A stretch of 63,900 bases of DNA, filler included, from Stramenopiles sp. TOSAG23-3 (taxonomy: Eukaryota): NCBI GenBank assembly GCA_900128585.1. It is 4 parts of 4 records of this genome, joined end to end, with 100 filler letters (N's around TTAATTAATTAA, not from the genome) between each part and the next. Parts side by side here need not be neighbours in the genome. Positions count along the whole stretch, not along the records: positions 48,025 to 63,900 come from LT642509.1; 3 more parts are not named here. The stretch is one strand, 5' to 3'. Position 1 is the first letter of the stretch; each line of letters starts with the position of its first letter. The notes beneath the pieces were generated by a model, which saw only the letters and a program-made list of their open reading frames with translations, was not told where the DNA came from and ran no database searches. Positions 1 through 63,900 of this stretch are shown in pieces. The position numbers were made by a program, and so were the translations under genes.

Positions 1-79
1 AATCGTTGGCTCGATCCATGGCAACCCGCAGGCGCAAAAAGAAAAGGAAAAAAGCAAAAAAGAGGCTCGTAATTGCCAA
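1..79. repeat. 79-bp exact inverted repeat, left copy (partner 15850-15928)
   Basis: Bases 1-79 are the exact reverse complement of 15850-15928, i.e. both ends of the first contig. Confidence 0.95.
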
Positions 80-3000
80 CAAGGGCAGAAAGGTCAAGTC
101 CAAGCGCCGATCCATGAAGTGGAATTTGGCATCCTCCAAAATTCGGTCTAAAGTCAAAGCTGGCGTTCCCGTCGTGGGGGGAACCGTCGGGGTACAGTTG
201 AGCACCTGTGTGAGGCACGTGTCCGAAGTCGAAAATATAATGAAGTTCCAAGGGTTCGTAGCTCGAAGCACCGACGTCCTGACGGATGCAGCAGCCTATT
301 TGGTGAACAAGATGGTCGAGCCGTTGTTTAAAATCAAGTTGACCGTTTCGACCGATGGCAAGGGGCTGTGCCAATTTACGCCGCCTTTGATAGAGTTTGA
401 AAAAGGCATCAAGCGAGTCGTGTCTCACCTTGCCACTATTGGCGTAGATATTGAGCCTGTAAATATTGACATTCTGCAACCGACAACAAATCCATCGCCG
501 CGGGACGAGCGCGGGCATTTTTTCTCGGCGGTTCGCAGTGCCGTCACCCCCGACGAAGCTGCCGTCTTGCACCGTTCCCGCACACTGATGGCCCTTCTTC
601 GGGGAAACATGGCTTATTTGGGAAGCCTTGTGTTGGCCATGCAAACGTTTAAAGAATTCTTCGTCCTTGACATGGCATCGTACGTTGACAAATTCCGTGG
701 CACAATAAAGGAATCAACGCGCACGGCGGTGTTGAAGGCCCAACTAGAGAAGGTAGATTTCTTGCAGGGCGAAGCCGACCGCATTAAAGGCACGCTGGTA
801 GACACACTGTGGCTTCACGCATTTGAAATCGACTGCAAAGATTTCAAAAACCATTTGCACGGAAATGCTCGTGCGATGAAGAATTTGCTGCTGCGCCGAA
901 TCGATTCTGACATGCGGGAGCACATGAGAGTGCTATCAAAGCGGTTTGGAACGTACTACGACTCGTTGGCCATCTGGCCGAAAAACATCGAAGAGTTTGA
1001 CAATTTGAAGTCTTCGCTGGACGCGTTTCAGCGAATGCACAAAGAGAGTGAAGTCGCCGTGTCCTCGTTAACCGAACAGTTGGAAGGGCTGGAGAACCGT
1101 TTTTTTGGAGTCACTGAGAACGACTACGACATGTACTGGCATGCAAGGGGGTGGCCGTACCGGCTTCAACATGCCAAAGACAACGTTTTGGCCTCGATGC
1201 GCAAATTTCAGAAGCGATTTGAGGAAGAGCTGCGGCACCAGAAACGTGTGTTTATGGAAGAAATTGACCGTCTGGGCTTGGACTTTCGCGGAATTCACGA
1301 AAAAGGCGTTGCCCAATGGCGGGAAGCTGAGGCAGTGTGCGACGAAATATCCTTGCTGGAAGACCGTCTAGACGGGGCGGTGGAAGAGGCCGAGATGATT
1401 CGTTCCAGGGAACAAATTCTTGGCTGGGAGCACGACGTCAACTTTGGCAATGCGATCGAGATGAGAGAAGGGATGAAGCCGTTCAACGAGCTCTGGAGCA
1501 AAGTGGCCATGTGGGAGCGCCAAATGCCAGAATGGATGGACGGTCCGTTTCTATCGATCAATAGCGAAAGTGCCACCGAGTTTGTTCGGCAGTGCTGGAG
1601 GGATATGTACCGACTCCAGCGCGTATTCGATCAGCACGACAAGTACACGGAGCCCTTGAAAGTGGCCGACAGGCTGAAGGGCGCGTTAGAGGGCTTCAAA
1701 CAGTATTTGCCCATCATCAAAGAGCTTCGAAACCCGGCTATGAGGGCGAGGCACTGGATGGATTTGTCTATAGAACTGAACACAACCATACGAGTCGACA
1801 ACTCCTTGACGCTTCGGAGGCTGCTTGCGGACAACATGTTGGAACACCAAGAGGCCATCAAAGATATTAGCAAAGTGGCCTCCAGGGAGCTGAAGATTGA
1901 AGATGCCTTGGCAGACATCGAAGCTACGTGGAATATCAGCGGTGTCTGCCCTGCAACGCCGGAGCAAGTGTCGACCCCGTTCTATTTTCGATTCGTACTG
2001 TTGGACGAAATTGGGTCCTATGGCATATCCAATATTTCGGAAGTGACTGCAATTTTGGACGAACAGTCCATTCAGGTCCAGGAATTAGAAAGTTCGCTTT
2101 ACGCAAAACCATTCAATGAAAACATACTGCGACTGAAAGAAATGCAAGCGAGCATGCAAACTATACTGGAAGACTGGTCATTTGTGCAGGAGTGCTACGT
2201 GTCCCTGTACCCGCAATACTTGAGCGGGCTGCTTGCCAAAATTCCTGGCGTGCCTGCCGAGTACCAAAAAATCGATGAGCAGTGGCGCAACACAATGGAC
2301 GTCCTTCGGACAAAGGATGTCAAATTTGAGCCCCCAGCAATGCGGTTTATCGAACTGGTAGAAATTGGGGAAGACGTGTCGGAGTCGAAAAAGATTGGCG
2401 AGTCGATCATGGATGGAATGCAGAAGTACTTCTTGCACATGCGCTCTGTGTGCCCCAGGCTGTACTTGTTGTCGGACAAGCAGTGCTTTCAAATGTTGGC
2501 TCTAAGTAAGAATCCTTCCTTCTTTCATCCTCTGATGCGCGTTTTGTTTCCAGGAACAAAGCGGTTTGAACTGGCAACGCGGGTGAAGATTCGACAGGAA
2601 ATGGAGGAGGTGACAGATTCAGAGTCAGATACTGATTTCAGCGGAGAAGAGTACACCGGCAGTGAGGAATCGGATTCAAGCGAAGAAGATCAGGAGAATA
2701 TCATGTTTAGAGAAGAGTTAAGGACCGTCAATATCGACTTGTCCAAGTTTGGAGAAAACTTCAGTGCCTCCATTGTATCATGTTCTGGCATGTACAACGA
2801 GCAAATAAAGCTCTTCGAAGAGGTTGACCTGTGTGACAGAAGGACAAAAAAGATATTTCCACTCGAGAAATGGGTTGCAAACTTGGAAACGGTTTCGAAA
2901 CGATCCCTTTTGGAGAAGATTTACGACCAAATGATTGCCCTGGATGAAATTATCGCGGACATGGATGCTACGGAGGAAGAGCACTATGAGACAGCGCTGA

Positions 3001-6000
3001 AGCACCTGGAAACATGGCTGTTACAGGTTCCAACGCAAGTGGCTGCCGTTTCGCGCTCCATTATGTTCTTTCATGTAGTCGAACGGGCGCTTCGAGGCGG
3101 GAAAACGGCCGAGCTGGTCATGGTTAGAAATTCTATCACTCAAGAAATCAGATGTACTTCTGACATGTTGCGAAATTTTGCCGACAATGCAGCTTCCAAA
3201 GAAGAGGCGTTACGGGCATACCATGCGGCCAGCACCTACATACTGACGTTGTTGGGATGCAAAGACAGTGTCCAGCAGTTCATTGATAAAGGCACACAAA
3301 GCCTGGGCGCCTTCGAAGTACAGGCCCAGTTTCGCCATGTTTTGTTGGAAACAAACCCACGGTCGCCAAAAAAGTTAAATGTGAACATGGGCATATTGGC
3401 AAAGCATAAATACACTTCAGGAAAGCGCGGCAACTCCGCTGGGGGGGGTTCCGGGATAAAGAAAAAACTCAAGCCGCTTCCGATGATGGAGAAAGGCCGC
3501 CGAATCGAGTGTCGAATGCTTGGGTTTCGCCGTCACTTCTCCCTGGAATACTATGGGATATTTTCTCGTGTAGTTGTCACACCACTTACTGAACGCTGCC
3601 AACGAGCCATGATGACGTCCATGCGCTACTGTGTGTGTGCAATGTCTGTTGGAGAGGATGGGTGGGGGAAAACAGAAATAGCGAAGGACATGGCGACATT
3701 GCTCGGCACCCTATTTTTAACATTCAAGTTATCAAACGCGACCACGATGGAAAACCTTCGATCAATACTGGCAAGCGTCTGCGCAAATGCCGCATGGTGC
3801 AGTATTGACAACTTTTGCTACGTGCAAAAGGGTGTGCTGGCGTTGCTGGCAGAGGCAATCGGTCCGTTGCAGCGCGCCGCATTGGCCGGAGCGTCGTCTG
3901 TCAATATTGAAGGGGTCTCAAGCAAACTGAAGTTTGGTTGGGGGGTTCACTTTACAAGCAGTCCACAGCCATTGCGTGACATTGGCATACCGCCGAGTTT
4001 ACGAACGTTGCTTCGCATCACCAAGTTTCAGGCCCCTGCCCGATCGGTGGTGTTGAACTCTCTTCTCGTCGCAAATGGGCACTCAAATGCGCAAAAATTG
4101 GCCGAGAAGGTGACGTTGTTTCTCACGAGGGCACAGTTGGAATTTCCGGGACGTAAAGAGTGTTTTGGACTTCGACACGTGCGTCTAGCATTGGACGAAT
4201 GCAGCACCCGTAGTATTACCCACCGGGATAGTGTAAAACACAGTAAAGACGTTGAATTCTTTCACGCTCTGCTTCGAAAAGTGAACGTGCAGTTTGACAT
4301 TTTTGACCAAACTCGCTGCTGTGAAATAATGGACACGGTGATGCCTGGGCTTGGGTTTGGGGAAGATGACACCCTGCAGCCTCTGGATTACTCTATTATA
4401 AAGAACCAGATGGAAAATAAATACCTAGTTTGCGGAGACAACCACTTGCGCACTTTCCAGGGTATGTACGAGTGCATATCGGCGGGGCCGGCGAACATGA
4501 TTGTAGTTGGACCGGCTGGTTCCGGTAAGAGTACGTACATAAATTTCTTGGCACAAGCCATGTCTGAGTTTGAGCGCGTCTTTGTCGCAAACCTTGTTGA
4601 GTCGGAGAACGGCGAATCAAAGAAATTGAAAGAAAAGTTGAGAAAGCGTCCAACAGCGGAACGGGAAGGCACAGGATTGTCGTCGTCTTCTGAAGAAGAG
4701 GACGAAGAAGAATCTGAATCCGACAGTGCGTGCGACGAGGACAACCTACAATACGGGAACGTGCTTCGGGGCACGGTCAACTTGCAATACCTTCAGCCAT
4801 CTTCGGTGTCGTTTGATGAGTTTTTTGGGTACTTTGATAGTGAATACGCAAACAAGTGGGTCGCTGGTATTTTTTCTACCATGTCGGCCCGTTTTAGTGC
4901 AAACAAAGTGGGCTTTGCCGGGCTAAAATCTGTAACAAAGTACAGCCGCAAGTGGATAGTGATCGATAGCTGTGTATGCGGCCAAACGTGGATGGAAGTG
5001 ATAAGTGCGTGTTTGGATGAAAGCAGGGAGCTTCTGCTCGCGAACGGGGACCGCGTGCCCTTCACCGATAGCATGTCCTTGGTCTTTGAAACCGACAACA
5101 TATCAAATGTATCCCCAGCATTTTTGAGCCGGTGTGGTGTCGTTTCGACGAAGAATGATGTAGTCAAGGACGCCGCTTCTAACGAGCCTCTGCTGTGGGA
5201 ACATTTGATCACTACGTGGATTGGCGAAACCCAAGTGCGTATTCTAACGCTGAGACCGTACGTAAATATTTTGCAGGGGCTGTTTGCCTCTTTGCTGAAG
5301 CCTTGCGTGCAGTTTGCAATGAAAAATGCCGCTTCGTGTCCGGAAAACAGTAACCACAGGCTGCAATTGGACCAAACATGGGTCGTTTCGTCCTTTTTGC
5401 GTCTTTTCGAGTGCTATTTGAAAGATTTTAAAGCGTCAACGTCGGAGGAAGTGAAACGTGAATTGAGAGCAGCCGGGGATAACAAACGGGTAAGCGCTGC
5501 TGTAATCGAACAACTGGAGAAGCCCAAAGTATTGTCCATGCACGCCGATTTAATAATTTCAAATTTACAAAATGTGTTTTTGGAAAGTTTGGTATGGACT
5601 CTGAACCCATTTTTTTCCCGTGAAGGACAAAAACGCTTGGATTCATTCATTAGAGAATTGATTTCGAAATTTCCGAAGAAGAGCCCTGAGCATGTGCAGA
5701 GCATGGCAGAAGACTGGAGGGAGGTTAAGGCCCAATCATTCATGAAAGAAATACCCGCGTTGGATATTAGGCAAGAGGTGGGGTTAATTTCCGACCATGT
5801 CTACAATAGCGACACCCAGTCATGGAAAGCTTTTGTGTCAAATGAATATGCCCATCCGATTCCAGATCACATATCGACTGTAAACATATTTCAGCGGGGC
5901 TACATTATCCCGACGACGGATTATGCTCGCGGGGTTGCCTCTGTCACTAAACTGTTGTTAGGCGGCAACAACGTTGTCGTCGTTGGTGAACTTTCAAGTG

Positions 6001-9000
6001 GAAAACAAGCGATTGTAAACAATGCACTGGGAAACCTAGTCGAAGAAGTGTTTTCAACAACAAAACTTCACTTTGACCAGGGCACTACGGCGAACCTGGT
6101 ACGCGCAAAAATCGACGAAGGCCTGGTAACGTACCGAAAAGGGCTGCGCCAGCCCGCTTCTGAAAAGAGGTTGGTGGTGTATGTTGATGATCTTTCAGCC
6201 CCAGAAATTTTAGGGGTCAAAGACGGAAGCATTCGCCCTTCTCACGAAGCAATGCGAAACTTGCTGGACAAGTCTAGTTGGTTTAGCATGTACCGAGGGG
6301 TATTCGAGGAGACTAAGATTAAAAATGTTGGTTTTGTTGCAACCGAACGCCAGCCATTATCGGATTCAAAATTAAGTTTGCGCGTTGTGCGCCATTTCAA
6401 CGTGGTCTCTACGGACCCCTGGGATAAAACGAAGATGACGCATGTGTTGTCGGCCATGACGACTAAATTTATGCAACGCACAAACCACAGGTTAAGCAAC
6501 CTTGCAGAGACCGTGATGAATTCGGCCATAGACTTGATTGAGCGGTGCAGAAATGAATTTCGACCGTCGCCGCAGCACCCACATTACCAATACTTTGGCC
6601 TTTACGACGCCGCAAGGGTTACCTATGGGGTATTTCGCGTGGCCTCGCGCTCCTTGAAGTACTCTGGCCCTCCCCAAAAAGCCCGACTGTTTGTGCACGA
6701 GGCTCAACGCGTTATTGAAGACCGCATGGTGTCAATGGGTGATGTAAAGAAATTTCGACAGGTGATAGTGCAGAGCACCGTCGGCATTTTTGAAAACTCT
6801 TTGGATTTCGGAAATGACCGAGAGGAAACGATCGTAAACGAAGACTTTTGGCCGCACTGGTTCTACTCTGCTTTGGAGTTGGACCGCAAACCCTGCCTGT
6901 TTACCGACCTTGTAGGCAGCGACGGTTACATTGAGATGACCCAGCTGGCAAAAATTCAAACTGCCATAAACGTGGCATGCGAATTGATGAACGAAAAATC
7001 AGAGGAAGAAGGGTTGCCCCCAGTTGAAATAATCCCTTTCAAATTTACAGTCGTCCATCTGTTTCGGGTGTGCCGCATTCTGAAAGACACTCGTGATCAC
7101 CTCTGCCTTACCGGTCAGGCGAGCACGGGGAAACATACGGTTTTAAAATTAGCTGCCGAAATGTTAAAACTGCAGTATGTGCCCATTGACCTCGGGAAAA
7201 TTTTACGAGACGGGAAGAAGGGGTGGAGAGAGACCATCAAGCCGGTTTTACGGAAAGCGGCAAGTGGAGAGCGCCTTCTGCTGACGGTCAACTTGAATTC
7301 GACAGCGGACTACGTGTTCCGTGATTTGTACAATATCCTCAAACCGGGAACAGTTTTGGAGATGTTTGACGGTGCAGAGCTGGAGGAGATAGACCTACGC
7401 TTTCGTGACGATGCTATCGACGCAAACACAATGATAACATCCGAGTTGACCACTGAACATGTGCTACAATATTTTCAGGACACCTGTTGCGCCAACATAA
7501 AGTTTGCTATGTGCACCAGTGGGACGAGACATATGTTTGATATGTGGAACATGTACCCCACGCTGCCGCAACTCTTTGTCACAGACTGCTTTTATTCCTG
7601 GGACGAAACGACCCTAAGGTATGCAGCAGAGGAAATCTTCAAAGGATCTTCGTCTGCGCGCCTAAGCAAAAATACGATAAGCGCTGTCGCCGATTGTGCA
7701 ATTGGCATCCACAAGTGCGTCGAGGTCGCTGCAGCGCGCAACGACCTTGCAATGTCACAGAGAGATTTCTTAGGAATGTGTTATTTGTTTCGAGAATTTA
7801 CGGATAACTTTTTCGATGAAAGCGTCGAGACGAAAAGTAAGTACGAATTTGCCCTTGCGAAATTAAGCGAAACGGAAGATGAAGTTGCATCCATGAAAGA
7901 AGAAATCGCAGGCATGAAGCCTCTGCTGGACCGTAAAATTGAAAAGGCAGACGCCGTCATGAAAACCGTCACTGCGGAGAGGTCTGTTGTCACGGGTCAT
8001 GTCCGTGCTGTGCGAGACGACGAAGCCGAAATTGAAAGGCAAAACAAAGATGCGACTGCAAAGCGAGAGTTTTGTAAAGAGAAACTTAGGGAGGCTATGC
8101 CGACGCTAAATTTGGCAATTGACGCAATTAGGCAATTGAGCAAGAAAGATTTGGAAGAGGTGAAATCGCTGAGAAATCCTCCCGCGAAGGTAAAGACTGT
8201 GATGGAGGCCGTTTGTATTATGCTTGGTCTACCGCCGCGAAAGGTAAAGGACCCTCAGGACAAAACGAAGAAAATCGACGACTACTGGGCAAGCTCGCAG
8301 GCTATCCTGGGGAATGCAAACGCATTAAAGCAATCGTTAGAGCAGTACCACAACCACCACGATATTCGGGACAATGTAATTCAAAAGATAGAGATAGAGT
8401 ACCTGACCTTGGAACACTTTAATCCCGAAGAAGCCCGAAAAGCCAGCATTGCGTGCGAAGGACTGTGCAAGTGGGTTATTGGAATCGTTAAATACTATCG
8501 CGTTGCACAGTCCATAAAACCGGTGAAGGCGGCGCTGAAGGAAGCCGAAGAAGACGTAAAGTTTTCCTTGCAGGTGCTTGAGCAGAAGCGGAAGAATGTA
8601 AAAATGGCGGAGAAACGCTTGAAACAGTTGGAAAAACAATTGGACAGGGCATCGACTGAGAAGCAAAAATTGCAGGCGGAGGTAAAGGAGCTTTCGGGGA
8701 AAATTAAAAATTCCACGGACATGATCATCCGCCTAGAAACAGAACGGCGCCGATGGGAAGACGCGTTGATGGACTTGAACGTCGGGAACGAAACCATTCC
8801 TGCGGACAGTTTGCTTTCAGCTGCTTACGTTGCATACTGTGGACCATTTAGTGCGGAAGCGAGGACGGGCTTGTTTCAAACGTGGGGAGAGCTAACAACG
8901 GCTCACGAATTGGTGTCCACCATGTCCAATGATGGGGACGACGAGGATTCAGGCGACGAGAAGAACCCTGCCGACCTCAAGTTCGCATTCGATCCGAAGC

Positions 9001-12000
9001 GCATCTTAATTGCAGAGGAAAACATATTGGAGTGGATGTCCACAGGGCTTCCGAGCGACAACGGCTGCATTGGCAGTGCAACCATTCTGGAAAACAATGT
9101 TAAGAAGTGGCAATGGCCTTTGGTAGTCGACCCAGACGGCTACGCAATGTACTGGATGAAGAATTACTACGAAAGCGACGTCGGCCCTCCAATCATAGCA
9201 AACGTGTCAAACGACGCAAAGTTGCGTGAATCGTTGCGCAAAGCTGTCACGGAAGGGCGCACCATCATTGTTGACCTCGGGACAGGCACCGCCATCGGTG
9301 AGAAGTTTATTCCCTTCCTCGCATTGGCTGGAAACTTGGAACAGCCTACTCCATGCGAAGTTGTCGTGTTTGAAGGCGAATCTCTCAACCTTGACTTGGG
9401 CTTTAAATTAGTGTTTGTGACAAAAACACCGTTGCCGCAGGGAACTTCATGCTCTCAACCAAGTGTTCTTTTCTCCCTGAGTGAAGATGCACTGACAGAA
9501 GAAATAATGTGGATTATGTCTTACGACCTGTTTCCCGAACAAAGTGCACTCAGGCAGCAGGCGATCATTGACAACACCAGGCTGCACGTGCGAAAGAAGC
9601 AGCTGCAAAATGAGGTCTTGGAGTTATTAAACGAGAGCGAAGGGAGCATGATGGAGGATGAGCGGCTCATCAACGTGCTGAACGATTCCAGGCGCAAGAC
9701 GATGGAATGTATTGGCCAAATAAAGACCACCAATAACAAACGTCTGCAAAATACGGAATGCATCGAAGTGTTCCGGCCTTTGGCAGAGCGGGCGTTTACC
9801 CTCTACAAAGTCCTGTCGCGGATGAATTTGGTTAAAAAGGCGTATAGTTACTCGCTCGTTTGGTTTATATGTATACTGTTGAATGTAATCAGGGACGACC
9901 CGGACCTTGTCGTCAAAGAAGAAGAAAACACGGAGGGAGGGGGGGGCGACCAGAGTCGTCCAAACAGCAAGAGTCAGCGAAAAAAACCGAGGAAAGAGAA
10001 AACGGTCGAAAGGATCGCGTCCGCCGTCAGTCTGATGGTGCACGTAAATACGATAACAAAAGCCGACTACTTGGCAAAAAAGGAAAAGAAAACTGGAGAG
10101 GCTGAGGAAGAGCCCGAGGGCAACGCTGGGGAGCCTGCTGACAGCGCGGGAGGGGAGGAATCGGCGAAACCAACCGTTTATCAGCTGCAAGTGTTGAAAG
10201 TGAAAGAAGCGATAGAGATGCTGACCAGTAGGGTAGTTAAAAAAGCCGGTTCAGGAGTATTTTTGGAAGACCATGTTTCGTTCTTGGCCGGGATCTCTAT
10301 CGAGCTGCTTGACTTCTCGATGGAACAGCGAAAGCTCCTGTCCACAGAAGTCTCCTCTTTAAGTCAGGACGCGCTCTGCAGAATGATTGATGAGGGAAAG
10401 GATATTCAAATGCCGTCTTTCTTTCCGTACAGCTTGGAGGAGCGCGAAAAGCTACCCGTGCCCCTCACTGTCCAAACTTGGATGACCGACGAGCAATGGG
10501 GGCGTATCCTGTACGTAGCAAGAGAGCTTCCGGGTGTCTTCAGCTCTCTCCCATCAAACATAGAAAAAAGCGCGCCCGTTTACGCAAAAATGTGGCACGT
10601 TATTTTCATGTCCTCGACTCCGTTGGAGGAAGTGTTCCCGCCTCCATGGGACAAGACGCTGACGTTGAAGGACAAGGTCGTGCTGCTTCGCGCCATATGC
10701 CCTCAGTCATTCGATGGCAGTGTTTTGCCATCCCTGATAGCGGTGACTTTGGGAGACGACACGCTCGACAACATTTTCCAAAGTCTGCAGGACGTGCATG
10801 ATATGTCTTCAATGACGCTTCCAGCCTCGCCGATATTGATGACGTTGGAATCCGGTGGGTCAAAGGACCCATTGCAGTCTATTGAAGGGTTTTACGCCCG
10901 CTGGCAAAGGTTTTACGGTGGTCCCAACACGGCGACTCGAATTTTTCTGGGGGACGGTCACAAAAGCATTGTGCGCGCTACAGAGGAGTTGAAGCGCGCG
11001 GTATCGAACGGGAATTGGGTCATTCTGTGTAATTGTCATTTAGAGCCCCAGTGGCTTCCGAAACTGAGCGCGTTTGTTCACGAAGTGCTGCACAAAAAAT
11101 CGTCGGATGTGAACCCTAGATTTCGTTTGTGGATGATATCGGTTGTTGACGAGAACTTTCCGTCGTATTTGGTGCAACAGTCGATTCGAGTGGCCATCAG
11201 TGAGATACACAGCATTCGCCACACCTCTCGGGGTATATTTCAAGAGTTACAAGCCCCAGATTTTGACGTAGATATTATGTACAGCGTCTCTTCAAACGAT
11301 GCCGATGGGCCTGTGCTTCAGGATATCTTCCCCGTGGGGATGGACAAAAAATTTGATGACGCTATTCGTAGTGCATATGCTGAGCCCGCTTCGTCCAAAC
11401 GAAAAGAATACTTCAGGCGCTTGACTTACGGGCTGGCACTGTTCCACGGGGTGATGGAGCAGAGAGCATCCTACGGGGTCTTGGGGTGGGAAGATGCGTT
11501 CATTGAGGCCGATTTAGAACTGGCAAAAGAAGTACTTGCCATCCACATGCGGCGATGGGAAGTCTTGTGTCACACTCGTGAAATCAAAGTGATTGCGGAA
11601 ACGGATGGCCCAGCGCCCCCTATCCCACCGGCGCATTTGGTCGACCCCGACTACAACTTTTATGAATGGTGCGCCGGCGTCATTGGAGACGTCCTCTATG
11701 GCAACAGTTTGACGGATCCCAACGATTACCAGAGTGTTCGCTTGATTTTAAAATCCATCGTGTGCGAGGACGCATTGCGGGAACGATCTTTGCCTTACAA
11801 GTGGGGCATGCGCGGAGAGTCTGGAGAACCGTTTGGAATCGGAACCATGGTGGAAGCAATCGTGCCTGCCGGCAAGAGAAAGAAAAAGCGCAAACGTAAA
11901 AACGAAGACCCAATGGCTGGTACTATTGCTAGTCTTGATCGTTATAAGCAGCATATCAACCGATTGCCAATAAGCACAAGCGGGGAAACGGTGGGACTGG

Positions 12001-13076
12001 GGCCAAATGCATCCCAAGAGTATGCCCGCTTGTCTCTGAAAAATACTGTGCAGAACTTAAGCGCCATTTATTCCAAACCGGAGACCAGCGGCACCAGGAA
12101 CAACCTATTCTCCGGTGTTTTGGTAGTTCAGGCGTTGGACGAACTTCCCGCACGTTTAAAGGAGCAGCTTGCGATCGTCGAACTGGAAAGTATCGAGGCC
12201 GTGATTGTTAACCGCGAGGTATTGCTTCTTAACAAGCTGCTCGCGCATTTCAAAAATGCTGTCCATGACTTGGATTCTGCCGTGACGGGTGCAACCTCTT
12301 TCACGAGGGCCCACCTGTCCGCGTTGCAGACTTTGGAGAAGGGTCAAGTTCCTCCGGACTGGTTGGGGGACTTTACCTACCGCTTTACTCAGTCTGGAAG
12401 GCGCAGGGTTCCTCTCCGGTACTGGCTGTCGCATTTAAAATGCAGAGTGGACTATTTCAACAGCATACTCGGCGGAAACACATCGTTCCTGAAAGATATT
12501 CGTTTGGGGTACTTGTTGAGGCCTGTTCACGCGTGCCAAGATTTGTTGGGGGGCGAGATTGGGAATGAATATAAACACTGGGGGACCACGGGCCAGAAGC
12601 GTGCGCCAGACGATGCGTACGTTTTCACGGGCATGTACATGGATGGTGCACAGTACAGGCACTTGAACGAAAAAGAGTACGAAGCAGGATCTTCTGTATT
12701 TTTCACGGAAATCAAGGAAAGCGCTATGTACTCGCACGTCGCTTCCCTGTACGTCACGAAAAACAACGCATTGGTTTCAGAGGACGTCAGCAGTGCACAG
12801 CCCCAAAGCGATCAGTTTACGTACCAGTGCCCTGTGTATATTACGTCGGACCGCAATCGCCTGAATGGGGACGATGGGTCCAACAAGCTATTTTCCATTC
12901 CCTTGCCTTGCTGCTCTCCGGAGGCCAAAGCGCTGCTGGAAGCTGGACAGGCCAAGGGCACAGAGGAGTCAAAGAAGACAGCGTTGGCGAACTATCTGGG
13001 CGCCGATGATCTGAAAAGGCGCAACGTCGCGATTTCTTGCTACGTACACCCGGACGAGGCGTTCGTCATGATTTAG
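6..13076 (+). CDS. Divergent dynein heavy chain (axonemal-like), 5'-truncated at the contig start
   Basis: 4356-codon uninterrupted ORF with no ATG start. Tail/linker motifs LPIIKELRNPAMRARHW and LEYYG..RVVVTPLTERC. P-loop-like motifs GEDGWGKT, GPAGSGKST, GELSSGKQ and GQASTGKH. Stalk/MTBD LSKKDLEEVKSLRNPPAKVKTVMEAVCIML. AAA6 region GNWVILCNCHL...FRLWM. C-terminal YQCPVY. Confidence 0.93.
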   Translation: MARSMATRRRKKKRKKAKKRLVIANKGRKVKSKRRSMKWNLASSKIRSKVKAGVPVVGGTVGVQLSTCVRHVSEVENIMKFQGFVARSTDVLTDAAAYLVNKMVEPLFKIKLTVSTDGKGLCQFTPPLIEFEKGIKRVVSHLATIGVDIEPVNIDILQPTTNPSPRDERGHFFSAVRSAVTPDEAAVLHRSRTLMALLRGNMAYLGSLVLAMQTFKEFFVLDMASYVDKFRGTIKESTRTAVLKAQLEKVDFLQGEADRIKGTLVDTLWLHAFEIDCKDFKNHLHGNARAMKNLLLRRIDSDMREHMRVLSKRFGTYYDSLAIWPKNIEEFDNLKSSLDAFQRMHKESEVAVSSLTEQLEGLENRFFGVTENDYDMYWHARGWPYRLQHAKDNVLASMRKFQKRFEEELRHQKRVFMEEIDRLGLDFRGIHEKGVAQWREAEAVCDEISLLEDRLDGAVEEAEMIRSREQILGWEHDVNFGNAIEMREGMKPFNELWSKVAMWERQMPEWMDGPFLSINSESATEFVRQCWRDMYRLQRVFDQHDKYTEPLKVADRLKGALEGFKQYLPIIKELRNPAMRARHWMDLSIELNTTIRVDNSLTLRRLLADNMLEHQEAIKDISKVASRELKIEDALADIEATWNISGVCPATPEQVSTPFYFRFVLLDEIGSYGISNISEVTAILDEQSIQVQELESSLYAKPFNENILRLKEMQASMQTILEDWSFVQECYVSLYPQYLSGLLAKIPGVPAEYQKIDEQWRNTMDVLRTKDVKFEPPAMRFIELVEIGEDVSESKKIGESIMDGMQKYFLHMRSVCPRLYLLSDKQCFQMLALSKNPSFFHPLMRVLFPGTKRFELATRVKIRQEMEEVTDSESDTDFSGEEYTGSEESDSSEEDQENIMFREELRTVNIDLSKFGENFSASIVSCSGMYNEQIKLFEEVDLCDRRTKKIFPLEKWVANLETVSKRSLLEKIYDQMIALDEIIADMDATEEEHYETALKHLETWLLQVPTQVAAVSRSIMFFHVVERALRGGKTAELVMVRNSITQEIRCTSDMLRNFADNAASKEEALRAYHAASTYILTLLGCKDSVQQFIDKGTQSLGAFEVQAQFRHVLLETNPRSPKKLNVNMGILAKHKYTSGKRGNSAGGGSGIKKKLKPLPMMEKGRRIECRMLGFRRHFSLEYYGIFSRVVVTPLTERCQRAMMTSMRYCVCAMSVGEDGWGKTEIAKDMATLLGTLFLTFKLSNATTMENLRSILASVCANAAWCSIDNFCYVQKGVLALLAEAIGPLQRAALAGASSVNIEGVSSKLKFGWGVHFTSSPQPLRDIGIPPSLRTLLRITKFQAPARSVVLNSLLVANGHSNAQKLAEKVTLFLTRAQLEFPGRKECFGLRHVRLALDECSTRSITHRDSVKHSKDVEFFHALLRKVNVQFDIFDQTRCCEIMDTVMPGLGFGEDDTLQPLDYSIIKNQMENKYLVCGDNHLRTFQGMYECISAGPANMIVVGPAGSGKSTYINFLAQAMSEFERVFVANLVESENGESKKLKEKLRKRPTAEREGTGLSSSSEEEDEEESESDSACDEDNLQYGNVLRGTVNLQYLQPSSVSFDEFFGYFDSEYANKWVAGIFSTMSARFSANKVGFAGLKSVTKYSRKWIVIDSCVCGQTWMEVISACLDESRELLLANGDRVPFTDSMSLVFETDNISNVSPAFLSRCGVVSTKNDVVKDAASNEPLLWEHLITTWIGETQVRILTLRPYVNILQGLFASLLKPCVQFAMKNAASCPENSNHRLQLDQTWVVSSFLRLFECYLKDFKASTSEEVKRELRAAGDNKRVSAAVIEQLEKPKVLSMHADLIISNLQNVFLESLVWTLNPFFSREGQKRLDSFIRELISKFPKKSPEHVQSMAEDWREVKAQSFMKEIPALDIRQEVGLISDHVYNSDTQSWKAFVSNEYAHPIPDHISTVNIFQRGYIIPTTDYARGVASVTKLLLGGNNVVVVGELSSGKQAIVNNALGNLVEEVFSTTKLHFDQGTTANLVRAKIDEGLVTYRKGLRQPASEKRLVVYVDDLSAPEILGVKDGSIRPSHEAMRNLLDKSSWFSMYRGVFEETKIKNVGFVATERQPLSDSKLSLRVVRHFNVVSTDPWDKTKMTHVLSAMTTKFMQRTNHRLSNLAETVMNSAIDLIERCRNEFRPSPQHPHYQYFGLYDAARVTYGVFRVASRSLKYSGPPQKARLFVHEAQRVIEDRMVSMGDVKKFRQVIVQSTVGIFENSLDFGNDREETIVNEDFWPHWFYSALELDRKPCLFTDLVGSDGYIEMTQLAKIQTAINVACELMNEKSEEEGLPPVEIIPFKFTVVHLFRVCRILKDTRDHLCLTGQASTGKHTVLKLAAEMLKLQYVPIDLGKILRDGKKGWRETIKPVLRKAASGERLLLTVNLNSTADYVFRDLYNILKPGTVLEMFDGAELEEIDLRFRDDAIDANTMITSELTTEHVLQYFQDTCCANIKFAMCTSGTRHMFDMWNMYPTLPQLFVTDCFYSWDETTLRYAAEEIFKGSSSARLSKNTISAVADCAIGIHKCVEVAAARNDLAMSQRDFLGMCYLFREFTDNFFDESVETKSKYEFALAKLSETEDEVASMKEEIAGMKPLLDRKIEKADAVMKTVTAERSVVTGHVRAVRDDEAEIERQNKDATAKREFCKEKLREAMPTLNLAIDAIRQLSKKDLEEVKSLRNPPAKVKTVMEAVCIMLGLPPRKVKDPQDKTKKIDDYWASSQAILGNANALKQSLEQYHNHHDIRDNVIQKIEIEYLTLEHFNPEEARKASIACEGLCKWVIGIVKYYRVAQSIKPVKAALKEAEEDVKFSLQVLEQKRKNVKMAEKRLKQLEKQLDRASTEKQKLQAEVKELSGKIKNSTDMIIRLETERRRWEDALMDLNVGNETIPADSLLSAAYVAYCGPFSAEARTGLFQTWGELTTAHELVSTMSNDGDDEDSGDEKNPADLKFAFDPKRILIAEENILEWMSTGLPSDNGCIGSATILENNVKKWQWPLVVDPDGYAMYWMKNYYESDVGPPIIANVSNDAKLRESLRKAVTEGRTIIVDLGTGTAIGEKFIPFLALAGNLEQPTPCEVVVFEGESLNLDLGFKLVFVTKTPLPQGTSCSQPSVLFSLSEDALTEEIMWIMSYDLFPEQSALRQQAIIDNTRLHVRKKQLQNEVLELLNESEGSMMEDERLINVLNDSRRKTMECIGQIKTTNNKRLQNTECIEVFRPLAERAFTLYKVLSRMNLVKKAYSYSLVWFICILLNVIRDDPDLVVKEEENTEGGGGDQSRPNSKSQRKKPRKEKTVERIASAVSLMVHVNTITKADYLAKKEKKTGEAEEEPEGNAGEPADSAGGEESAKPTVYQLQVLKVKEAIEMLTSRVVKKAGSGVFLEDHVSFLAGISIELLDFSMEQRKLLSTEVSSLSQDALCRMIDEGKDIQMPSFFPYSLEEREKLPVPLTVQTWMTDEQWGRILYVARELPGVFSSLPSNIEKSAPVYAKMWHVIFMSSTPLEEVFPPPWDKTLTLKDKVVLLRAICPQSFDGSVLPSLIAVTLGDDTLDNIFQSLQDVHDMSSMTLPASPILMTLESGGSKDPLQSIEGFYARWQRFYGGPNTATRIFLGDGHKSIVRATEELKRAVSNGNWVILCNCHLEPQWLPKLSAFVHEVLHKKSSDVNPRFRLWMISVVDENFPSYLVQQSIRVAISEIHSIRHTSRGIFQELQAPDFDVDIMYSVSSNDADGPVLQDIFPVGMDKKFDDAIRSAYAEPASSKRKEYFRRLTYGLALFHGVMEQRASYGVLGWEDAFIEADLELAKEVLAIHMRRWEVLCHTREIKVIAETDGPAPPIPPAHLVDPDYNFYEWCAGVIGDVLYGNSLTDPNDYQSVRLILKSIVCEDALRERSLPYKWGMRGESGEPFGIGTMVEAIVPAGKRKKKRKRKNEDPMAGTIASLDRYKQHINRLPISTSGETVGLGPNASQEYARLSLKNTVQNLSAIYSKPETSGTRNNLFSGVLVVQALDELPARLKEQLAIVELESIEAVIVNREVLLLNKLLAHFKNAVHDLDSAVTGATSFTRAHLSALQTLEKGQVPPDWLGDFTYRFTQSGRRRVPLRYWLSHLKCRVDYFNSILGGNTSFLKDIRLGYLLRPVHACQDLLGGEIGNEYKHWGTTGQKRAPDDAYVFTGMYMDGAQYRHLNEKEYEAGSSVFFTEIKESAMYSHVASLYVTKNNALVSEDVSSAQPQSDQFTYQCPVYITSDRNRLNGDDGSNKLFSIPLPCCSPEAKALLEAGQAKGTEESKKTALANYLGADDLKRRNVAISCYVHPDEAFVMI

Positions 13077-13203
13077 CGCGTGGTTTCGATTTTAAAAATT
13101 AAAATAAAAAACAAACAAATTAAAGTAAGAATTTTGTTGTTTACTACACCGAGTGTTTCATAAATCGTTTTATCTCTCTCCTGTGAGTAAAACTTGTTTT
13201 AAA

Positions 13204-13236
13204 TTTTAAAAACAAGAAAATTGGCTGTTATTTAAG
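13204..13236 (+). repeat. Dispersed ~30-bp intergenic element, copy 1
   Basis: TTTTAAAAACAAGAAAATTGGCTGTTATTTAAG; near-identical copies at 18582, 21998 (-), 51215 (-), 59361 and 59402. Confidence 0.85.
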
Positions 13237-13386
13237 TGTTTTAAATTTAAAATTTTTTTAACTTTTTAAGTTTTTGTTGCGCTAAGCAAAAAGCCAAACC
13301 ATTTGATAAACTATTGTCTCGCCCCAAAACGTTAAAAGGAAAAAAAAATTGAATTTCCAAAGGTTGTTTTTGCGCTAAATGTACTC

Positions 13387-14556
13387 TCAATCCATATCGC
13401 AAGAAAATTCGCTTCGCCCCTGTTGAGAAGGTAGCAATCTTAACAGCGCATGCAAGTCGTCCATTTTCAGCCTGGCTAAAAGTTTCTGGTTGTACATTTG
13501 TTCCGCGAGCTGGAAGTGAGCAGTAAGAGCAACGTTCGCAACTCTTCCGAGTAGAAGAGAACCGTTGAAGAAAGTTGTCATGAAGTTGTCCTGGCTTATC
13601 GAAGCGTTCAGAACGTGGTAATGTCGTGCCACTTCACGGTAATACGTATTAAAGTAGCTGGAGTGAAACAAAAGTTCGTTCAAGACGTTGCAGTGGCCGA
13701 CCCAAGAATAAAATGTAGCGCGAGACTCGTCCTTTACGTCTGTACTTGCCGTTACCAAACTAAAGAGATACAAAAAAATCGGGGTATCGTAATGAATGCA
13801 TTCGACACTGCCATTTCGTCGAGTAACAGTTAGAACACTGTGAGGGTACGTAAATGGTGTCGTGCTGCAAGCATTTTCATCAAAGTCTACACGTACATTG
13901 AAGTCTGCACCGAGCTGGGCCATTTCCTCCAGTAGAAGCCGGTTCATTAAGCTGGACATTTTTGATTTGTACGTGAGTGCCACACTGACTACATCCCGGC
14001 TTGCGTCGGTCATTCTTGGAGTGTTGTGGTTCAGAAACTGCAGCTTTCTCTTCTTTCTGGTTTCCAAACTCTCAACTGCGGCGTTTTGCCCTGCGCAATG
14101 ACTGCTGCTGCCGCCAGCCTGCCGGACTCTTATTTCCCGCTTTCTGGTAGAAGATGAATGTACAATTTTTTTTACTGGCGGCGGCGAAACCAACGGTTCT
14201 TGAATGTGAGGTGTCACGTACTCATCAAAAGGGTCGTCCAGATCATGCTGCGTGTCGCACAGGCTTAGTGTGTTTCGTTGACTTTTTAGTTTTTGTTGGG
14301 CGTATAGGACCCAAGGCTTCTGGTGCATTCCAGACTCATTGCCCTGATCGTTTCGGTCCGTCAAAAGCAAGCATGTTCGTGCAATGGGGGGTGGTTCTAA
14401 TGGATCACGATTTGCGCTGCAGGTTGATAGCCTATCTTTTCCCTGCTGAAGAAAGAGCTTTGCACGTTCCATCGCGGACGGGTCGACCTGTACACGTTTC
14501 CCAGAACACGTTGTGAAGCCAGAAAAGGAACCGTTATGGTTAATCATGAGTGACAT
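13387..14556 (-). CDS. Hypothetical protein with an N-terminal BRC-like (RAD51-binding) repeat
   Basis: First ATG at 14556. FSGFTTCSGKRVQVDPSAMERAKLFL resembles the BRC consensus FxTASGKxVxVSxxxLxKAKxLF. The rest of the protein is not recognised. Confidence 0.7.
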   Translation of the reverse strand: MSLMINHNGSFSGFTTCSGKRVQVDPSAMERAKLFLQQGKDRLSTCSANRDPLEPPPIARTCLLLTDRNDQGNESGMHQKPWVLYAQQKLKSQRNTLSLCDTQHDLDDPFDEYVTPHIQEPLVSPPPVKKIVHSSSTRKREIRVRQAGGSSSHCAGQNAAVESLETRKKRKLQFLNHNTPRMTDASRDVVSVALTYKSKMSSLMNRLLLEEMAQLGADFNVRVDFDENACSTTPFTYPHSVLTVTRRNGSVECIHYDTPIFLYLFSLVTASTDVKDESRATFYSWVGHCNVLNELLFHSSYFNTYYREVARHYHVLNASISQDNFMTTFFNGSLLLGRVANVALTAHFQLAEQMYNQKLLARLKMDDLHALLRLLPSQQGRSEFSCDMD

Positions 14557-14717
14557 AGTTTTCGTTTTGTACAATTTCGCTTTTTAACTTTTGTTTAAAA
14601 TTTCAAATTCTTCTGGAATAGAAATGCAAAATTTTTAACACAGAATTAAATTTTCTTTGTTTTCTTATGTTTCGGTTATAGAAGTGAACTCTATGCCGTT
14701 CGTCGTTATTATGGGTA

Positions 14718-14773
14718 AGAAAGAACGAAAGAAAGAAAGAAAGAGTCGAAAGAAAAAAAGAACGAAAGAACGA

Positions 14774-14837
<64 letters not shown>

Positions 14838-14845
14838 AAAAAGAA
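14718..14845. repeat. (GAAA)n microsatellite / low-complexity tract
   Basis: Direct tetranucleotide repeats; a complementary (TTTC)n-rich tract lies at about 15037-15160. Confidence 0.9.
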
Positions 14846-15635
14846 GTTTTGAATGATGAAAGAACTTTTCATATTAATTTAAATTATTTATTATATATAG
14901 AAATACAATGGGGGTATTTTTCATTTTCATTCTGATTTGATGATGATTTGATGATGATTTGATTCATTTATAAATTCATATTTCTAATAAATCCGGTACA
15001 TATACACAGCATTACCTATTAATTATTAACACTTCATTTCTTTCTTTCTTTCTTTCTTCATTTCTTTCTTTCTTTCGTTCTTTCTAATATAACTTTCTTT
15101 CTGTCTTTCTATTATAACTTTCTTTCTGTCTTTCTCTTCCTTCCTTTCTTTCTTTCTTTATGAAAGTATTCGTTATACTCTTCCTTTGTAATTTTTGTTT
15201 TCTTTTTCTTTTGGTTATACGCATAATTTATAAATAATTAGTCTATGATAGGTGGAATACGTATACGTATGGCCATTCACAAGTACAGTTCTCGTATTTT
15301 TTATGTTCCAACGGAATGGCACTTTGATTGCATTTATTTAAGGTTCATACTTGTATGTATCGATAAACATTCTCATATTTATCTTAGAAAGAAGATTCAC
15401 TCCTTAATAATAAATAAATATTATTCGCTATAATAATAATTATTTTTTGTCGTTTTTGTGGCTGTTTGTTGTCCTCGTTGGGCTCCTCATTTGGAATTTA
15501 TGATTAATAGGTATAGGGAATGATTCTTATGTGTGTACGTGTCTAGACACGGAAACATATTTAAGAGAGGGAAAGTGAAGTTACGGTGTTAGAGCTGTGA
15601 ACTTGGTGAATCCATCATACAGGATTTGTTTAAAG

Positions 15636-15849
15636 ATGGCAGAGATTAGACCAACTCAAACGGAGGCGGTGGAGGTGCCGGTGCCGGTACCAGTACAAGA
15701 AGAGGGCGGGGTCGCGACCCCTCCGGCAACGCCACGGTCGAAGAAGAGCTGGGATGGTATGCAAAATGATGTGCAATCGTACGTTGTCGCGCACGCGCAC
15801 GATGATAAGGAGGCGCAGCAAATAACAAAACGATTGCAGACAATGACGT
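15636..15849 (+). CDS. 5' fragment of a hypothetical protein, interrupted by the inverted copy of dynein sequence
   Basis: ATG at 15636 (MAEIRPTQTEAVEVPVPVPVQEEGG...), with GC-richer coding-like composition. It runs directly into the 79-bp inverted repeat and the contig end. Confidence 0.55.
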
Positions 15850-15928
15850 TTGGCAATTACGAGCCTCTTTTTTGCTTTTTTCCTTTTCTTTTTGCGCCTG
15901 CGGGTTGCCATGGATCGAGCCAACGATT
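15850..15928. repeat. 79-bp exact inverted repeat, right copy
   Basis: Reverse complement of positions 1-79. Confidence 0.95.
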
Positions 15929-16028
15929 NNNNNNNNNNNNNNNNNNNNNNNNNNNNNNNNNNNNNNNNNNNNTTAATTAATTAANNNNNNNNNNNNNNNN
16001 NNNNNNNNNNNNNNNNNNNNNNNNNNNN
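15929..16028. other. Artificial contig-joining linker
   Basis: N44-TTAATTAATTAA-N44, exactly 100 nt, with stops in all six frames; recurs identically three times. Confidence 0.97.
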
Positions 16029-16029
16029 G

Positions 16030-16281
16030 AACGAGACCACGATTGTAAGTGGGAGTTGGGATAGAACCTTGCGTATTTGGGATTTGACAAACGATACGTC
16101 TCGGGTGATGAGAGGACACACTAATTTTGTCAATTCGGTGATAAAATTAAACCAGACCACGATTGTTAGTGGAAGTGCGGATAGAACCTTGCGGGTATGG
16201 GAATTAAATAAATTACCTGACCAATGCAGTGAAGTAAAAGATTTAACAATATGGGATAAATTAAAAAATTATTTTTTTTAG
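16030..16281 (+). CDS. 3' fragment of a WD40-repeat protein
   Basis: NETTIVSGSWDRTLRIWDL...RGHTNFVNSV...QTTIVSGSADRTLRVWEL; the frame is open from the contig start. Confidence 0.85.
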   Translation, partial: NETTIVSGSWDRTLRIWDLTNDTSRVMRGHTNFVNSVIKLNQTTIVSGSADRTLRVWELNKLPDQCSEVKDLTIWDKLKNYFF

Positions 16282-16657
16282 ATTTTTTAAATTTTTACAA
16301 AATTCATTTTCGTATTAATATTACACCTCCTCCTCATCTTTTGGGACTCTCTCTTCTTTTCTTCAGCAGTGTCTCTTCTTCTCTTTTTTTTCTTCTTCCT
16401 TCTTTTTTTTTTTTTTTTTTCTTCTTTTCTTATTCTTTCTTCTTCTTTTTTTCTAAATTACTACAAATAAAAATCAATCCTGTGAATCAATGTTATAAAT
16501 GTGGATATATTTTAAAATCTTGCCGTGATGAAATGAAAATTCATCCAGACTTATGCGTGGTGATCCTCTTGTACCGTATTTAACACTTTACAATTGGAAA
16601 TGTGGAAATAATTGTTTTTCTTTTCCCCCTTTGATATCGGAAAGACAACGCCGCGTG

Positions 16658-18563
16658 ATGTCGTACCGCCTCATTTTCAAACGCACTGTCTCAAAGTCAC
16701 CCGCACAGAAAGAGTTTTTCCGGCCGATACAAAACCTCGTTTGTCGTTCGTGCTTCAGTTGCTCTGCAGACCGTCCGAATTTAAATGTTTCGGGGGTAGA
16801 GGAAAAGATTTTTAAAACTCTCGATAGGGTTGTGCAAGATTTTGATCTGAACACGGAGGTCCGCGTCGCTGGAGGCTGGGTGCGCAACAAACTGCTGGGT
16901 TTGGACGGTGGTGACATAGATATTGCGCTGACTAACATGTCGGGGTTAGAATTTGCGAACCATTTGAAAAGGAGTCTTCGGCTGCGAGCAAACAAGAAAG
17001 GTGGGGGTGCGGATGATCTAGGCAGCTACCTGATCAAGGCAAACCCCGAACAATCGAAGCACCTGGAGACGGCGGCCGTGTGCCTCAATGGAGTATGGTT
17101 GGACTTCGTAAATATGAGGAGCGAGGTGTACGTAGACGATTCGGGGAGGATTCCTCAAATGTCGTTTGCAACTCCAGGAGAAGATGCAAACAGGCGCGAT
17201 TTCACTGTTAACAGCATGTTTTATAACATCCGCAGCAGGGAACTTGAAGATTTCACAGCAGTTGGCCTGAACGATCTTCGCAACAACATCCTCCGGACGC
17301 CACCGTCGCGACCCACTCTGGACGTCCTGTTGGAAGACCCGCTACGGGCTTATCGAGCAGTCCGATTTGCTGCCACGTACGGATTTCAGCTTGACAAAGA
17401 TCTTCAGGCGGCTCTAGCCACCCCACAACTGCACGAGGCCATTAAGCGCAAGATTCGTGGAGAGCGAATTACCACTGAAATGCGAAAAATGTACGATATC
17501 CCTGACAGGAAGTACTTGGAGGGCCTGGGTGTCCTGGGGCAAACAGGTCTTGGGCCAGTGATGATTCTGAAAGAGCCGGACAGTGGGTACTGTAAAAAAG
17601 GTGAGAACAAGGCCAATATTGATTTTGGCAAGTACGTGCAGGGGGTTGGAACTGAAAATGAAATGAGTGTGCTGAAAGATTTGTGGGGGAAAGGGCGCGT
17701 TCGGGTAGATACGCTATCAAGCATGTCCAAGATTGATGCGTCCGATCCCAATGGTGCCGCGACGTGGGGGATTTCACTTACCGTGGCTTCCATGGTATCA
17801 GTGCTCGCCGAATTTATGCCTATGAAAGAAATGGTTCAGATGGACAAGAGCACGGAAGCCAGTTTGCTGTTGGGCAATAGCAAATGTTCCAACAGACCGT
17901 ACACAAATATAGTCAGTGCAACGGTGCTGAATGATGCCGAGGCGAAATTTGCAGAGTACAGGAGGCTTCAGAAAGTCATGGATGCCGTAGAAACGGCCGC
18001 AGGCATGTCTGAAAAGCGCTTTTTTGTTCCATTCGTCGCCAGCAAACTTCGAGGGGTCGCAAAGGACGTGTCAAAACTAGCCAATCTTATTTTTATCGCA
18101 TCGCAGATTTTCCCCCTTGACGCGTACGAGTTGATTAAAGCACGAAATTTGACGGATGCGTCTCTATCTGTCGCTTTCTGGCTGCATTGTTTTGATAAAG
18201 GTTTTTGCCGGTACGGTATGCCTTTTGTGGAGGCATCGATAACCCTTGCGTGTATTCAAGCTTCCCCCCATGATTCCAAGCAAGCCGAAGTCCGCAGCCG
18301 TGCTTTATTGGATTTGTTTGGTCAAGTGGGGGGGGGGGCTGTCCCTCGAAACAACGGTTGCAGTTGGTCACAGTTTGGTGGATGGAAAGGAAATTTCAAC
18401 GCTCACCAAAGCAGTTGGAAGAGATATTCGAAGGTTGAAGAGCACTGGACAATTGTGGAATTTGTTCAGCCTGGTGCTGGGAGAAGGGAATAAGAAAGAG
18501 GACTGCCTCGAATTTTTGTACGTTCTTCAGAGGCAGGACGACCAAACCGGGTTGAAGAGTTGA
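16658..18563 (+). CDS. CCA1: CCA tRNA nucleotidyltransferase (class II), with an apparent frameshift in a G11 run near the 3' end
   Basis: VRVAGGWVRNKLLG..DIDIAL, DFVNMRSEVY, EDANRRDFTVNSMFYN and EDPLRAYRAVRFA. The C-terminal LVDGKEI motif is in the alternative frame that ends at 18563. Likely ATG at 16658. Confidence 0.88.
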
Positions 18564-18581
18564 TAAGTTGATGCACTAAAC

Positions 18582-18779
18582 TTTAAAACGAAAAACTGGC
18601 TGTTATTTAAAGGTAATTAAAATGTATTTGATTTAAAATGAGAGTCTTAAAACATACTATATATTTTAAAATAATTAAAATGTATATCTTCTTTCGTATA
18701 CTGCGAAGTTATCTCTGCTCCTGAGATTTTACTAATCAATAATACCCTCTTGTCACTTAGTCTTGATTATCGTTCTCAT
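18582..18779 (+). repeat. Dispersed intergenic element, copy 2, with extended homology blocks
   Basis: TTTAAAACGAAAAACTGGCTGTTATTTAAAGGTAATTAAAATGTA, then TAATCAATA..CTTGTCACTTAGTCTTGATTATCGTTCTCAT, shared with 59202-59546. Confidence 0.75.
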
Positions 18780-18876
18780 CGCACTAAACTAAACTTTTTG
18801 TAAAAAGGAGGGATTCTTAAAGACTTAAGAGAGTATAAGCAATAAACAAATCATTTCAAATAATATTTTACCTTTG

Positions 18877-19953
18877 TCATTCTGTGCATGTTTCCCCGTC
18901 TGCTTTCCGTTTTCTGTTTTTTTTCACGTCTGCAAAGAGGTGAATGATTTTTGCGCCCGGGGCAATTGTTTTCAGCAATTCTATTGAACTCTGCAGATGG
19001 TGGACTGGAGCGCCCCTTTTTTCCACGAGCACGGCCTCCTGAATCGATGCAAAATCCCTTACACCACATGCGCGCAAGGCAACGAGTGCTGCTTGCATTG
19101 GTGGTAATGATGGGTTGTATGCTGCATTTTCAACGTAGAAACCGGGGCAAATAATTATCTCCTCCCTCCCCTCGCTTTCGTCCCTTCCCTGCTCTGTCGA
19201 TTCGGACTGATCCAGTTCTACTTTTTTTCTAATGCTTTTTCCCCGGCGAGCAACAAGCGAGATTCCTGCTGGAGAGTTCGTGTACGGCGAATAAGACCTA
19301 TTGGCAGCATCCAGAGCCGCTTTTACCGCTTTCGGATTATTGTTTGAACTTATCGAATCGTCCGCGCTCGAACTGCTGATTTCAAGATTATTATCAAGCG
19401 TATCCAGAAAGCGATCCGTCGCGCCCAAGTCCGACGGGCCAAAAGCGTACGGCAATATTGCCGACATTTTTTTGTCCACTTGAGGGTTTGTAATAAGAAC
19501 CCTTATATTACTTGCACCGGGCAACTCGTTCAAAAACTGTCGACAGTGACCACAAGGGGCTGCGTTCACGGCAAACATAGTGATGGCTTTCTCGCCGCGG
19601 TATGCAGCATTTGCCAACATGCACTGTTCCCCGTGGATTGTTGCCCCGATTCGCTCCCCAGTAAACTCCATATTGCAACCAAAATATACATTACCACTTT
19701 CACCAAGGCCCGCCACACCGACATAAAACGAACTAATGGGTGGAATCGCGTTGCCTTTGATATGTTCGACTAAATTCTTAAGAAGCGTTGAAGTCTCCCA
19801 TTGAAACTCATTTTCCAACTTCACCCTCTCTTCCTTAGTCAGCATCATACGATCATACGCAGCGCACTTCTTCAAGGCTTTATCAAGAGCCACGAATTCC
19901 ACCGTGGCCGAAGGTGGAACTGGGGACAACGCGGAGACGTAAGTATCCGTCAT
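18877..19953 (-). CDS. cdd: Cytidine deaminase, two-domain homodimeric type
   Basis: PPISSFYVG, GCNMEF, Zn site HGEQC...PCGHCRQFLNEL, second domain SYSPYT...ENAAYNPSLPPMQAAL. Confidence 0.93.
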   Translation of the reverse strand: MTDTYVSALSPVPPSATVEFVALDKALKKCAAYDRMMLTKEERVKLENEFQWETSTLLKNLVEHIKGNAIPPISSFYVGVAGLGESGNVYFGCNMEFTGERIGATIHGEQCMLANAAYRGEKAITMFAVNAAPCGHCRQFLNELPGASNIRVLITNPQVDKKMSAILPYAFGPSDLGATDRFLDTLDNNLEISSSSADDSISSNNNPKAVKAALDAANRSYSPYTNSPAGISLVARRGKSIRKKVELDQSESTEQGRDESEGREEIIICPGFYVENAAYNPSLPPMQAALVALRACGVRDFASIQEAVLVEKRGAPVHHLQSSIELLKTIAPGAKIIHLFADVKKNRKRKADGETCTE

Positions 19954-20726
19954 TGCGATAAAGTTTCTTCACCAACAAAAATTAAGTGTTTCTCAAAAAC
20001 CCTCAGTTTTGTTTAATCACAAACATACTCTGAATCGTCTTAGGATTACAACGATTTAACAAACACTGTTCGTTGTTTGTATCTACCACAGGAGGTGGTA
20101 TTAATCAATATTATTATTTAAATATTTTATTATTATTAATTTAATATAATATTAATTACACTGTATTATTACATAATATTATTATTATTATTTTTTATTT
20201 ATTTTTCGCCGTCGTCGTCCGCCCCGTCGTCCTGAGGAGATTATTATAATTTAAATTATACGTACATCATTAGTCCTCCTTCCTCCTCCTACTACTATTA
20301 TAATAATCGTATTATTAATAAATAATAATAATAATACTTTCATTTGAATTGAAGTTTAGCAGCACCACCACAGAGGAAGGAGGAAAGAAACCGAAATAGT
20401 ATACTAGTAGTAATAAAAAAATAAAAACTAGAAGAAGAAGAGAAGAGAGAAGAGAGAAGAAGAAACCTTGAAACCTTGAATGATGATTCATAATAATAAT
20501 TTAAAAAATAATAATAATAAATATATTATTACAAAAAATTGCAGAATATATATGTAGAATTATATGACATCGCATGGTAGATAAATATTTGTTGATCGTT
20601 GAAAACCTGACGCAATTGACTTTCTAATTAGGCAGTGTTAGACTCTTTATTTTTGTTGGAAAGGTGGATTTTTTTGGAACTACCATATCCATCGCTTCTG
20701 TTGTAGTATTCCACGTCTGACGAGCT

Positions 20727-21725
20727 ATGACAGAAAATGCAAACGAGGCCACCACAAATTTCGCAGCACCAGAAAGTCAGGTTGTTGGGCTTGGTGGGTA
20801 TGTAGTAAAGCCTGTGGTTAAAAGGGTGTCTATCCCTTTGAAAAAAGAAGGTGCGGCTTTTTGGGTACGGAGAGCAGTAGGAAACGTTGAGTATATAACA
20901 GACAAGGAAGCAGACCCATTTATTTTATTAGACGAGCTGGGCCCAAAAGTGTACAGGTCAGGGGAGTTCCCTGGGTCCCCGTGGCATCCGCACCGTGGTG
21001 TTGATACTGTCATGTACATGCTACAAGGTGAGGGTAGCTATGAGGACGTAAAAGGTCCCAAGGGAACTTTAAAGAAGGGGGATGTCCAATGGATCATGTC
21101 TGGCAGTGGAATAGAGCACATTGAAGGTACTGATCACCCGGGAGGGACTTTGCACGCCTTTCAGCTATGGCTAAACTGCAAGGCTTCGAAAAAGATGGCA
21201 GACCCTAGCTACCAAGACGTTCCCGGAGAAGATATTCCTTTTGTACATATAAAGAAAGGTTTGGATGTAAAAATATTGGCAGGTTTGTGTCACAAAACGA
21301 CAGGTGTCATTCAAACCCAGGTACCACTGCAATATTTGGATTTCAGGGTTATGGATACAGTTGAATATACGCACATAGCTCCGGTAGAAATGACCACGGG
21401 GATTGTGTACGTGTATCATGGCAGTGGTCTTTTTGGAGCCCAAGATATTGCGGCAAAGGAAGGGGATACTATTTTGTTAGGGAAAGGCGACTCACTCCGG
21501 TTCAAGTGTCAAAACGGTGGGCTGCCTCTTACCCAAAAGCGCATTTACCAAGAGGACCTGCGCTTCATCTTCTTGGCCGGTGCCCCACTAAATGAGCCCA
21601 TTTGCAGGCATGGGACGATGGTTTTGAATACGGCCGAAGAGATGGCGCTGGCGATCAAAGAGTACCAACAAAACAAGTTTCTAAAGACTGACCCGCTGGT
21701 CTTGCGCAAAATTAAGAGGGTGTGA
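20727..21725 (+). CDS. Pirin family protein
   Basis: DPFILLDE, PWHPHRGVDTVMYMLQG, GDVQWIMSGSGIEHIE, FQLWLN and PLNEPI..HG.MVLNT. Confidence 0.93.
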   Translation: MTENANEATTNFAAPESQVVGLGGYVVKPVVKRVSIPLKKEGAAFWVRRAVGNVEYITDKEADPFILLDELGPKVYRSGEFPGSPWHPHRGVDTVMYMLQGEGSYEDVKGPKGTLKKGDVQWIMSGSGIEHIEGTDHPGGTLHAFQLWLNCKASKKMADPSYQDVPGEDIPFVHIKKGLDVKILAGLCHKTTGVIQTQVPLQYLDFRVMDTVEYTHIAPVEMTTGIVYVYHGSGLFGAQDIAAKEGDTILLGKGDSLRFKCQNGGLPLTQKRIYQEDLRFIFLAGAPLNEPICRHGTMVLNTAEEMALAIKEYQQNKFLKTDPLVLRKIKRV

Positions 21726-21997
21726 AAGCGTATCATGGAGTGCTGCTTAAAAAAGAATAAGAAAAGAGTGTCACTCTTCTTATAAAAATTTGTTCGTGAT
21801 GTAGGGTCAACGATTTTTTTGACACGCTGGTTTGAGAAACAGCGCGGTAACGGTGGAAGTAGGACACGAAAATATATATTTTCCGGTTGATCGGTAGATT
21901 TACCAGAAATAAGTTTTCTAACTTTCTTAGCTTACTTCGTACTTTTAAAAAAACAAATTATATACTTTAAAAATGCTAAATGACATATCCTTGTAAA

Positions 21998-22029
21998 CTT
22001 AAATAACAGCCAATTTTCTTGTTTTTAAA
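21998..22029 (-). repeat. Dispersed ~30-bp intergenic element, copy 3
   Basis: CTTAAATAACAGCCAATTTTCTTGTTTTTAAA, the exact reverse complement of copy 1. Confidence 0.88.
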
Positions 22030-22069
22030 TCTTAAGAGAGACCATTTTGGTACTTTCTGCGCATTGGTC

Positions 22070-24104
22070 TTAATTGTCAGTGCTATCCCCAACGTCGTAG
22101 CAGGTTTGCCCGTCTTCGTTCAAGGCTTCGTCACCGGCGCCTTTCCCCAGCAAATAATCGAACAATTCCAAATGCTCGTACATGAAACAAAAATGCAACG
22201 CAGTGTTCCCAGCACGATTTTTTGCGTTTAAATCAGCACCGTATCGAAGACACAATTTCACGATACGCTTTTTGCCGTTCTGGCATGCAATCAACAGCAA
22301 TGTGTTGTCATGCGTGTCCCTGGAATCTACTGGCAGTCCGTTTTTAAGGGCGCTCAGCACGTCTGCGTATCTCCCGTGACGTGCGCGACTGAATACTGTC
22401 GCTGGGTCTGGTGCAGTCTGCCCGTTCATCGTTCCCCCAACAACATCACTACTGGGCGGCGCGTTGTTGTGACCTTCTCCCCGTTTGGTTGCAACGGCAG
22501 AAGAAATTTCTTCCCTGCTGTAGGGTGAGTGAAAAACTCGCGGCAGCGATGATGGGCGGACTGGCGATGCTCCTGCTGCTTCCATGTCCCCGGAAAGACC
22601 CCGCTTGGTTTCGGAGGCCAACACCACTGTGTGACCACCACTGCAAGAGATATCCATGACGTACCAGTCTTGCAAACCGTCCGCGTGGCAAGGCAAAGAG
22701 ACCGCCGCACCACCATCTAAATAAAAGTCTTTCTCGCCCCCACGTGCTCCTGGTGACACTTCAACGCCAAGCGACCCCCCTTCGCTACTCCCCCACGTAT
22801 AAACGGCCCCATCTTCTAATAATGCCATGCTCACGTCGCCCCCTGCAGCGACTGCAACGGTATTGCACCCCCTCAGCGATTCGACTGCCCGTGGCGAAAC
22901 GTAATTGTGCGGCGTCCCATGTCCGCATTGCCCGTCCGCGTTTTTGCCAAAGGTATACACATCGCCGCGGGTATCAAGGGCAACGGTGTGAAAATCACCG
23001 CAGGCAACTTGGTGCACAATCAGCGGGGTCCTCCTTGGGCCGTGCTTCACTACACGCGGCTGGTACACCACAGACTTGGAGACGCCCTGGTCCCAATTGT
23101 TTTCCCGTATAGCGCTTGGGCCATGGCCAAGACGTCCGTATTTTCCACCACCAAAAGTAAGCAAGTAACCTTGCACTGACAGAATCGCGGAGTGCTGCCG
23201 ACCACACGCTACTTGTGCGCATGCAAAGTCTTCGCGCAGCTTTATTGATTTTGGTTTATAGCGCACTTGCTTCGTTTCGGTCGGTGCAGATCCTAGCTGG
23301 CCATTCTTCCTCTGTCGCAGCAACGGTATGGCTGCCGCCACAAGCGACCGTATAAATGGTGTACTTCGACAACCCCCGAACTTCTCGCGGTCTCATGTAA
23401 TGGGTCTCGTCCGAACCATGGCCAAGAGCGCCGTCAAATCCACAACCCCATGTATGCAGTCTTCCCTTGTCGGTAATCAGCGCAGCATGTTTACGACCGC
23501 AAGAAATATAGACTGCCCGCTGCTTCACCCCAACGCCTCCTTTCAGAACGGAGTCGGCACTCCAGACCAGGGTAGGCTCCATGAGTATTTCTTCGAAGAG
23601 CATTCCCCACTGGTACACGTCCCCACGGTCGGAGAGTGCCATGGAACCGTACGTGCTGGATTTTACAGAGTTGACGTCATTCACGCCCCCTTCTGCTTTC
23701 TCGGTAAATTCGGGGCCATATTTTTTCTCCAGTGCGGCAAACAGGGCCTGCTCCCGGCCAATGAACTTGGTCAGCAGTTCCTCTACTTCTTCTAATTTAT
23801 CTTGGTTGTACCGTTTGTAAAAAGCGACCAAGCGGTTTCTCCAGTGCTCAAATATAGACTGCCGTTGCAAACTTTGCTCGTCCCCCGCTTTTGCAGCAGC
23901 GCTTCCAGCCCTTCGCACATTTACGTGCACTGGCGATGACGTATACTCGCCTTTGAAGCCCGGATTCCCTAACTGATAATAATACGCCAACCCAAACGTT
24001 AAAATTTTCGTCTTCAATTTTTCACCACTCTCCTCCCCCGCCGAACTCGAGCCGCTTGTGCCCTGCCGATGGGGCGACGAGGAGTACGAAGCAATGGACG
24101 CCAT
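22070..24104 (-). CDS. RCC1-repeat plus C-terminal ankyrin-repeat protein, split by a frameshifting lesion at about 23306
   Basis: RCC1 repeats in both ORFs (ISCGRKHAALIT..GRLHTWG..FDGALGHG; VACGDFHTVALD..GDVYTFGKNADGQCGHG). Ankyrin repeats DNTLLLIACQNG and GNTALHFC. Confidence 0.82.
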
Positions 24105-24448
24105 TTGCGTTCCAGTCCCCTGGCAGTGTCTTTCTTGTCGAAAAATCTCAATGTGATAATTTGCGTCTTATTTCACAACAAAATAACACGTATACATTTT
24201 GACTTTATCAATATAATAAGTTGAACCACCCATTAGATGTACACACCCATTTGAAATTTGAAACTCAGTCACAAAAAATCATTACTTTGAAAAATTAACA
24301 GGTGAATATAATAGCAAAAAAATTCAACAACAAAAGAAAAAACAATACGACGATTACAATAAAAGTAGTTTTTTTTCATTATTATTTATTATTATTATAT
24401 ATTACTACTGGTAATATAATAATAGAAAAAAAGAAGAGAAGAAGAAGA

Positions 24449-24494
24449 GAATGAAAATGAAAATGAAAATGAAAATGAAAATGAAAATGAAAAT
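24449..24494. repeat. (GAAAAT)n microsatellite
   Basis: About seven perfect hexamer units. Confidence 0.9.
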
Positions 24495-24538
24495 AGACGA
24501 CTACGAGGGACTTGTGGTAAGGTGTACTGGTCTAAATA

Positions 24539-25471
24539 TTAGTAAATAGACACCATCATGCCGTAGTACGTAGGATGCTCGTCTGCCAAAAGTTCTGGTT
24601 TGAACCGTGTAAAATCTTCCATAAGCAGCCCATGAAGCATAACTAATGAGGGAAAGCCGCACGATAAAGCGTAAATTTCGATATTTGCGGCGTCAACCAA
24701 CAATGCGTTCGCGTGCTGTTTTGGGTTGCTCCCCCAAAGCCCGACATTTCGGTCAAACGGCGCTGCATATTTGGAAAAACCATACGGACCGCTTGCCAGG
24801 TGGGTATGTGCCAAGTCAGACGACGCGATGAAGACCACCCGTTTCGTTTCTAGAGAATCAAAATGTTTAAACAGAACTCGTCCTATATCTAGCAGCTCGG
24901 GCACCATCTCTTTAGAATGATTGTAGCGTCGTAACGGGTGGCTCAAAACTACAATTTTGGCACGCTTCAAAGTAGAGTTGCTCAAAAAGGAGAGGGGTAT
25001 AATTTCACCCCAACGAAAGGCCTGTGGTTCCGAGTCCGCAAATGACAGCAAGGCCGATACATTTCGTTTCATCTTGCGGAGAGAAGACACCACGCTCTTT
25101 GACTCGACAGGATCCATGGAAGCAGAGCGATAAATCTTGTACGTCGGAAAAGATTTGTTGTGCAAGTCTTGCCCTAACTCGGCATACCCTTTTCCTTTTG
25201 TATTTTCATAAATTGCAAAATTATTCGACAGCGCTACTCCGTGTGGAGTAGTTAAAAATATAATGTCTGGCTCTAGGCTATCAACGTACTTTCCTGCCCT
25301 TAGGGCAGCTTTGTGAACCTTCAGACTACCGTTTCTATCATGTACTAAGGTAGGGTCGTATGCAAAGTCACCGTGCGGTATTACAGCTGCACCAACAATT
25401 ATCGACTGGACAGAACTGAACTTTGAAAATACTAGAGCTAGCAATAGAAAATGGAAAGCACTGTTCCCCAT
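24539..25471 (-). CDS. LigB/Memo-like (class III extradiol dioxygenase fold) protein with a putative signal peptide
   Basis: AAVIPHG, PDIIFLTTPHG, WGEIIPLSFL, FIASSDLAH and terminal YYGMMV. Hydrophobic N-terminus after the ATG at 25471. Confidence 0.75.
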   Translation of the reverse strand: MGNSAFHFLLLALVFSKFSSVQSIIVGAAVIPHGDFAYDPTLVHDRNGSLKVHKAALRAGKYVDSLEPDIIFLTTPHGVALSNNFAIYENTKGKGYAELGQDLHNKSFPTYKIYRSASMDPVESKSVVSSLRKMKRNVSALLSFADSEPQAFRWGEIIPLSFLSNSTLKRAKIVVLSHPLRRYNHSKEMVPELLDIGRVLFKHFDSLETKRVVFIASSDLAHTHLASGPYGFSKYAAPFDRNVGLWGSNPKQHANALLVDAANIEIYALSCGFPSLVMLHGLLMEDFTRFKPELLADEHPTYYGMMVSIY

Positions 25472-26113
25472 AGCATGAAGTAATACTCCCTGTCTATTAC
25501 AGGAACCAATCGTCGTCCGCCCCTTCAATCCTGCGTTTCCTGTTATAGTATTTCCGGCAAAACCTATAAACTTTGGAAAATGAAAATATTAGTTCCTGTT
25601 TCTTTTCCACTAATTCTTCCACCAAAAAACTGTTAGTTGATTTTTTCTATAATAATAATAATTTTTTTATAATAAATTATTAGACTATTAATTTATTATA
25701 ATAATTTAAAAAAAAATACAATAATATTTATTTTACCGTACCAAACTCTACCAAGGGAAAGACAGGGACAACGCTACGATCAGTATATTAAAAAAAAATT
25801 GAACAATTTCTATTATTATTAGACTAATCGTCTAGTCTACGAGGATAGCTACAGTACTTGTTTTTTTAGAGCAAACTTCATTGTATTATTATTTATTAGT
25901 CGTTCTATGATTTATCTTCTATTATTTATTAGCTAATAAATAATAAGAGAAAGATCCAAAGACCAAAGAACGAAGAAGTCTTCAAAAATAAAAAATAAAA
26001 AAAAAAAGGGTTACGCCCTACACTCGTTCATATCTTAAGAAATACTACAAGTACACATTGCCTATATAACGGAAATAATCGTTCATATAAAAAATCAACA
26101 ATTTTTACAAAAA

Positions 26114-26230
26114 NNNNNNNNNNNNNNNNNNNNNNNNNNNNNNNNNNNNNNNNNNNNNNNNNNNNNNNNNNNNNNNNNNNNNNNNNNNNNNNNNNNNNNN
26201 NNNNNNNNNNNNNNNNNNNNNNNNNNNNNN
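26114..26230. other. Intra-scaffold assembly gap
   Basis: 117 N with no TTAATTAATTAA linker. Confidence 0.95.
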
Positions 26231-26595
26231 CAACTCGAAAAAGTTAAACACAAAGTTGCACAAGGTAAATAGCAGGCAAAATAACAAAAAAAGGAAGAAA
26301 AATGACATTGGAGTTTTTTTTTTTTTTTTCACTGTCGGATTTAAATGACTTCTACTCTTAATAATATTAATATTTAATTTTTTAATAATAATTTTATTTA
26401 TTATAATTTCTTTTTATTTTGTTGTTGTCTGGGACTTGATTTTTGTGCAGCGCGGTCTCTTCTTCTTCCCAGTGTTGTTGTTCTTCGAGATCCATCAAAA
26501 TATTTAAATTAAATAGAATATAAAACACACAAGGCCTTAAAACTAAAAATGTACATTTTTTACTAAAGTCGTGTGTCTATCTTTTTTTTTATTAA

Positions 26596-27120
26596 TTAAC
26601 ATCTAGTACACCGCTTTCTACAACGCCAATTGCCGCATTTAGACAAGCATGCATCTCTTCTTTTCATGCAGGCTGGGTAATTTCTTCTGTATAATGGACT
26701 GTCCCGTAACAAACAGCCGCGGACACTCCAGCAAGCTTTCTTTTTTCTTCGCAGCCTCCTTGATAACCCGACCCCGAGGTGGCTATATTGTCTTAGTCTC
26801 CTGCTTTGCTCCATCTGATCGAAAACTTCCAACGTGTCGTCTTCCGTTTCTTCAAGTTCGTCAAATATCGAATATCGGTTCCCAGGCACAGGAAGTACAG
26901 TATCCAAAGTATCTTCCGTTTCTTCAAGTTCGTCCATGCTTTCCAGGCAGACGCCTAATTTCCATTTCCGGCAATTGGGAACGGTCGTAGCGATGCAGAT
27001 CCCATTTCGCCATCTATAGCAAGTGCCGAAATAGCGGCCGAGGCGGCGGGCGTCAACGCCCGATCGAGATAAACCAACAGTGGCAACAACAAGTGCCAAA
27101 AGGATGAAGCAGTTCTTCAT
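26596..27120 (-). CDS. Secreted Cys-rich cationic multi-peptide precursor (hypothetical)
   Basis: Signal peptide MKNCFILLALVVATVG, three RRL motifs, duplicated acidic DELEETED spacer, 4-Cys and 8-Cys basic modules. Confidence 0.8.
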   Translation of the reverse strand: MKNCFILLALVVATVGLSRSGVDARRLGRYFGTCYRWRNGICIATTVPNCRKWKLGVCLESMDELEETEDTLDTVLPVPGNRYSIFDELEETEDDTLEVFDQMEQSRRLRQYSHLGVGLSRRLRRKKKACWSVRGCLLRDSPLYRRNYPACMKRRDACLSKCGNWRCRKRCTRC

Positions 27121-28223
27121 TGTCCGTGGTGTTTTTGTTTGTCGCGGTTTCGTTTGAAATGTATTTTGCGAATTTGTAAGTATTTAACTGTGACTCTTAG
27201 CCCATTTCTGTTTCGCTTTCATATCAACAAATTGCTTTGATGGTTCTGATGCAGAAGGGATTACAAAAGTCTCATCAACTAATAACAGAGGCGATCTTCT
27301 TTCTTTTCTTCAGCAGGTCCTCTTCTATTATATACCCAGGTACTACTTCCTTCTCATTTACTTCTTGGTACGTACAAAAGTACGGAAAAGGCACGAAATA
27401 ATTAGTCTTATACTGACTCGAAAATTATATGCTGTGTGGTGCTAATATATATTATACGTGTAATCAACACTTCTCATTTTATAAGTAGAGGAGTACATAC
27501 GAGGAGTACATAGTCTAAATATTGGGCCTTTATATTACCTCTCCCCCCTTTTTTGTCCATGACCTGTTTTTGCAAACTAGACTAAATTAACAGTTACTTA
27601 TTACATTAGTCTATAATAGACTACAGTATGACACTTCTTCTTTTCTTTAATTAACTATCAATTAAACATATTTTTACATAGTAATAATAGTGGGTTGATT
27701 GATTGATTACGAATATATTTAAATAAATACCACCAGTGGAACCAGGTGGTACATTTAAGGAGGAGTATTATAATAAAAGAAGTAGAAAAAAAGAAGAAAG
27801 AAAGAAGCGACTAAACAACAACTACGTAGTCTATTATGAAAACATCTTCTTCTTTTTTTTTTCTTCTTCTACTACTAAAAAAATTAATTATTATATTTAT
27901 TTTATTATTATTATTACTACTGGTATTATTCTATTTTTTTTTCAAAAACAAACTGCCGGCCTGTGGTGGACTGGGATATGGAATGAATACCGTTCCGTAA
28001 TGCTTTCTTTCTTTTTTGTGTAAAAGCCTGTACAACTAAAGAAAGAGAAGAGAGAGAGACTATTTAATTAAGTGTTTTTATTTCCAGGCGTTGGTAGACT
28101 ATACAAATATAATTTCATATTTGAATATAAATTGCGGGAGGTGTGTGTTTACATATACCCCGTGAATACTTGTCTCTCCCTTCTCTAGCGACGAAAAATA
28201 TTCAAATTGTTGTTAGGTGGAAA

Positions 28224-29597
28224 ATGAGTGCTTCAAGTAGGCAATCGTTCTCTTCGTTGACGAACGAGGACGATGACGAGGAGAATGGGCTTTCTGTTCA
28301 ACTGACCGACCTGAAAGGTAACAGTCAACAAAACCGTCCTGTCACCAACGACGATGAGCTTATGCTGTCCCCCGGAAAAGCAAAACGCTTTCCGTCCGTC
28401 TTGCGAGACGGATGGTGCAGCTACTTGCAAGTCGTCGCGAGGGAAATATTGCTTGGGCACTGGATGAACATTTTGATGCTCTTGACCCCACTTGCGTTTA
28501 TCTCAAAGTGGTCGAATTGGAGCGAAGGCGTCACGTTTGTCGCGTCCCTCCTTGCCCTTTGCCCGTTTGCGGAGCGGATTTCGTTTGTCACCGAAGATCT
28601 GGCAAAATATACGAACGATACCTTAGGTGGTCTGCTCAATGCCACCTTTGGGAATGTGACGGAAGTGATCGTCTGTATCTTTGCTTTGAAGCGCGGGCTT
28701 GTCCGCGTCGTTCAGGTGTCCATGCTGGGCTCTATTCTGTCGAACCTGTTGCTTGTCCTTGGCTGCGCGTTTCTAGTTGGCGGGGCCAAGTACCCCGAAC
28801 AGAAATTCAATGCCACGGCGGCCATCACAAACAGTGGCATGCTGCTCTTAAGCCTGTTCGCTCTCAGCTTGCCGACAATCTTGAGCTCGACGCACACCGG
28901 CGCCGGCAGCTTCTCTTCGTCCGTAATTGTTGCAGCCAACAATACGGCGGGTATTGTGACTACGGAGGGGGGGGATGCCCCCATAGGGCTGTCGCGCTTT
29001 GTGTCCTTCCTTATGCTCTTCATGTACTGCTGCTACTTGTTCTTTCAGATGTTCACGCACCAAGAGATGTTTGAAGGCCAAGAAGACGATGACGAAGAGC
29101 CGCCTGTTCTCGGCTTTTGGGGTGGTATTACCTTGCTTGGTGTTTTGACCTTGTTTATCTCCACCCTCTCTGACCTTATCGTTGATGCGATCGATGGCGC
29201 AGCGTCAGATTTGAAAATTCCTTACCTGTTCATTGGAACCATTTTAATCCCAATCGTTGGCAACGCTGCCGAGCACGCTGCTGCGATCATATTTGCGTAC
29301 CGCAACAAAATGGAGATAGCCATGGGCATTGCCGTAGGGAGCGCGGTTCAAATCAGTTTGTTTGTGATTCCCTTTTGTGTCGTCCTCGGGTGGATGATGG
29401 ACGTTCCGATGGACTTGGACTTTCACCCTATGGAAACCGTCACTGTCATTTTGACCGTGATCACCGTGGCTATTATGATCCAAGACGGGAAGAGCACTTG
29501 GCTGAAAGGTGTCCTTTTGATCGTTATTTATATCTGCATTGGGGCTGCTTTTTGGGCTCATTCTGATCCACGAAGTGAAAAAGAGAGAGGGTTGTGA
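28224..29597 (+). CDS. CAX: Vacuolar Ca2+/H+ exchanger (CaCA/CAX family)
   Basis: Alpha repeats GLLNATFGNVTE and PIVGNAAEH, acidic loop EGQEDDDEE, about 11 hydrophobic segments. ATG at 28224. Confidence 0.95.
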   Translation: MSASSRQSFSSLTNEDDDEENGLSVQLTDLKGNSQQNRPVTNDDELMLSPGKAKRFPSVLRDGWCSYLQVVAREILLGHWMNILMLLTPLAFISKWSNWSEGVTFVASLLALCPFAERISFVTEDLAKYTNDTLGGLLNATFGNVTEVIVCIFALKRGLVRVVQVSMLGSILSNLLLVLGCAFLVGGAKYPEQKFNATAAITNSGMLLLSLFALSLPTILSSTHTGAGSFSSSVIVAANNTAGIVTTEGGDAPIGLSRFVSFLMLFMYCCYLFFQMFTHQEMFEGQEDDDEEPPVLGFWGGITLLGVLTLFISTLSDLIVDAIDGAASDLKIPYLFIGTILIPIVGNAAEHAAAIIFAYRNKMEIAMGIAVGSAVQISLFVIPFCVVLGWMMDVPMDLDFHPMETVTVILTVITVAIMIQDGKSTWLKGVLLIVIYICIGAAFWAHSDPRSEKERGL

Positions 29598-29706
29598 AAA
29601 AATGAGAAGAGTGGTATGAGATGTTGTAATTCTTAATTTAATTCTTACTTCGAATATGTGTAATTTATTTTCATGTGGTACTTATGAAATTCATTGCGCG
29701 TGGTTT

Positions 29707-31584
29707 TTAAGCCTCTCTTGCCAAGCCCCGCAAGTCGTGGAGGCTCTGGCTAACTGTAGAGACAAAGTCCGTCGTGTTCGTGCTTGGGCTATCGTGATAG
29801 CTCGTGACGCAAATTGGGAAGACGTCCTGGAGGATTTGATACCCGATTCCGTACCCATCGCCTGTGACGGCGCCAAATCCAAAAACGTCGAGTTCCGGGG
29901 AAGAGACGTTGCTTGAGGATAAAAGGAAGGTCTGGCTCCTCGAATACACAGGGTCGTTGAAGATTTCTGGCATTTTGTACCCCTCTTCTTCCGCAATGAT
30001 CTTCAAGGCCATCATGTGCCGATCGCACCCCAAGCCCATCATAGCCTCCTTCGCCAGAGTCACATGCCTGCTTGCCGCGCGGTGCATCATTTCACAAAGT
30101 TCAGACTTGCTGAACAAGTCTTTTTTTGCCATCGCCGTGACAAACGTTGCCATATCCTCGCTGCATGCGCGAATAGTTTCTGTACGACCCCGGAAAAAAC
30201 CCCGAGTCGAGCAGGACTCGTACGTCGGGCCTAACTTGTCGTGAAGCTTAAAGTAGCTCATTTGAAACGCCATCTGCCCCACTGCGTCTGGGCTCATTTT
30301 CATTGCTTTTATCTCCGGCTTTGCAAAGTCGTCAAACATGAGCATCTTCAGGTCAATGTTGCGAACAACTTTGTCGAACTCTGCGCAGCATTTGCTGATT
30401 TCGTCGGCAACGCTGTCGGAAAGGGCGAATTCTACGGCCTGCACCGCCAGAGGGGAGGTGTGCTGCGGAACGTCCGGCAAAGGCCCATACGCTGAGGTTT
30501 GGCCCTTGCTTTCCATGTCATGCCAGACTTCGTGGATCATCCGATTCCACGTTGTACCGTCGGAATGCGAATGCTCAAAGTTGACTCCTACTGTCCCATC
30601 TTTCAACACGATGATTTGATGCTTGTCAAACCAACGATTCTTTCCATCCCCCGTGAGCATTGCCATTCCTACATCGTCCAAACCCCCCAGGTCCTCGTCG
30701 TCGAGCGCAATGATCATCAACGCCTCGTCGATCGTATCCAAAGACACGGCGTTCATAGGGTTAGACGCCACCATGTCTTTGCGTATTTTAGCCCAGCTGT
30801 TTCGTTCACTGGTAGTTAGCACGCCGACCATGGATCCTTGTGAGTCGCTCTTGCGGATCGAGGTGATTTCCTGAATTGCCGACTTGATAGAGTTCACGCT
30901 GGCAAGGGTTCCCTGCGCGTCCACGACATCAACTCTGTAAAAATCGTTCTGCCATTGAAACACGACGTGCTTTGAAGACGGTGACTCTTTCAAACAATCC
31001 ATCGATTCTTCCGGGATCCGCGCGGTGCCCATCTGCCGCCCGAGGGTAGCAATGCAGGCGCCGGACTTCTCGGGCATTACCTTGTTGTCTAGCAGGGCCA
31101 GCTGCCACTTCACGGAAGACTCGACCAAGTGCGCAGTTCGGTCCACTCTGCCCTGCATGTCGGGGGAGGCGTTTCGTTTGATTATGTAAAACGGGTTTAT
31201 GTTCACTGGGTTCGGGCACCTGGCACCCAAGTATCCCTCGTCCCACGCTTTCTCAAAGTAAAAGGCGGGCGCCGCCTCGCCTGCCCCTGCAAAGGCCGAG
31301 TCTTTTTCTAATAGCTTCTGCTGAAGTTCTGGGCCGACCCCGCTGAGAAAATCGTTCGCCCCAGACTGGACTCTGCGAAACTCGCCGTCACTTTCACACA
31401 AATGTTCGACACTGTTCAAATACTTTCTAACCGTATCATTTATATCAGGTATCGTGAGCCGTGGCAACTGCTGGTGGTTCGTTTGAAAAAGGGTTTGAAA
31501 ATCATACTGGGTGGACAAACAAGCCCGCAGCGTAGGTGTTGCCAGCCCAAGTGCCCTGAACCTGTTTGCTGCGACGGAATGCAT
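29707..31584 (-). CDS. Carnitine/choline O-acyltransferase, probably mitochondrial
   Basis: LPRLTIPDINDTVRKYL, NRWFDK, catalytic EHSHSDG, TYESCSTRGFFRGRTETIR, FGAVTGDGYGIGY. Basic transit-peptide-like N-terminus. Confidence 0.93.
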   Translation of the reverse strand: MHSVAANRFRALGLATPTLRACLSTQYDFQTLFQTNHQQLPRLTIPDINDTVRKYLNSVEHLCESDGEFRRVQSGANDFLSGVGPELQQKLLEKDSAFAGAGEAAPAFYFEKAWDEGYLGARCPNPVNINPFYIIKRNASPDMQGRVDRTAHLVESSVKWQLALLDNKVMPEKSGACIATLGRQMGTARIPEESMDCLKESPSSKHVVFQWQNDFYRVDVVDAQGTLASVNSIKSAIQEITSIRKSDSQGSMVGVLTTSERNSWAKIRKDMVASNPMNAVSLDTIDEALMIIALDDEDLGGLDDVGMAMLTGDGKNRWFDKHQIIVLKDGTVGVNFEHSHSDGTTWNRMIHEVWHDMESKGQTSAYGPLPDVPQHTSPLAVQAVEFALSDSVADEISKCCAEFDKVVRNIDLKMLMFDDFAKPEIKAMKMSPDAVGQMAFQMSYFKLHDKLGPTYESCSTRGFFRGRTETIRACSEDMATFVTAMAKKDLFSKSELCEMMHRAASRHVTLAKEAMMGLGCDRHMMALKIIAEEEGYKMPEIFNDPVYSRSQTFLLSSSNVSSPELDVFGFGAVTGDGYGIGYQILQDVFPICVTSYHDSPSTNTTDFVSTVSQSLHDLRGLAREA

Positions 31585-31935
31585 GGGGTGTGCGCGCGCC
31601 GTACAACGTCGTGGGTACAACTATTATTTCCTCTAGTAATAAATTAATTGGAACAAGTAGAGTATAGTTACAAAATCAAAATGTACATAAGCACATTTCC
31701 GATTTGTATTTTTTACTTTCACGACAACATCAAAACAAGAAAAAAAGTATTATTGGAGGAGTAGTAATCGAAGATTGAAAGTTAGAAGTTTGTAATAATA
31801 ATAATGATGATGATCATCCTAAAAAAAAATGTACACTACAAAAAAAATATTACCAGGTTCCGTCGTACTACATACAGTATAATTAATAATAAAAAATAAA
31901 GTTTGATAAAAAAATAATATCTTCAGGAGAGGAGG

Positions 31936-32035
31936 NNNNNNNNNNNNNNNNNNNNNNNNNNNNNNNNNNNNNNNNNNNNTTAATTAATTAANNNNNNNNN
32001 NNNNNNNNNNNNNNNNNNNNNNNNNNNNNNNNNNN
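31936..32035. other. Artificial contig-joining linker
   Basis: N44-TTAATTAATTAA-N44. Confidence 0.97.
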
Positions 32036-32197
32036 GAGCCGGATAAACTCTGGCACATTAAAAAGGAGACCGTCCAAACGACCATGGGCGCAGGAAAGAT
32101 TGTTGAGAATCGTCCAAATGGTGTTAAAGTCGTTGCCCTTGACTGGAAATTGGCCAACAACTCCGTTGCAACCATGTACACTTCACAACCTTTGTAA
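32036..32197 (+). CDS. 3' fragment of a hypothetical protein (not in the ORF track)
   Basis: Open from the contig start: EPDKLWHIKKETVQTTMGAGKIVENRPNGVKVVALDWKLANNSVATMYTSQPL*, followed by an AT-rich spacer. The pattern suggests a small SH3-like beta module (inference). Confidence 0.6.
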   Translation, partial: EPDKLWHIKKETVQTTMGAGKIVENRPNGVKVVALDWKLANNSVATMYTSQPL

Positions 32198-32487
32198 TCT
32201 AAGAATACTAAAACATGTTTTCAACTGAATTGTTTATAGTACCACAGTATAATAGTATAGGTATTATATTTAAAAAAAAAAGAAGAAGAAGAAACGGAGG
32301 AGGTCAGAAGAGGTCGGTAGATTAGAATATAGTTTTAAACATGTTGGTTACTGCTAGACAGATAACTGTGCTAGTTTCAAGTTTCAAGCGGGGGTTTGAA
32401 GGTTTGTTTGTATTTGAATTTTGGTATTTGATATCATTTTATGTCTCAAGATTATTTTCAGACCACTTGAGTCTATTCAAAGATACC

Positions 32488-33891
32488 ATGGATTTTGAAC
32501 GGGAAACTCAACCAGGGAGTTACTCGTTCGTGTTTCAGAATGCTTCTTCGGCGGAGGGGGTGGCCGAAGAGCGTGAACAGTATACCCTGGACTGTGTAAA
32601 ACTCCACAAGAAACTCGTTAAACTTAGCAAGAAAGGTGCGGAAAAGTCGGCAAACTGGATAAATAGCCTGAAATTGGCGCTGAAAGATAGCACGTTCAAA
32701 GGCGTCGCATCGTTCCTTACTGCTGCGCTGAAGTTCAACCTTTCAGAAAATGACGACACCGACGCGTTGGTTCAGCACTTGAAGCAGTTTTGTCTGGACA
32801 GTGTTGGCGACGACCATATCTTGCAGCACGTGGCGGTCATCCAGGCACGTTTCTCCCCAGGCGAGCAGCCAGACATAGGAATTGCACATTTGAAGTTTCC
32901 GCAGTGGAGGAAAGTCGTGTTTTGGCTCGATCCCGCGGACGTACTAGCAACATTTTTTCTGGCAAAGCGACAGCAGCTGAACGCTAACTCAACACCATCC
33001 GGTGTGTATAACTTTGTCAAATCGTTTTGTGCCTCCATGTCGCCCTGCCCCTACAACGCACTGCGCAAAGAAGGGTTTTCCCTGCACAGTCTACTCTTGC
33101 GCATGTTTGACGAAGAAACTTACGACGTCAAGTTGACCACCAAGACAAAAATGGTTAGCAAGACAGTGGGGAATTCAAAATATGAACATGCAAAATCCAT
33201 GTACCAGTTTCCGCCAGAGCAGCGGGTCAAACATATGAAAGGCGTCCATGCTCTCATGATGTCCGAGATATTCTTAAAGCTTGGAACGACGGCCAGGCAA
33301 CGCCTGATGATCCGGAACGTGTTCTTGAAGTACAATGAAATTCTCTGCGGTAACGACGAAGTCGGAAGGTGGACCGGGCCAAAAAAAACGCTTTCCTTTT
33401 ATAACTATGGGATTGAAGCAGTGCCGCCGCCAGAGTTGTTGTACATACTTGGCCAAAGGCTGAACGGGGTGTTGGACTGCGAGCGTGGTGGGATTGGGTA
33501 CTCCAGGCGATACCGGGATGAGAAGGGAATGTTTGTGTACCTAGACGATCCGAAGAAAGCAGACTTGTTGGGCTACACTCCAAGCCCAAACGAAGTGATC
33601 ACCGAAAGCAAGCTAGTAAAAATGAGAAAGAAATTAGGAAGTGCGCATTTGGAAACCATTCGCAACGCGGAGGTAGTCCTTGAAGAGTTCTTGCTCAACC
33701 CAGACGTTATCAAACGAACGAAACGAAAAGCGAGCGGTTCAGGGGCAGAAACGCGAAGAAAGCGACAGGCGGTAGAAAACACGAGTGATCACAATCGGTT
33801 TGAACTCTCTTCTTCAAGTTCATTCTGGAAACAAGAAGACGATGACCAAAGAGAGACTGCCGAACAACAAAGTCAAAGTCAGTATGTCTAA
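32488..33891 (+). CDS. Hypothetical protein, possibly nuclear
   Basis: Long ORF with coding-like composition from the ATG at 32488. Bipartite NLS-like KRTKRK...RRKRQ near the C-terminus. No family recognised. Confidence 0.75.
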   Translation: MDFERETQPGSYSFVFQNASSAEGVAEEREQYTLDCVKLHKKLVKLSKKGAEKSANWINSLKLALKDSTFKGVASFLTAALKFNLSENDDTDALVQHLKQFCLDSVGDDHILQHVAVIQARFSPGEQPDIGIAHLKFPQWRKVVFWLDPADVLATFFLAKRQQLNANSTPSGVYNFVKSFCASMSPCPYNALRKEGFSLHSLLLRMFDEETYDVKLTTKTKMVSKTVGNSKYEHAKSMYQFPPEQRVKHMKGVHALMMSEIFLKLGTTARQRLMIRNVFLKYNEILCGNDEVGRWTGPKKTLSFYNYGIEAVPPPELLYILGQRLNGVLDCERGGIGYSRRYRDEKGMFVYLDDPKKADLLGYTPSPNEVITESKLVKMRKKLGSAHLETIRNAEVVLEEFLLNPDVIKRTKRKASGSGAETRRKRQAVENTSDHNRFELSSSSSFWKQEDDDQRETAEQQSQSQYV

Positions 33892-34246
33892 ATAATATTA
33901 TTATTATAATAAAAAGAAGAAGAAGAAAGAAGAAGAAGAAGGGGCGAAAATAAATACTATATAGGTAATAGTATAATATATAACTACATAAATATTGTAT
34001 ACTGATGAATTATTGTGCTTGGCGATTATTGTTGTTGTTGTAGATGATAGATAATTTATTATTAATTACTACACTTCTGCTGGTCGGTAGAATGATTTCA
34101 ATTTGATAAAAGATTTGAATCATGAACTACATATATATATATATTGGGAAATTCATTTCTAAATATCATTTTACGGATCGTTGGATTCAGAAGTGTAGTT
34201 ATTTGTTAGACATAACCACTTGTTTTATTTCAACGATAGCAACAAT

Positions 34247-35401
34247 ATGAAAACGTTACGTTTCTTGTCTGCGTGCCTGTTCGTGGTGGCAGCGACCGTG
34301 GCTTCAAGTTCGGCATACCCAATACGTCGGTGGACGTATGACGCGGCAGGGAGCAACTATGACTTTGGTCTTGCGTTTGGGAAAGAGTTTGGAGAGGACA
34401 TTCGTGCGCGACTGGACCAAAACGAACAGCTGCGTATTATGCTGAATGAATTCGATGGGAGCGAGCGGTACAATTCATTTTACGCCTCTCACCAGAAGAA
34501 GTACCCGGAGTACATGTCAGAGTTGCAGGGTATGGCTGACGGAGCAAACGTGAACTTCGAGGCGCTCTTCATAAACCAAATGTCCCAAGAATTCACGTAC
34601 TACATGAAAGGCTACGAACACAAGAAAGTATTCACCGACCACTGTAGCGATGTAGTGCTTTACAAATCTGAGGACGAAATGTTCATGGCGCACAACGAAG
34701 ACTCGGCAAAGTTTGACGTGAACGGTTCTGTTCTCGTAGAAGCAGTAAACGGGGTCAACAACGGCCCGGGGTTCACTACGTTTGTTTACATGGGGAACAC
34801 TCCAACGGGGGCGTTTGGCTTCAACACAGAGGGGGTTGTCTTTACCATGAACTATCAAGTTCCATCAAAACCAGATGCGGCGGGGTTTGGCAGAGTCTTC
34901 ATTGCGCGGGCGATGCTGGATTCGTCGAGTTTTGAGGATGCTGTCCAGATTGCGGCCAAGACTCCAATGATAGGCGGTCACAACTATCAAATCGGCGAGC
35001 ACAACTCCAACAAGCTTGTGAACGTCGAAGTAGCATCGTTTGGGACATACTCGATTAAAACATTTGCGGCGGGGGACCCAGCGTTCTTTCATGCAAACAT
35101 GTACACTAATTTGAACGTTTCGCAATGGACCGACCCAAGTTCCGTCCACCGCGCAGCACGGTTCAAAGCAATCCAGGCCACCCACCCTGTCCATTCCACC
35201 GTTGGCATGAGGGGCGTGCTGGGCGATCAGGAGGACGTCAAATATCCTGTGTACCATGACGATAAGGGTCGCGCAAACGGGGATATATCAGGAAGCTACA
35301 CGTTAATATCCATCGTTGTTGATTTAAAAAAGGGGGTAATGGAGTTCTTCTCAAAAAATCCAAAGTTAAACAGTCCTGACTTTAACCTTACCATTTGCTG
35401 A
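34247..35401 (+). CDS. Peptidase C45 family Ntn-hydrolase, secreted or lysosomal
   Basis: Signal peptide, YPEYMSELQGMADGA, nucleophile motif DHCSD, AHNED, GFNTEGV and FHANMY. Confidence 0.88.
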   Translation: MKTLRFLSACLFVVAATVASSSAYPIRRWTYDAAGSNYDFGLAFGKEFGEDIRARLDQNEQLRIMLNEFDGSERYNSFYASHQKKYPEYMSELQGMADGANVNFEALFINQMSQEFTYYMKGYEHKKVFTDHCSDVVLYKSEDEMFMAHNEDSAKFDVNGSVLVEAVNGVNNGPGFTTFVYMGNTPTGAFGFNTEGVVFTMNYQVPSKPDAAGFGRVFIARAMLDSSSFEDAVQIAAKTPMIGGHNYQIGEHNSNKLVNVEVASFGTYSIKTFAAGDPAFFHANMYTNLNVSQWTDPSSVHRAARFKAIQATHPVHSTVGMRGVLGDQEDVKYPVYHDDKGRANGDISGSYTLISIVVDLKKGVMEFFSKNPKLNSPDFNLTIC

Positions 35402-35706
35402 ATGGCGAAAGGTTCTTTAGGCTGAATCAAATTGTGAGGATTTCAGCAGAGAATGGTTTACAACACATTTTGGGGCTGAGAGCCTGAGGATTGATATTTA
35501 AAACAATGTGCTCTTATTACAATGTGTTCTTATTTTATAATTACATGTCTCTCGTAGGCTTTGGTTTTAATTTTGAAATGTAAACATTACTTGTATCTCA
35601 TGTTAAGAAATTCTTTCAAAAAATTTTCTTTTTTTTTTTGTAAAAAACATTGTAAGTAAAGAATTGGTCACAAACTTACTACACCCCCTCCGGGCCCGTA
35701 CTGTCT

Positions 35707-37878
35707 TCACTCCGGTCCCAATCCTTTCATATCTTCGACTACTTTGTCAATGCTATTAAACTGATTGGTAAAGTCGACGGGGTACAAAAATTGCCGCAGG
35801 TCGTAACGATTATCGTCAGGGGAGTAGTTTTCACGCTTCACCTTGGTGGCTATATCTGCCACTTTCAAGGATCGCGACGTTCCTGGTCCCCACAAAGCCA
35901 ACAACTTACACATCATGGAGTACGGGCCAAGCTTCTCTATCTTGCGCAAACGCCCAAACACGCTTAGCTCGTCGTACGTCATCCCCATCTCTTCCTCGTC
36001 CGTTTGCGCGTGTTCTATTTCTCTCCCGCTTGCATCGTGGCGGCCCACTTCCTCCGCCTTTTGGGGCCTTAACTCTGCCGTGGGCGCAGCCCTGACCACT
36101 TCCAGCAGGGAGGTCCATGAAAAGGTCTTCCCTGCCCATTCCAAAAACAACTTCAAATCGGTTTTGCTGATCCCCCCGATTGGGTTCAGATCGGCACTGC
36201 TACAGTCGTACTTTGTAAAGTAACCTCGGAGGCTTTCGTCGACATTGGCCGATCCCAGGACTAGCAGGAACCCGCCTTTCTTCCCGCGACGGATCCAAGG
36301 GAGCAACTGGGCAATCTCGTATGCGTACACCATCCGGCTCCTCGCCTGGATGTTCTGAAGGGCCAAGTCCTCCGTCATCGTCCCGCCGTGCGCTTCGAAT
36401 TTCGGGCGCTTGTTTGTCATTTGCTCGAAAGTTTGAACAAACGAGCCTACTATATGATCCATGTTGGATGCGCAATGGTACGTTCCAATCTCGCCCGCTA
36501 ATTTTGCGGCGCGGTTGGTCGTTGCTTGGGAGCTATGCTCGGTCCCCATGAAACAAGTGTGCATAATTTTGTTTGCCAGGTCCCGGGGGGTCCACCCAGC
36601 CACCACTTGGGCAATTCGACGGGCATCCTCCATGACGATTTCATTCCCTTGCTCCATTGCGTCGACCACCATCTTACACATGATGCCAACAATTGCGCAC
36701 GTCGCCGAGCTATCGGCCCCGCCCGAGAGCGGGAGCAAGTACCCACCGGCACCAGAGCGTCGCAAGTAGTCCCACAACCACGCCGCAGGCCCATACCCAA
36801 TCTCCTCCTCGGGAGTGTGGTAACGAGGCAACGTGGGCGCCGTACACCGGCGGCACAAAAACTCCATTCTTACTTTCTCGTTGCTACCGCTGCTCGACAC
36901 GGCCGCTTTGACCATATCTTTCATCGAAGCATTTACGGCCACTCTTGGAATTTTCCCCCATTTCGCGGCTTGGTCGTTCCGACTACCCAGGCCAGTACGG
37001 TACGTCGTCACGTAGTCCAAATCAATTGTCGCACACACCAATTCGACATCCGACAGGGAAAACTGCGTCCCTTGCCCAAGCAGATCCCCGTTCATGTATA
37101 CCATCGCGCAGCCATCGTAATAGAGTCGTCCGCCGTCGCATCCTTGCTGGTTTGCGTACAAATACACGCCACCGCACTTTGCTGTCGCAGTCTGCATGAG
37201 TTTGACGCGAACGTTCAGCTTACGTAACTGGTGATGGGACCCCGACCCGTTGCCGATAATTTCTACCCCGTTCAACGCCAGGGCAGCGTGCGGACTGTTT
37301 GATACGAACAATTCTTCGCACATTTCGCACGAGATGGTGGTCCCGTCGCTCATCGCCAAAATACCCACACCAAACGGCACGGTAGTTTGCCCCGTCGCCA
37401 TTGCCACAATGGAAGGGAGCAGGAATACTTCCATCGCCCTCGGATGAAACGGACTCCAGTTGTACGAGGCAAAGTAGCGCCTTTCACGGTAGTTCCCATC
37501 ATTTGCCAAGTTAATCTTCGGGCGAATCATCAACACTTTCTTGTCCAAACAGACAACGCGGCAGTTGTACCGCACTCCTTCGTGGATCAAGGGCATACCA
37601 AAGTCACACACACAGTTGTCTGTCAAATCCGTGCTTAGGATATAGGCCAGGCATTCCCACGAGTGCGTTATCGTATCGATTTCCAAAAAATGGTCCTCGC
37701 AACCATACCCACATATCTCGAGCTCGGGGCCCACCCGGTACGTTGCACCCTGCGCTTTTGCCAATTCGATCGACTTTACAATACGTTGTAAATTTCCATG
37801 AAAATCTAGTGCCCACTGGTTGAGATTGCAGGTCGCAACTTTCACTATCCTAGAAGAAGAAATAGGCAGACTCGCCAT
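35707..37878 (-). CDS. QNS1: Glutamine-dependent NAD+ synthetase, with an apparent in-frame deletion near the C-terminus
   Basis: VATCNLNQWALDF, GPELEICGYGCEDHF, CEELF, LPLSGGADS, LQNIQARSRMV, KYDCSSADLNPIGGISKTDL, PTAEL and YSPDDNRYDLRQFLY. Confidence 0.96.
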   Translation of the reverse strand: MASLPISSSRIVKVATCNLNQWALDFHGNLQRIVKSIELAKAQGATYRVGPELEICGYGCEDHFLEIDTITHSWECLAYILSTDLTDNCVCDFGMPLIHEGVRYNCRVVCLDKKVLMIRPKINLANDGNYRERRYFASYNWSPFHPRAMEVFLLPSIVAMATGQTTVPFGVGILAMSDGTTISCEMCEELFVSNSPHAALALNGVEIIGNGSGSHHQLRKLNVRVKLMQTATAKCGGVYLYANQQGCDGGRLYYDGCAMVYMNGDLLGQGTQFSLSDVELVCATIDLDYVTTYRTGLGSRNDQAAKWGKIPRVAVNASMKDMVKAAVSSSGSNEKVRMEFLCRRCTAPTLPRYHTPEEEIGYGPAAWLWDYLRRSGAGGYLLPLSGGADSSATCAIVGIMCKMVVDAMEQGNEIVMEDARRIAQVVAGWTPRDLANKIMHTCFMGTEHSSQATTNRAAKLAGEIGTYHCASNMDHIVGSFVQTFEQMTNKRPKFEAHGGTMTEDLALQNIQARSRMVYAYEIAQLLPWIRRGKKGGFLLVLGSANVDESLRGYFTKYDCSSADLNPIGGISKTDLKLFLEWAGKTFSWTSLLEVVRAAPTAELRPQKAEEVGRHDASGREIEHAQTDEEEMGMTYDELSVFGRLRKIEKLGPYSMMCKLLALWGPGTSRSLKVADIATKVKRENYSPDDNRYDLRQFLYPVDFTNQFNSIDKVVEDMKGLGPE

Positions 37879-37899
37879 ACCCAACGGTATATGTATCCG

Positions 37900-38570
37900 T
37901 AGAGAGAGAGAGAGAGAGAGAGAGAAGGACCTTCTTAGTCCGGTAACAAGAGACCTACAAACAACAGAAGAAAAAAGCAGAACGAACAGACAAAAATAAA
38001 GGGGGATAAGAAAATGACAAGATTTTAAACCTCAGTTTCCCAATTTCCTGCGATGTTAATCATTAACTGGAAACTAACTTTTGTTTTGAAACATATACAA
38101 AACATGTATATATAAAACATTGTTTTGTATTTTGTTGACACATGACACATTTGTTGACACATTTGACATTTTTGTTGTTGAGCGAAGCAGAGCGGCGAAA
38201 GAAGAACGAAAAAGAAGAAACAACAACACGACGAAGAAGAACGAAGAAGAAGAAAGAACAGAGGAGGACGAGAAGAGAGAAGAGAGAAGAGAGAGAGAGG
38301 ACGGAGGCAGGTGTCTGTCTTTCTTCTTCTTCTTTCTTCTTCTTTCTTCTTCTTCTTTCTTCTTCTTCTTTCATCTTTCTTTTTTTTCTTCTTCTTCATC
38401 TTTCTTCTTTCTTCTTCTTCTTTCTTCTTCTTTCTTCTTCTTCTTTCTTTTTTTTCTTTCTTCGACAGAACACAGAACAACAACAACAACAACAACAACA
38501 CGCACACACGCACAGCAGAAGAAAGAACACAACACAGAAGAAATGTATTTTTTCTTCTTCTCTTTCTTTC
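37900..38570. repeat. Low-complexity tract with (GA)n, (GAA)n, (TTC)n and (CAA)n repeats
   Basis: Visible microsatellite runs in the divergent intergenic region. Confidence 0.9.
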
Positions 38571-38731
38571 GCTGTTTTGACATTTGACATTGTCTAAAAT
38601 AATGCGTTTCTAATAAATTTTTGAACGACATGAGTTTTACTTTTGAACCGTTCACTCTCTGGTATATATTGTAGATATGTAAAAAAAACAAGAACAGTTT
38701 TCTTTCCAGGACGGGTGATGCAGGTGATACG

Positions 38732-41218
38732 ATGATAAACTTTCAGCATGTTTTGCGTCTCATTATCCTTGCCTGCTCATTTCTGGGGCGAACGGGGTCA
38801 CCGTTGCTGTTTGGTAGTGCTGGTGGGAATCACGGTATTTCTTACTGGGGTATCAATGTTCACTTTACACGAACAGGGGCTACGGACAAAGAGATCTCGC
38901 AAGTTGCGCAAGCGTATACAATTGCCCGAATGGATTTAAGCTGGGCCTCCATAGAACTGACAATAGGAAAATATGACTTTTCAAGCCATGATGAACTCTT
39001 TGGTCGGCTGAAAGCAAAAGGGGTTCATGCGTATTTTATTCTGGACTATGGCAATCAGAAACTTTACCCCAACTGCATGGACGCTCACCGCCCGAACACC
39101 ACGGCCACAAAACACTGCATCAATGCATTCGTGAAATTTGCAATCGAGGCAATGAAGCATTTCTCTGCGTTGGACCAGAGTGTGGTCTTTGAGTTATGGA
39201 ATGAACCAAACACGGTGTTCTGGGAAGATTTAAAATTCGGAAACGTGACCGAATACGCAAAACTAGCGGTTGCCATAGATGCGGCACGAATAGCATCTGG
39301 GATACGCAGCAACACCACTCTTGTTGGCCCCGCTGTGGCCGGGTTTGGAACAAACGTTACATGGCAGTTTTTGGAGGCGTGCGGACAGCTAGGTTGCTTC
39401 AGAGCATTTGACGCTGTTTCTATGCATGCGTACAGAAACAGCGAGGAAGGTCCAGAGAGCATTCTACCGGACCTCAAGAAGCTAAAGGGTATTTTGCACA
39501 ATGACAGCGTCAAACTAATTTCAGGGGAATGGGGGTGGTCTACGTGCAATCCTTCGCAGCCCCCGCCTAACTCATCGTTTCATTTCAATTGCGGCGTTTC
39601 GAATTCTGTGGCCGACGAACTCGGGGCAGCGAGAAACCTTGCTCGTCAGTGGCTTACGAATACGTATGCAGGCGTGGTTGTCTCTATTTACTACGACTTT
39701 ATTGACGATTGTCCCAACCCTTTTGATCGAGAGTGTCGCTTCGGAACCGTTCGTGCCGACCGTACGCCAAAGCCAAGTTACACCGCTGCGTGGACTCTAC
39801 AACAATATTTAGGCGGGAAACGATTTCAGAAACGCATCGGCGCAGCAGACGAGAACTCTTACGCCCTTGCGTTCGAGGGAAACAGGCTTGCAGTTTGGAA
39901 CGTGCCCGTTGCCCGGCAGAGTAAAAACGGCACATGTCCTGCTCATGATAGTCTTCCAACAGTCCGTGTCAACTGTGGGCACGATGGCACTACCAAGGAG
40001 GAGTGCGAAGACGCTGGGTGTTGTTTTTCGTTCCCACCCCCAACGTTTGGTCCCCAATGTTTTTTGCCGCCACTGAACTCAACCAAAGAAATAACATTCC
40101 CTGTTGGTGTCGGAATTCAGTGTTGGGACCAAGTGACGATTGCAAATGCAACGCTTGAAAGCAGAGTGTGTTCCAACGAGAAAGGCTGGCTGAGCATTAT
40201 GGCGTCCGAAAACCCAATATTGCTGATCCCAGAGCCGGCCAAAGTTTTGAAGTTCAATGAAAACGGGGTGTTTACTATTGCCCAAATTGCCGATGCGCAT
40301 TTGGGGGAGGGGGAGTCCAGCTGGGGGCCTCGGATTGACAACCACACGTACCGAGCCCTAAGGAAAGTTCTTCGACTGGAAGCCCCCCTTTCCCTTGCGG
40401 TGCTGTCTGGTGACATGCTTACTGGCCTAAACATTGACAAAAATGCGACTTCTTATTGGGACCAGCTTGTCTCCGTTTTGGACGAACAGGGGTTGCCACA
40501 CACAGCAATATTAGGCAACCATGATGCCGAGCCCTTTGCTGGCACTAAACAAAACCAGTCCGCCCCCGGCGCAAAAACTAACCGGTCCGAGCTGATGGAA
40601 CACGACACCGCGTTGCCGCTCTCCTTCTCCAAACTCGGCCCGGGACATTTACGCCCCGCCGTATCTATCTACGTTGTTGATGTGTTTTCGAAAGACGGCC
40701 AGGAACCGTTGCTGCAATTGTACCATTTGGACAGTGGTGGGGGAGGTATGATCGAGGAAGTTTTTATTGAGCAGATTTCGTGGTTTGAAGAAAAAGTTGA
40801 ATCCCAACGCAATAAATTCAATGCCAAAGTTCCAGCTTTGGTCTTTGTACATATCCCAATGGCAGAGTTTCAAAGTGCACTGAATGAAAAAAAGTCCTGC
40901 TTTGGCGATGCCGAGGATAGTGTTACCCCAACAGTAAAAAACAACGGTCTCTTCGAGGCCCTTGATGCCACCGAAGAAGTTTTGGCAGTGTTCGTGGGGC
41001 ATGATCATTGCAACGATTTTTGTTGCCAGTTTGGAAAACGGTCGATTGACTTGTGTTTCGGCAGGCATAGTGGGTACGGTGGATACCAGTGCAACGGCTA
41101 CGAGGAAGGGGTCCGGATAATCACCATTCAGAACGACCAAAAAGCAGGGGTGTTGAGTGTTTCCACTCATATAAGGCTGAATAATGGAACTATTATTCAC
41201 ACAGGTTCTCTTGTATAA
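38732..41218 (+). CDS. Secreted fusion of a clan GH-A glycoside hydrolase (GH5/GH39-like), a trefoil (P-type) domain and a DCR2/PAP-like metallophosphoesterase
   Basis: Signal peptide. FELWNEPN (acid/base) and ISGEWGWS (nucleophile). Trefoil RVNCGHDGTTKEECEDAGCCF...PQCF. Metallophosphoesterase motifs ADAHLGE, SGDML, GNHD, FVHIP, GHDHCND and GRHSGYGGY. Confidence 0.85.
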   Translation: MINFQHVLRLIILACSFLGRTGSPLLFGSAGGNHGISYWGINVHFTRTGATDKEISQVAQAYTIARMDLSWASIELTIGKYDFSSHDELFGRLKAKGVHAYFILDYGNQKLYPNCMDAHRPNTTATKHCINAFVKFAIEAMKHFSALDQSVVFELWNEPNTVFWEDLKFGNVTEYAKLAVAIDAARIASGIRSNTTLVGPAVAGFGTNVTWQFLEACGQLGCFRAFDAVSMHAYRNSEEGPESILPDLKKLKGILHNDSVKLISGEWGWSTCNPSQPPPNSSFHFNCGVSNSVADELGAARNLARQWLTNTYAGVVVSIYYDFIDDCPNPFDRECRFGTVRADRTPKPSYTAAWTLQQYLGGKRFQKRIGAADENSYALAFEGNRLAVWNVPVARQSKNGTCPAHDSLPTVRVNCGHDGTTKEECEDAGCCFSFPPPTFGPQCFLPPLNSTKEITFPVGVGIQCWDQVTIANATLESRVCSNEKGWLSIMASENPILLIPEPAKVLKFNENGVFTIAQIADAHLGEGESSWGPRIDNHTYRALRKVLRLEAPLSLAVLSGDMLTGLNIDKNATSYWDQLVSVLDEQGLPHTAILGNHDAEPFAGTKQNQSAPGAKTNRSELMEHDTALPLSFSKLGPGHLRPAVSIYVVDVFSKDGQEPLLQLYHLDSGGGGMIEEVFIEQISWFEEKVESQRNKFNAKVPALVFVHIPMAEFQSALNEKKSCFGDAEDSVTPTVKNNGLFEALDATEEVLAVFVGHDHCNDFCCQFGKRSIDLCFGRHSGYGGYQCNGYEEGVRIITIQNDQKAGVLSVSTHIRLNNGTIIHTGSLV

Positions 41219-41399
41219 GAATTGAGAGAATTTCACAAAAGCGCAAGAAGTTACACAACATGTGTTTGTTTTGGAGTTTTTTTTATTAATAATAATTAAA
41301 TTTACATAATTATTTTTATAAAAAAATTATATACAAAAATTTACACTTAAATGTGATAGTAGTAAAACCGTCCCTCTTTTCAAGTGCGTGGCGCGCCTC

Positions 41400-43907
41400 C
41401 TACCGAGAAATGATATTTCTGCTAATGTCTTCCCCCGTCATGTCCTTCGTCTTCATGAGAAACTTATGAAGTTTTTTCTGAATTAAAACGTGGTCTTGTT
41501 TCCCTCTGACAATGAGCTCCTTGTTGAGCCGTTTGCTTCGTTCCTCTGCATCGGCCGTCTCCTTACTTTTCTGAGCTTTATCCCGGAGCAAATGCACTGG
41601 CCGCTTCAATGCTTTCATGAACGATTTGATACTCCTCGTCTTGTCTTTTTTGCGCTTGGAGTACGCCATGTAGCGCGGCGTTTGGTCCATGCGAACGATT
41701 TTTGACGTTTCAACAACGCTTCCCTGTGGCAGCCCTTTCAGAAATAGATATTGATTTACCTCATCGTGTCGGTCCGCCAAATGGTGGCTCTGCGGCACAT
41801 TCCGCTTCGGTTTGGCTGCAAACGTGTGCCGCCCTTTGACAATTTTAAACGTTGTTGACCGCGCGAGAAGTCTCCCAACGCGTCCTTTCGCGCGCTTGAC
41901 GGGAGAAATGACGTGCTCTTTGATCAGATCTCGGTGAACGACATCTTCCCGCTTTCCTCGGCCTTCTCGCCGAATAAGATAGTACTCTCCAACTTTCAGC
42001 GCTTTCAAGACGTCTACGGGGTAGTACCCTTCGTGCATTTCCCATGGGCCTTCGCCATGGGCCAGGACGTGGTCCCCTGGACCATAATCCCTGGTGGCCA
42101 TCTGCAAGACGGGGTCTGCAAACGCGCTCCAAACTTTGGTCGAATCCTGAAATCGGACACGCGCAAAATAGTGCGTGGCCGGCCGCAGTTTCGTGATTCG
42201 AACAATGCCTTTGTTGCCGTGGCGCTCGGCACGTTTCCAGTTTTCCCTGTCGACCGAGTACTCGACTTGGTAGAGGCAATTGTCGCCAAATACTTCCGGG
42301 TTAATCCCATTTTCCGTTCCCAGGCGGACTTGGCATTGGACGGTTATCGTGGTCGGGGTATTGCGGAGGAACTTCATATCGACGGAGCTGTGAGGGGCCA
42401 CGCGTGGGATAACTTTTGTTTTTCCAAGTGTGGTCGCTCCTGGCCGACTCCACCCCCTTTTGTTCCGTGCTTTCACCCTGAAAAAATAGTGCGTGTTGGG
42501 CTCCAAGCCCTCTACTAGTATGGGCGAGCCGAGGCCCTTGCCGCCAGAGGACCACCTGAACAAGCGGTCTTTGGAGTACTGGACTTCGTACAATTGCACG
42601 TGATCGTGGACCTGCTCCTTAAACCAGACGGTCGCCATCGTAGATGTGACATACTCCAGCGTGGGTGCTCTGGGTGGGCGCGGGACCCAGAATTTCGACG
42701 TCCGGGCCTGAAGGACGGCGGAGTGGGCCCCTAGCCCTTGCTCGTTCCGGTACCGAACCCGGACATGGTACAGTGTGTCTGGTTCTAAATTGGGCAATTC
42801 GACCCTTGTGTTTAAGCCTGCAGAATACGTTTGAACATCCGCCTCGGGGTCCTTGTCCACTATTTTTATGTCCGCATCGCTTTCTTCGGTTACGTCTGCG
42901 ACTGCCACATACTCCACGAGCGCCTCCAACAAGGGCAAATCACCATCGTAGTCTGGGAGCGACCATTGCAACGACAGGTACGAGTAGTACAAGGGGTGGA
43001 CGATGATGAAATTCTGAGGCGCGGACGCGACCTCCCCCTTCGATGTCGACACCTCCAACGGCCTGCTGCTTTTACTCCAGCCACTGTTGTTGCGAAACCT
43101 AATTCTAATAAAGTACGTCATGTTTGCTCGTAAGTGCGGAAATTCGTAAAACATTCGACCGGCGGAGACCATCCCAAACCTACCGTGCCCGCCAACGTTT
43201 CCGCACCGCTTCCACTTCCCTGGCTCCAGGCCGTGCCTCCCATCGATGGCCTTGGCAATCGCCATTTCCCACTGCTGCACATCGTTCGGGTTGACCCACG
43301 ATACAGATATAAAATCTGTCGTGACCGACACTGGGACAGGCATCCCGTACCCAATTTTCCAACACGTTGGGATGGATGGCTTTGCGGGAAAAGCGAACGT
43401 GGTCACAACGACGTGGGGCACGGACGGTTTGTTCTTCAGCCGAAAGCGGTACAACGTCCCTGACCGGAGGCACGTGACCTCCCGGGCCATGTACCTCGGC
43501 CCGTTTACCCAGTACACAGACGCCCACGGCAGGTTGTAGCCTTCTGTTATTTGTAGCAGGTCTTCGTTTGGGTTTTGACACCGCAAACGGACCGTTGTGC
43601 AAGAGACCCGGACAAGGGACAAGTCGTAGTGAGCCGGGGTTTCGGGTTTGAAGACGGGCTGAGACATTACACTCCCAGACGTGCTTGGCCTGCCACCAAA
43701 AACAATGGAATGTTCTTCATCGTCGCTGTTTGCCGTTCGTGGACGGGAAGATTTGGAAAAATTGTCTACCACGTCTGGGAAATCTTCCCAAATGCCCTGC
43801 CCATCCGTTTCCGCCGCTTGTTTCCCAGGTTCAAAGTTTTCAAAGCCAGAGTATAGAATTCCACGCGACAGGTTTTCCCTCACCCCATTCTTTCTGGACG
43901 CAATCAT
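41400..43907 (-). CDS. Fibronectin type III repeat protein
   Basis: Five FN3-like C-terminal strand motifs: LRSGTLYRFRL, LRANMTYFIRIRFRN, LEPDTLYHVRVRYRN, LEPNTHYFFRVKARN and LRPATHYFARVRF. Confidence 0.85.
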   Translation of the reverse strand: MIASRKNGVRENLSRGILYSGFENFEPGKQAAETDGQGIWEDFPDVVDNFSKSSRPRTANSDDEEHSIVFGGRPSTSGSVMSQPVFKPETPAHYDLSLVRVSCTTVRLRCQNPNEDLLQITEGYNLPWASVYWVNGPRYMAREVTCLRSGTLYRFRLKNKPSVPHVVVTTFAFPAKPSIPTCWKIGYGMPVPVSVTTDFISVSWVNPNDVQQWEMAIAKAIDGRHGLEPGKWKRCGNVGGHGRFGMVSAGRMFYEFPHLRANMTYFIRIRFRNNSGWSKSSRPLEVSTSKGEVASAPQNFIIVHPLYYSYLSLQWSLPDYDGDLPLLEALVEYVAVADVTEESDADIKIVDKDPEADVQTYSAGLNTRVELPNLEPDTLYHVRVRYRNEQGLGAHSAVLQARTSKFWVPRPPRAPTLEYVTSTMATVWFKEQVHDHVQLYEVQYSKDRLFRWSSGGKGLGSPILVEGLEPNTHYFFRVKARNKRGWSRPGATTLGKTKVIPRVAPHSSVDMKFLRNTPTTITVQCQVRLGTENGINPEVFGDNCLYQVEYSVDRENWKRAERHGNKGIVRITKLRPATHYFARVRFQDSTKVWSAFADPVLQMATRDYGPGDHVLAHGEGPWEMHEGYYPVDVLKALKVGEYYLIRREGRGKREDVVHRDLIKEHVISPVKRAKGRVGRLLARSTTFKIVKGRHTFAAKPKRNVPQSHHLADRHDEVNQYLFLKGLPQGSVVETSKIVRMDQTPRYMAYSKRKKDKTRSIKSFMKALKRPVHLLRDKAQKSKETADAEERSKRLNKELIVRGKQDHVLIQKKLHKFLMKTKDMTGEDISRNIISR

Positions 43908-44653
43908 GAATTTGCTGTGCAGGAGGAGACAAGCACCTGTCAGCTACCGCGTACAGAAAAAGGAAATTTCAATGCCGTGGATGGGTGCGGTTTGTGTTCG
44001 ATCTTACGATATATTGATGCGGGGCGGTTAAAGAAACGATTGATCCTTTTCACTAACAGTTAACAGTCTGTCTGGTCTTGTTCCAAATGAACCTCTGCTG
44101 AAGAAGATAGAAGAAGAAGAGGGAGGAAGAAGAAGAAGGAAGAAGAAGAGAAGAAGTGTTTGGTGTTGTTATTTGTTAATATAAAATAATCATTCCAGAC
44201 TATTTTTTAATAAGAACAGAAGCAGAAGAAAGAAGAAGAACAAAGAAAGAAGAACAGAAAGAAGAACAGAACTAATCCTTCTTCCTTCACTGTGTCTATA
44301 TATATTATACAATACCATAGAAATACCATAGATATAAAACATATTTTCTATTCTATTATACAATACAAGTATAATTAATATACCTATGAAATACATATGG
44401 GTAACGGACATCTTAATAACATAAGAATAATAGGAGGAGTGGGTTTATCGCAGGCAGAGAGCACCGCTCGTATATTTTGGCTTTTGGATCTATGTTCTAT
44501 ATACATGTTCGTGATTAGAAAGTTTAACAAGGGTTTGTGGTTACCAAGACATGTATGTTAAGATATGAAAGGAAATATTCTGTGTTCGTTTGAACTATTT
44601 TGTTCGGATTGTTTGTTCTTGTTGTCTCTCTCTGCGTAGGGTATCGTGGTTCA

Positions 44654-46024
44654 ATGGGGGAGGAAGGGGCGACGGAGACAACGGGGACAACGACGACGGG
44701 GGTGGGGGAAGGTGCGAATGTTCTCAGCGGTGGGGAAGAAGTTGGTTCAAGGAAGAAGACTGCGGAAGAGTTGCAAAAAGATGAGGCACGGCGCAAGCGC
44801 CTTGCTTACCAAGAGTCATTAGAACGGTTGACGACGGGAAATTTCTCCGTGTGGCAAATGGCCAAGTCCCTCGGGCCACGGCGTGCTCGAAAAATGGGGC
44901 TGGAAATGCAACGCGTGAGCGAGAAAGGCGAAGGGATCGTGAAGACTGTGTTTCTGGGTCATTCCCAAAATTACAAGTCGAAGTCAAGGGCTGCAGAAGC
45001 ACAAAAACGGCGGTACCGCCTTGCAAAGCTGAAAGACATCTACGGAAAGGAGAAGGAAAAACGGCGCGCGATGATAGAGGCGTTGCGGAGAGAGCGAGAG
45101 GGGAAGATAGAATCGAAAGACGTGATAGATTTGAGTTATCGTGTGCGCCCGCAGACGGGGCAATCGGGGAGAGGGATGATATTCCCGTCCAAAGCAGACT
45201 ACCGGCGGGCTCTGACCGCACCAACAGAGATAAATCACGAAGGTCCGTGGGATGGGAGGTTTGGTGTGCCGGACAAGATCAGGGCCCAGTCTCGATCGTC
45301 GCAGCGTTCGCACGGCGGCCAACCCTCGTCTTTGCGAAGCAGGTACGTTAGCACGCCAGGTTCCCGGCCCCACACGTCCGCAATGGACTGGGACTGGGCG
45401 GGCGGGTTTCAGCACGGTTCGGATCTTGCGCCGTACCCCATAGACACGCTGCAGATGATGACTCGCGCGGAGACCCCGCACGGGCACCGCCCGTCCACGG
45501 TCGGGTTTGCCCCCGACACGCCGGACCGTAACAACAATAATAGTATTGGCCGACGGGCACAATCCCGATCTGGCCTTCGACCAAGCTTTCGACCCCCAAC
45601 GGCCGAAGAACGCGGCGAGACACCGTACGGTTCGCCGAAACCATTTTCCATTGCCGACCGGCCCCGTACAGTATCGACGCCGTACGCTCGGCAAATTGTC
45701 CCCGCTGGCTCGCGTAACAGCCAAAGCAATAGGCTCAAACGAAGGCAGAGGAAAGGGCGAATGTCCTCCCCGTACTCTCGAGGCACACAAGGGACGACGA
45801 GCATGTCCAGCAGCGAGCGGCTCTTCCTTCGCTCCCAACGGCGCAACCGGAGGCGCACGCCTGTTCGCACGAGTGCAGAACAGCGCAACCGAAGCCTTGC
45901 GCAGCAGGAAGGGTACGATTTCACTTCAAGGCATTTGGAGAGTCATCCTATGTGGAGTCGCATGTACGAAACGAAAAATGGCGAAGGGAAAGAAGGGGAC
46001 GACGACAAGGACGGTGGGTGGTGA
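44654..46024 (+). CDS. Hypothetical basic, largely disordered protein with repeated RPxT motifs
   Basis: Longest ORF of the region, ATG at 44654. N-terminal coiled-coil-like stretch, then RPQT, RPHT, RPST, RPPT and RPRT. Confidence 0.7.
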   Translation: MGEEGATETTGTTTTGVGEGANVLSGGEEVGSRKKTAEELQKDEARRKRLAYQESLERLTTGNFSVWQMAKSLGPRRARKMGLEMQRVSEKGEGIVKTVFLGHSQNYKSKSRAAEAQKRRYRLAKLKDIYGKEKEKRRAMIEALRREREGKIESKDVIDLSYRVRPQTGQSGRGMIFPSKADYRRALTAPTEINHEGPWDGRFGVPDKIRAQSRSSQRSHGGQPSSLRSRYVSTPGSRPHTSAMDWDWAGGFQHGSDLAPYPIDTLQMMTRAETPHGHRPSTVGFAPDTPDRNNNNSIGRRAQSRSGLRPSFRPPTAEERGETPYGSPKPFSIADRPRTVSTPYARQIVPAGSRNSQSNRLKRRQRKGRMSSPYSRGTQGTTSMSSSERLFLRSQRRNRRRTPVRTSAEQRNRSLAQQEGYDFTSRHLESHPMWSRMYETKNGEGKEGDDDKDGGW

Positions 46025-46215
46025 ATGACGACGGTGAATTATTTCAAGATATTCCAAAAACTCGTCATGATATCAGAAGTTTACGTTGACATTCGCACAT
46101 TCGTTCGTGCGGGTCAATACGCTCTCTGCATTTTGTAAACGGTATTAGGATTATTATAAGTCTTGTAGAAAAGTGAAAATCATTACAGTGTATTACTTCC
46201 TACGAACACGAAAGA

Positions 46216-47319
46216 TTACGCCTTGCTCGGTGAGTCTCCCATGTGAGAGGCGTAGCATGTTTTCCCTCCCACAAAATCCTCCTCGTCGTTGCCCTCCATG
46301 GACCCGCAGATGCAATGCTCCATCCTTACCCGGAAGTTGGGGGTATCGTGCCCTAATCCTTTGTACAGTTGGGGGGGTTGCGGAAGGCTGATCTCCGGGC
46401 CAATCTTTCGGACTATCTTTCGCTTCCAAAACTTTTTCCAAACGCACCCGTGCGTCTCGCCGTGGTGGTAGCAGTTGTACGCGGTCGAGTGCCCGGAGCA
46501 GTCGTACGGCCACCTCTTTTTTCCTTTGGCCTTCGTCCGCTTGGTAAGACAGCGGACGGCTTGGTCCTGGTCGATGTTTTTCCACAGCTCCTGTTCCAGG
46601 TGAAACACGTACTCCCCATCCTCCTCTATTCTGCAAGCGGCCGGTTTGGCGTGGCGACTTTTCCTCAGCCTTGCGAGCTCTTTCTCTCCACGGGACGGGC
46701 TGGAAAGGCAATAGACCCAGTCCACGAAGGTGTGGCCGAAACAGAGTGCTGGTTTCGTCCGGCAAAGGTCAAAAATGGCCCGGGTGAACATGTCGTGGCG
46801 ACTGACGCTGCAGCTCCCAAAGACGCCTTTCACCGTCACTGGGGGTTTCTTCTTGGCGAGAGTGACCGTGGAGGGTTTGGCTGGGGCCGGCTTCTTCTCT
46901 GTCACTGTCGTTCCAGCCAAGCATTGTACGGCCGGGTCGGAACGGACGTTTTTCCACAGCAGACGCTCCAGGTGAACCACGTACTTTCCGCCGTGCTTGA
47001 TCTTGCACGGGGCAGGCTTGTCCTTGGTGCTCTGGCTCAAAATTTCTCGTTGCCGTTCGCCTCTGGACGGGCTGGCGAGGCAGTAGACCCAATCGGCAAA
47101 GGTGGGGGCAAAACAAAGGTTGGGCTTCGCCGCGCACAAGTCTCGGATGGCACGGTTGAACAGCTCATGCTCACTTGGCTTACACTTTCCAAAAACGTTC
47201 GTTTGAACCATCCCCGCATTTTCCCCGTTGCAGAACGAAACAACAAGCACCAAGGCGCAGGTGGCCACCTGGAGGAGGAGGAGGAGGGCACCCCTAGACG
47301 AACGGAGAGGAGAGGCCAT
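46216..47319 (-). CDS. Secreted protein with two tandem 93-aa six-Cys domains
   Basis: Signal peptide. Ungapped internal duplication of residues 42-134 and 166-258, with a Pro/Lys/Thr linker and a Cys-rich tail. Confidence 0.82.
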   Translation of the reverse strand: MASPLRSSRGALLLLLQVATCALVLVVSFCNGENAGMVQTNVFGKCKPSEHELFNRAIRDLCAAKPNLCFAPTFADWVYCLASPSRGERQREILSQSTKDKPAPCKIKHGGKYVVHLERLLWKNVRSDPAVQCLAGTTVTEKKPAPAKPSTVTLAKKKPPVTVKGVFGSCSVSRHDMFTRAIFDLCRTKPALCFGHTFVDWVYCLSSPSRGEKELARLRKSRHAKPAACRIEEDGEYVFHLEQELWKNIDQDQAVRCLTKRTKAKGKKRWPYDCSGHSTAYNCYHHGETHGCVWKKFWKRKIVRKIGPEISLPQPPQLYKGLGHDTPNFRVRMEHCICGSMEGNDEEDFVGGKTCYASHMGDSPSKA

Positions 47320-47849
47320 TTTAGTACTACTAACGAAGTACTACTTGCAACTCTACTCGACTATCGTCAAGGGTCTATTAATCTTGTGATTGCAGATGGT
47401 TTCGTGAACCTCACTCTACTCAATTTAAACAACTCCTTTCCTTTCTTCTTTTCTTAATATATAATGAGGGAGGGAGAGAGGGAGGGAGGGAGGATCGATA
47501 ATATACAATTTTATTTAATTTCTTCTATCATCTTCTTCTTTCCTTTCTTTCTTTCTTTCTTTCTTTTTTTGAAGAAGAAACCAAATAATCCAATATTAAG
47601 GATATATATATTATATGCTATGTATATGTTAATACATATATATATTATCACTTTTTTAGTTCTATTTCGTTATAATTTATATCATTTATAATAAATCATA
47701 TAAATCCCTATATTTACAATGGCTTTAGAATAACAAATGGTCTTCCATCGTTATTTCTTTAAATGTATATTTCCTTAATTATAATTATACTCTAAACTCC
47801 TTTTCCCCTTTCCCCTTCTTCCCCCCCCCCCCCCCCTCATCATCATTAT

Positions 47850-47924
<75 letters not shown>
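47850..47924. repeat. (TTTC)n microsatellite at the contig end
   Basis: Perfect tetranucleotide run, preceded by a poly-C tract. Confidence 0.92.
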
Positions 47925-48024
47925 NNNNNNNNNNNNNNNNNNNNNNNNNNNNNNNNNNNNNNNNNNNNTTAATTAATTAANNNNNNNNNNNNNNNNNNNN
48001 NNNNNNNNNNNNNNNNNNNNNNNN
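47925..48024. other. Artificial contig-joining linker
   Basis: N44-TTAATTAATTAA-N44. Confidence 0.97.
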
Positions 48025-48484
48025 AATAAAGAATACGTTGATTTTTTTATTTCAGTTTGCTTTTTATACAAAATGGTTTATTTCATTTCTTAACGTTTTT
48101 ATTTTCTTATTATTAGAAAGAAAAGAAAGTGAATTCTTCTTCTTGCTTGTTTGTTGTTGATTGATCGGATGATGATGATGAATGATAAATATATGATGAT
48201 GAAAAAAAAGAAAGAAGAAGAAGAAGAAAGGAAGAAGAGAAGAAAAAAAAATAAAGATGGTTTTGTTTGTTCGTTGGTGGTGGTGCAACAGCGCATTACG
48301 TAATATTAGATTCATAAATAATACCATATTATTATTATATTAGTGAGAAGATATCAAACAAAAAAACCTTATTACAAAATAAAATGCATTAATTCTTATA
48401 ATAATATTATGTTTCCCGATAGAAGTTCTTCTGCCATCGATCTCGGATCCCCGTATCGTGGGCTCCTTTTTCACATTATAAAAT

Positions 48485-49513
48485 CTAATCAGACTTCTGG
48501 ACTTTAATTATTTCCGCCATGCTATCTGTGGCGTCGCACAGTTCCGAAACAATCCCAGGCTCCTTGCAGGAATGTCCCGCATCTGGCACGACCACGAGTT
48601 GACTTTTTGGCCAGTTCTTGTGAAGCTCGTACGCCGATTTCATGGGGCAGACGCAATCATAGCGGCCCTGCACGATGATTCCAGGAATGTTGTTCTTTTC
48701 AAGGATATCCGCTTCGTTGATCAGCTGGCCGTCGTAACGGAACCATCCCCCATGCACAAAATAGTGGGTTTCAATCCTTGCAAAGGTGATGGCAAACCTG
48801 CTGTTTTCGGCCCGTTTGATATAGTCTTTAGACACGAAAAGCTTCGAGGTCGCCATTTCATACTTTGACCAGGCGTGGGCACAGCGCAGCTTTTCAATCT
48901 CATCGGTGCCGGTCAAGCGTCGGTAATACGCGCCCATCATGTCGCCTTGTTCCGCAAGGGGAATCGGAGCGGCCAGCAACTCCATCTGGTCCGGAAAGAT
49001 GTTCTCGTTACCCCCCGAACCCTTTTGATAAAACCACTCCAACTCCGTCCGCCGCAGCGTAAAGATTCCTCGCAGCACAAGGCCCAAGCACCGCGTTGGG
49101 TGGGTTTGGGCGTACGCGAGCGAAATGCATGCGCCCCAGCTACCACCGAACAAAGCCCATTTTTCAATGTTCAGCTTTTTTCTTATTTCTTCCATGTCAC
49201 TAACTGTGTGCCAAGTGGTGTTGTCCTCCAACGAAGCCCATGGCACACTCTTTCCTGCCCCTCTCTGATCAAACATGATGATGTGCCAAACGTCCTTGTT
49301 AAAGTATTGCCGGTAGTAGTCCTGGACACCACCGCCGGGCCCACCGTGGGATACCAGAACAGGGATTCCTTCAGGATTTCCAGAGCATTCGTAATAAATC
49401 TGGTGCTTCAGCTCTGGCCTGCCGACGCTCAAAAAGCCTGTGAAGTAGGGATCAATCTCAGGGTACAGTTCCCTCCGGTTCGCGACCGTGGCAGTGGTCA
49501 CGATGGAAGTCAT
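48485..49513 (-). CDS. pip: Proline iminopeptidase (S33)
   Basis: LYPEIDPY, HGGPGGG, FDQRGAGKS, LFGGSWG, QGRYDCVCP and DAGHS. Confidence 0.95.
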   Translation of the reverse strand: MTSIVTTATVANRRELYPEIDPYFTGFLSVGRPELKHQIYYECSGNPEGIPVLVSHGGPGGGVQDYYRQYFNKDVWHIIMFDQRGAGKSVPWASLEDNTTWHTVSDMEEIRKKLNIEKWALFGGSWGACISLAYAQTHPTRCLGLVLRGIFTLRRTELEWFYQKGSGGNENIFPDQMELLAAPIPLAEQGDMMGAYYRRLTGTDEIEKLRCAHAWSKYEMATSKLFVSKDYIKRAENSRFAITFARIETHYFVHGGWFRYDGQLINEADILEKNNIPGIIVQGRYDCVCPMKSAYELHKNWPKSQLVVVPDAGHSCKEPGIVSELCDATDSMAEIIKVQKSD

Positions 49514-49996
49514 TTTCGTCGTCCAGGAAAGTCAGCGGAGCAGTTCAGTAAGTTCAATCGGCTGGACAATTTTAGGTATTTCAGAAAGAATCGTTGTGAA
49601 ATTTACAATACGCGCAATCTTCACTCCTGTTTAGTTTCATTTTTGAAGTTTACATAGAATAAGTATCACGAAGTATATCCTTCCATTTATAAATCCATCC
49701 CGAAATGGATAATACGTCGCGTTGTCATAATATCTATCATCCTTATTAAAACAACTCACCACCAGCCTCCCTCTTTTTTAATCGCCAAAGAAGAAGGAGA
49801 GGGCGGGGAAGATAGTACCGTAGTCGTCTATCGAAAAAAAAGATCTTCTCTCTCTCTCTATCCTACGGTACGGGCACCCGGCGGTACCGGTACCAGGTAC
49901 CGGTAATAAGTACATCGAACAACTTTGAAAGTGTATTAAAAAGTTATATCTTTCTTCTCTCATTTGTTCATTGAATAATTGTTTTGTAGGGATAGA

Positions 49997-51076
49997 ATGC
50001 TCACTGTTGCTTTGAGACGGTTGCATAATATAAGGAACAGTCTTCAACGCTTGCCTTTGCCAAAGAAATCGGACATGTCGACAGAAGCAAAAATAGCAAC
50101 GGTGGCGGTGATCTGTCCTCCAGACTCGCCTGCTTTGGGAGGATGGGACGTTCCAGATGGGGCCAATGTGATCATTGCGAACGATTTAGATTCGTTTACG
50201 TCCCACGATCAGTTTAACAATGTGAACTCGCTTATGTTTGTTGCGGCAGGGGGAGACGTTAAGCTCTTGCCGCAACTTTACGACCGTTGTTCAAACGTCG
50301 AGTGGGTCCACTCTTTATTCGCTGGAGTGGACAAGCTTGCTCCGTTTATAGCATCGCATTTGATTAGAGATAACGTACCGCTGACGAATGGCCGGGGCGC
50401 CTTTTCCGATTCATTAGCAGAGTATACGATGGCGGCCACCCTCCATTTCAACAAAAAAATCACAACGATTCAAGCGAACACACGCTCGAAACGTTGGGAG
50501 AAGTTCGTCATGCCAACCCTTGCGGGTAAGACCATGGGTTTCCTTGGGTTCGGCCATATCGGGCAAACAACTGCACGCATGGCAAAAGCATTAGGCATGA
50601 AAATAATCGCACTTCGAAGAAACCCGGGCAAAACAGACTGCGTCGGCTTGGCGGACGTGACTTACGGCATGGAAGACAAATCAAAAGTCTTTCAGGAGAG
50701 CGATTTTGTGGTTTCCGTGTTACCGGGCACCCCAGAGACAGTCGATTTCTGTGGGTCTGCTGAATTCAAGTCCATGAAAAACGACGCTGTGTTCATATCG
50801 ATAGGAAGAGGCCTTGTCGTCGACGAGGACGCGCTAGCAGACGCTTTGCAGTCTAACACAATTGCCGGCGCCGCTTTGGACGTGTTCAAAACGGAACCGT
50901 TGCCCGCGGAATCAAAGCTGTGGTCTTGTGGCGACAACGTTTTGATCACGGCCCACAACGCCGACTACACCGAAGAATACTTTGAATTAGGGTGGGATGT
51001 GTGGCGGGGCAATTTGGAGTGTTTCCGAGAAGGAAAAGGGTTTCTTACCCTCGTAGACAAAACGTTAGGGTATTGA
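49997..51076 (+). CDS. D-isomer-specific 2-hydroxyacid dehydrogenase
   Basis: AGVD, LTNGRG, GFLGFGHIG, LPGTPET, ISIGRGLVVDEDAL, AALDVFKTEPLP and ITAHNA. Confidence 0.92.
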   Translation: MLTVALRRLHNIRNSLQRLPLPKKSDMSTEAKIATVAVICPPDSPALGGWDVPDGANVIIANDLDSFTSHDQFNNVNSLMFVAAGGDVKLLPQLYDRCSNVEWVHSLFAGVDKLAPFIASHLIRDNVPLTNGRGAFSDSLAEYTMAATLHFNKKITTIQANTRSKRWEKFVMPTLAGKTMGFLGFGHIGQTTARMAKALGMKIIALRRNPGKTDCVGLADVTYGMEDKSKVFQESDFVVSVLPGTPETVDFCGSAEFKSMKNDAVFISIGRGLVVDEDALADALQSNTIAGAALDVFKTEPLPAESKLWSCGDNVLITAHNADYTEEYFELGWDVWRGNLECFREGKGFLTLVDKTLGY

Positions 51077-51214
51077 ACCACTGCGATGGCAGTCTCGTCG
51101 TGGTCGGGGTATAAATTACTCGAAGGGTTTTTGTAAGGGATTATTATTCTGTCTTCGGGAAGTAAATTCTTTAAAAAATGTTTTATGATATGGGGTGAGA
51201 GGGTAAGATAAAAA

Positions 51215-51242
51215 AAATAACAGCCAATTTTCTTGCTTAAAA
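51215..51242 (-). repeat. Dispersed ~30-bp intergenic element, copy 4
   Basis: AAATAACAGCCAATTTTCTTGCTTAAAA, the reverse complement of the consensus. Confidence 0.82.
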
Positions 51243-51407
51243 TTTCTTCGTATGATAACTTTTAAAAATGTTTCTGAATTAAAGTTTTAATTTTCAAAAT
51301 AATGAGAAATTAACAAAGTATTTTTGGTACGTATGACGATGTGTGTGGCGCCTTGTAGTATTTAAACCACAGAACAGAAGTGCAAAACACCACGCAGAAA
51401 TTCTACT

Positions 51408-52445
51408 TCACTCAGCCGACAAGCCCACGGACTGCCTGGCAAGGCTCAGAGTATTTTTTAAAAGCATCGCAACGGTCATCGGCCCCACACCGCCAGGCAC
51501 GGGTGTAATGTACGAGGCGATCCCCTGGGCTTCTTTGTAGCACACGTCGCCGACCAGACGGTACCCACGCTTTGCGGTAGGGTCGTCTACCCCGGTAATT
51601 CCTACGTCAATTACGACGCACCCTGGCTTTAACCAAGATCCTCGGACAAAGTTTCCCTTCCCAATAGCAACAACCAAGATGTCCGCTTGTTTAACAAAGT
51701 TCTCTACGTTCTGGGTACGACTGTGACACATTGTGACAGTCGCGTTCAGCTTCTGAAGCAGCATTGCGACTGGCATGCCGACCAGGTTGCTCCGACCTAG
51801 TACAACGGCATGTTTACCCTTGACGCTGATATGGTAGTGCCGAAGCAATTCCATACATCCCAGTGGCGTGCAGCAATAAACGAACGCCTTAGGGCCGCCT
51901 GTCAAGCACATCCGACCAACGTTTTGTATGCACAAACCGTCGACGTCTTTCGTGAGAGCAATCGTTTCCACAATGGTCGCCTCGTTTATGTGGTCCGGGA
52001 GGGGCAACTGGACGAGAATACCGTGCACTTCGCTGTTCCGGTTCAGCTTTTCTACTTCTGCCGCAAGCTCTGCTTCTGAAACAGTGTCAGGAAAACTCAC
52101 GTCAAAACACTTTATTCCCGCCGCCGTCGCTGCCTTCTTTTTCATCCGTACGTACGTCGCACTGTCTTTTTTGGTCCCAACGAGGATCATGGCCAGGCCT
52201 GGGACGACACCCTTGCCAGCTTTCAACTCTTCGACACCTTTCTTGACGATGGCACGCACCGATTTCGCCACCATGGTCCCATCCATCTTTTTGGTCTCTA
52301 CGTCGTTATTGCAACGAGAGGAGGATTCCGGGCTCAAACTCGAGCCCCTCGAAGCCTTGGAACGCTGCATGTACCGCAATACCCCGGCGCCCAACAGTGC
52401 CCCCAAGGTCACGCCACCCCAAAACCCGGTCCTTCCCTCACTCAT
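51408..52445 (-). CDS. folD: Methylenetetrahydrofolate dehydrogenase/cyclohydrolase
   Basis: SATYVRMKKKA, VHGILVQLPLP, KDVDG, CTPLGC, GRSNLVGMP and ITPVPGGVGPMTVAMLL. ATG at 52445. Confidence 0.96.
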   Translation of the reverse strand: MSEGRTGFWGGVTLGALLGAGVLRYMQRSKASRGSSLSPESSSRCNNDVETKKMDGTMVAKSVRAIVKKGVEELKAGKGVVPGLAMILVGTKKDSATYVRMKKKAATAAGIKCFDVSFPDTVSEAELAAEVEKLNRNSEVHGILVQLPLPDHINEATIVETIALTKDVDGLCIQNVGRMCLTGGPKAFVYCCTPLGCMELLRHYHISVKGKHAVVLGRSNLVGMPVAMLLQKLNATVTMCHSRTQNVENFVKQADILVVAIGKGNFVRGSWLKPGCVVIDVGITGVDDPTAKRGYRLVGDVCYKEAQGIASYITPVPGGVGPMTVAMLLKNTLSLARQSVGLSAE

Positions 52446-53352
52446 TATCCCAAACACCTTGGCAAACTGAAACTGAAAGGTAGAAAGAATAAAAAAAATC
52501 AAAGCACCCTCTAATCTATCGAAATTTAAAATTCAAATACTCTTGCTTTAAATACATCTTTTGTACCTTCACCGTTTTAATTGATCATATCATACAAATG
52601 AGATATTAAACTAATAATTTCTAGCTAATAATCTTCTATATAGTACAAAGTCTTCTCTGATCATCTTCTATCATCCGTCGTCATCATCATCAGTCACTCC
52701 TCAGTCGGGTTCTTCTGTTCTTCTTCTTCTTCTGTGTGATCTGTGTTGTTTGTTGTTCGGGTGCTATAATAATATTTCTATTTCTATTTTTTTCGTTCTT
52801 TTTCGTCTTCTGTTTTGCTCTTCTTCTTCTTCTTTCTTCTTCTTGTTGTCGCGTCATTTTCAAATACAAAATCACAGCATTCATTTTTTGATTTTGTTGT
52901 CTCGTCATCATTTTTTTTTAGTGGCATACGAATAATAGTCCGTTCTAATAATAAGTTTAGATTTTGAATTAAGGATAATACTGTTATACTCGTATATTAT
53001 ATTATAGGACTAGTGATGAGAAGAAGAAGAAGAAGAAGAAAAAGAAGAGAATGAAAGTGATATCTTTCATTCTCACATACACCTCATTCACATAAAAAAC
53101 ACACACAAGAAGATCATATTATTTCATTACCAAGTACCGTAGTAGTTAATATAAATATATAATTAATTCTACTATATAAATAATAATATGCAAACTTTGA
53201 ATTTTAATAATCACATTTTATCAATCATTGAAAACGAAAGATCAAGGAAGACAAAATCAGATGAAAAAACGAGGAAAATTAATACAGGAAGAGACACTGA
53301 TACAAACGTATCCCCCCCCCCCCCATCCACACACACACACAAATCGTTCTCA

Positions 53353-55326
53353 ATGGTCTTTTTTTTGACCTTTTTGTGTTTGATTTGTTTTCTTTTGGGC
53401 AGCATGGTTGCCGTCGGGGGGCAATCCCTCCAAGGTGTGGAGGTGTTGGATGAAGCGTTACGCTTTTCGGATTCAAAGATTATTGTGGTTTTGCCAGATC
53501 TTCATCGGAGTGGAGGCCCGCAGCATTTTCACATGGTCAACAGTGGATTGAATCGTTTAGGGTTCGACAGCGAGATGTTCTTCGTCAACCCGTACTACCA
53601 GGATGAATATTCAAAGAATATAAGCCAGGAATTGCTCGACAGGAATAATGCCAGTCGTATAAATCCGGACATGTTGTCGAGCAAAGACATCCTGATTCTT
53701 CCGTGCAGGTGGTCGTTGTACATTAGCGAAGAAGACGAAGCTGTTCTCAGGGGCAAGGGCGTTCGTTTCATGGTCATCGTGACAGCGGTTGCGTTCCCGG
53801 AAGAAACAATGCTGTTAAACTTGTTGGATTATTCTCGTGGAACCGCCGTTCCGTTTGCTTGTTCCCATTATATGCATCATTTCTACCAGTTGCCTTGGAA
53901 TTGGGAGAAACACGTCATCTGGCCGCCGATCGCCAATTGGGTCATAGAGGAGTACCACAAGTACAACGAAGAAAAAAGAGCTGGCAAAGCCGTTAAAAAG
54001 GAAGATCACATATTGATGGACCCAGATGCAAAGAGCGGTGTCGTCGTCCCGACCGACAAAGCCACCTGGACCAAACTTTTCAAGCTCAACAGGACCGCAT
54101 TGATCAACGAGTTTAAACGGTCAAAAATAATTCACGACGTTTACCTTAATGGGCATGAACACATGCCACGAGAAGCGGTGCTCTTCGACTGTATTCCTGT
54201 ATTGACAATGTCGGACAACGGCTACGATGCGATTGATTTTCCACTTGAGCAAGAGTACCTGGTCGACGAGTTGGACCATGATTTTTCTGTTCATGTGCTC
54301 GAAGGGGTCCTGGAAGACTACGAGAACATTGTGCACACGCTTCAACCCTTTAAGGAGGCAGTCTTGCAGCGCCCCAAACAATTGCTGTCTAATTTAATGC
54401 ACACGTTTTCAAGTCGTTTTCTTCAATTTAGAATTATCGCAAACTCTTACGCGGAAGAGGAATGTGCGTTGATTTCTGCCCTGCAAATATTGACACACTT
54501 ACCGATGGCATCAGTAGAGCTTCTCGTAAGACCATCGTCTGGGCTTCGTTTGCTTCGGCGGGCAGGCCCATTAACCAAACGTTTGTTGGAGCTGGGACTA
54601 ACGACAAAGCTGGGGGGCACCAACGGGCACTCATTAAGGATAATAGAATCCGACCACGATATGGTTCATGGGGACTTGCTCATTACAATGCAATCTCCTG
54701 TTTATTTTTATGATTTCAAGCCGTTGGTGGAAATCGGGAAGCAGGTACTATTGAGTAGTACTAACACAGGGCGCGGAACCTGTGCGCGCAATCGCTTCCG
54801 GGTAAACTCGAGGGAGGGAGTTGCTGGAGAGGAAATATCAATCACCACTTTGGATTTTAGAAGGTCATCATGCGAAACTTACGGGGAAGGGTCGGGGATA
54901 GAATTAGAGCTTGAGTCGATGCAAGGGTTTGCGTCGATGAACACAGTGCTGTATTCGAAGCAGAGCCATGCCCACGGACCTGGGGTAGCACAAGTTTGCG
55001 AAAGTCTGTGCAAACTGTCAAAGAACCCAGCGTGGCATTCAACTGGATTCTTTCACCGTGTTTTTGGCGCGGCCAGACCAAGGAGGAACGAGCGCATTCA
55101 GTTCGAGTTTAACGACGGCGACGTTTTACGCAAGTTTTCATGCGACGTAAATATCGAAACGTACACTACACAGCTTTGCGTACAGGATGTTTTACCACGA
55201 TCAGAAGGCGTCACCCTAGAATTGTGTGAGCAAATAGTGAGAACGAAGTTGCAAGATAAGGTATCAGGACCCATCTGCACTTTTGCTGCATACAATAATG
55301 TGTGCGCAAGGTTTTGCGAATTTTAA
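53353..55326 (+). CDS. Putative GT-B-fold glycosyltransferase-like protein with an N-terminal signal or anchor
   Basis: Hydrophobic N-terminus. SGGPQHFHMVNSGLNRLGFD and KRSKIIHD...GHEHMPREAVLFDC resemble GT4-like N- and C-terminal motifs. Confidence 0.55.
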   Translation: MVFFLTFLCLICFLLGSMVAVGGQSLQGVEVLDEALRFSDSKIIVVLPDLHRSGGPQHFHMVNSGLNRLGFDSEMFFVNPYYQDEYSKNISQELLDRNNASRINPDMLSSKDILILPCRWSLYISEEDEAVLRGKGVRFMVIVTAVAFPEETMLLNLLDYSRGTAVPFACSHYMHHFYQLPWNWEKHVIWPPIANWVIEEYHKYNEEKRAGKAVKKEDHILMDPDAKSGVVVPTDKATWTKLFKLNRTALINEFKRSKIIHDVYLNGHEHMPREAVLFDCIPVLTMSDNGYDAIDFPLEQEYLVDELDHDFSVHVLEGVLEDYENIVHTLQPFKEAVLQRPKQLLSNLMHTFSSRFLQFRIIANSYAEEECALISALQILTHLPMASVELLVRPSSGLRLLRRAGPLTKRLLELGLTTKLGGTNGHSLRIIESDHDMVHGDLLITMQSPVYFYDFKPLVEIGKQVLLSSTNTGRGTCARNRFRVNSREGVAGEEISITTLDFRRSSCETYGEGSGIELELESMQGFASMNTVLYSKQSHAHGPGVAQVCESLCKLSKNPAWHSTGFFHRVFGAARPRRNERIQFEFNDGDVLRKFSCDVNIETYTTQLCVQDVLPRSEGVTLELCEQIVRTKLQDKVSGPICTFAAYNNVCARFCEF

Positions 55327-55421
55327 AGGCGCGATACAAAGGAGAGGACTAAGCGCGAGCTGGGAATACACAATAAAATAATACGATTCGTATTTTTTTA
55401 AATTTTGTTTTATTGTCTCCT

Positions 55422-57887
55422 TCAATCTTTATGGTCCCGTTCAGGAAAAAGATAGTTTGCAAGCCGGGCCAAGGAACGTTTCAATGGATCATAAGACTCA
55501 TATTTGCACACTGATAAACTACGACGATCGCTAGGAAACGGCGTTTGTGAACGGTTTAGGAAGCTCAAACGTTTCAATTCACAGAGTGAGCAAGTCCCCC
55601 CAGCAAGCAGAGCAACAAACAGAATGTGCTTCCACGCTGGCGCTAGTATAGCAATAAATCCATGAATTGGATACGCACAAAGGCAAAAAGCCCAAACAGT
55701 TGCTGGGAGTAGGCCTGCCATCAATGCTTGAACGTTCAAGAAAGTGTAGTAAACGGCTGGGATAGACATGAGTTTTAGACAGTCTCCGTGAAACTCGTCC
55801 AAATCTCTCCCTGGGAGAAGCGTAAGCGGGGCGCGTGGTGGGACGTTCCCCATCATCTCACGAGCTTGCTCTACGGTCAGTGTCCTGTTGTCAACCATCT
55901 CTTGAAGATCAAACGTTAGCCGCGCCACCGAAATTGTGCAAGCAGATATGTATTCGTTATCTTTGAGTACAGTCGGTTTCCGGTTCAGCCAGAGTCTTCC
56001 GTCCCACTTGGGCCACTGTTCAATATTTTCACGAAACCAGCCGCATTTTGGGCAGCTGTTGTTAATTTTTGCATGTCCGATCTTTTGCCCGTGGTGCGCG
56101 CGAAGGTTTGTGCACCACCCGTGATCGATCGGACCAAAGCTGCACTGCCCACACATGCGGGCATTGGGGTGCAGACGAAGCAGCTGGTCAATCAAAATTT
56201 CGTGTTCTGCGTCTTCCTTTTGCTTGTCTTTTTCGAGCAGAAGTTTGTAATACAACGCATGGACCTTATCGATTTCGCGTTTTGTTTTCGTTTTGCATTC
56301 GATTTCTATACATCTGTGCAGACTTTCGCCACTTAAATGGGAGGCAAGCTCACTGTACGTAAATCCTTTAGCCTGGCAATGCCCTCGAGAGTGGCCAGGA
56401 CAGTACAGCTTACCATCCATTCTGTTAGAGTGCGCCATCCGGTCAAAATCTGGACTGTCGGAAGGATTCTGTTCCACTGCCCAGCCCTCAATGCATTTGT
56501 TGCACGTAAAATGACCCTCGTCGCACGTCAATCCCCCACATGCACCAGAACGTTCAACGGTGCAAACGATGCATGCCTCGGCACTGCCAGAAGAGGAACA
56601 GCGCAAAGATGGCACCATGTCGCCTTCAGGTATTGTTGCATTCAGCATGGAAGACGTCAGGGGCAAACCCTTCGGGCCGTTTAAGGGACGACTCTCGTTG
56701 TAAAGTTTCATACGTTTGAAGAAATCTACTTTCGATTCTCCTTTGCGCTGTTTGGGGCGGGTAGGGTCCTGCTTTAATTTTTCAAGTGTGTCTATTTCAC
56801 CTAGTATTGGACTATTTGGCACGTTCTCTTCGGCGATTGTAGAAGCTGTAGATCCACTCTTGCCCAGGATCCATTGGACCAACGATTTGGGTCGCAGCAA
56901 TCGTAGTTTCTCTCCAGCTGTCGAAATGATATTTCTCACGTTTTTCCCCAGCCACAAAAGTGGAACAGCACCAACGCAAAGGAAAACTCCGCAAAATGAT
57001 ATAAGTATAAAGCCAAAGATACTGAGCGCGCAGTGCAAAGATAGAACGGTCAGTGCTACCCTGTATGTCAATAGCTTGTTTGAGTGAATCATCAGCCTGA
57101 AGGCTTGCGAAGGCAGCGTCAGTTGTCCCGCAGGGATGCAATACTTGCCAACCACAAGGGAGCACAACAAAGATAAATTGGACATTGCCAGCAGCATCCA
57201 ATTACCATTTTTTAATGCAACTACCGTGAAGCACGCCTTCATTATAGACGTCGCAAAAAAGCAGTGACTGAACGATTTATCCTCCATCGTCTCAGCTTCA
57301 TTCAGAAGGCCTTCATAAAAGTTCAAAAGTCCCACCGTGAACGAGAACGAATTCGCGACAACTTGAGCATTTTGTTCCTGAAACGTAGTGCTGAGCGCAC
57401 GCATCACTACGGGGTGGCTCAAAATTACGGCTCGTTTCAGAACGCGCGAAATTATCTTTCTGAGCAATCCTCGAACTACACTGAAAACTAAATTTACGCT
57501 ATTCTTCAAGCTATCGTCAAAATTATAGAAGCAGAGCCTCGTTCTGTGGTACTCTGTGACTGTGGCAACGATCGTACAGAAAACAGGGTACACGGACGCT
57601 CCCTTTAGGCCCCACGCAATTACCCATAATGTAGATGTAAACCCAACGCACATATGCCTTACAGCAATGCATAGGTAAATTGTCAAGTATACCATCGTTG
57701 ATATACACGATACCATTGCAGAATTGTTACTGCTACCCAAAAAGGTTTTCAAGGACTTCTCGCCCGCCAAGTGGAGTACGATCATTTCAAAGATTGCCGG
57801 AATGGGCAAGGCAAGCCCCCATCCAAATGGTTGGTACCACTCACTAAAATACTGGTTTGCATAACCTTGCAGCGCACCCCAAACCAT
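55422..57887 (-). CDS. Multi-pass membrane protein with RING / RBR-like zinc-finger region (putative E3 ligase)
   Basis: Many hydrophobic segments. RING-like CIVC...TCDEGHFTCNKC...CPGHSRGHC, then CGQCSFGPIDHGWCTNLRAHHG...NSCPKCGWF...WPKWDG. Confidence 0.68.
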   Translation of the reverse strand: MVWGALQGYANQYFSEWYQPFGWGLALPIPAIFEMIVLHLAGEKSLKTFLGSSNNSAMVSCISTMVYLTIYLCIAVRHMCVGFTSTLWVIAWGLKGASVYPVFCTIVATVTEYHRTRLCFYNFDDSLKNSVNLVFSVVRGLLRKIISRVLKRAVILSHPVVMRALSTTFQEQNAQVVANSFSFTVGLLNFYEGLLNEAETMEDKSFSHCFFATSIMKACFTVVALKNGNWMLLAMSNLSLLCSLVVGKYCIPAGQLTLPSQAFRLMIHSNKLLTYRVALTVLSLHCALSIFGFILISFCGVFLCVGAVPLLWLGKNVRNIISTAGEKLRLLRPKSLVQWILGKSGSTASTIAEENVPNSPILGEIDTLEKLKQDPTRPKQRKGESKVDFFKRMKLYNESRPLNGPKGLPLTSSMLNATIPEGDMVPSLRCSSSGSAEACIVCTVERSGACGGLTCDEGHFTCNKCIEGWAVEQNPSDSPDFDRMAHSNRMDGKLYCPGHSRGHCQAKGFTYSELASHLSGESLHRCIEIECKTKTKREIDKVHALYYKLLLEKDKQKEDAEHEILIDQLLRLHPNARMCGQCSFGPIDHGWCTNLRAHHGQKIGHAKINNSCPKCGWFRENIEQWPKWDGRLWLNRKPTVLKDNEYISACTISVARLTFDLQEMVDNRTLTVEQAREMMGNVPPRAPLTLLPGRDLDEFHGDCLKLMSIPAVYYTFLNVQALMAGLLPATVWAFCLCAYPIHGFIAILAPAWKHILFVALLAGGTCSLCELKRLSFLNRSQTPFPSDRRSLSVCKYESYDPLKRSLARLANYLFPERDHKD

Positions 57888-58604
57888 TGTTTTGAATAAT
57901 TTGTCGTACTTTTATTGCTTGGTCTTAGCAGAATAAATATTTCTTGATTTGTTTTCCTTGGGGGAAATAAATATTCACCTCTTGTATCATTTTAAAATAT
58001 GACTTTTTCCACACACAAGGTCGGTCCTTCAGGGTAAAATGTTTTTCTTCTTCTTCTTCTACAGTCTCAGCACTTCTGTATTATAATGAATATGGATGGG
58101 TGATGTTGTTATTAATAATAATGCTCTGTTCCTGTTAAATCTGTGACGTGTTTTATTTCTTTTTTTTCTCTTCTTTTTGTTGTTGTTTGTTTGTTGAAGT
58201 TGCACGAAGGTATAGCACTAAATACCAGGTCTGTAGTTTTCTACTACTATTTTTTTTAATAATAGAAGAATTTTCTGAGAATTTTTCTCTTTTTAATAGC
58301 AACACACCACCCCGGCCTCTGTTTTTCTTCCTTATCATCCTGTATATAATATTATATTATTAAAATAAAATATTTCATCATTCAAACCCAAGAAGAAGAA
58401 GAGAACAAAACAAAAAAACGAAAGAAAGAAACTGAATTTAAACGGAGCGACAACTACCTTTGTCGGACATAATACTTGTGCCCAAAATCCCTAACCAAAA
58501 AACATACAAAAGAAAAAACGAAACGAAAAGAAAAGAAATAGGATTCCAGCGGAACGACATCTTCGTTTGTCGGACGAAGCCAATTCCCCCAAACTCCCCT
58601 AACC

Positions 58605-59183
58605 ATGTCCAACGAGTCTTCGTACGAAAAAATGTCTGATCGAGGGTCGACGCAAGTGTCGGCAGATAAAAAGAATAAATCTTGTATATATCGGTTTGCA
58701 TGTCACCGCGGCACTTTGTGCTCCGCGGGCTTCATCTTAGGCGCCTTGACGGTAGTAATTTTAGGTGCAACTGTATTCAATCCAAACCAAGGTAGTGGTA
58801 GTAGTAGTTCCGGAAAAAATAGCACTTCAGTTGTTGGTTGCAGTCGATGGGGAGACGTTGAAAAAGTTGTCAAGATTGGTGCAAAACAGTTCTTGGCCCA
58901 TGAGAGTACATGCGGAAAATCTGCACTGGGAGCGAAAGAGAAGACAGCAGAATGTATGGTGAAGGCAACGGGCATATCATGGGACTGCGCAGATTGCTAT
59001 GGCGAGCAAACTGCCTGCGGAGCCTTACACTGCCCCCTCGTCTGTGCGTTTGGTGCCGATGATAAATGCACTGCTTGCGTTTGTAAAAACTGTAGAGCGG
59101 CGTTTCTGAAGTGCAATAAATTACCGTGCACGTTGCTGCCTGCGAATGATTGCAAAGACTGCCCAGGCTATCAACCGTTTTGA
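58605..59183 (+). CDS. Cys-rich single-pass (type II-like) membrane protein, hypothetical
   Basis: TM segment AGFILGALTVVILGATVF, a Ser linker, then about 16 Cys in about 110 aa. Confidence 0.78.
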   Translation: MSNESSYEKMSDRGSTQVSADKKNKSCIYRFACHRGTLCSAGFILGALTVVILGATVFNPNQGSGSSSSGKNSTSVVGCSRWGDVEKVVKIGAKQFLAHESTCGKSALGAKEKTAECMVKATGISWDCADCYGEQTACGALHCPLVCAFGADDKCTACVCKNCRAAFLKCNKLPCTLLPANDCKDCPGYQPF

Positions 59184-59360
59184 ATGTTGTAACAGATCTA
59201 TTCACTTAGTCTTGACTATCATTCTCATGTCTACTCCATGCATGATCCGAATCGGTCTGTCGATTTGTGTCGATGTCAAAAGATCCGTAGTCAACTTCCT
59301 CATCCGATGTCTCACTCGTAAATGAATCACGTAATTTAAAAAAAAAAAACGTATATTATA

Positions 59361-59440
59361 TTTAAACAAGAAAATAATTGGCTGTTATTTAAAGTAATTA
59401 ATTAAAAACAAGAAAATTGGCTGTTATTTAAGTAATTAAA
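59361..59440 (+). repeat. Dispersed ~30-bp intergenic element, tandem copies 5 and 6
   Basis: TTTAAACAAGAAAATAATTGGCTGTTATTTAAAGTAATTA followed by TTAAAAACAAGAAAATTGGCTGTTATTTAAGTAATTAAA. Confidence 0.87.
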
Positions 59441-59589
59441 TTTAGCTTCAAGTAATTAATTAAGTGATTAAATTAAAATGTACTTTGCGAACTGAACTCT
59501 ACTGGTGTGTTTTTAGTTTCATAATCAATATTCCTTGTCACTTAGTATAATTTTTTTAAATTATATTAAATTATTATATTAGACCCCAT

Positions 59590-60074
59590 TTACAACAAAA
59601 GTTGTACAACAATTTTTCGCCGGAACGTGTGTATATTATGTCTACAAAGGTTCATATCATCAAGTCTCTAACTCTAAATATATAACAATTTATCTTGCAC
59701 TCCCATTCTCCTACGTTACTCTTCATTTTGTTGTACCAGAAAAATTAGGGTTCCTTGTCTCAATGCTATTTGATGCTAAGCTAACCCTAACTATATTGGC
59801 ATCAGACCCTGTACTTCCATTGTCATACAAGGGCAGTTGCATTTTGTTGTACCAGTACCCTAATTGCTCATAATATACACGATTTGAAATATGTTGTAAT
59901 GGTATGACCATGTACACAAATTAGGGTTAAAAATAATATACACGCCTTCGTACAACAATTTTTAATAGGAATATTATAGTTAATTTTTAATTGAATACAA
60001 AATAATATACACACATAAAAAATAATATTTTTTGTTGTACCAGATGTTGTACCGAAAAAGGTCTGGTACAACAA
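59590..60074. repeat. Cluster of TTGTTGTAC(CAG) motifs in direct and inverted orientation
   Basis: Copies at about 59591, 59601 (palindrome GTTGTACAAC), 59724, 59840, 59950 (-), 60031, 60045 and 60063 (-). Confidence 0.8.
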
Positions 60075-60684
60075 TCAAGATATGGAAATAGCGTTGTAGT
60101 CCTATGAACCTGTATTTATACGAATTAATTGATAATGATGTTATACTTCAAATTCCCAATTGTACATATTTTATATAGGCAATATCTGTTTATTCTTAAT
60201 TCTATTCCCCTGTTGATGTTTATCGAAACAAATCAAGTCCACCATTTGGCTGTTGCAGTATATATACTGAAATTTTCGACAGCAACTCTGTTAGAGTAAA
60301 TTGCAACAGGGCGGCAAGGTATTGCTGCTTGTAGTCGCGGGCCTCAGTCTCCACCATCGTTTGCCGTTCCTAGCCTTCCTAGCCGTAATGCTGCTAGGAA
60401 CGATGCACCAGAAAACAAAAAGAACCACCGTTTTTTTTTTTTTTTCCCTTGCTGTGATGATGTTCTGCGAAGGAGACCACTGAGCTGAAGAATAATATTA
60501 TTATTATTTTTTATAATATATTATTATTATTGTTTGCGTCTTTGTCGTGCATTTGTGTTCAACCCAGCTGTAGATGAACTGGACGACATGTTTCGAGCAA
60601 TTTCCAAAAAATCGCTTCTGGGCAAGCATAATACACTACACGAGACTGCGATGGCCATCACCACAATGACCACCACCCAAAAAG

Positions 60685-62649
60685 ATGTCTCAATATTACT
60701 CGTCAATAAAAAGGTTTCTAAGATTCTACTATGATTCATCCGATCTATGTGAAAGGGAGAGGGAACGATTGTTTGAACTAGTGACGAGTTACTGCAAGAG
60801 CAACTATAGACGAATTGGTTCTGGGGAGGATCCTGATAGGGAGGCGGAGCCTGTGAAAGAATTATTGCGCATTAAACCGATACACATAGCCAGATGGCTG
60901 AAAAAGATTGCCTATGGTACTGAGGAACCAGGTCCTGGGCAGCGCCCATTATACGCCCGAGCAAATACGTTATATGCTCATAAACGTTCCCTGTCGTATT
61001 TCATGCCAAGAAACCTAGCACCATGGGATTTTAATGGAGATGATGGAGTGGGGGGCAAAGGGGTGGGAAACCCGGCAAAGGGCCGTATACTTCAAAAATT
61101 GATTAAGGATGTAGAAGTATTTGAAATGAAAGGCCATGGTGCGAAAGCCAAAGATGCTCGTGCGTTAACTTGGCAGGAATGGTTAGACACCCTGGAGCTT
61201 GCCCAGAGGAAGGTGATGCCCCGCGAGAAAGAAATTGTAAAATTTTTGCATCCAGCCTTACTTCTTACCCAATTTCACCTAGATGGACGTCTTGACGATA
61301 TGGTATTATTAGATATAGATGAGTTTCGGCCTTATCAAAAGCAATCAAAATCAATTTTAGCCTGCAGTATCAAAGCATCAAAGAATATTCACGAAAAATC
61401 AGATTGGCACTGGCAAGTACTAATCGGATGTGGAGAGAGCAAGAATTGCGCCATTATAGCAGTGGCAGCTTACGTCGGATTCTTCAATGATGAAAACGCA
61501 TTAATGATTCACCCTGACCGCATTACGGAACGTACTGGTACCGGGGAAAGAAAGAAGGAACCAACACTACCAGGTTTTTTTCGTCTCTCAAAGGATCAAA
61601 GGTGGGGGAAATCGTCCATTTCTACTCGTCTCAATGAAATATTGCAAGTTAAGTTGGCCCTCTCAGGTAACGTTTCTACTCATTCAGTGAGGAAAACATC
61701 AACAGAGACAATGCAGCGAGCAAAAGTTCGACGAGAATGTTCTGATCAACGTGGTCGATGGAAGACCAGGCATACGGACAAAAAAGCGTCAGCGTCAAAC
61801 ATATACCATATGAGTTTTCAGCGCTGGCTAGATTTAAATGGAGCAGTTGCTCTTGTTAAAGGCAGACCGGTACGCTACGAAGTTGAAAACTTAACAGATG
61901 AAATTGTTCGACAGGTATTGCCAGCGTCAAGACGTTTGATTAATGGTGTTGGTTTCCTTTTATGTAGTGCAGCCTTGTGGGCATACCATAATTCCCGAAC
62001 ATTACTCCCAGATTCACTGATTACACGTATTGAAAAGTTTGGAGCGGATCGATTGGAATCTAAACGGGTTGTAGTGAAAGCTGATGATGATAATTTCATT
62101 GACTTCGATGAAGAACTGCACCGTGCAATAAAACAAAGTACGGAACGACAGTTGTTAAATAAAGTTTATGGAAGTCAAGAAACATTAAAACGGAAGTACA
62201 ATGAGCAAAATGATGGATTCAGAACAGAAATGAAACGCCTCAGAAAATCGATGAAGTCTGTTACACAGCGCATTGATCGTGTTGTACTATACCACACCAA
62301 CAGCCGTCGTGCACCACAAGACAATAATATAAGACCAGAAGTCATGTCTGATTGCACAAGTTTGCATGAGTTTTGGTTGGAATACCAATTTGGAATAAAC
62401 GGTAACATGCCTGTAAGCAAGTTTTCAAAGGCTGGGAAACGCAAAAATAAGCATAAAATTTCCTTGCGCATGAAACTAGTAAAGGCTGTTAAGTTGCTCT
62501 TACCGCATACTCCAGCAATTAACGGTTGTGAACGGTTGGAAATCGTCTATAAATTTGACGATGGGATGGCCCGTTGCCTCCGTGAAATCGGAAGAGAATT
62601 AAAAGCAACTCCTGTTCTGCCAAAATATTTTACTAAGTATCCTATATAA
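60685..62649 (+). CDS. Crypton-like tyrosine recombinase with a C-terminal GCR1_C-like DNA-binding domain
   Basis: N-terminal KRSLSYFMP..PWD...GNPAK...LIKDV...ARALT. Catalytic-type residues GRLDD (R, 61288), THSVRK (HxxR, 61681), RGRW (61750) and NIY (Y, 61804). C-terminal SLHEFWLEYQFGINGNMPVSKF. Confidence 0.85.
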   Translation: MSQYYSSIKRFLRFYYDSSDLCERERERLFELVTSYCKSNYRRIGSGEDPDREAEPVKELLRIKPIHIARWLKKIAYGTEEPGPGQRPLYARANTLYAHKRSLSYFMPRNLAPWDFNGDDGVGGKGVGNPAKGRILQKLIKDVEVFEMKGHGAKAKDARALTWQEWLDTLELAQRKVMPREKEIVKFLHPALLLTQFHLDGRLDDMVLLDIDEFRPYQKQSKSILACSIKASKNIHEKSDWHWQVLIGCGESKNCAIIAVAAYVGFFNDENALMIHPDRITERTGTGERKKEPTLPGFFRLSKDQRWGKSSISTRLNEILQVKLALSGNVSTHSVRKTSTETMQRAKVRRECSDQRGRWKTRHTDKKASASNIYHMSFQRWLDLNGAVALVKGRPVRYEVENLTDEIVRQVLPASRRLINGVGFLLCSAALWAYHNSRTLLPDSLITRIEKFGADRLESKRVVVKADDDNFIDFDEELHRAIKQSTERQLLNKVYGSQETLKRKYNEQNDGFRTEMKRLRKSMKSVTQRIDRVVLYHTNSRRAPQDNNIRPEVMSDCTSLHEFWLEYQFGINGNMPVSKFSKAGKRKNKHKISLRMKLVKAVKLLLPHTPAINGCERLEIVYKFDDGMARCLREIGRELKATPVLPKYFTKYPI

Positions 62650-62718
62650 CGTACATATACTTTTTATGTAGTTTTCAAGTAATTAAATACAAATTATATA
62701 GTATCATATGCTTTAAGA

Positions 62719-63900
62719 CTAAAAAATACTCTTAAAATCCTGTCTATTCACAACCTCAAATTCCAGGGTTAATTTTGGGGTGACAACCATGTCATTATCG
62801 ACATCGGCTCCAAAGATGTTCTCGTCCATGCAATCTCCGCCGTCAATTGAGAAACGCACTGTGCGGTTACTGCCCCATTCACTCACTATCTCCATTTCCT
62901 GGTTATCCTTTACTCTGTACATCCGAAAAGCGGCATGAGCATCGTCGATACCGTACTGTTTATGTTGCTTTGTTACAAAACTTTTTTCAGGATTACGGCA
63001 AATTAAAGCAAAATTAAAATTTGTAAGATCCGGGGTGAAAAGAAAGGCCTGCTCGTAGTTAGTTTGTTGTCCATTTTCGTACTTAAAGTCGCGCACGTAT
63101 TCAAAAGAATTTGTTTCCTCAACTTCAGCCTTCTCGTATCGGCCCCCAACCCACTTCTTCAATACTACGTCATGTTTCGTTGTTGTCTTATCGTTGAAAT
63201 TACCTGGTCTGTACCCCATATTGTCATAGTCGCACCCAAAAAATGTTTTTTCTGTGACGGTGTGCGCCTTTGGGTTCAGTTTACGCAATATAAAATCTCC
63301 ATGCTCCCAAAGGTTTGTGACAGTGCGCGGTTTCATTGGTGACTCTCTAAACGTCTGGTGATTAATATACTCCGCCCTTACCCATCCCGATAGAATTCTG
63401 ATCCTTAATTGTTTTAACAGATAAACAACGTCGTCTCCAAAGTATCCATCATTTTTACGAATCCATCTGCTGGGTGCAGCCGGAGGGGCAGCCGATTCAA
63501 AGCCAGTTCCCCATCCAGAGGCTTCAGGGGCGTCAGGGGCAGGGTCTTCGCTCAGAATTGGGGTCTGGCCACCATCGTCCGAAAGAATTGGAGTGGAATT
63601 CTGTTTGTCATTTTGAGCCAAACGCCGGTCGAACTCATATTCTTGGGCTTGCAAGATTCTTGCAGTTTCTGTGTCTTCATCTTCTTCCACCAGCCTTTGC
63701 CGTTTTGCCGCACCGGCATCATCTACAGGGTCTTCGCTCAGAATTGGGGTCTGGCCACCATCGTCCGACAGAATTGGAGTGGATTTCTGTTTGTAATTTT
63801 GAGCCGAACGCCGGTCCAACGCATCGTTCCATTCTTTGTTCCTCTCTGACCCCACCACTTGGCGTGCTCTTTCAATGGTTGTTTCATTGTTTGCCTTTTC
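62719..63900 (-). CDS. Hypothetical protein, 5'-truncated; possible cargo of the Crypton element
   Basis: The frame stays open to the window end (EKANNETTIERARQVVG...). Internal 91-bp duplication and a globular-looking C-terminal region of about 250 aa. Confidence 0.75.
   Translation of the reverse strand, partial: EKANNETTIERARQVVGSERNKEWNDALDRRSAQNYKQKSTPILSDDGGQTPILSEDPVDDAGAAKRQRLVEEDEDTETARILQAQEYEFDRRLAQNDKQNSTPILSDDGGQTPILSEDPAPDAPEASGWGTGFESAAPPAAPSRWIRKNDGYFGDDVVYLLKQLRIRILSGWVRAEYINHQTFRESPMKPRTVTNLWEHGDFILRKLNPKAHTVTEKTFFGCDYDNMGYRPGNFNDKTTTKHDVVLKKWVGGRYEKAEVEETNSFEYVRDFKYENGQQTNYEQAFLFTPDLTNFNFALICRNPEKSFVTKQHKQYGIDDAHAAFRMYRVKDNQEMEIVSEWGSNRTVRFSIDGGDCMDENIFGADVDNDMVVTPKLTLEFEVVNRQDFKSIF

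Follow-up and report, generated by a model that had tools for sequence, protein, structure and literature searches.

A transcribed, apparently orphan gene that may encode a secreted precursor of cationic, disulfide-rich peptides punctuated by RRL motifs

We found that a 174-codon open reading frame (ORF) at 26596-27120, on the minus strand of the window (the whole 63,900-nucleotide stretch of DNA that was analysed, filler included), is a real, transcribed gene, as judged by contigs assembled from RNA libraries. The best reading of its product, to which we give slightly less than even weight, is a secreted, disulfide-rich pre-pro-protein in which an acidic spacer would mask cationic modules until cleavage at RRL or other basic sites. 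The parts of this reading differ in strength: that the product is a real secreted Cys-rich protein is very probable, the balance is about even on whether it is proteolytically processed at or near RRL, and an antimicrobial or toxin-type role, suggested by charge, Arg/Trp content and cysteine framing, is doubtful.

The ORF has an ATG start, a TAA stop and no intron, and the ORF listing held no earlier in-frame start upstream of it. It sits in an AT-rich gap with a LigB-like gene (24539-25528, minus strand) on one side and a Na/Ca-exchanger gene (28143-29597, plus strand) on the other, where it forms a single GC island (GC 0.48 versus 0.26 and 0.33 in the flanks). The genes of the window are eukaryotic and closely packed; the ORFs are long, with few introns, and their products include housekeeping proteins such as a carnitine acyltransferase, an NAD synthase, a CAX-type exchanger and a THF dehydrogenase. 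The DNA comes from an uncultured marine protist; as the nearest named relatives of the neighbouring carnitine acyltransferase are oomycete proteins (36-39% identity), this is probably a heterotrophic stramenopile. Unnamed relatives of the same enzyme (50-57% identity) occur on contigs of up to 28 kb, and through them related uncultured lineages are known to be present in the protein collection that we searched.

Several other features of the window were recorded. The divergent promoter gap between the ORF and the exchanger gene holds an inverted repeat of a purine run and a pyrimidine run at 27760-27880, which would form a long hairpin (-30.5 kcal/mol, z -3.5; equalled by 2 of 200 shuffles). 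An Rfam search of 25400-28300 returned three sub-threshold miRNA-precursor rows (one AT-rich hairpin; the best reached 23.3 bits, the gathering score being 64), and a tRNA search of the window found none. Content is masked in three pairs of 44-N runs with 12 bases between members (15929-16028, 31936-32035 and 47925-48024) and in a 117-N run at 26114-26230, about 370 nt 3' of the ORF's stop. A single 4352-codon open frame with a Lys/Arg-rich start extends across the first 13 kb (18-13076, plus strand). Two adjacent minus-strand ORFs with RCC1 repeats (22070-22828 and 23256-24104), the downstream one also carrying ankyrin repeats, are probably exons of one RCC1-ankyrin gene with an intron between them. 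A leader-bearing 828-residue ORF at 38732-41218 (plus strand) combines trefoil (P-type) and calcineurin-like phosphoesterase domains, a pairing that seems unusual for a protist. Finally, a 367-residue ORF at 46216-47319 (minus strand), with a hydrophobic leader, 5.4% Cys and no Pfam family, may be a second secreted Cys-rich orphan; its sequence is unrelated to that of the ORF at 26596-27120.

Evidence for transcription came from public sequencing runs. A 1001-nt query stretch was present, in whole or in part, in 20 of the 24 listed runs (14 studies), four of the 20 being possibly the source of the DNA itself. The fraction of sampled query words found was 0.45-0.52 in the six RNA holders versus 0.68-1.00 in the DNA holders; the RNA values are those expected if only the gene part of the query, ~530-570 nt, is in RNA. 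Contigs from four RNA runs, belonging to four studies, were placed on 26240-27700. In all three poly(A)/oligo-dT libraries gap-free contigs covered the ORF together with at most 45 nt of leader (26601-27165 in X16, 26641-27144 in X19 and 26611-27119 in X20, the last as two overlapping contigs), and the same three libraries had nothing on the flanks at 26240-26582 or 27171-27700. The 5' untranslated stretch at 27121-27165 (minus strand) is reached to its end by one of these contigs (X16). In the fourth run, a total-cDNA library, short contigs also lay downstream, to 26408. Assembled contigs of this kind show presence in RNA libraries and continuity, with no intron, rather than transcript ends, level or translation, and carry-over of DNA is possible. 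Expression, whose absence had been named in the first-pass annotation as telling against its proposal, is thus seen as contigs in the poly(A) RNA libraries of three studies.

When coordinates and residues were recomputed, the ORF, its translation, the motif layout and the 23-bp repeat described in that annotation all matched. All features given below lie on the minus strand. The N-terminus (residues 1-21, 27058-27120), for which a signal peptide had been claimed, is indeed signal-peptide-like: MKN is followed by a hydrophobic core at residues 4-16 and then by LSRSG. Its best 10-residue Kyte-Doolittle mean, 3.32, is the top value among the window's ORF starts with a Pfam family or RNA support; a 73-aa ORF at 44190-44411, which has neither, scores higher (3.60). 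By the -3/-1 rule, leader cleavage could fall after G16, S18, S20 or A24. The first RRL (residues 25-27, 27040-27048) stands seven residues ahead of the first Cys of module 1 (residues 28-59, 26944-27039; net charge +6), whose four cysteines are evenly spaced (C-x7-C-x7-C-x7-C) and frame two CxxWxxGxC units, at residues 34 and 50. An acidic spacer of 46 residues follows (residues 60-105, 26806-26943; net -17), containing 18 D/E, one K/R and zero Cys. Beyond it lie a first SRRLR (residues 106-110, 26791-26805), which includes the second RRL and fits R-x-L-R, then nine uncharged residues (111-119, 26764-26790) that include the second VGL(SR) junction, and then a second SRRLR (residues 120-124, 26749-26763), whose RRL, the third of the protein, is seven residues ahead of the first Cys of module 2. 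Module 2 (residues 125-174, 26599-26748; net +15) is predicted to be mostly helical and has eight cysteines, among them the run C158-x3-C162-x4-C167-x3-C171; in full, cysteines occur at residues 4, 34, 42, 50, 58, 130, 136, 151, 158, 162, 167, 171 and 174.

This motif pattern is non-random. The RRL at residues 25, 107 and 121 are the sole R-x-L tripeptides of the protein, and among 200000 shuffles of residues 25-174, 875 held at least three RRL, a single one held at least two SRRLR, and none held two or more CxxWxxGxC. RRL-x6-C occurs ahead of both modules, the first Cys of each being followed by an aromatic residue, and VGLSR precedes both RRL-module junctions (residues 15-19 and 117-121). 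Since different codons are used in the two SRRLR copies, and likewise in the two VGLSR copies, these pairs are repeats kept at the protein level, with no recent DNA copy. Unlike them, the exact 23-nt repeat, whose copies at 26912-26934 and 26840-26862 (in reading order) each encode DELEETED and are spaced 72 nt, or 24 codons, and so in frame, is a recent DNA copy. The repeated elements are just this 8-residue acidic motif and SRRLR, with no near-identical peptide cores, and modules 1 and 2 have no detectable relation to each other (BLASTP E 0.40). The proposal that RRL punctuates the precursor is borne out in so far as three RRL are present and non-random, but not at the boundary between module 1 and the acidic spacer, where examination of the whole translation found none.

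Single-sequence AlphaFold2 (AF2) models gave a mean pLDDT of 40.7 for the whole protein, with the acidic spacer disordered and all three RRL in stretches predicted to be disordered. Module 1 was modelled as a low-confidence hairpin at residues 34-45 (strands 34-38 and 41-45, pLDDT under 50). Module 2 showed helices at 133-139, 142-161 and 165-171 within the whole protein, where blocks across 141-174 reached pLDDT 63-83, and a mean pLDDT of 63.4 when modelled alone. The suggested beta-hairpin-like and helical-hairpin-like peptides therefore have counterparts in a low-confidence hairpin and in moderately confident C-terminal helices, but no known toxin or antimicrobial fold was matched. An Atlas feature search yielded no usable match for the whole protein (TM at most 0.29) or for residues 125-174 (TM at most 0.52 over 31 residues), all rows falling under the family-naming bar, and the best VIA-align result over 48161 chains was a generic helical match (Z 3.1). 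For module 2, a PDB sequence search found none, and Foldseek against the PDB gave no row with E up to 0.001; its lone row, the nemertean neurotoxin B-IV (1vib; E 8.1, probability 0.08), was rejected, as VIA-align scored this likeness at Z under 2. For module 1, a CCCH zinc finger was considered and rejected. The PDB sequence match to Yth1 fingers had an E of just 8.3 and covered the CxxWxxGxC part alone, the CCCH ligand set is absent (no C-x5-C-x3-H), the sole His, H114, is outside both modules, and a secretory leader is present.

Sequence variation was seen at two levels. The main form of the gene carried four single-base variants, all of them amino-acid changing: K54I and L55S, which co-occur in three runs and are both loop residues of the second CxxWxxGxC unit; S141T, in one run; and R134L, in one run. 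None of the four touches a cysteine. A count of four non-synonymous versus zero synonymous changes is not different from neutral expectation (about 0.3), is too small for an inference of selection, and fits fast evolution and weak constraint equally.

A second form was represented by one X15 contig, 359 nt of which aligned as a close match to residues 14-133. At residues 26-33 of this form, seven base changes produce L27R, Y30R, F31L and T33A plus one silent change; the RRL is lost at 25-27 and re-created at 29-31, a four-residue shift that places it just ahead of the first Cys, and all four module 1 cysteines and the frame are retained. Upstream of codon 15 the X15 contig carries a differing sequence that recurs, with 29 of 30 letters identical, in an X20 contig belonging to a different study. 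Translated by hand, this alternative upstream sequence is open in the ORF frame and Asp/Glu-rich where the signal peptide sits in the main form. An alternative exon upstream of the divergence at 27079 is unlikely, as the genome has no AG acceptor there. More likely, the second form is a paralogue or longer allele in which a junction-plus-module unit comes after an acidic spacer, an arrangement that would mean a modular family, and at which the contig hints. The X20 contig with the alternative upstream sequence also passes from residue 21 straight to residue 82, so that 180 nt (26877 to 27058) are missing, and has a one-codon deletion; with GT..AC ends and just 22 letters on one side, this joint was not read as splicing and is given little weight.

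On the reading that we favour, the hydrophobic N-terminus would bring about entry into the ER, the 12 remaining cysteines (4 + 8) would form disulfides, and the 46-residue spacer (-17) would neutralise the cationic modules (+6 and +15) in transit. A secretory-pathway protease would then cut at the three RRL sites, in the stretches predicted to be disordered. This could be an R-x-L-specific enzyme (compare diatom RXL and oomycete RXLR) or a kexin/furin-type enzyme acting at RR or R-L-R-R, and the two kinds of cut are equally possible; the R-L-R-R at residues 121-124 is one that we take to fit the furin pattern, and the internal dibasic pairs of module 2 could also be cut by a kexin-type enzyme. 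Cleavage would release a ~51-residue helical, very basic peptide with four disulfides and a ~32-residue Arg/Trp-rich peptide with two, the latter perhaps retaining an acidic tail. The targets of these peptides may be membranes or further polyanionic structures, in bacteria taken as prey or met as competitors, or in other cells. Cuts after each RRL would give G28-L109 (net about -9), a 14-residue piece and R124-C174 (about +16). Since such cuts leave module 1 on an acidic tail and R124-C174 free, module 2 would be the clearest candidate for a free cationic peptide. As module 1 and the spacer have no RRL between them, cuts at RRL would not part the two, and module 1 would need a further cut to be free. 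Taken together, the leader, the cationic disulfide-rich cargo, the anionic masking segment and the basic motifs fit the general plan of a secreted pre-pro-peptide.

The missing RRL between module 1 and the spacer also suits a different explanation, that the product stays intact as a secreted or surface protein, serving in adhesion, in secretory-granule or extrusome packing or in the cell coat, and that its RRL are not cleavage sites. Such a protein would likewise show the signal-like N-terminus and alternating charge blocks that are present, and cleavage is itself a putative step. We nevertheless consider it unlikely that the protein remains whole: the RRL are its only R-x-L tripeptides, two of them at the fixed distance x6 from the first Cys of a module; the second form, having lost RRL in one place, has it again in another; and the identical SRRLR pair, encoded by different codons, brackets a short uncharged stretch in a layout typical of processing sites.

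We found no relatives of the protein outside the gene itself and its second form. Pfam returned 0 families at E up to 1, a search of 5.8 billion protein clusters at near and shorter lengths found the protein itself or nothing, phmmer over 1.84 billion representatives found it alone, and its 90% cluster has one member. In metagenome contigs, six back-translated peptide patterns produced 161 pattern matches, 0 of them confirmed, and the exact 23-nt repeat had 0 matches; viral contigs produced 14 pattern matches, again with 0 confirmed. The best other match in a tblastn of the protein on the window had an E of 0.052, with no second copy, and no paper in the literature searched mentioned any of four 8-9-letter motifs of the protein. 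The family that the first-pass annotation had looked to homologue searches to reveal thus did not emerge from protein, metagenome or viral collections, the second form, with its module 1 cysteines retained, being the nearest to it. By these searches the protein is an orphan. Although the protein collection includes uncultured lineages related to this one, no relatives turned up in it; the gene is therefore either confined to a narrow lineage or evolving too fast for recognition.

Codon usage tells against a well-established gene. None of the window's 21 reference ORFs had a codon log-odds (0.074-0.313) as low as that of this ORF (-0.044), which scarcely exceeded the value of its own frame 1 (-0.054). 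After correction for amino-acid content, its synonymous codon use ranked among the lowest 6.4% when set against 140 gene windows, and it was no better than random synonymous choice (20% of the null at least as high). These values fit a young or weakly expressed gene, and such non-gene-like codon usage keeps alive the explanation that this is a young, lineage-specific transcribed ORF of little or no function, its motifs having arisen by small internal duplications of an Arg/Cys-rich sequence. Self-matches only among the 5.8 billion clusters and 1.84 billion representatives, point variants that are non-synonymous in four of four cases and the recent 23-nt duplication are what such an ORF would show. 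It would be harder put to account for a 174-codon frame in a GC island between AT-rich flanks, an even number of cysteines split 4 + 8 behind a strong hydrophobic leader, protein-level repeats with synonymous divergence, presence in the RNA libraries of at least three studies, and a second form in which frame and cysteines are retained. We regard a functionless ORF as distinctly unlikely.

As a pre-pro-protein, the product would work like known multi-module antimicrobial or toxin precursors, yet it appears to be a member of none of them and stands as an orphan. In layout, the closest described analogue is the Ib-AMP polyprotein of Impatiens. In the available excerpts of the source, the Impatiens balsamina precursor holds basic 4-Cys peptides with acidic propeptides of 16-35 residues between them, all of the peptides being freed from one transcript by proteolysis (PMC10136942). 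The likeness lies in a signal peptide followed by small basic, Arg/Trp-containing 4-Cys peptides and acidic segments. The Ib-AMP precursor is, however, a plant protein without sequence similarity to ours, its cysteine frame is CCx8Cx3C as against C-x7-C-x7-C-x7-C here, it has six near-identical copies where ours has two unlike modules, and RRL is not among the processing signals reported there for it (PMC10136942). Module 2 invites comparison with the plant alpha-hairpinins, which the same excerpts describe as C-x3-C...C-x3-C helical hairpins from signal-peptide-led multi-module precursors (PMC10136942). C158-x3-C162 and C167-x3-C171 likewise fall in predicted helices, but here just four residues separate the C-x3-C pairs, there are four further cysteines, and no homology was found. 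As alpha-hairpinins have two antiparallel helices linked by C1-C4 and C2-C3 bridges, the motif at 158-171 makes module 2 a candidate for that arrangement at most.

The two processing precedents on which the first-pass annotation drew, the RXL cut of diatom wall proteins (PMC5525289, PMC9650480) and RXLR in oomycete effectors (PMC11754927), are both in print in the excerpts available. According to the latter source's excerpt, RXLR is cut between L and R before secretion, in disordered regions only (PMC11754927). Our protein resembles these effectors in having R-x-L-R twice (residues 107-110 and 121-124), in stretches predicted to be disordered and next to acidic residues. It differs in that its leader-proximal motif is RRLG (25-28) and not RXLR, both RRLR lie over 80 residues into the protein, RRLR comes after the acidic stretch (60-105) rather than before it, and inspection of the sequence showed no EER. 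A Pfam search at E up to 1 found no WY/LWY or other effector domain, and many effectors have no detectable domain.

Fungal Kex2-processed repeat proteins and pro-domain effectors are likewise, in the excerpts available, secreted precursors with peptide cores beside basic cleavage motifs, arranged in the repeat proteins as arrays of near-identical short cores with KR/RR sites (PMC6339444, PMC7329392, PMC8528282). The modules here, in contrast, are unlike and Cys-rich, and in each motif RR is followed by L. That the protein is the precursor of a signalling peptide or pheromone, with either the stretch between the SRRLR motifs or the helical 8-Cys module as its active part, is a more improbable reading still than the two already weighed. 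The nine uncharged residues between two identical basic motifs would be in keeping with it, as would a module 2 that is small, disulfide-rich and predicted to be helical, and ciliate pheromones provide a second analogue beside the fungal ones; the short stretch, however, is single-copy, with no array of near-identical peptides, and +15 is a charge seldom seen in receptor ligands and seen more often in membrane-active peptides. Kex2-processed secreted-peptide precursors are widespread in fungi, as the source excerpts have it (PMC6339444, PMC7329392), which lends the signalling reading some further plausibility.

In diatoms, the excerpts available describe RXL domains in silaffins, cingulins and silicanin-1 as known or proposed sites at which an N-terminal piece is removed by an unknown protease (PMC5525289, PMC9650480). 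Diatoms too are stramenopiles, and in their RXL proteins, as those excerpts present them, R-x-L comes soon after the signal peptide; here the RRL at residues 25-27 comes soon after a signal-like leader. The diatom proteins are wall or biosilica proteins without homology to ours, in which RRL instead precedes cationic Cys-rich modules and has two internal copies. That the protein is associated with a wall or biomineral, like the diatom RXL-domain proteins silaffin, cingulin or silicanin, is highly improbable: the excerpt of PMC5525289 does give an RRL within about 30 residues of the signal peptide as a typical trait of diatom biosilica proteins, but Pfam and protein searches found no sequence relation to the silaffin, cingulin, silicanin or SAP families, the protein is not enriched in Ser and Lys (10 and 9 of its 174 residues, by inspection), the named relatives of the neighbouring gene are oomycetes rather than diatoms, and there is no sign that the organism silicifies.

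We thus return to the processed, disulfide-rich precursor as the best reading and consider what it would mean. At its furthest reach, and as a long shot, the gene would belong to a family of modular polyproteins in a bacterivorous marine stramenopile, with an R-x-L cassette (VGLSR...RRL) before each cationic peptide and spacers that keep the peptides inert. Were this true, marine heterotrophic flagellates would have their first gene-encoded system of antimicrobial or prey-killing peptides, and the R-x-L cut of diatom wall proteins and oomycete RXLR effectors would be an old, general stramenopile pro-peptide route. Bacteria in the ocean are grazed mainly by small heterotrophic flagellates, and in the literature searched we found no report of an antimicrobial peptide in marine heterotrophic stramenopile flagellates, the papers on MAST and flagellates being without that term. 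Should the protein prove unprocessed or inactive, it would be one more lineage-specific secreted orphan. If the modules are released and active, they would be new 4- and 8-Cys peptide scaffolds without relatives, and would give a first handle on how flagellate grazers kill or hold their prey; the precursor would also serve as a simple substrate in the search for the R-x-L protease common to this lineage, diatoms and oomycetes.

What the first reader, a model, noticed from the sequence alone, without database searches (positions are those of the whole stretch)
59590..63900. Apparently intact Crypton-type tyrosine-recombinase element with an unrecognised convergent ORF
Seen: an uninterrupted 654-aa ORF with R, HxxR, W and Y residues in tyrosine-recombinase order and a GCR1_C-like tail, followed 69 bp later by a tail-to-tail ORF of similarly AT-rich composition. 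Known: CryptonS elements of oomycetes and diatoms encode YR plus GCR1_C, and some carry a second, SET-domain ORF. Here I see no SET motifs in the visible C-terminal part of the second ORF. Inference: this may be a new, possibly active Crypton family carrying a different cargo gene.
Basis: partly seen in the sequence, partly recalled or inferred. Interest (0 to 1): 0.72.

Follow-up and report, generated by a model that had tools for sequence, protein, structure and literature searches.

The report
Mobile Crypton transposon; neighbour isn't cargo
A 3.2-kb jumping gene of the known Crypton type sits at different places in different ocean samples and is also found with its two ends joined at a 4-base TATA site, likely the circle it is predicted to move through, while the neighbouring unknown gene is likely a resident host gene and not its cargo.

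Summary
The 654-aa ORF (60685-62649) is real and intact: a Crypton-type tyrosine recombinase with R202, K233, H333, R336, W359 and Y374 and a weak GCR1_C-like tail. The cargo idea fails. Other copies define the element as 3,201 bp, bounded by a 4-bp TATA core. It starts at 59575, and ORF2 lies outside it. The window copy stops at 62673 and lacks the last 109 bp, including the right core, so it likely cannot excise, or the join is an assembly chimera. The family is mobile: near-identical copies have different flanks, and one insertion has a readable single-TATA empty site. Contigs from three metagenomes join the right end to the left end (two read through a single TATA), either the predicted circle or a head-to-tail dimer. 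Shortened copies carry pieces of DIRS-like retrotransposons, and one such chimera has two right flanks. ORF2 is a roughly 655-aa orphan gene that occurs without the recombinase. This scan noted joined Crypton ends before in other genomes. Verdict: new family of a known kind.

The parts
59575..62673 (+). Crypton-type element as present in the window: 3,099 bp of a 3,201-bp family; the last 109 bp with the right TATA core are missing
   Evidence: 98.8% identical over this span to full-length copy L055; same span on the X11 contig, which continues in other DNA (table 8)
59575..59578 (+). Left 4-bp core TATA (attL-like crossover site)
   Evidence: Flanks change right before this core in window, L054, L055, C77; L055 has TATA at both ends and the empty form has one
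59601..60071 (.). Subterminal repeated motif TTGTAC(A/C)A(C/G) at 59601, 59731, 59847, 60035 and 60063 (inverted); one more lies in the missing right end; predicted protein-binding sites
   Evidence: 7 hits in the non-coding ends of L055 against a shuffled mean of 0.11 (max 2 in 500 shuffles); 0 in window 1-59574
60685..62649 (+). 654-aa tyrosine recombinase ORF, intact
   Evidence: family profile hits Cre, E 1.5e-4; ESM Atlas neighbours are Crypton-like clusters, 0.96-0.98
61288..61806 (+). Catalytic residues R202, K233, H333, R336, W359, Y374
   Evidence: R, HxxR, W and Y align with the Cre motifs; K233 is assigned by conservation only
62347..62499 (+). GCR1_C-like C-terminal segment (aa 555-605), predicted DNA binding
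   Evidence: E 0.027, below cut-off; 39 of 60 family members hit GCR1_C at E<=0.001, none of the 7 closest
62672..62673 (.). Break: the element is fused to ORF2's 3' flank across a 2-bp TT overlap (deletion or assembly chimera)
   Evidence: element copies match up to 62673; ORF2-side contigs of X3 and X5 match from 62672
62719..63900 (-). ORF2: 3' 393 codons of a ~655-aa orphan gene, outside the element; holds a 110-bp direct repeat at 186-bp spacing (63529-63638 / 63715-63824)
59202..59574 (.). Left flank: pieces of a high-copy host repeat into which the element inserted
   Evidence: 25-mer at 59405-59429 has 819 exact copies in G000, 0 for the reversed control; other pieces recur on C77

Best explanation
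This is a right-truncated copy of a 3.2-kb Crypton-type DNA transposon family that occurs at several insertion sites bounded by a 4-bp TATA core and likely moves by tyrosine-recombinase excision into a circle and re-integration; the convergent ORF2 lies outside it and is likely a resident host gene. SHOWN: intact recombinase ORF; family length and ends; TATA on both sides of a full copy against one TATA at the empty form; different flanks for near-identical copies; right-end-to-left-end joins through a single TATA; shortened copies with retrotransposon DNA inside. INFERRED: the 654-aa protein binds the end motifs (TAGAC next to the core, TTGTAC(A/C)A further in), recombines the two TATA cores to release a circle with the junction CTATTAA-TATA-TTA(G/T), and recombines that junction with AT-rich, near-palindromic targets like (T/C)-TATA-AT, leaving no true target duplication. 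The window copy has lost its right site, so it would be immobile in cis but could supply enzyme in trans to non-autonomous copies.
For: Recombinase. Full element 3,201 bp, TATA to TATA, in L055, 98.8% identical to the window. Empty site: the L055 flanks joined at one TATA match, across the join, the other arm of the inverted repeat it landed in (86%) and two places on own contig C2319 (84%, 86%). Four different right flanks (L054, L055, C3569, C329) and five left contexts (window, L054 with only 6 bp, L055, C77, C6620) break exactly at the core; C6620 reads TATG. End-to-end join: 2 of the 4 metagenome contigs found (L053, L056) read CTATTAA-TATA-TTA(G/T), and contig 19 of run X4 joins 62673 to 59570 with the same 100-letter spacing. 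Intact ORFs elsewhere: P0294 and P0302, 654 aa, 4 and 9 differences; the X11 copy has 6 substitutions in the ORF and no stop. ORF2 unlinked. ORF2 cluster members sit on contigs of 25,291, 13,332 and 11,305 bp, the same lengths as members of the neighbouring host genes; none of the 15 of 30 listed YR cluster members does. Literature model: PMC3212892 and PMC9977147 (passages).
Against: Contigs cannot tell a circle from a chromosomal head-to-tail dimer. For the join to be assembled at host depth of about 4 in X4 it must be fairly common, which fits a standing dimer at least as well as a transient circle (the tool warns that depth is no copy number). In L053 and L056 the DNA before the right end is retrotransposon-like, so assembler joins at the repeat are possible. 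No joined form was found in the own assembly. The two ends are only weakly inverted-symmetric (33 and 51 of 1000 shuffles score as high). The YR of L055 is broken by a stop and a frameshift. The contig-length argument for ORF2 synteny is circumstantial. I saw no empty allele of this exact locus base by base. No activity was tested.
Confidence: 0.85

Rival explanations
1. The end-to-end joins are chromosomal head-to-tail dimers, made when one copy integrates at the end of another, and not free circles. This is compatible with the same enzyme and site.
For: The join is common enough to assemble in three metagenomes. The target pattern (T/C)-TATA-AT resembles the element's own ends. An earlier scan note reports Crypton dimers in a diatom (e1-7527201, unchecked).
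Against: No join in the own assembly (incomplete genome). L053 and L056 carry different left-end variants and different upstream DNA, so more than one molecule type is involved.
Confidence: 0.45
2. The missing right end at 62673 is an amplification or assembly chimera of a single-cell genome, and the real copy at this locus is complete.
For: 2-bp overlap at the join. Among the pieces listed (31 records shown, 4,643 pieces not shown), none from the four other runs crosses 62673. The assembly is fragmented (7,088 contigs).
Against: The YR and ORF2 lie on one contig with their host neighbours in the order suggested by the contig lengths of other assemblies. Truncated remnants of this family are frequent in the genome (C329, C77, C6620, C2319), so real deletions do occur.
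Confidence: 0.3
3. One reading: ORF2 is a cargo gene carried inside a larger Crypton.
For: 69 bp between the stop codons; ORF2 has no known domain and no relatives outside its own 90% cluster.
Against: The family's right end is defined and lies before ORF2 in 4 of 4 right-end copies with flanks. ORF2 is joined to other DNA in X3 and X5. No element end on ORF2's 5' contig C3186 or on its partial paralog's contigs. The C5364 relative (35% identical) has no such ORF in its 430 bp downstream.
Confidence: 0.03
4. The YR is a domesticated single-copy host gene, like yeast Gcr1 or Ndc10.
For: Only one full-length near-identical copy in the own assembly; GCR1_C-like tail.
Against: The catalytic residues are kept, whereas domesticated Crypton genes lose them (PMC3212892 passages). 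It occurs at different loci in other samples, with precise ends and broken copies.
Confidence: 0.02

Closest known systems
CryptonS elements of oomycetes and Phaeodactylum tricornutum (Kojima & Jurka 2011, PMC3212892; passages, one results section and supplement 1 read)
   Same: About 3 kb (most listed CryptonS are 2.8-3.9 kb); single YR ORF with a conserved C-terminal region; short direct repeat; non-autonomous derivatives. 17 of 30 atlas hits fall in the no-Pfam set whose best cluster is mostly Oomycota.
   Different: Core is TATA (4 bp), not TATGG, TTACTG, TAATG or CTGTAAG; no C48 peptidase; only 20-25% identical to the wider family, in its own well-supported clade. A direct comparison with Repbase CryptonS was not possible.
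CryptonF elements, including the active CryptonF-1_cRei of Chlamydomonas reinhardtii (PMC3212892; PMC9977147, passages read)
   Same: YR plus a GCR1_C-type tail; insertion by recombination between a short terminal motif and a matching target with a single motif at the empty site; top atlas hit 0.98 is an NDC10_II + GCR1_C cluster.
   Different: No NDC10_II match in 60 of 60 members; GCR1_C below cut-off; 4-bp core instead of 5-6 bp.
Starship elements (bioRxiv 10.64898/2026.09.21.753150; start of abstract and passages read)
   Same: YR-mobilised eukaryotic DNA element; junction of the joined ends taken as the sign of a circular intermediate.
   Different: Starships are giant cargo carriers with DUF3435 captains; this element is 3.2 kb with one gene.
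Cre recombinase of phage P1 (PDB 7rhz, 1crx)
   Same: Best solved relative by profile search (E 1.5e-4), R / HxxR / W / Y motifs align.
   Different: Twice as long, with a coiled-coil-like and a GCR1_C-like tail; site has a 4-bp shared core and weak arm symmetry, unlike loxP (recalled: 13-bp arms, 8-bp spacer).

Membership tests
Crypton (general) | Encodes a tyrosine recombinase with the R-H-R-Y tetrad intact | tested here: met
Crypton (general) | DNA element: no reverse transcriptase or other transposase within the ends | tested here: met
   one long ORF in 59575-62673; Pfam shows no RT; L055 holds only the broken YR frames
Crypton (general) | No TIRs or long direct repeats; 4-6-bp direct repeat at both ends | tested here: met
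   TATA at both ends of L054 and L055; only weak inverted likeness of the ends. The window copy itself lacks the right one.
Crypton (general) | Repeat reflects a target core: one copy at the empty site | tested here: met
   (one insertion tested, L055)
Crypton (general) | Dispersed copies at different loci | tested here: met
Crypton (general) | Extrachromosomal circular intermediate (proposed, not a proven criterion) | tested here: inconclusive
   end-to-end joins in L053, L056 and X4; circle or dimer not separable
CryptonS | YR clusters with Repbase CryptonS | not testable with these tools
   no named CryptonS sequences on hand; atlas neighbours include oomycete and diatom clusters
CryptonS | No GCR1_C domain, but a conserved C-terminal region | tested here: inconclusive
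   sub-threshold GCR1_C in this protein; 39 of 60 relatives hit it at E<=0.001
CryptonS | 5-6-bp terminal repeat, mostly TATGG | tested here: not met
   4-bp TATA against the list
CryptonS | Stramenopile host | not tested
CryptonF | YR plus GCR1_C domain | tested here: inconclusive
   GCR1_C 15.2 bits against cut-off 23; no NDC10_II, which marks the top atlas cluster
CryptonF | 6-bp terminal direct repeat | tested here: not met
Cargo-carrying YR element (Starship-like) | Second gene lies between the element's ends and travels with it | tested here: not met
   ORF2 is outside the ends; only retrotransposon fragments were seen inside derivatives

The most novel reading that the evidence does not exclude
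The precise right-to-left joins in three ocean metagenomes are the free circular intermediate long proposed for Cryptons, common enough in wild cells to assemble. The enzyme would then be a compact eukaryotic integrase that needs only a 4-bp TATA match and can move 1.5 kb of foreign DNA placed between its ends, as the DIRS-filled derivative with two different right flanks suggests.
Probability: 0.35. Interest if true: 0.62.

Novelty: new member of a known kind. Interest (0 to 1): 0.42.

Why it matters
Cryptons are poorly studied: active transposition was first reported in 2023 (PMC9977147, passages), and a 2026 preprint still calls their circular intermediate a hypothesis (10.64898/2026.09.21.753150, passages). 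This family gives an intact enzyme with all four site types read from natural DNA (left, right, empty, joined), so the excision and integration model can be tested directly. It also adds a distinct recombinase clade from marine plankton. The claim that drew the first score, a new cargo gene, does not hold, and this scan has noted joined Crypton ends in other genomes, so the interest is moderate.

Tried and rejected
Cargo reading of ORF2: rejected (see rivals). Function of ORF2: no Pfam family below E 0.04 for the visible part or E 0.49 for the full protein; 1 hit among 191 candidates of 216-688 aa, from its own cluster (longer and shorter proteins not searched); no usable atlas hit for aa 400-655. 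A candidate 13-bp direct repeat at 59447 / 62674 (sequence; related family D8/D16) was rejected as a target duplication: it belongs to the high-copy host repeat and lies outside the ends. TATGG ends: not present at the boundaries. Internal inverted copy of the junction (lead from e1-7800504 and e1-7880952): none; inverted scores were reached by 24-45 of 200 shuffles. Strong hairpin at the junction: z -1.2 to -2.1 only. Viral collection: no relative of the YR (one peptide pattern) and no right end; prokaryote genomes: no right end. The 14-sequence profile found no recombinase in PDB; the 87-sequence profile did. Pfam did not recognise the inserts of L053 and L054; for L054 the call rests on own-genome relatives with RVT_1, for L053 on recalled motifs only (no hit). 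Run X11 has no cover over most of ORF2, which proves nothing for a partial genome. No structure model was obtained. The tree is the quick one, 47 of 87 rows, midpoint-rooted, without named references. Literature: searches listed no paper that shows a Crypton circle, a Crypton in MAST genomes or a SET-bearing Crypton; I saw listings only, except for the five papers named in the report. Subscription papers (Goodwin 2003), Repbase and preprint supplements were not available.
Full report
Observation. The window is four contigs joined by N spacers; the finding is the end of G000:C106. The 654-aa ORF at 60685-62649 is uninterrupted, and a convergent frame is open from the contig end to 62719; the stops are 69 bp apart. 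Pfam gives the first protein only a sub-threshold GCR1_C match (E 0.027). A word search found 13 relatives among 8,000 scored candidates, and a profile of them found 4,646 at E<=0.001. In 87 aligned members R202, K233, H333, R336, W359 and Y374 are kept in 86, 87, 84, 84, 87 and 87 rows. The 87-row profile matches Cre best among solved structures (E 1.5e-4), with R, HxxR, W and Y aligned. The nearest atlas clusters are Crypton-like: NDC10_II + GCR1_C (mostly Ascomycota), no-Pfam (mostly Oomycota) and GCR1_C (diatom). In a quick tree of 47 of the 87 rows, the protein and six marine relatives form one side of a branch with SH-aLRT 100. GCR1_C is hit by 39 of 60 members at E<=0.001, by none of these seven; NDC10_II by none.

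The element's ends. In the own assembly the 4.4-kb query gave 19 matches, one full (itself) and the rest fragments; the protein gave 7, among them a 35%-identical 631-aa open frame on C5364. A pattern from the YR's last codons found 4 metagenome contigs. L055 matches 59575-62673 at 98.8% and continues for 109 bp to a second TATA, which makes the element 3,201 bp. L054, C3569 and C329 share that right end and diverge directly after TATA (flanks ATAG three times, ATTT once); window, L054, L055 and C77 diverge directly before the left TATA (TTAT, TTAT, TTTC, TTAC), and the older C6620 copy reads TATG. L055 landed in one arm of an inverted repeat: its flanks joined at a single TATA match the other arm and two places on own contig C2319 across the join. 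So the TATA is a shared core, as in the model in PMC3212892 and PMC9977147 (passages). A motif TTGTAC(A/C)A(C/G) has 7 hits in the non-coding ends against 0.11 in shuffles and none in window 1-59574. The ends are only weakly inverted-symmetric.

Mobility. Run X11 has a 5,802-bp contig with 59575-62673, eight substitutions, no stop in the ORF, and 2,627 letters beyond 62673 that are unlike the window (I inferred the record orientation from a contig that runs over the stretch's start). Two more 654-aa proteins differ by 4 and 9 residues. L055's YR is broken by a stop and a frameshift. L053 and L056 join the right end to the left end through one TATA, and contig 19 of run X4 has the same 100-letter spacing between 62673 and 59570. 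That is the junction predicted for an excised circle, but a head-to-tail dimer gives the same sequence and contigs cannot separate the two. The own assembly has no such join.

This copy. It ends at 62673, 109 bp short, fused across TT to ORF2's 3' flank. Without the right core it likely cannot excise, although its ORF is intact. Whether the loss is real or a chimera of single-cell amplification is open: I did not lay the source runs, and no listed piece of the four other runs crosses the join (partial table).

ORF2. The full protein is about 655 aa (P0014), with 15 cluster members; the 12 I aligned to P0014 are 95-99% identical and vary most in patches of the C-terminal part. Its first 175 aa are on C3186, 1.15 kb from a divergent host gene. 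About 60 aa of the linker are shared with another gene, whose C-terminal part on C6770 is a DUF3825 domain (E 3.5e-17); this shared segment likely broke the assembly. No element end lies on C3186, C3664 or C6770. In runs X3 and X5 ORF2's 3' flank is preceded by 38 and 186 letters unlike the window. Members of ORF2's cluster lie on contigs of 25,291, 13,332 and 11,305 bp, as do members of the genes at 55422 and 58605 (the latter on the first two), while none of the 15 listed of 30 YR cluster members does; this is circumstantial support that ORF2 is resident here. Its GC3 (0.447) is nearer the host genes (0.45-0.64) than the YR (0.366). Its role is not resolved; my best guess, at low odds, is a young, fast-changing chimeric gene.

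What the family does carry. L054 has both ends, with the YR replaced by 1,484 bp that encode part of an RT-RNase H frame and an overlapping recombinase-like frame. Its relatives on own contigs C3226 and C4033 (60% and 44% identical) have RVT_1 domains; the label DIRS-like is my reading of this layout, from recall. C3569 has the same insert-to-element junction with a different right flank, so this chimera likely moved after it formed, although C3569 keeps only 221 bp of the insert. The DNA before the right end in L056 matches C3226 at 99.5% over 204 bp; that in L053 looks retroelement-like by recalled motifs only. Two different inserts join the element at 62591 and 62593, which I cannot explain.

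Comparison with what is known. Kojima & Jurka 2011 (PMC3212892; passages, one results section, supplement 1) describe CryptonF as YR + GCR1_C with 6-bp repeats, and CryptonS as without GCR1_C, mostly TATGG, sometimes with a C48 peptidase. PMC13465315 (passages) lists DDE, C48 and HTH as second genes. PMC12130899 (passages) added nothing specific. The element meets the general Crypton features I could test; its core fits neither subgroup's typical repeat, and subgroup placement needs Repbase sequences. Earlier notes of this scan report joined or tandem Crypton ends in other genomes; no look-alike of this sequence was noted. Verdict: a new, recently mobile Crypton family with readable recombination sites, no cargo gene in this window; interest 0.42.

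Noticed in passing
window 59202-59547 and 62674-62720; pattern at 59405-59429: A very high-copy AT-rich repeat: one 25-mer has 819 exact copies in the 28-Mb assembly, 0 for the reversed control. It recurs with other fixed blocks in varying order and orientation; the element type was not identified.
   Followed up: partly
window 62591-62593; L053, L054, G000:C3569: Two different retroelement-like inserts join the Crypton's right part within 2 bp of each other, and the diverged remnant on C2319 seems to start near the same place. A hot spot or a minimal right end; unexplained.
   Followed up: partly
G000:C6770 (L022:607-2028, -) and C3664 (L049:4123-4626, +): A eukaryotic gene with a DUF3825 domain (E 3.5e-17) and a His/Gln/Pro-rich tail shares about 60 aa with ORF2.
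   Followed up: partly
G000:C3226 (L059) and C4033 (L060): Retrotransposons with long overlapping RT-RNase H and recombinase-like open frames, DIRS-like in layout.
   Followed up: partly
G000:C5364 (L032:413-2305, -): A second, distant family of the same recombinase clade (35% identical, 631-aa open frame, near-identical to P0007); its ends were not mapped.
   Followed up: no
L055 right flank and G000:C2319 (L030:7965-8290): A small element with long inverted arms (MITE-like) that served as the Crypton's target.
   Followed up: partly
P0281 (cluster of P0006): A relative of this recombinase is filed as a Flavobacteriales MAG protein; likely eukaryotic contamination of that bin, not tested.
   Followed up: no
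window 58605-59183 (+): 192-aa Cys-rich protein with one predicted hydrophobic stretch and no Pfam match, directly left of the insertion.
   Followed up: no
window 3-13076 (+): A 4,357-aa open frame that looks like an intronless dynein heavy chain (from recall of motifs; not searched).
   Followed up: no
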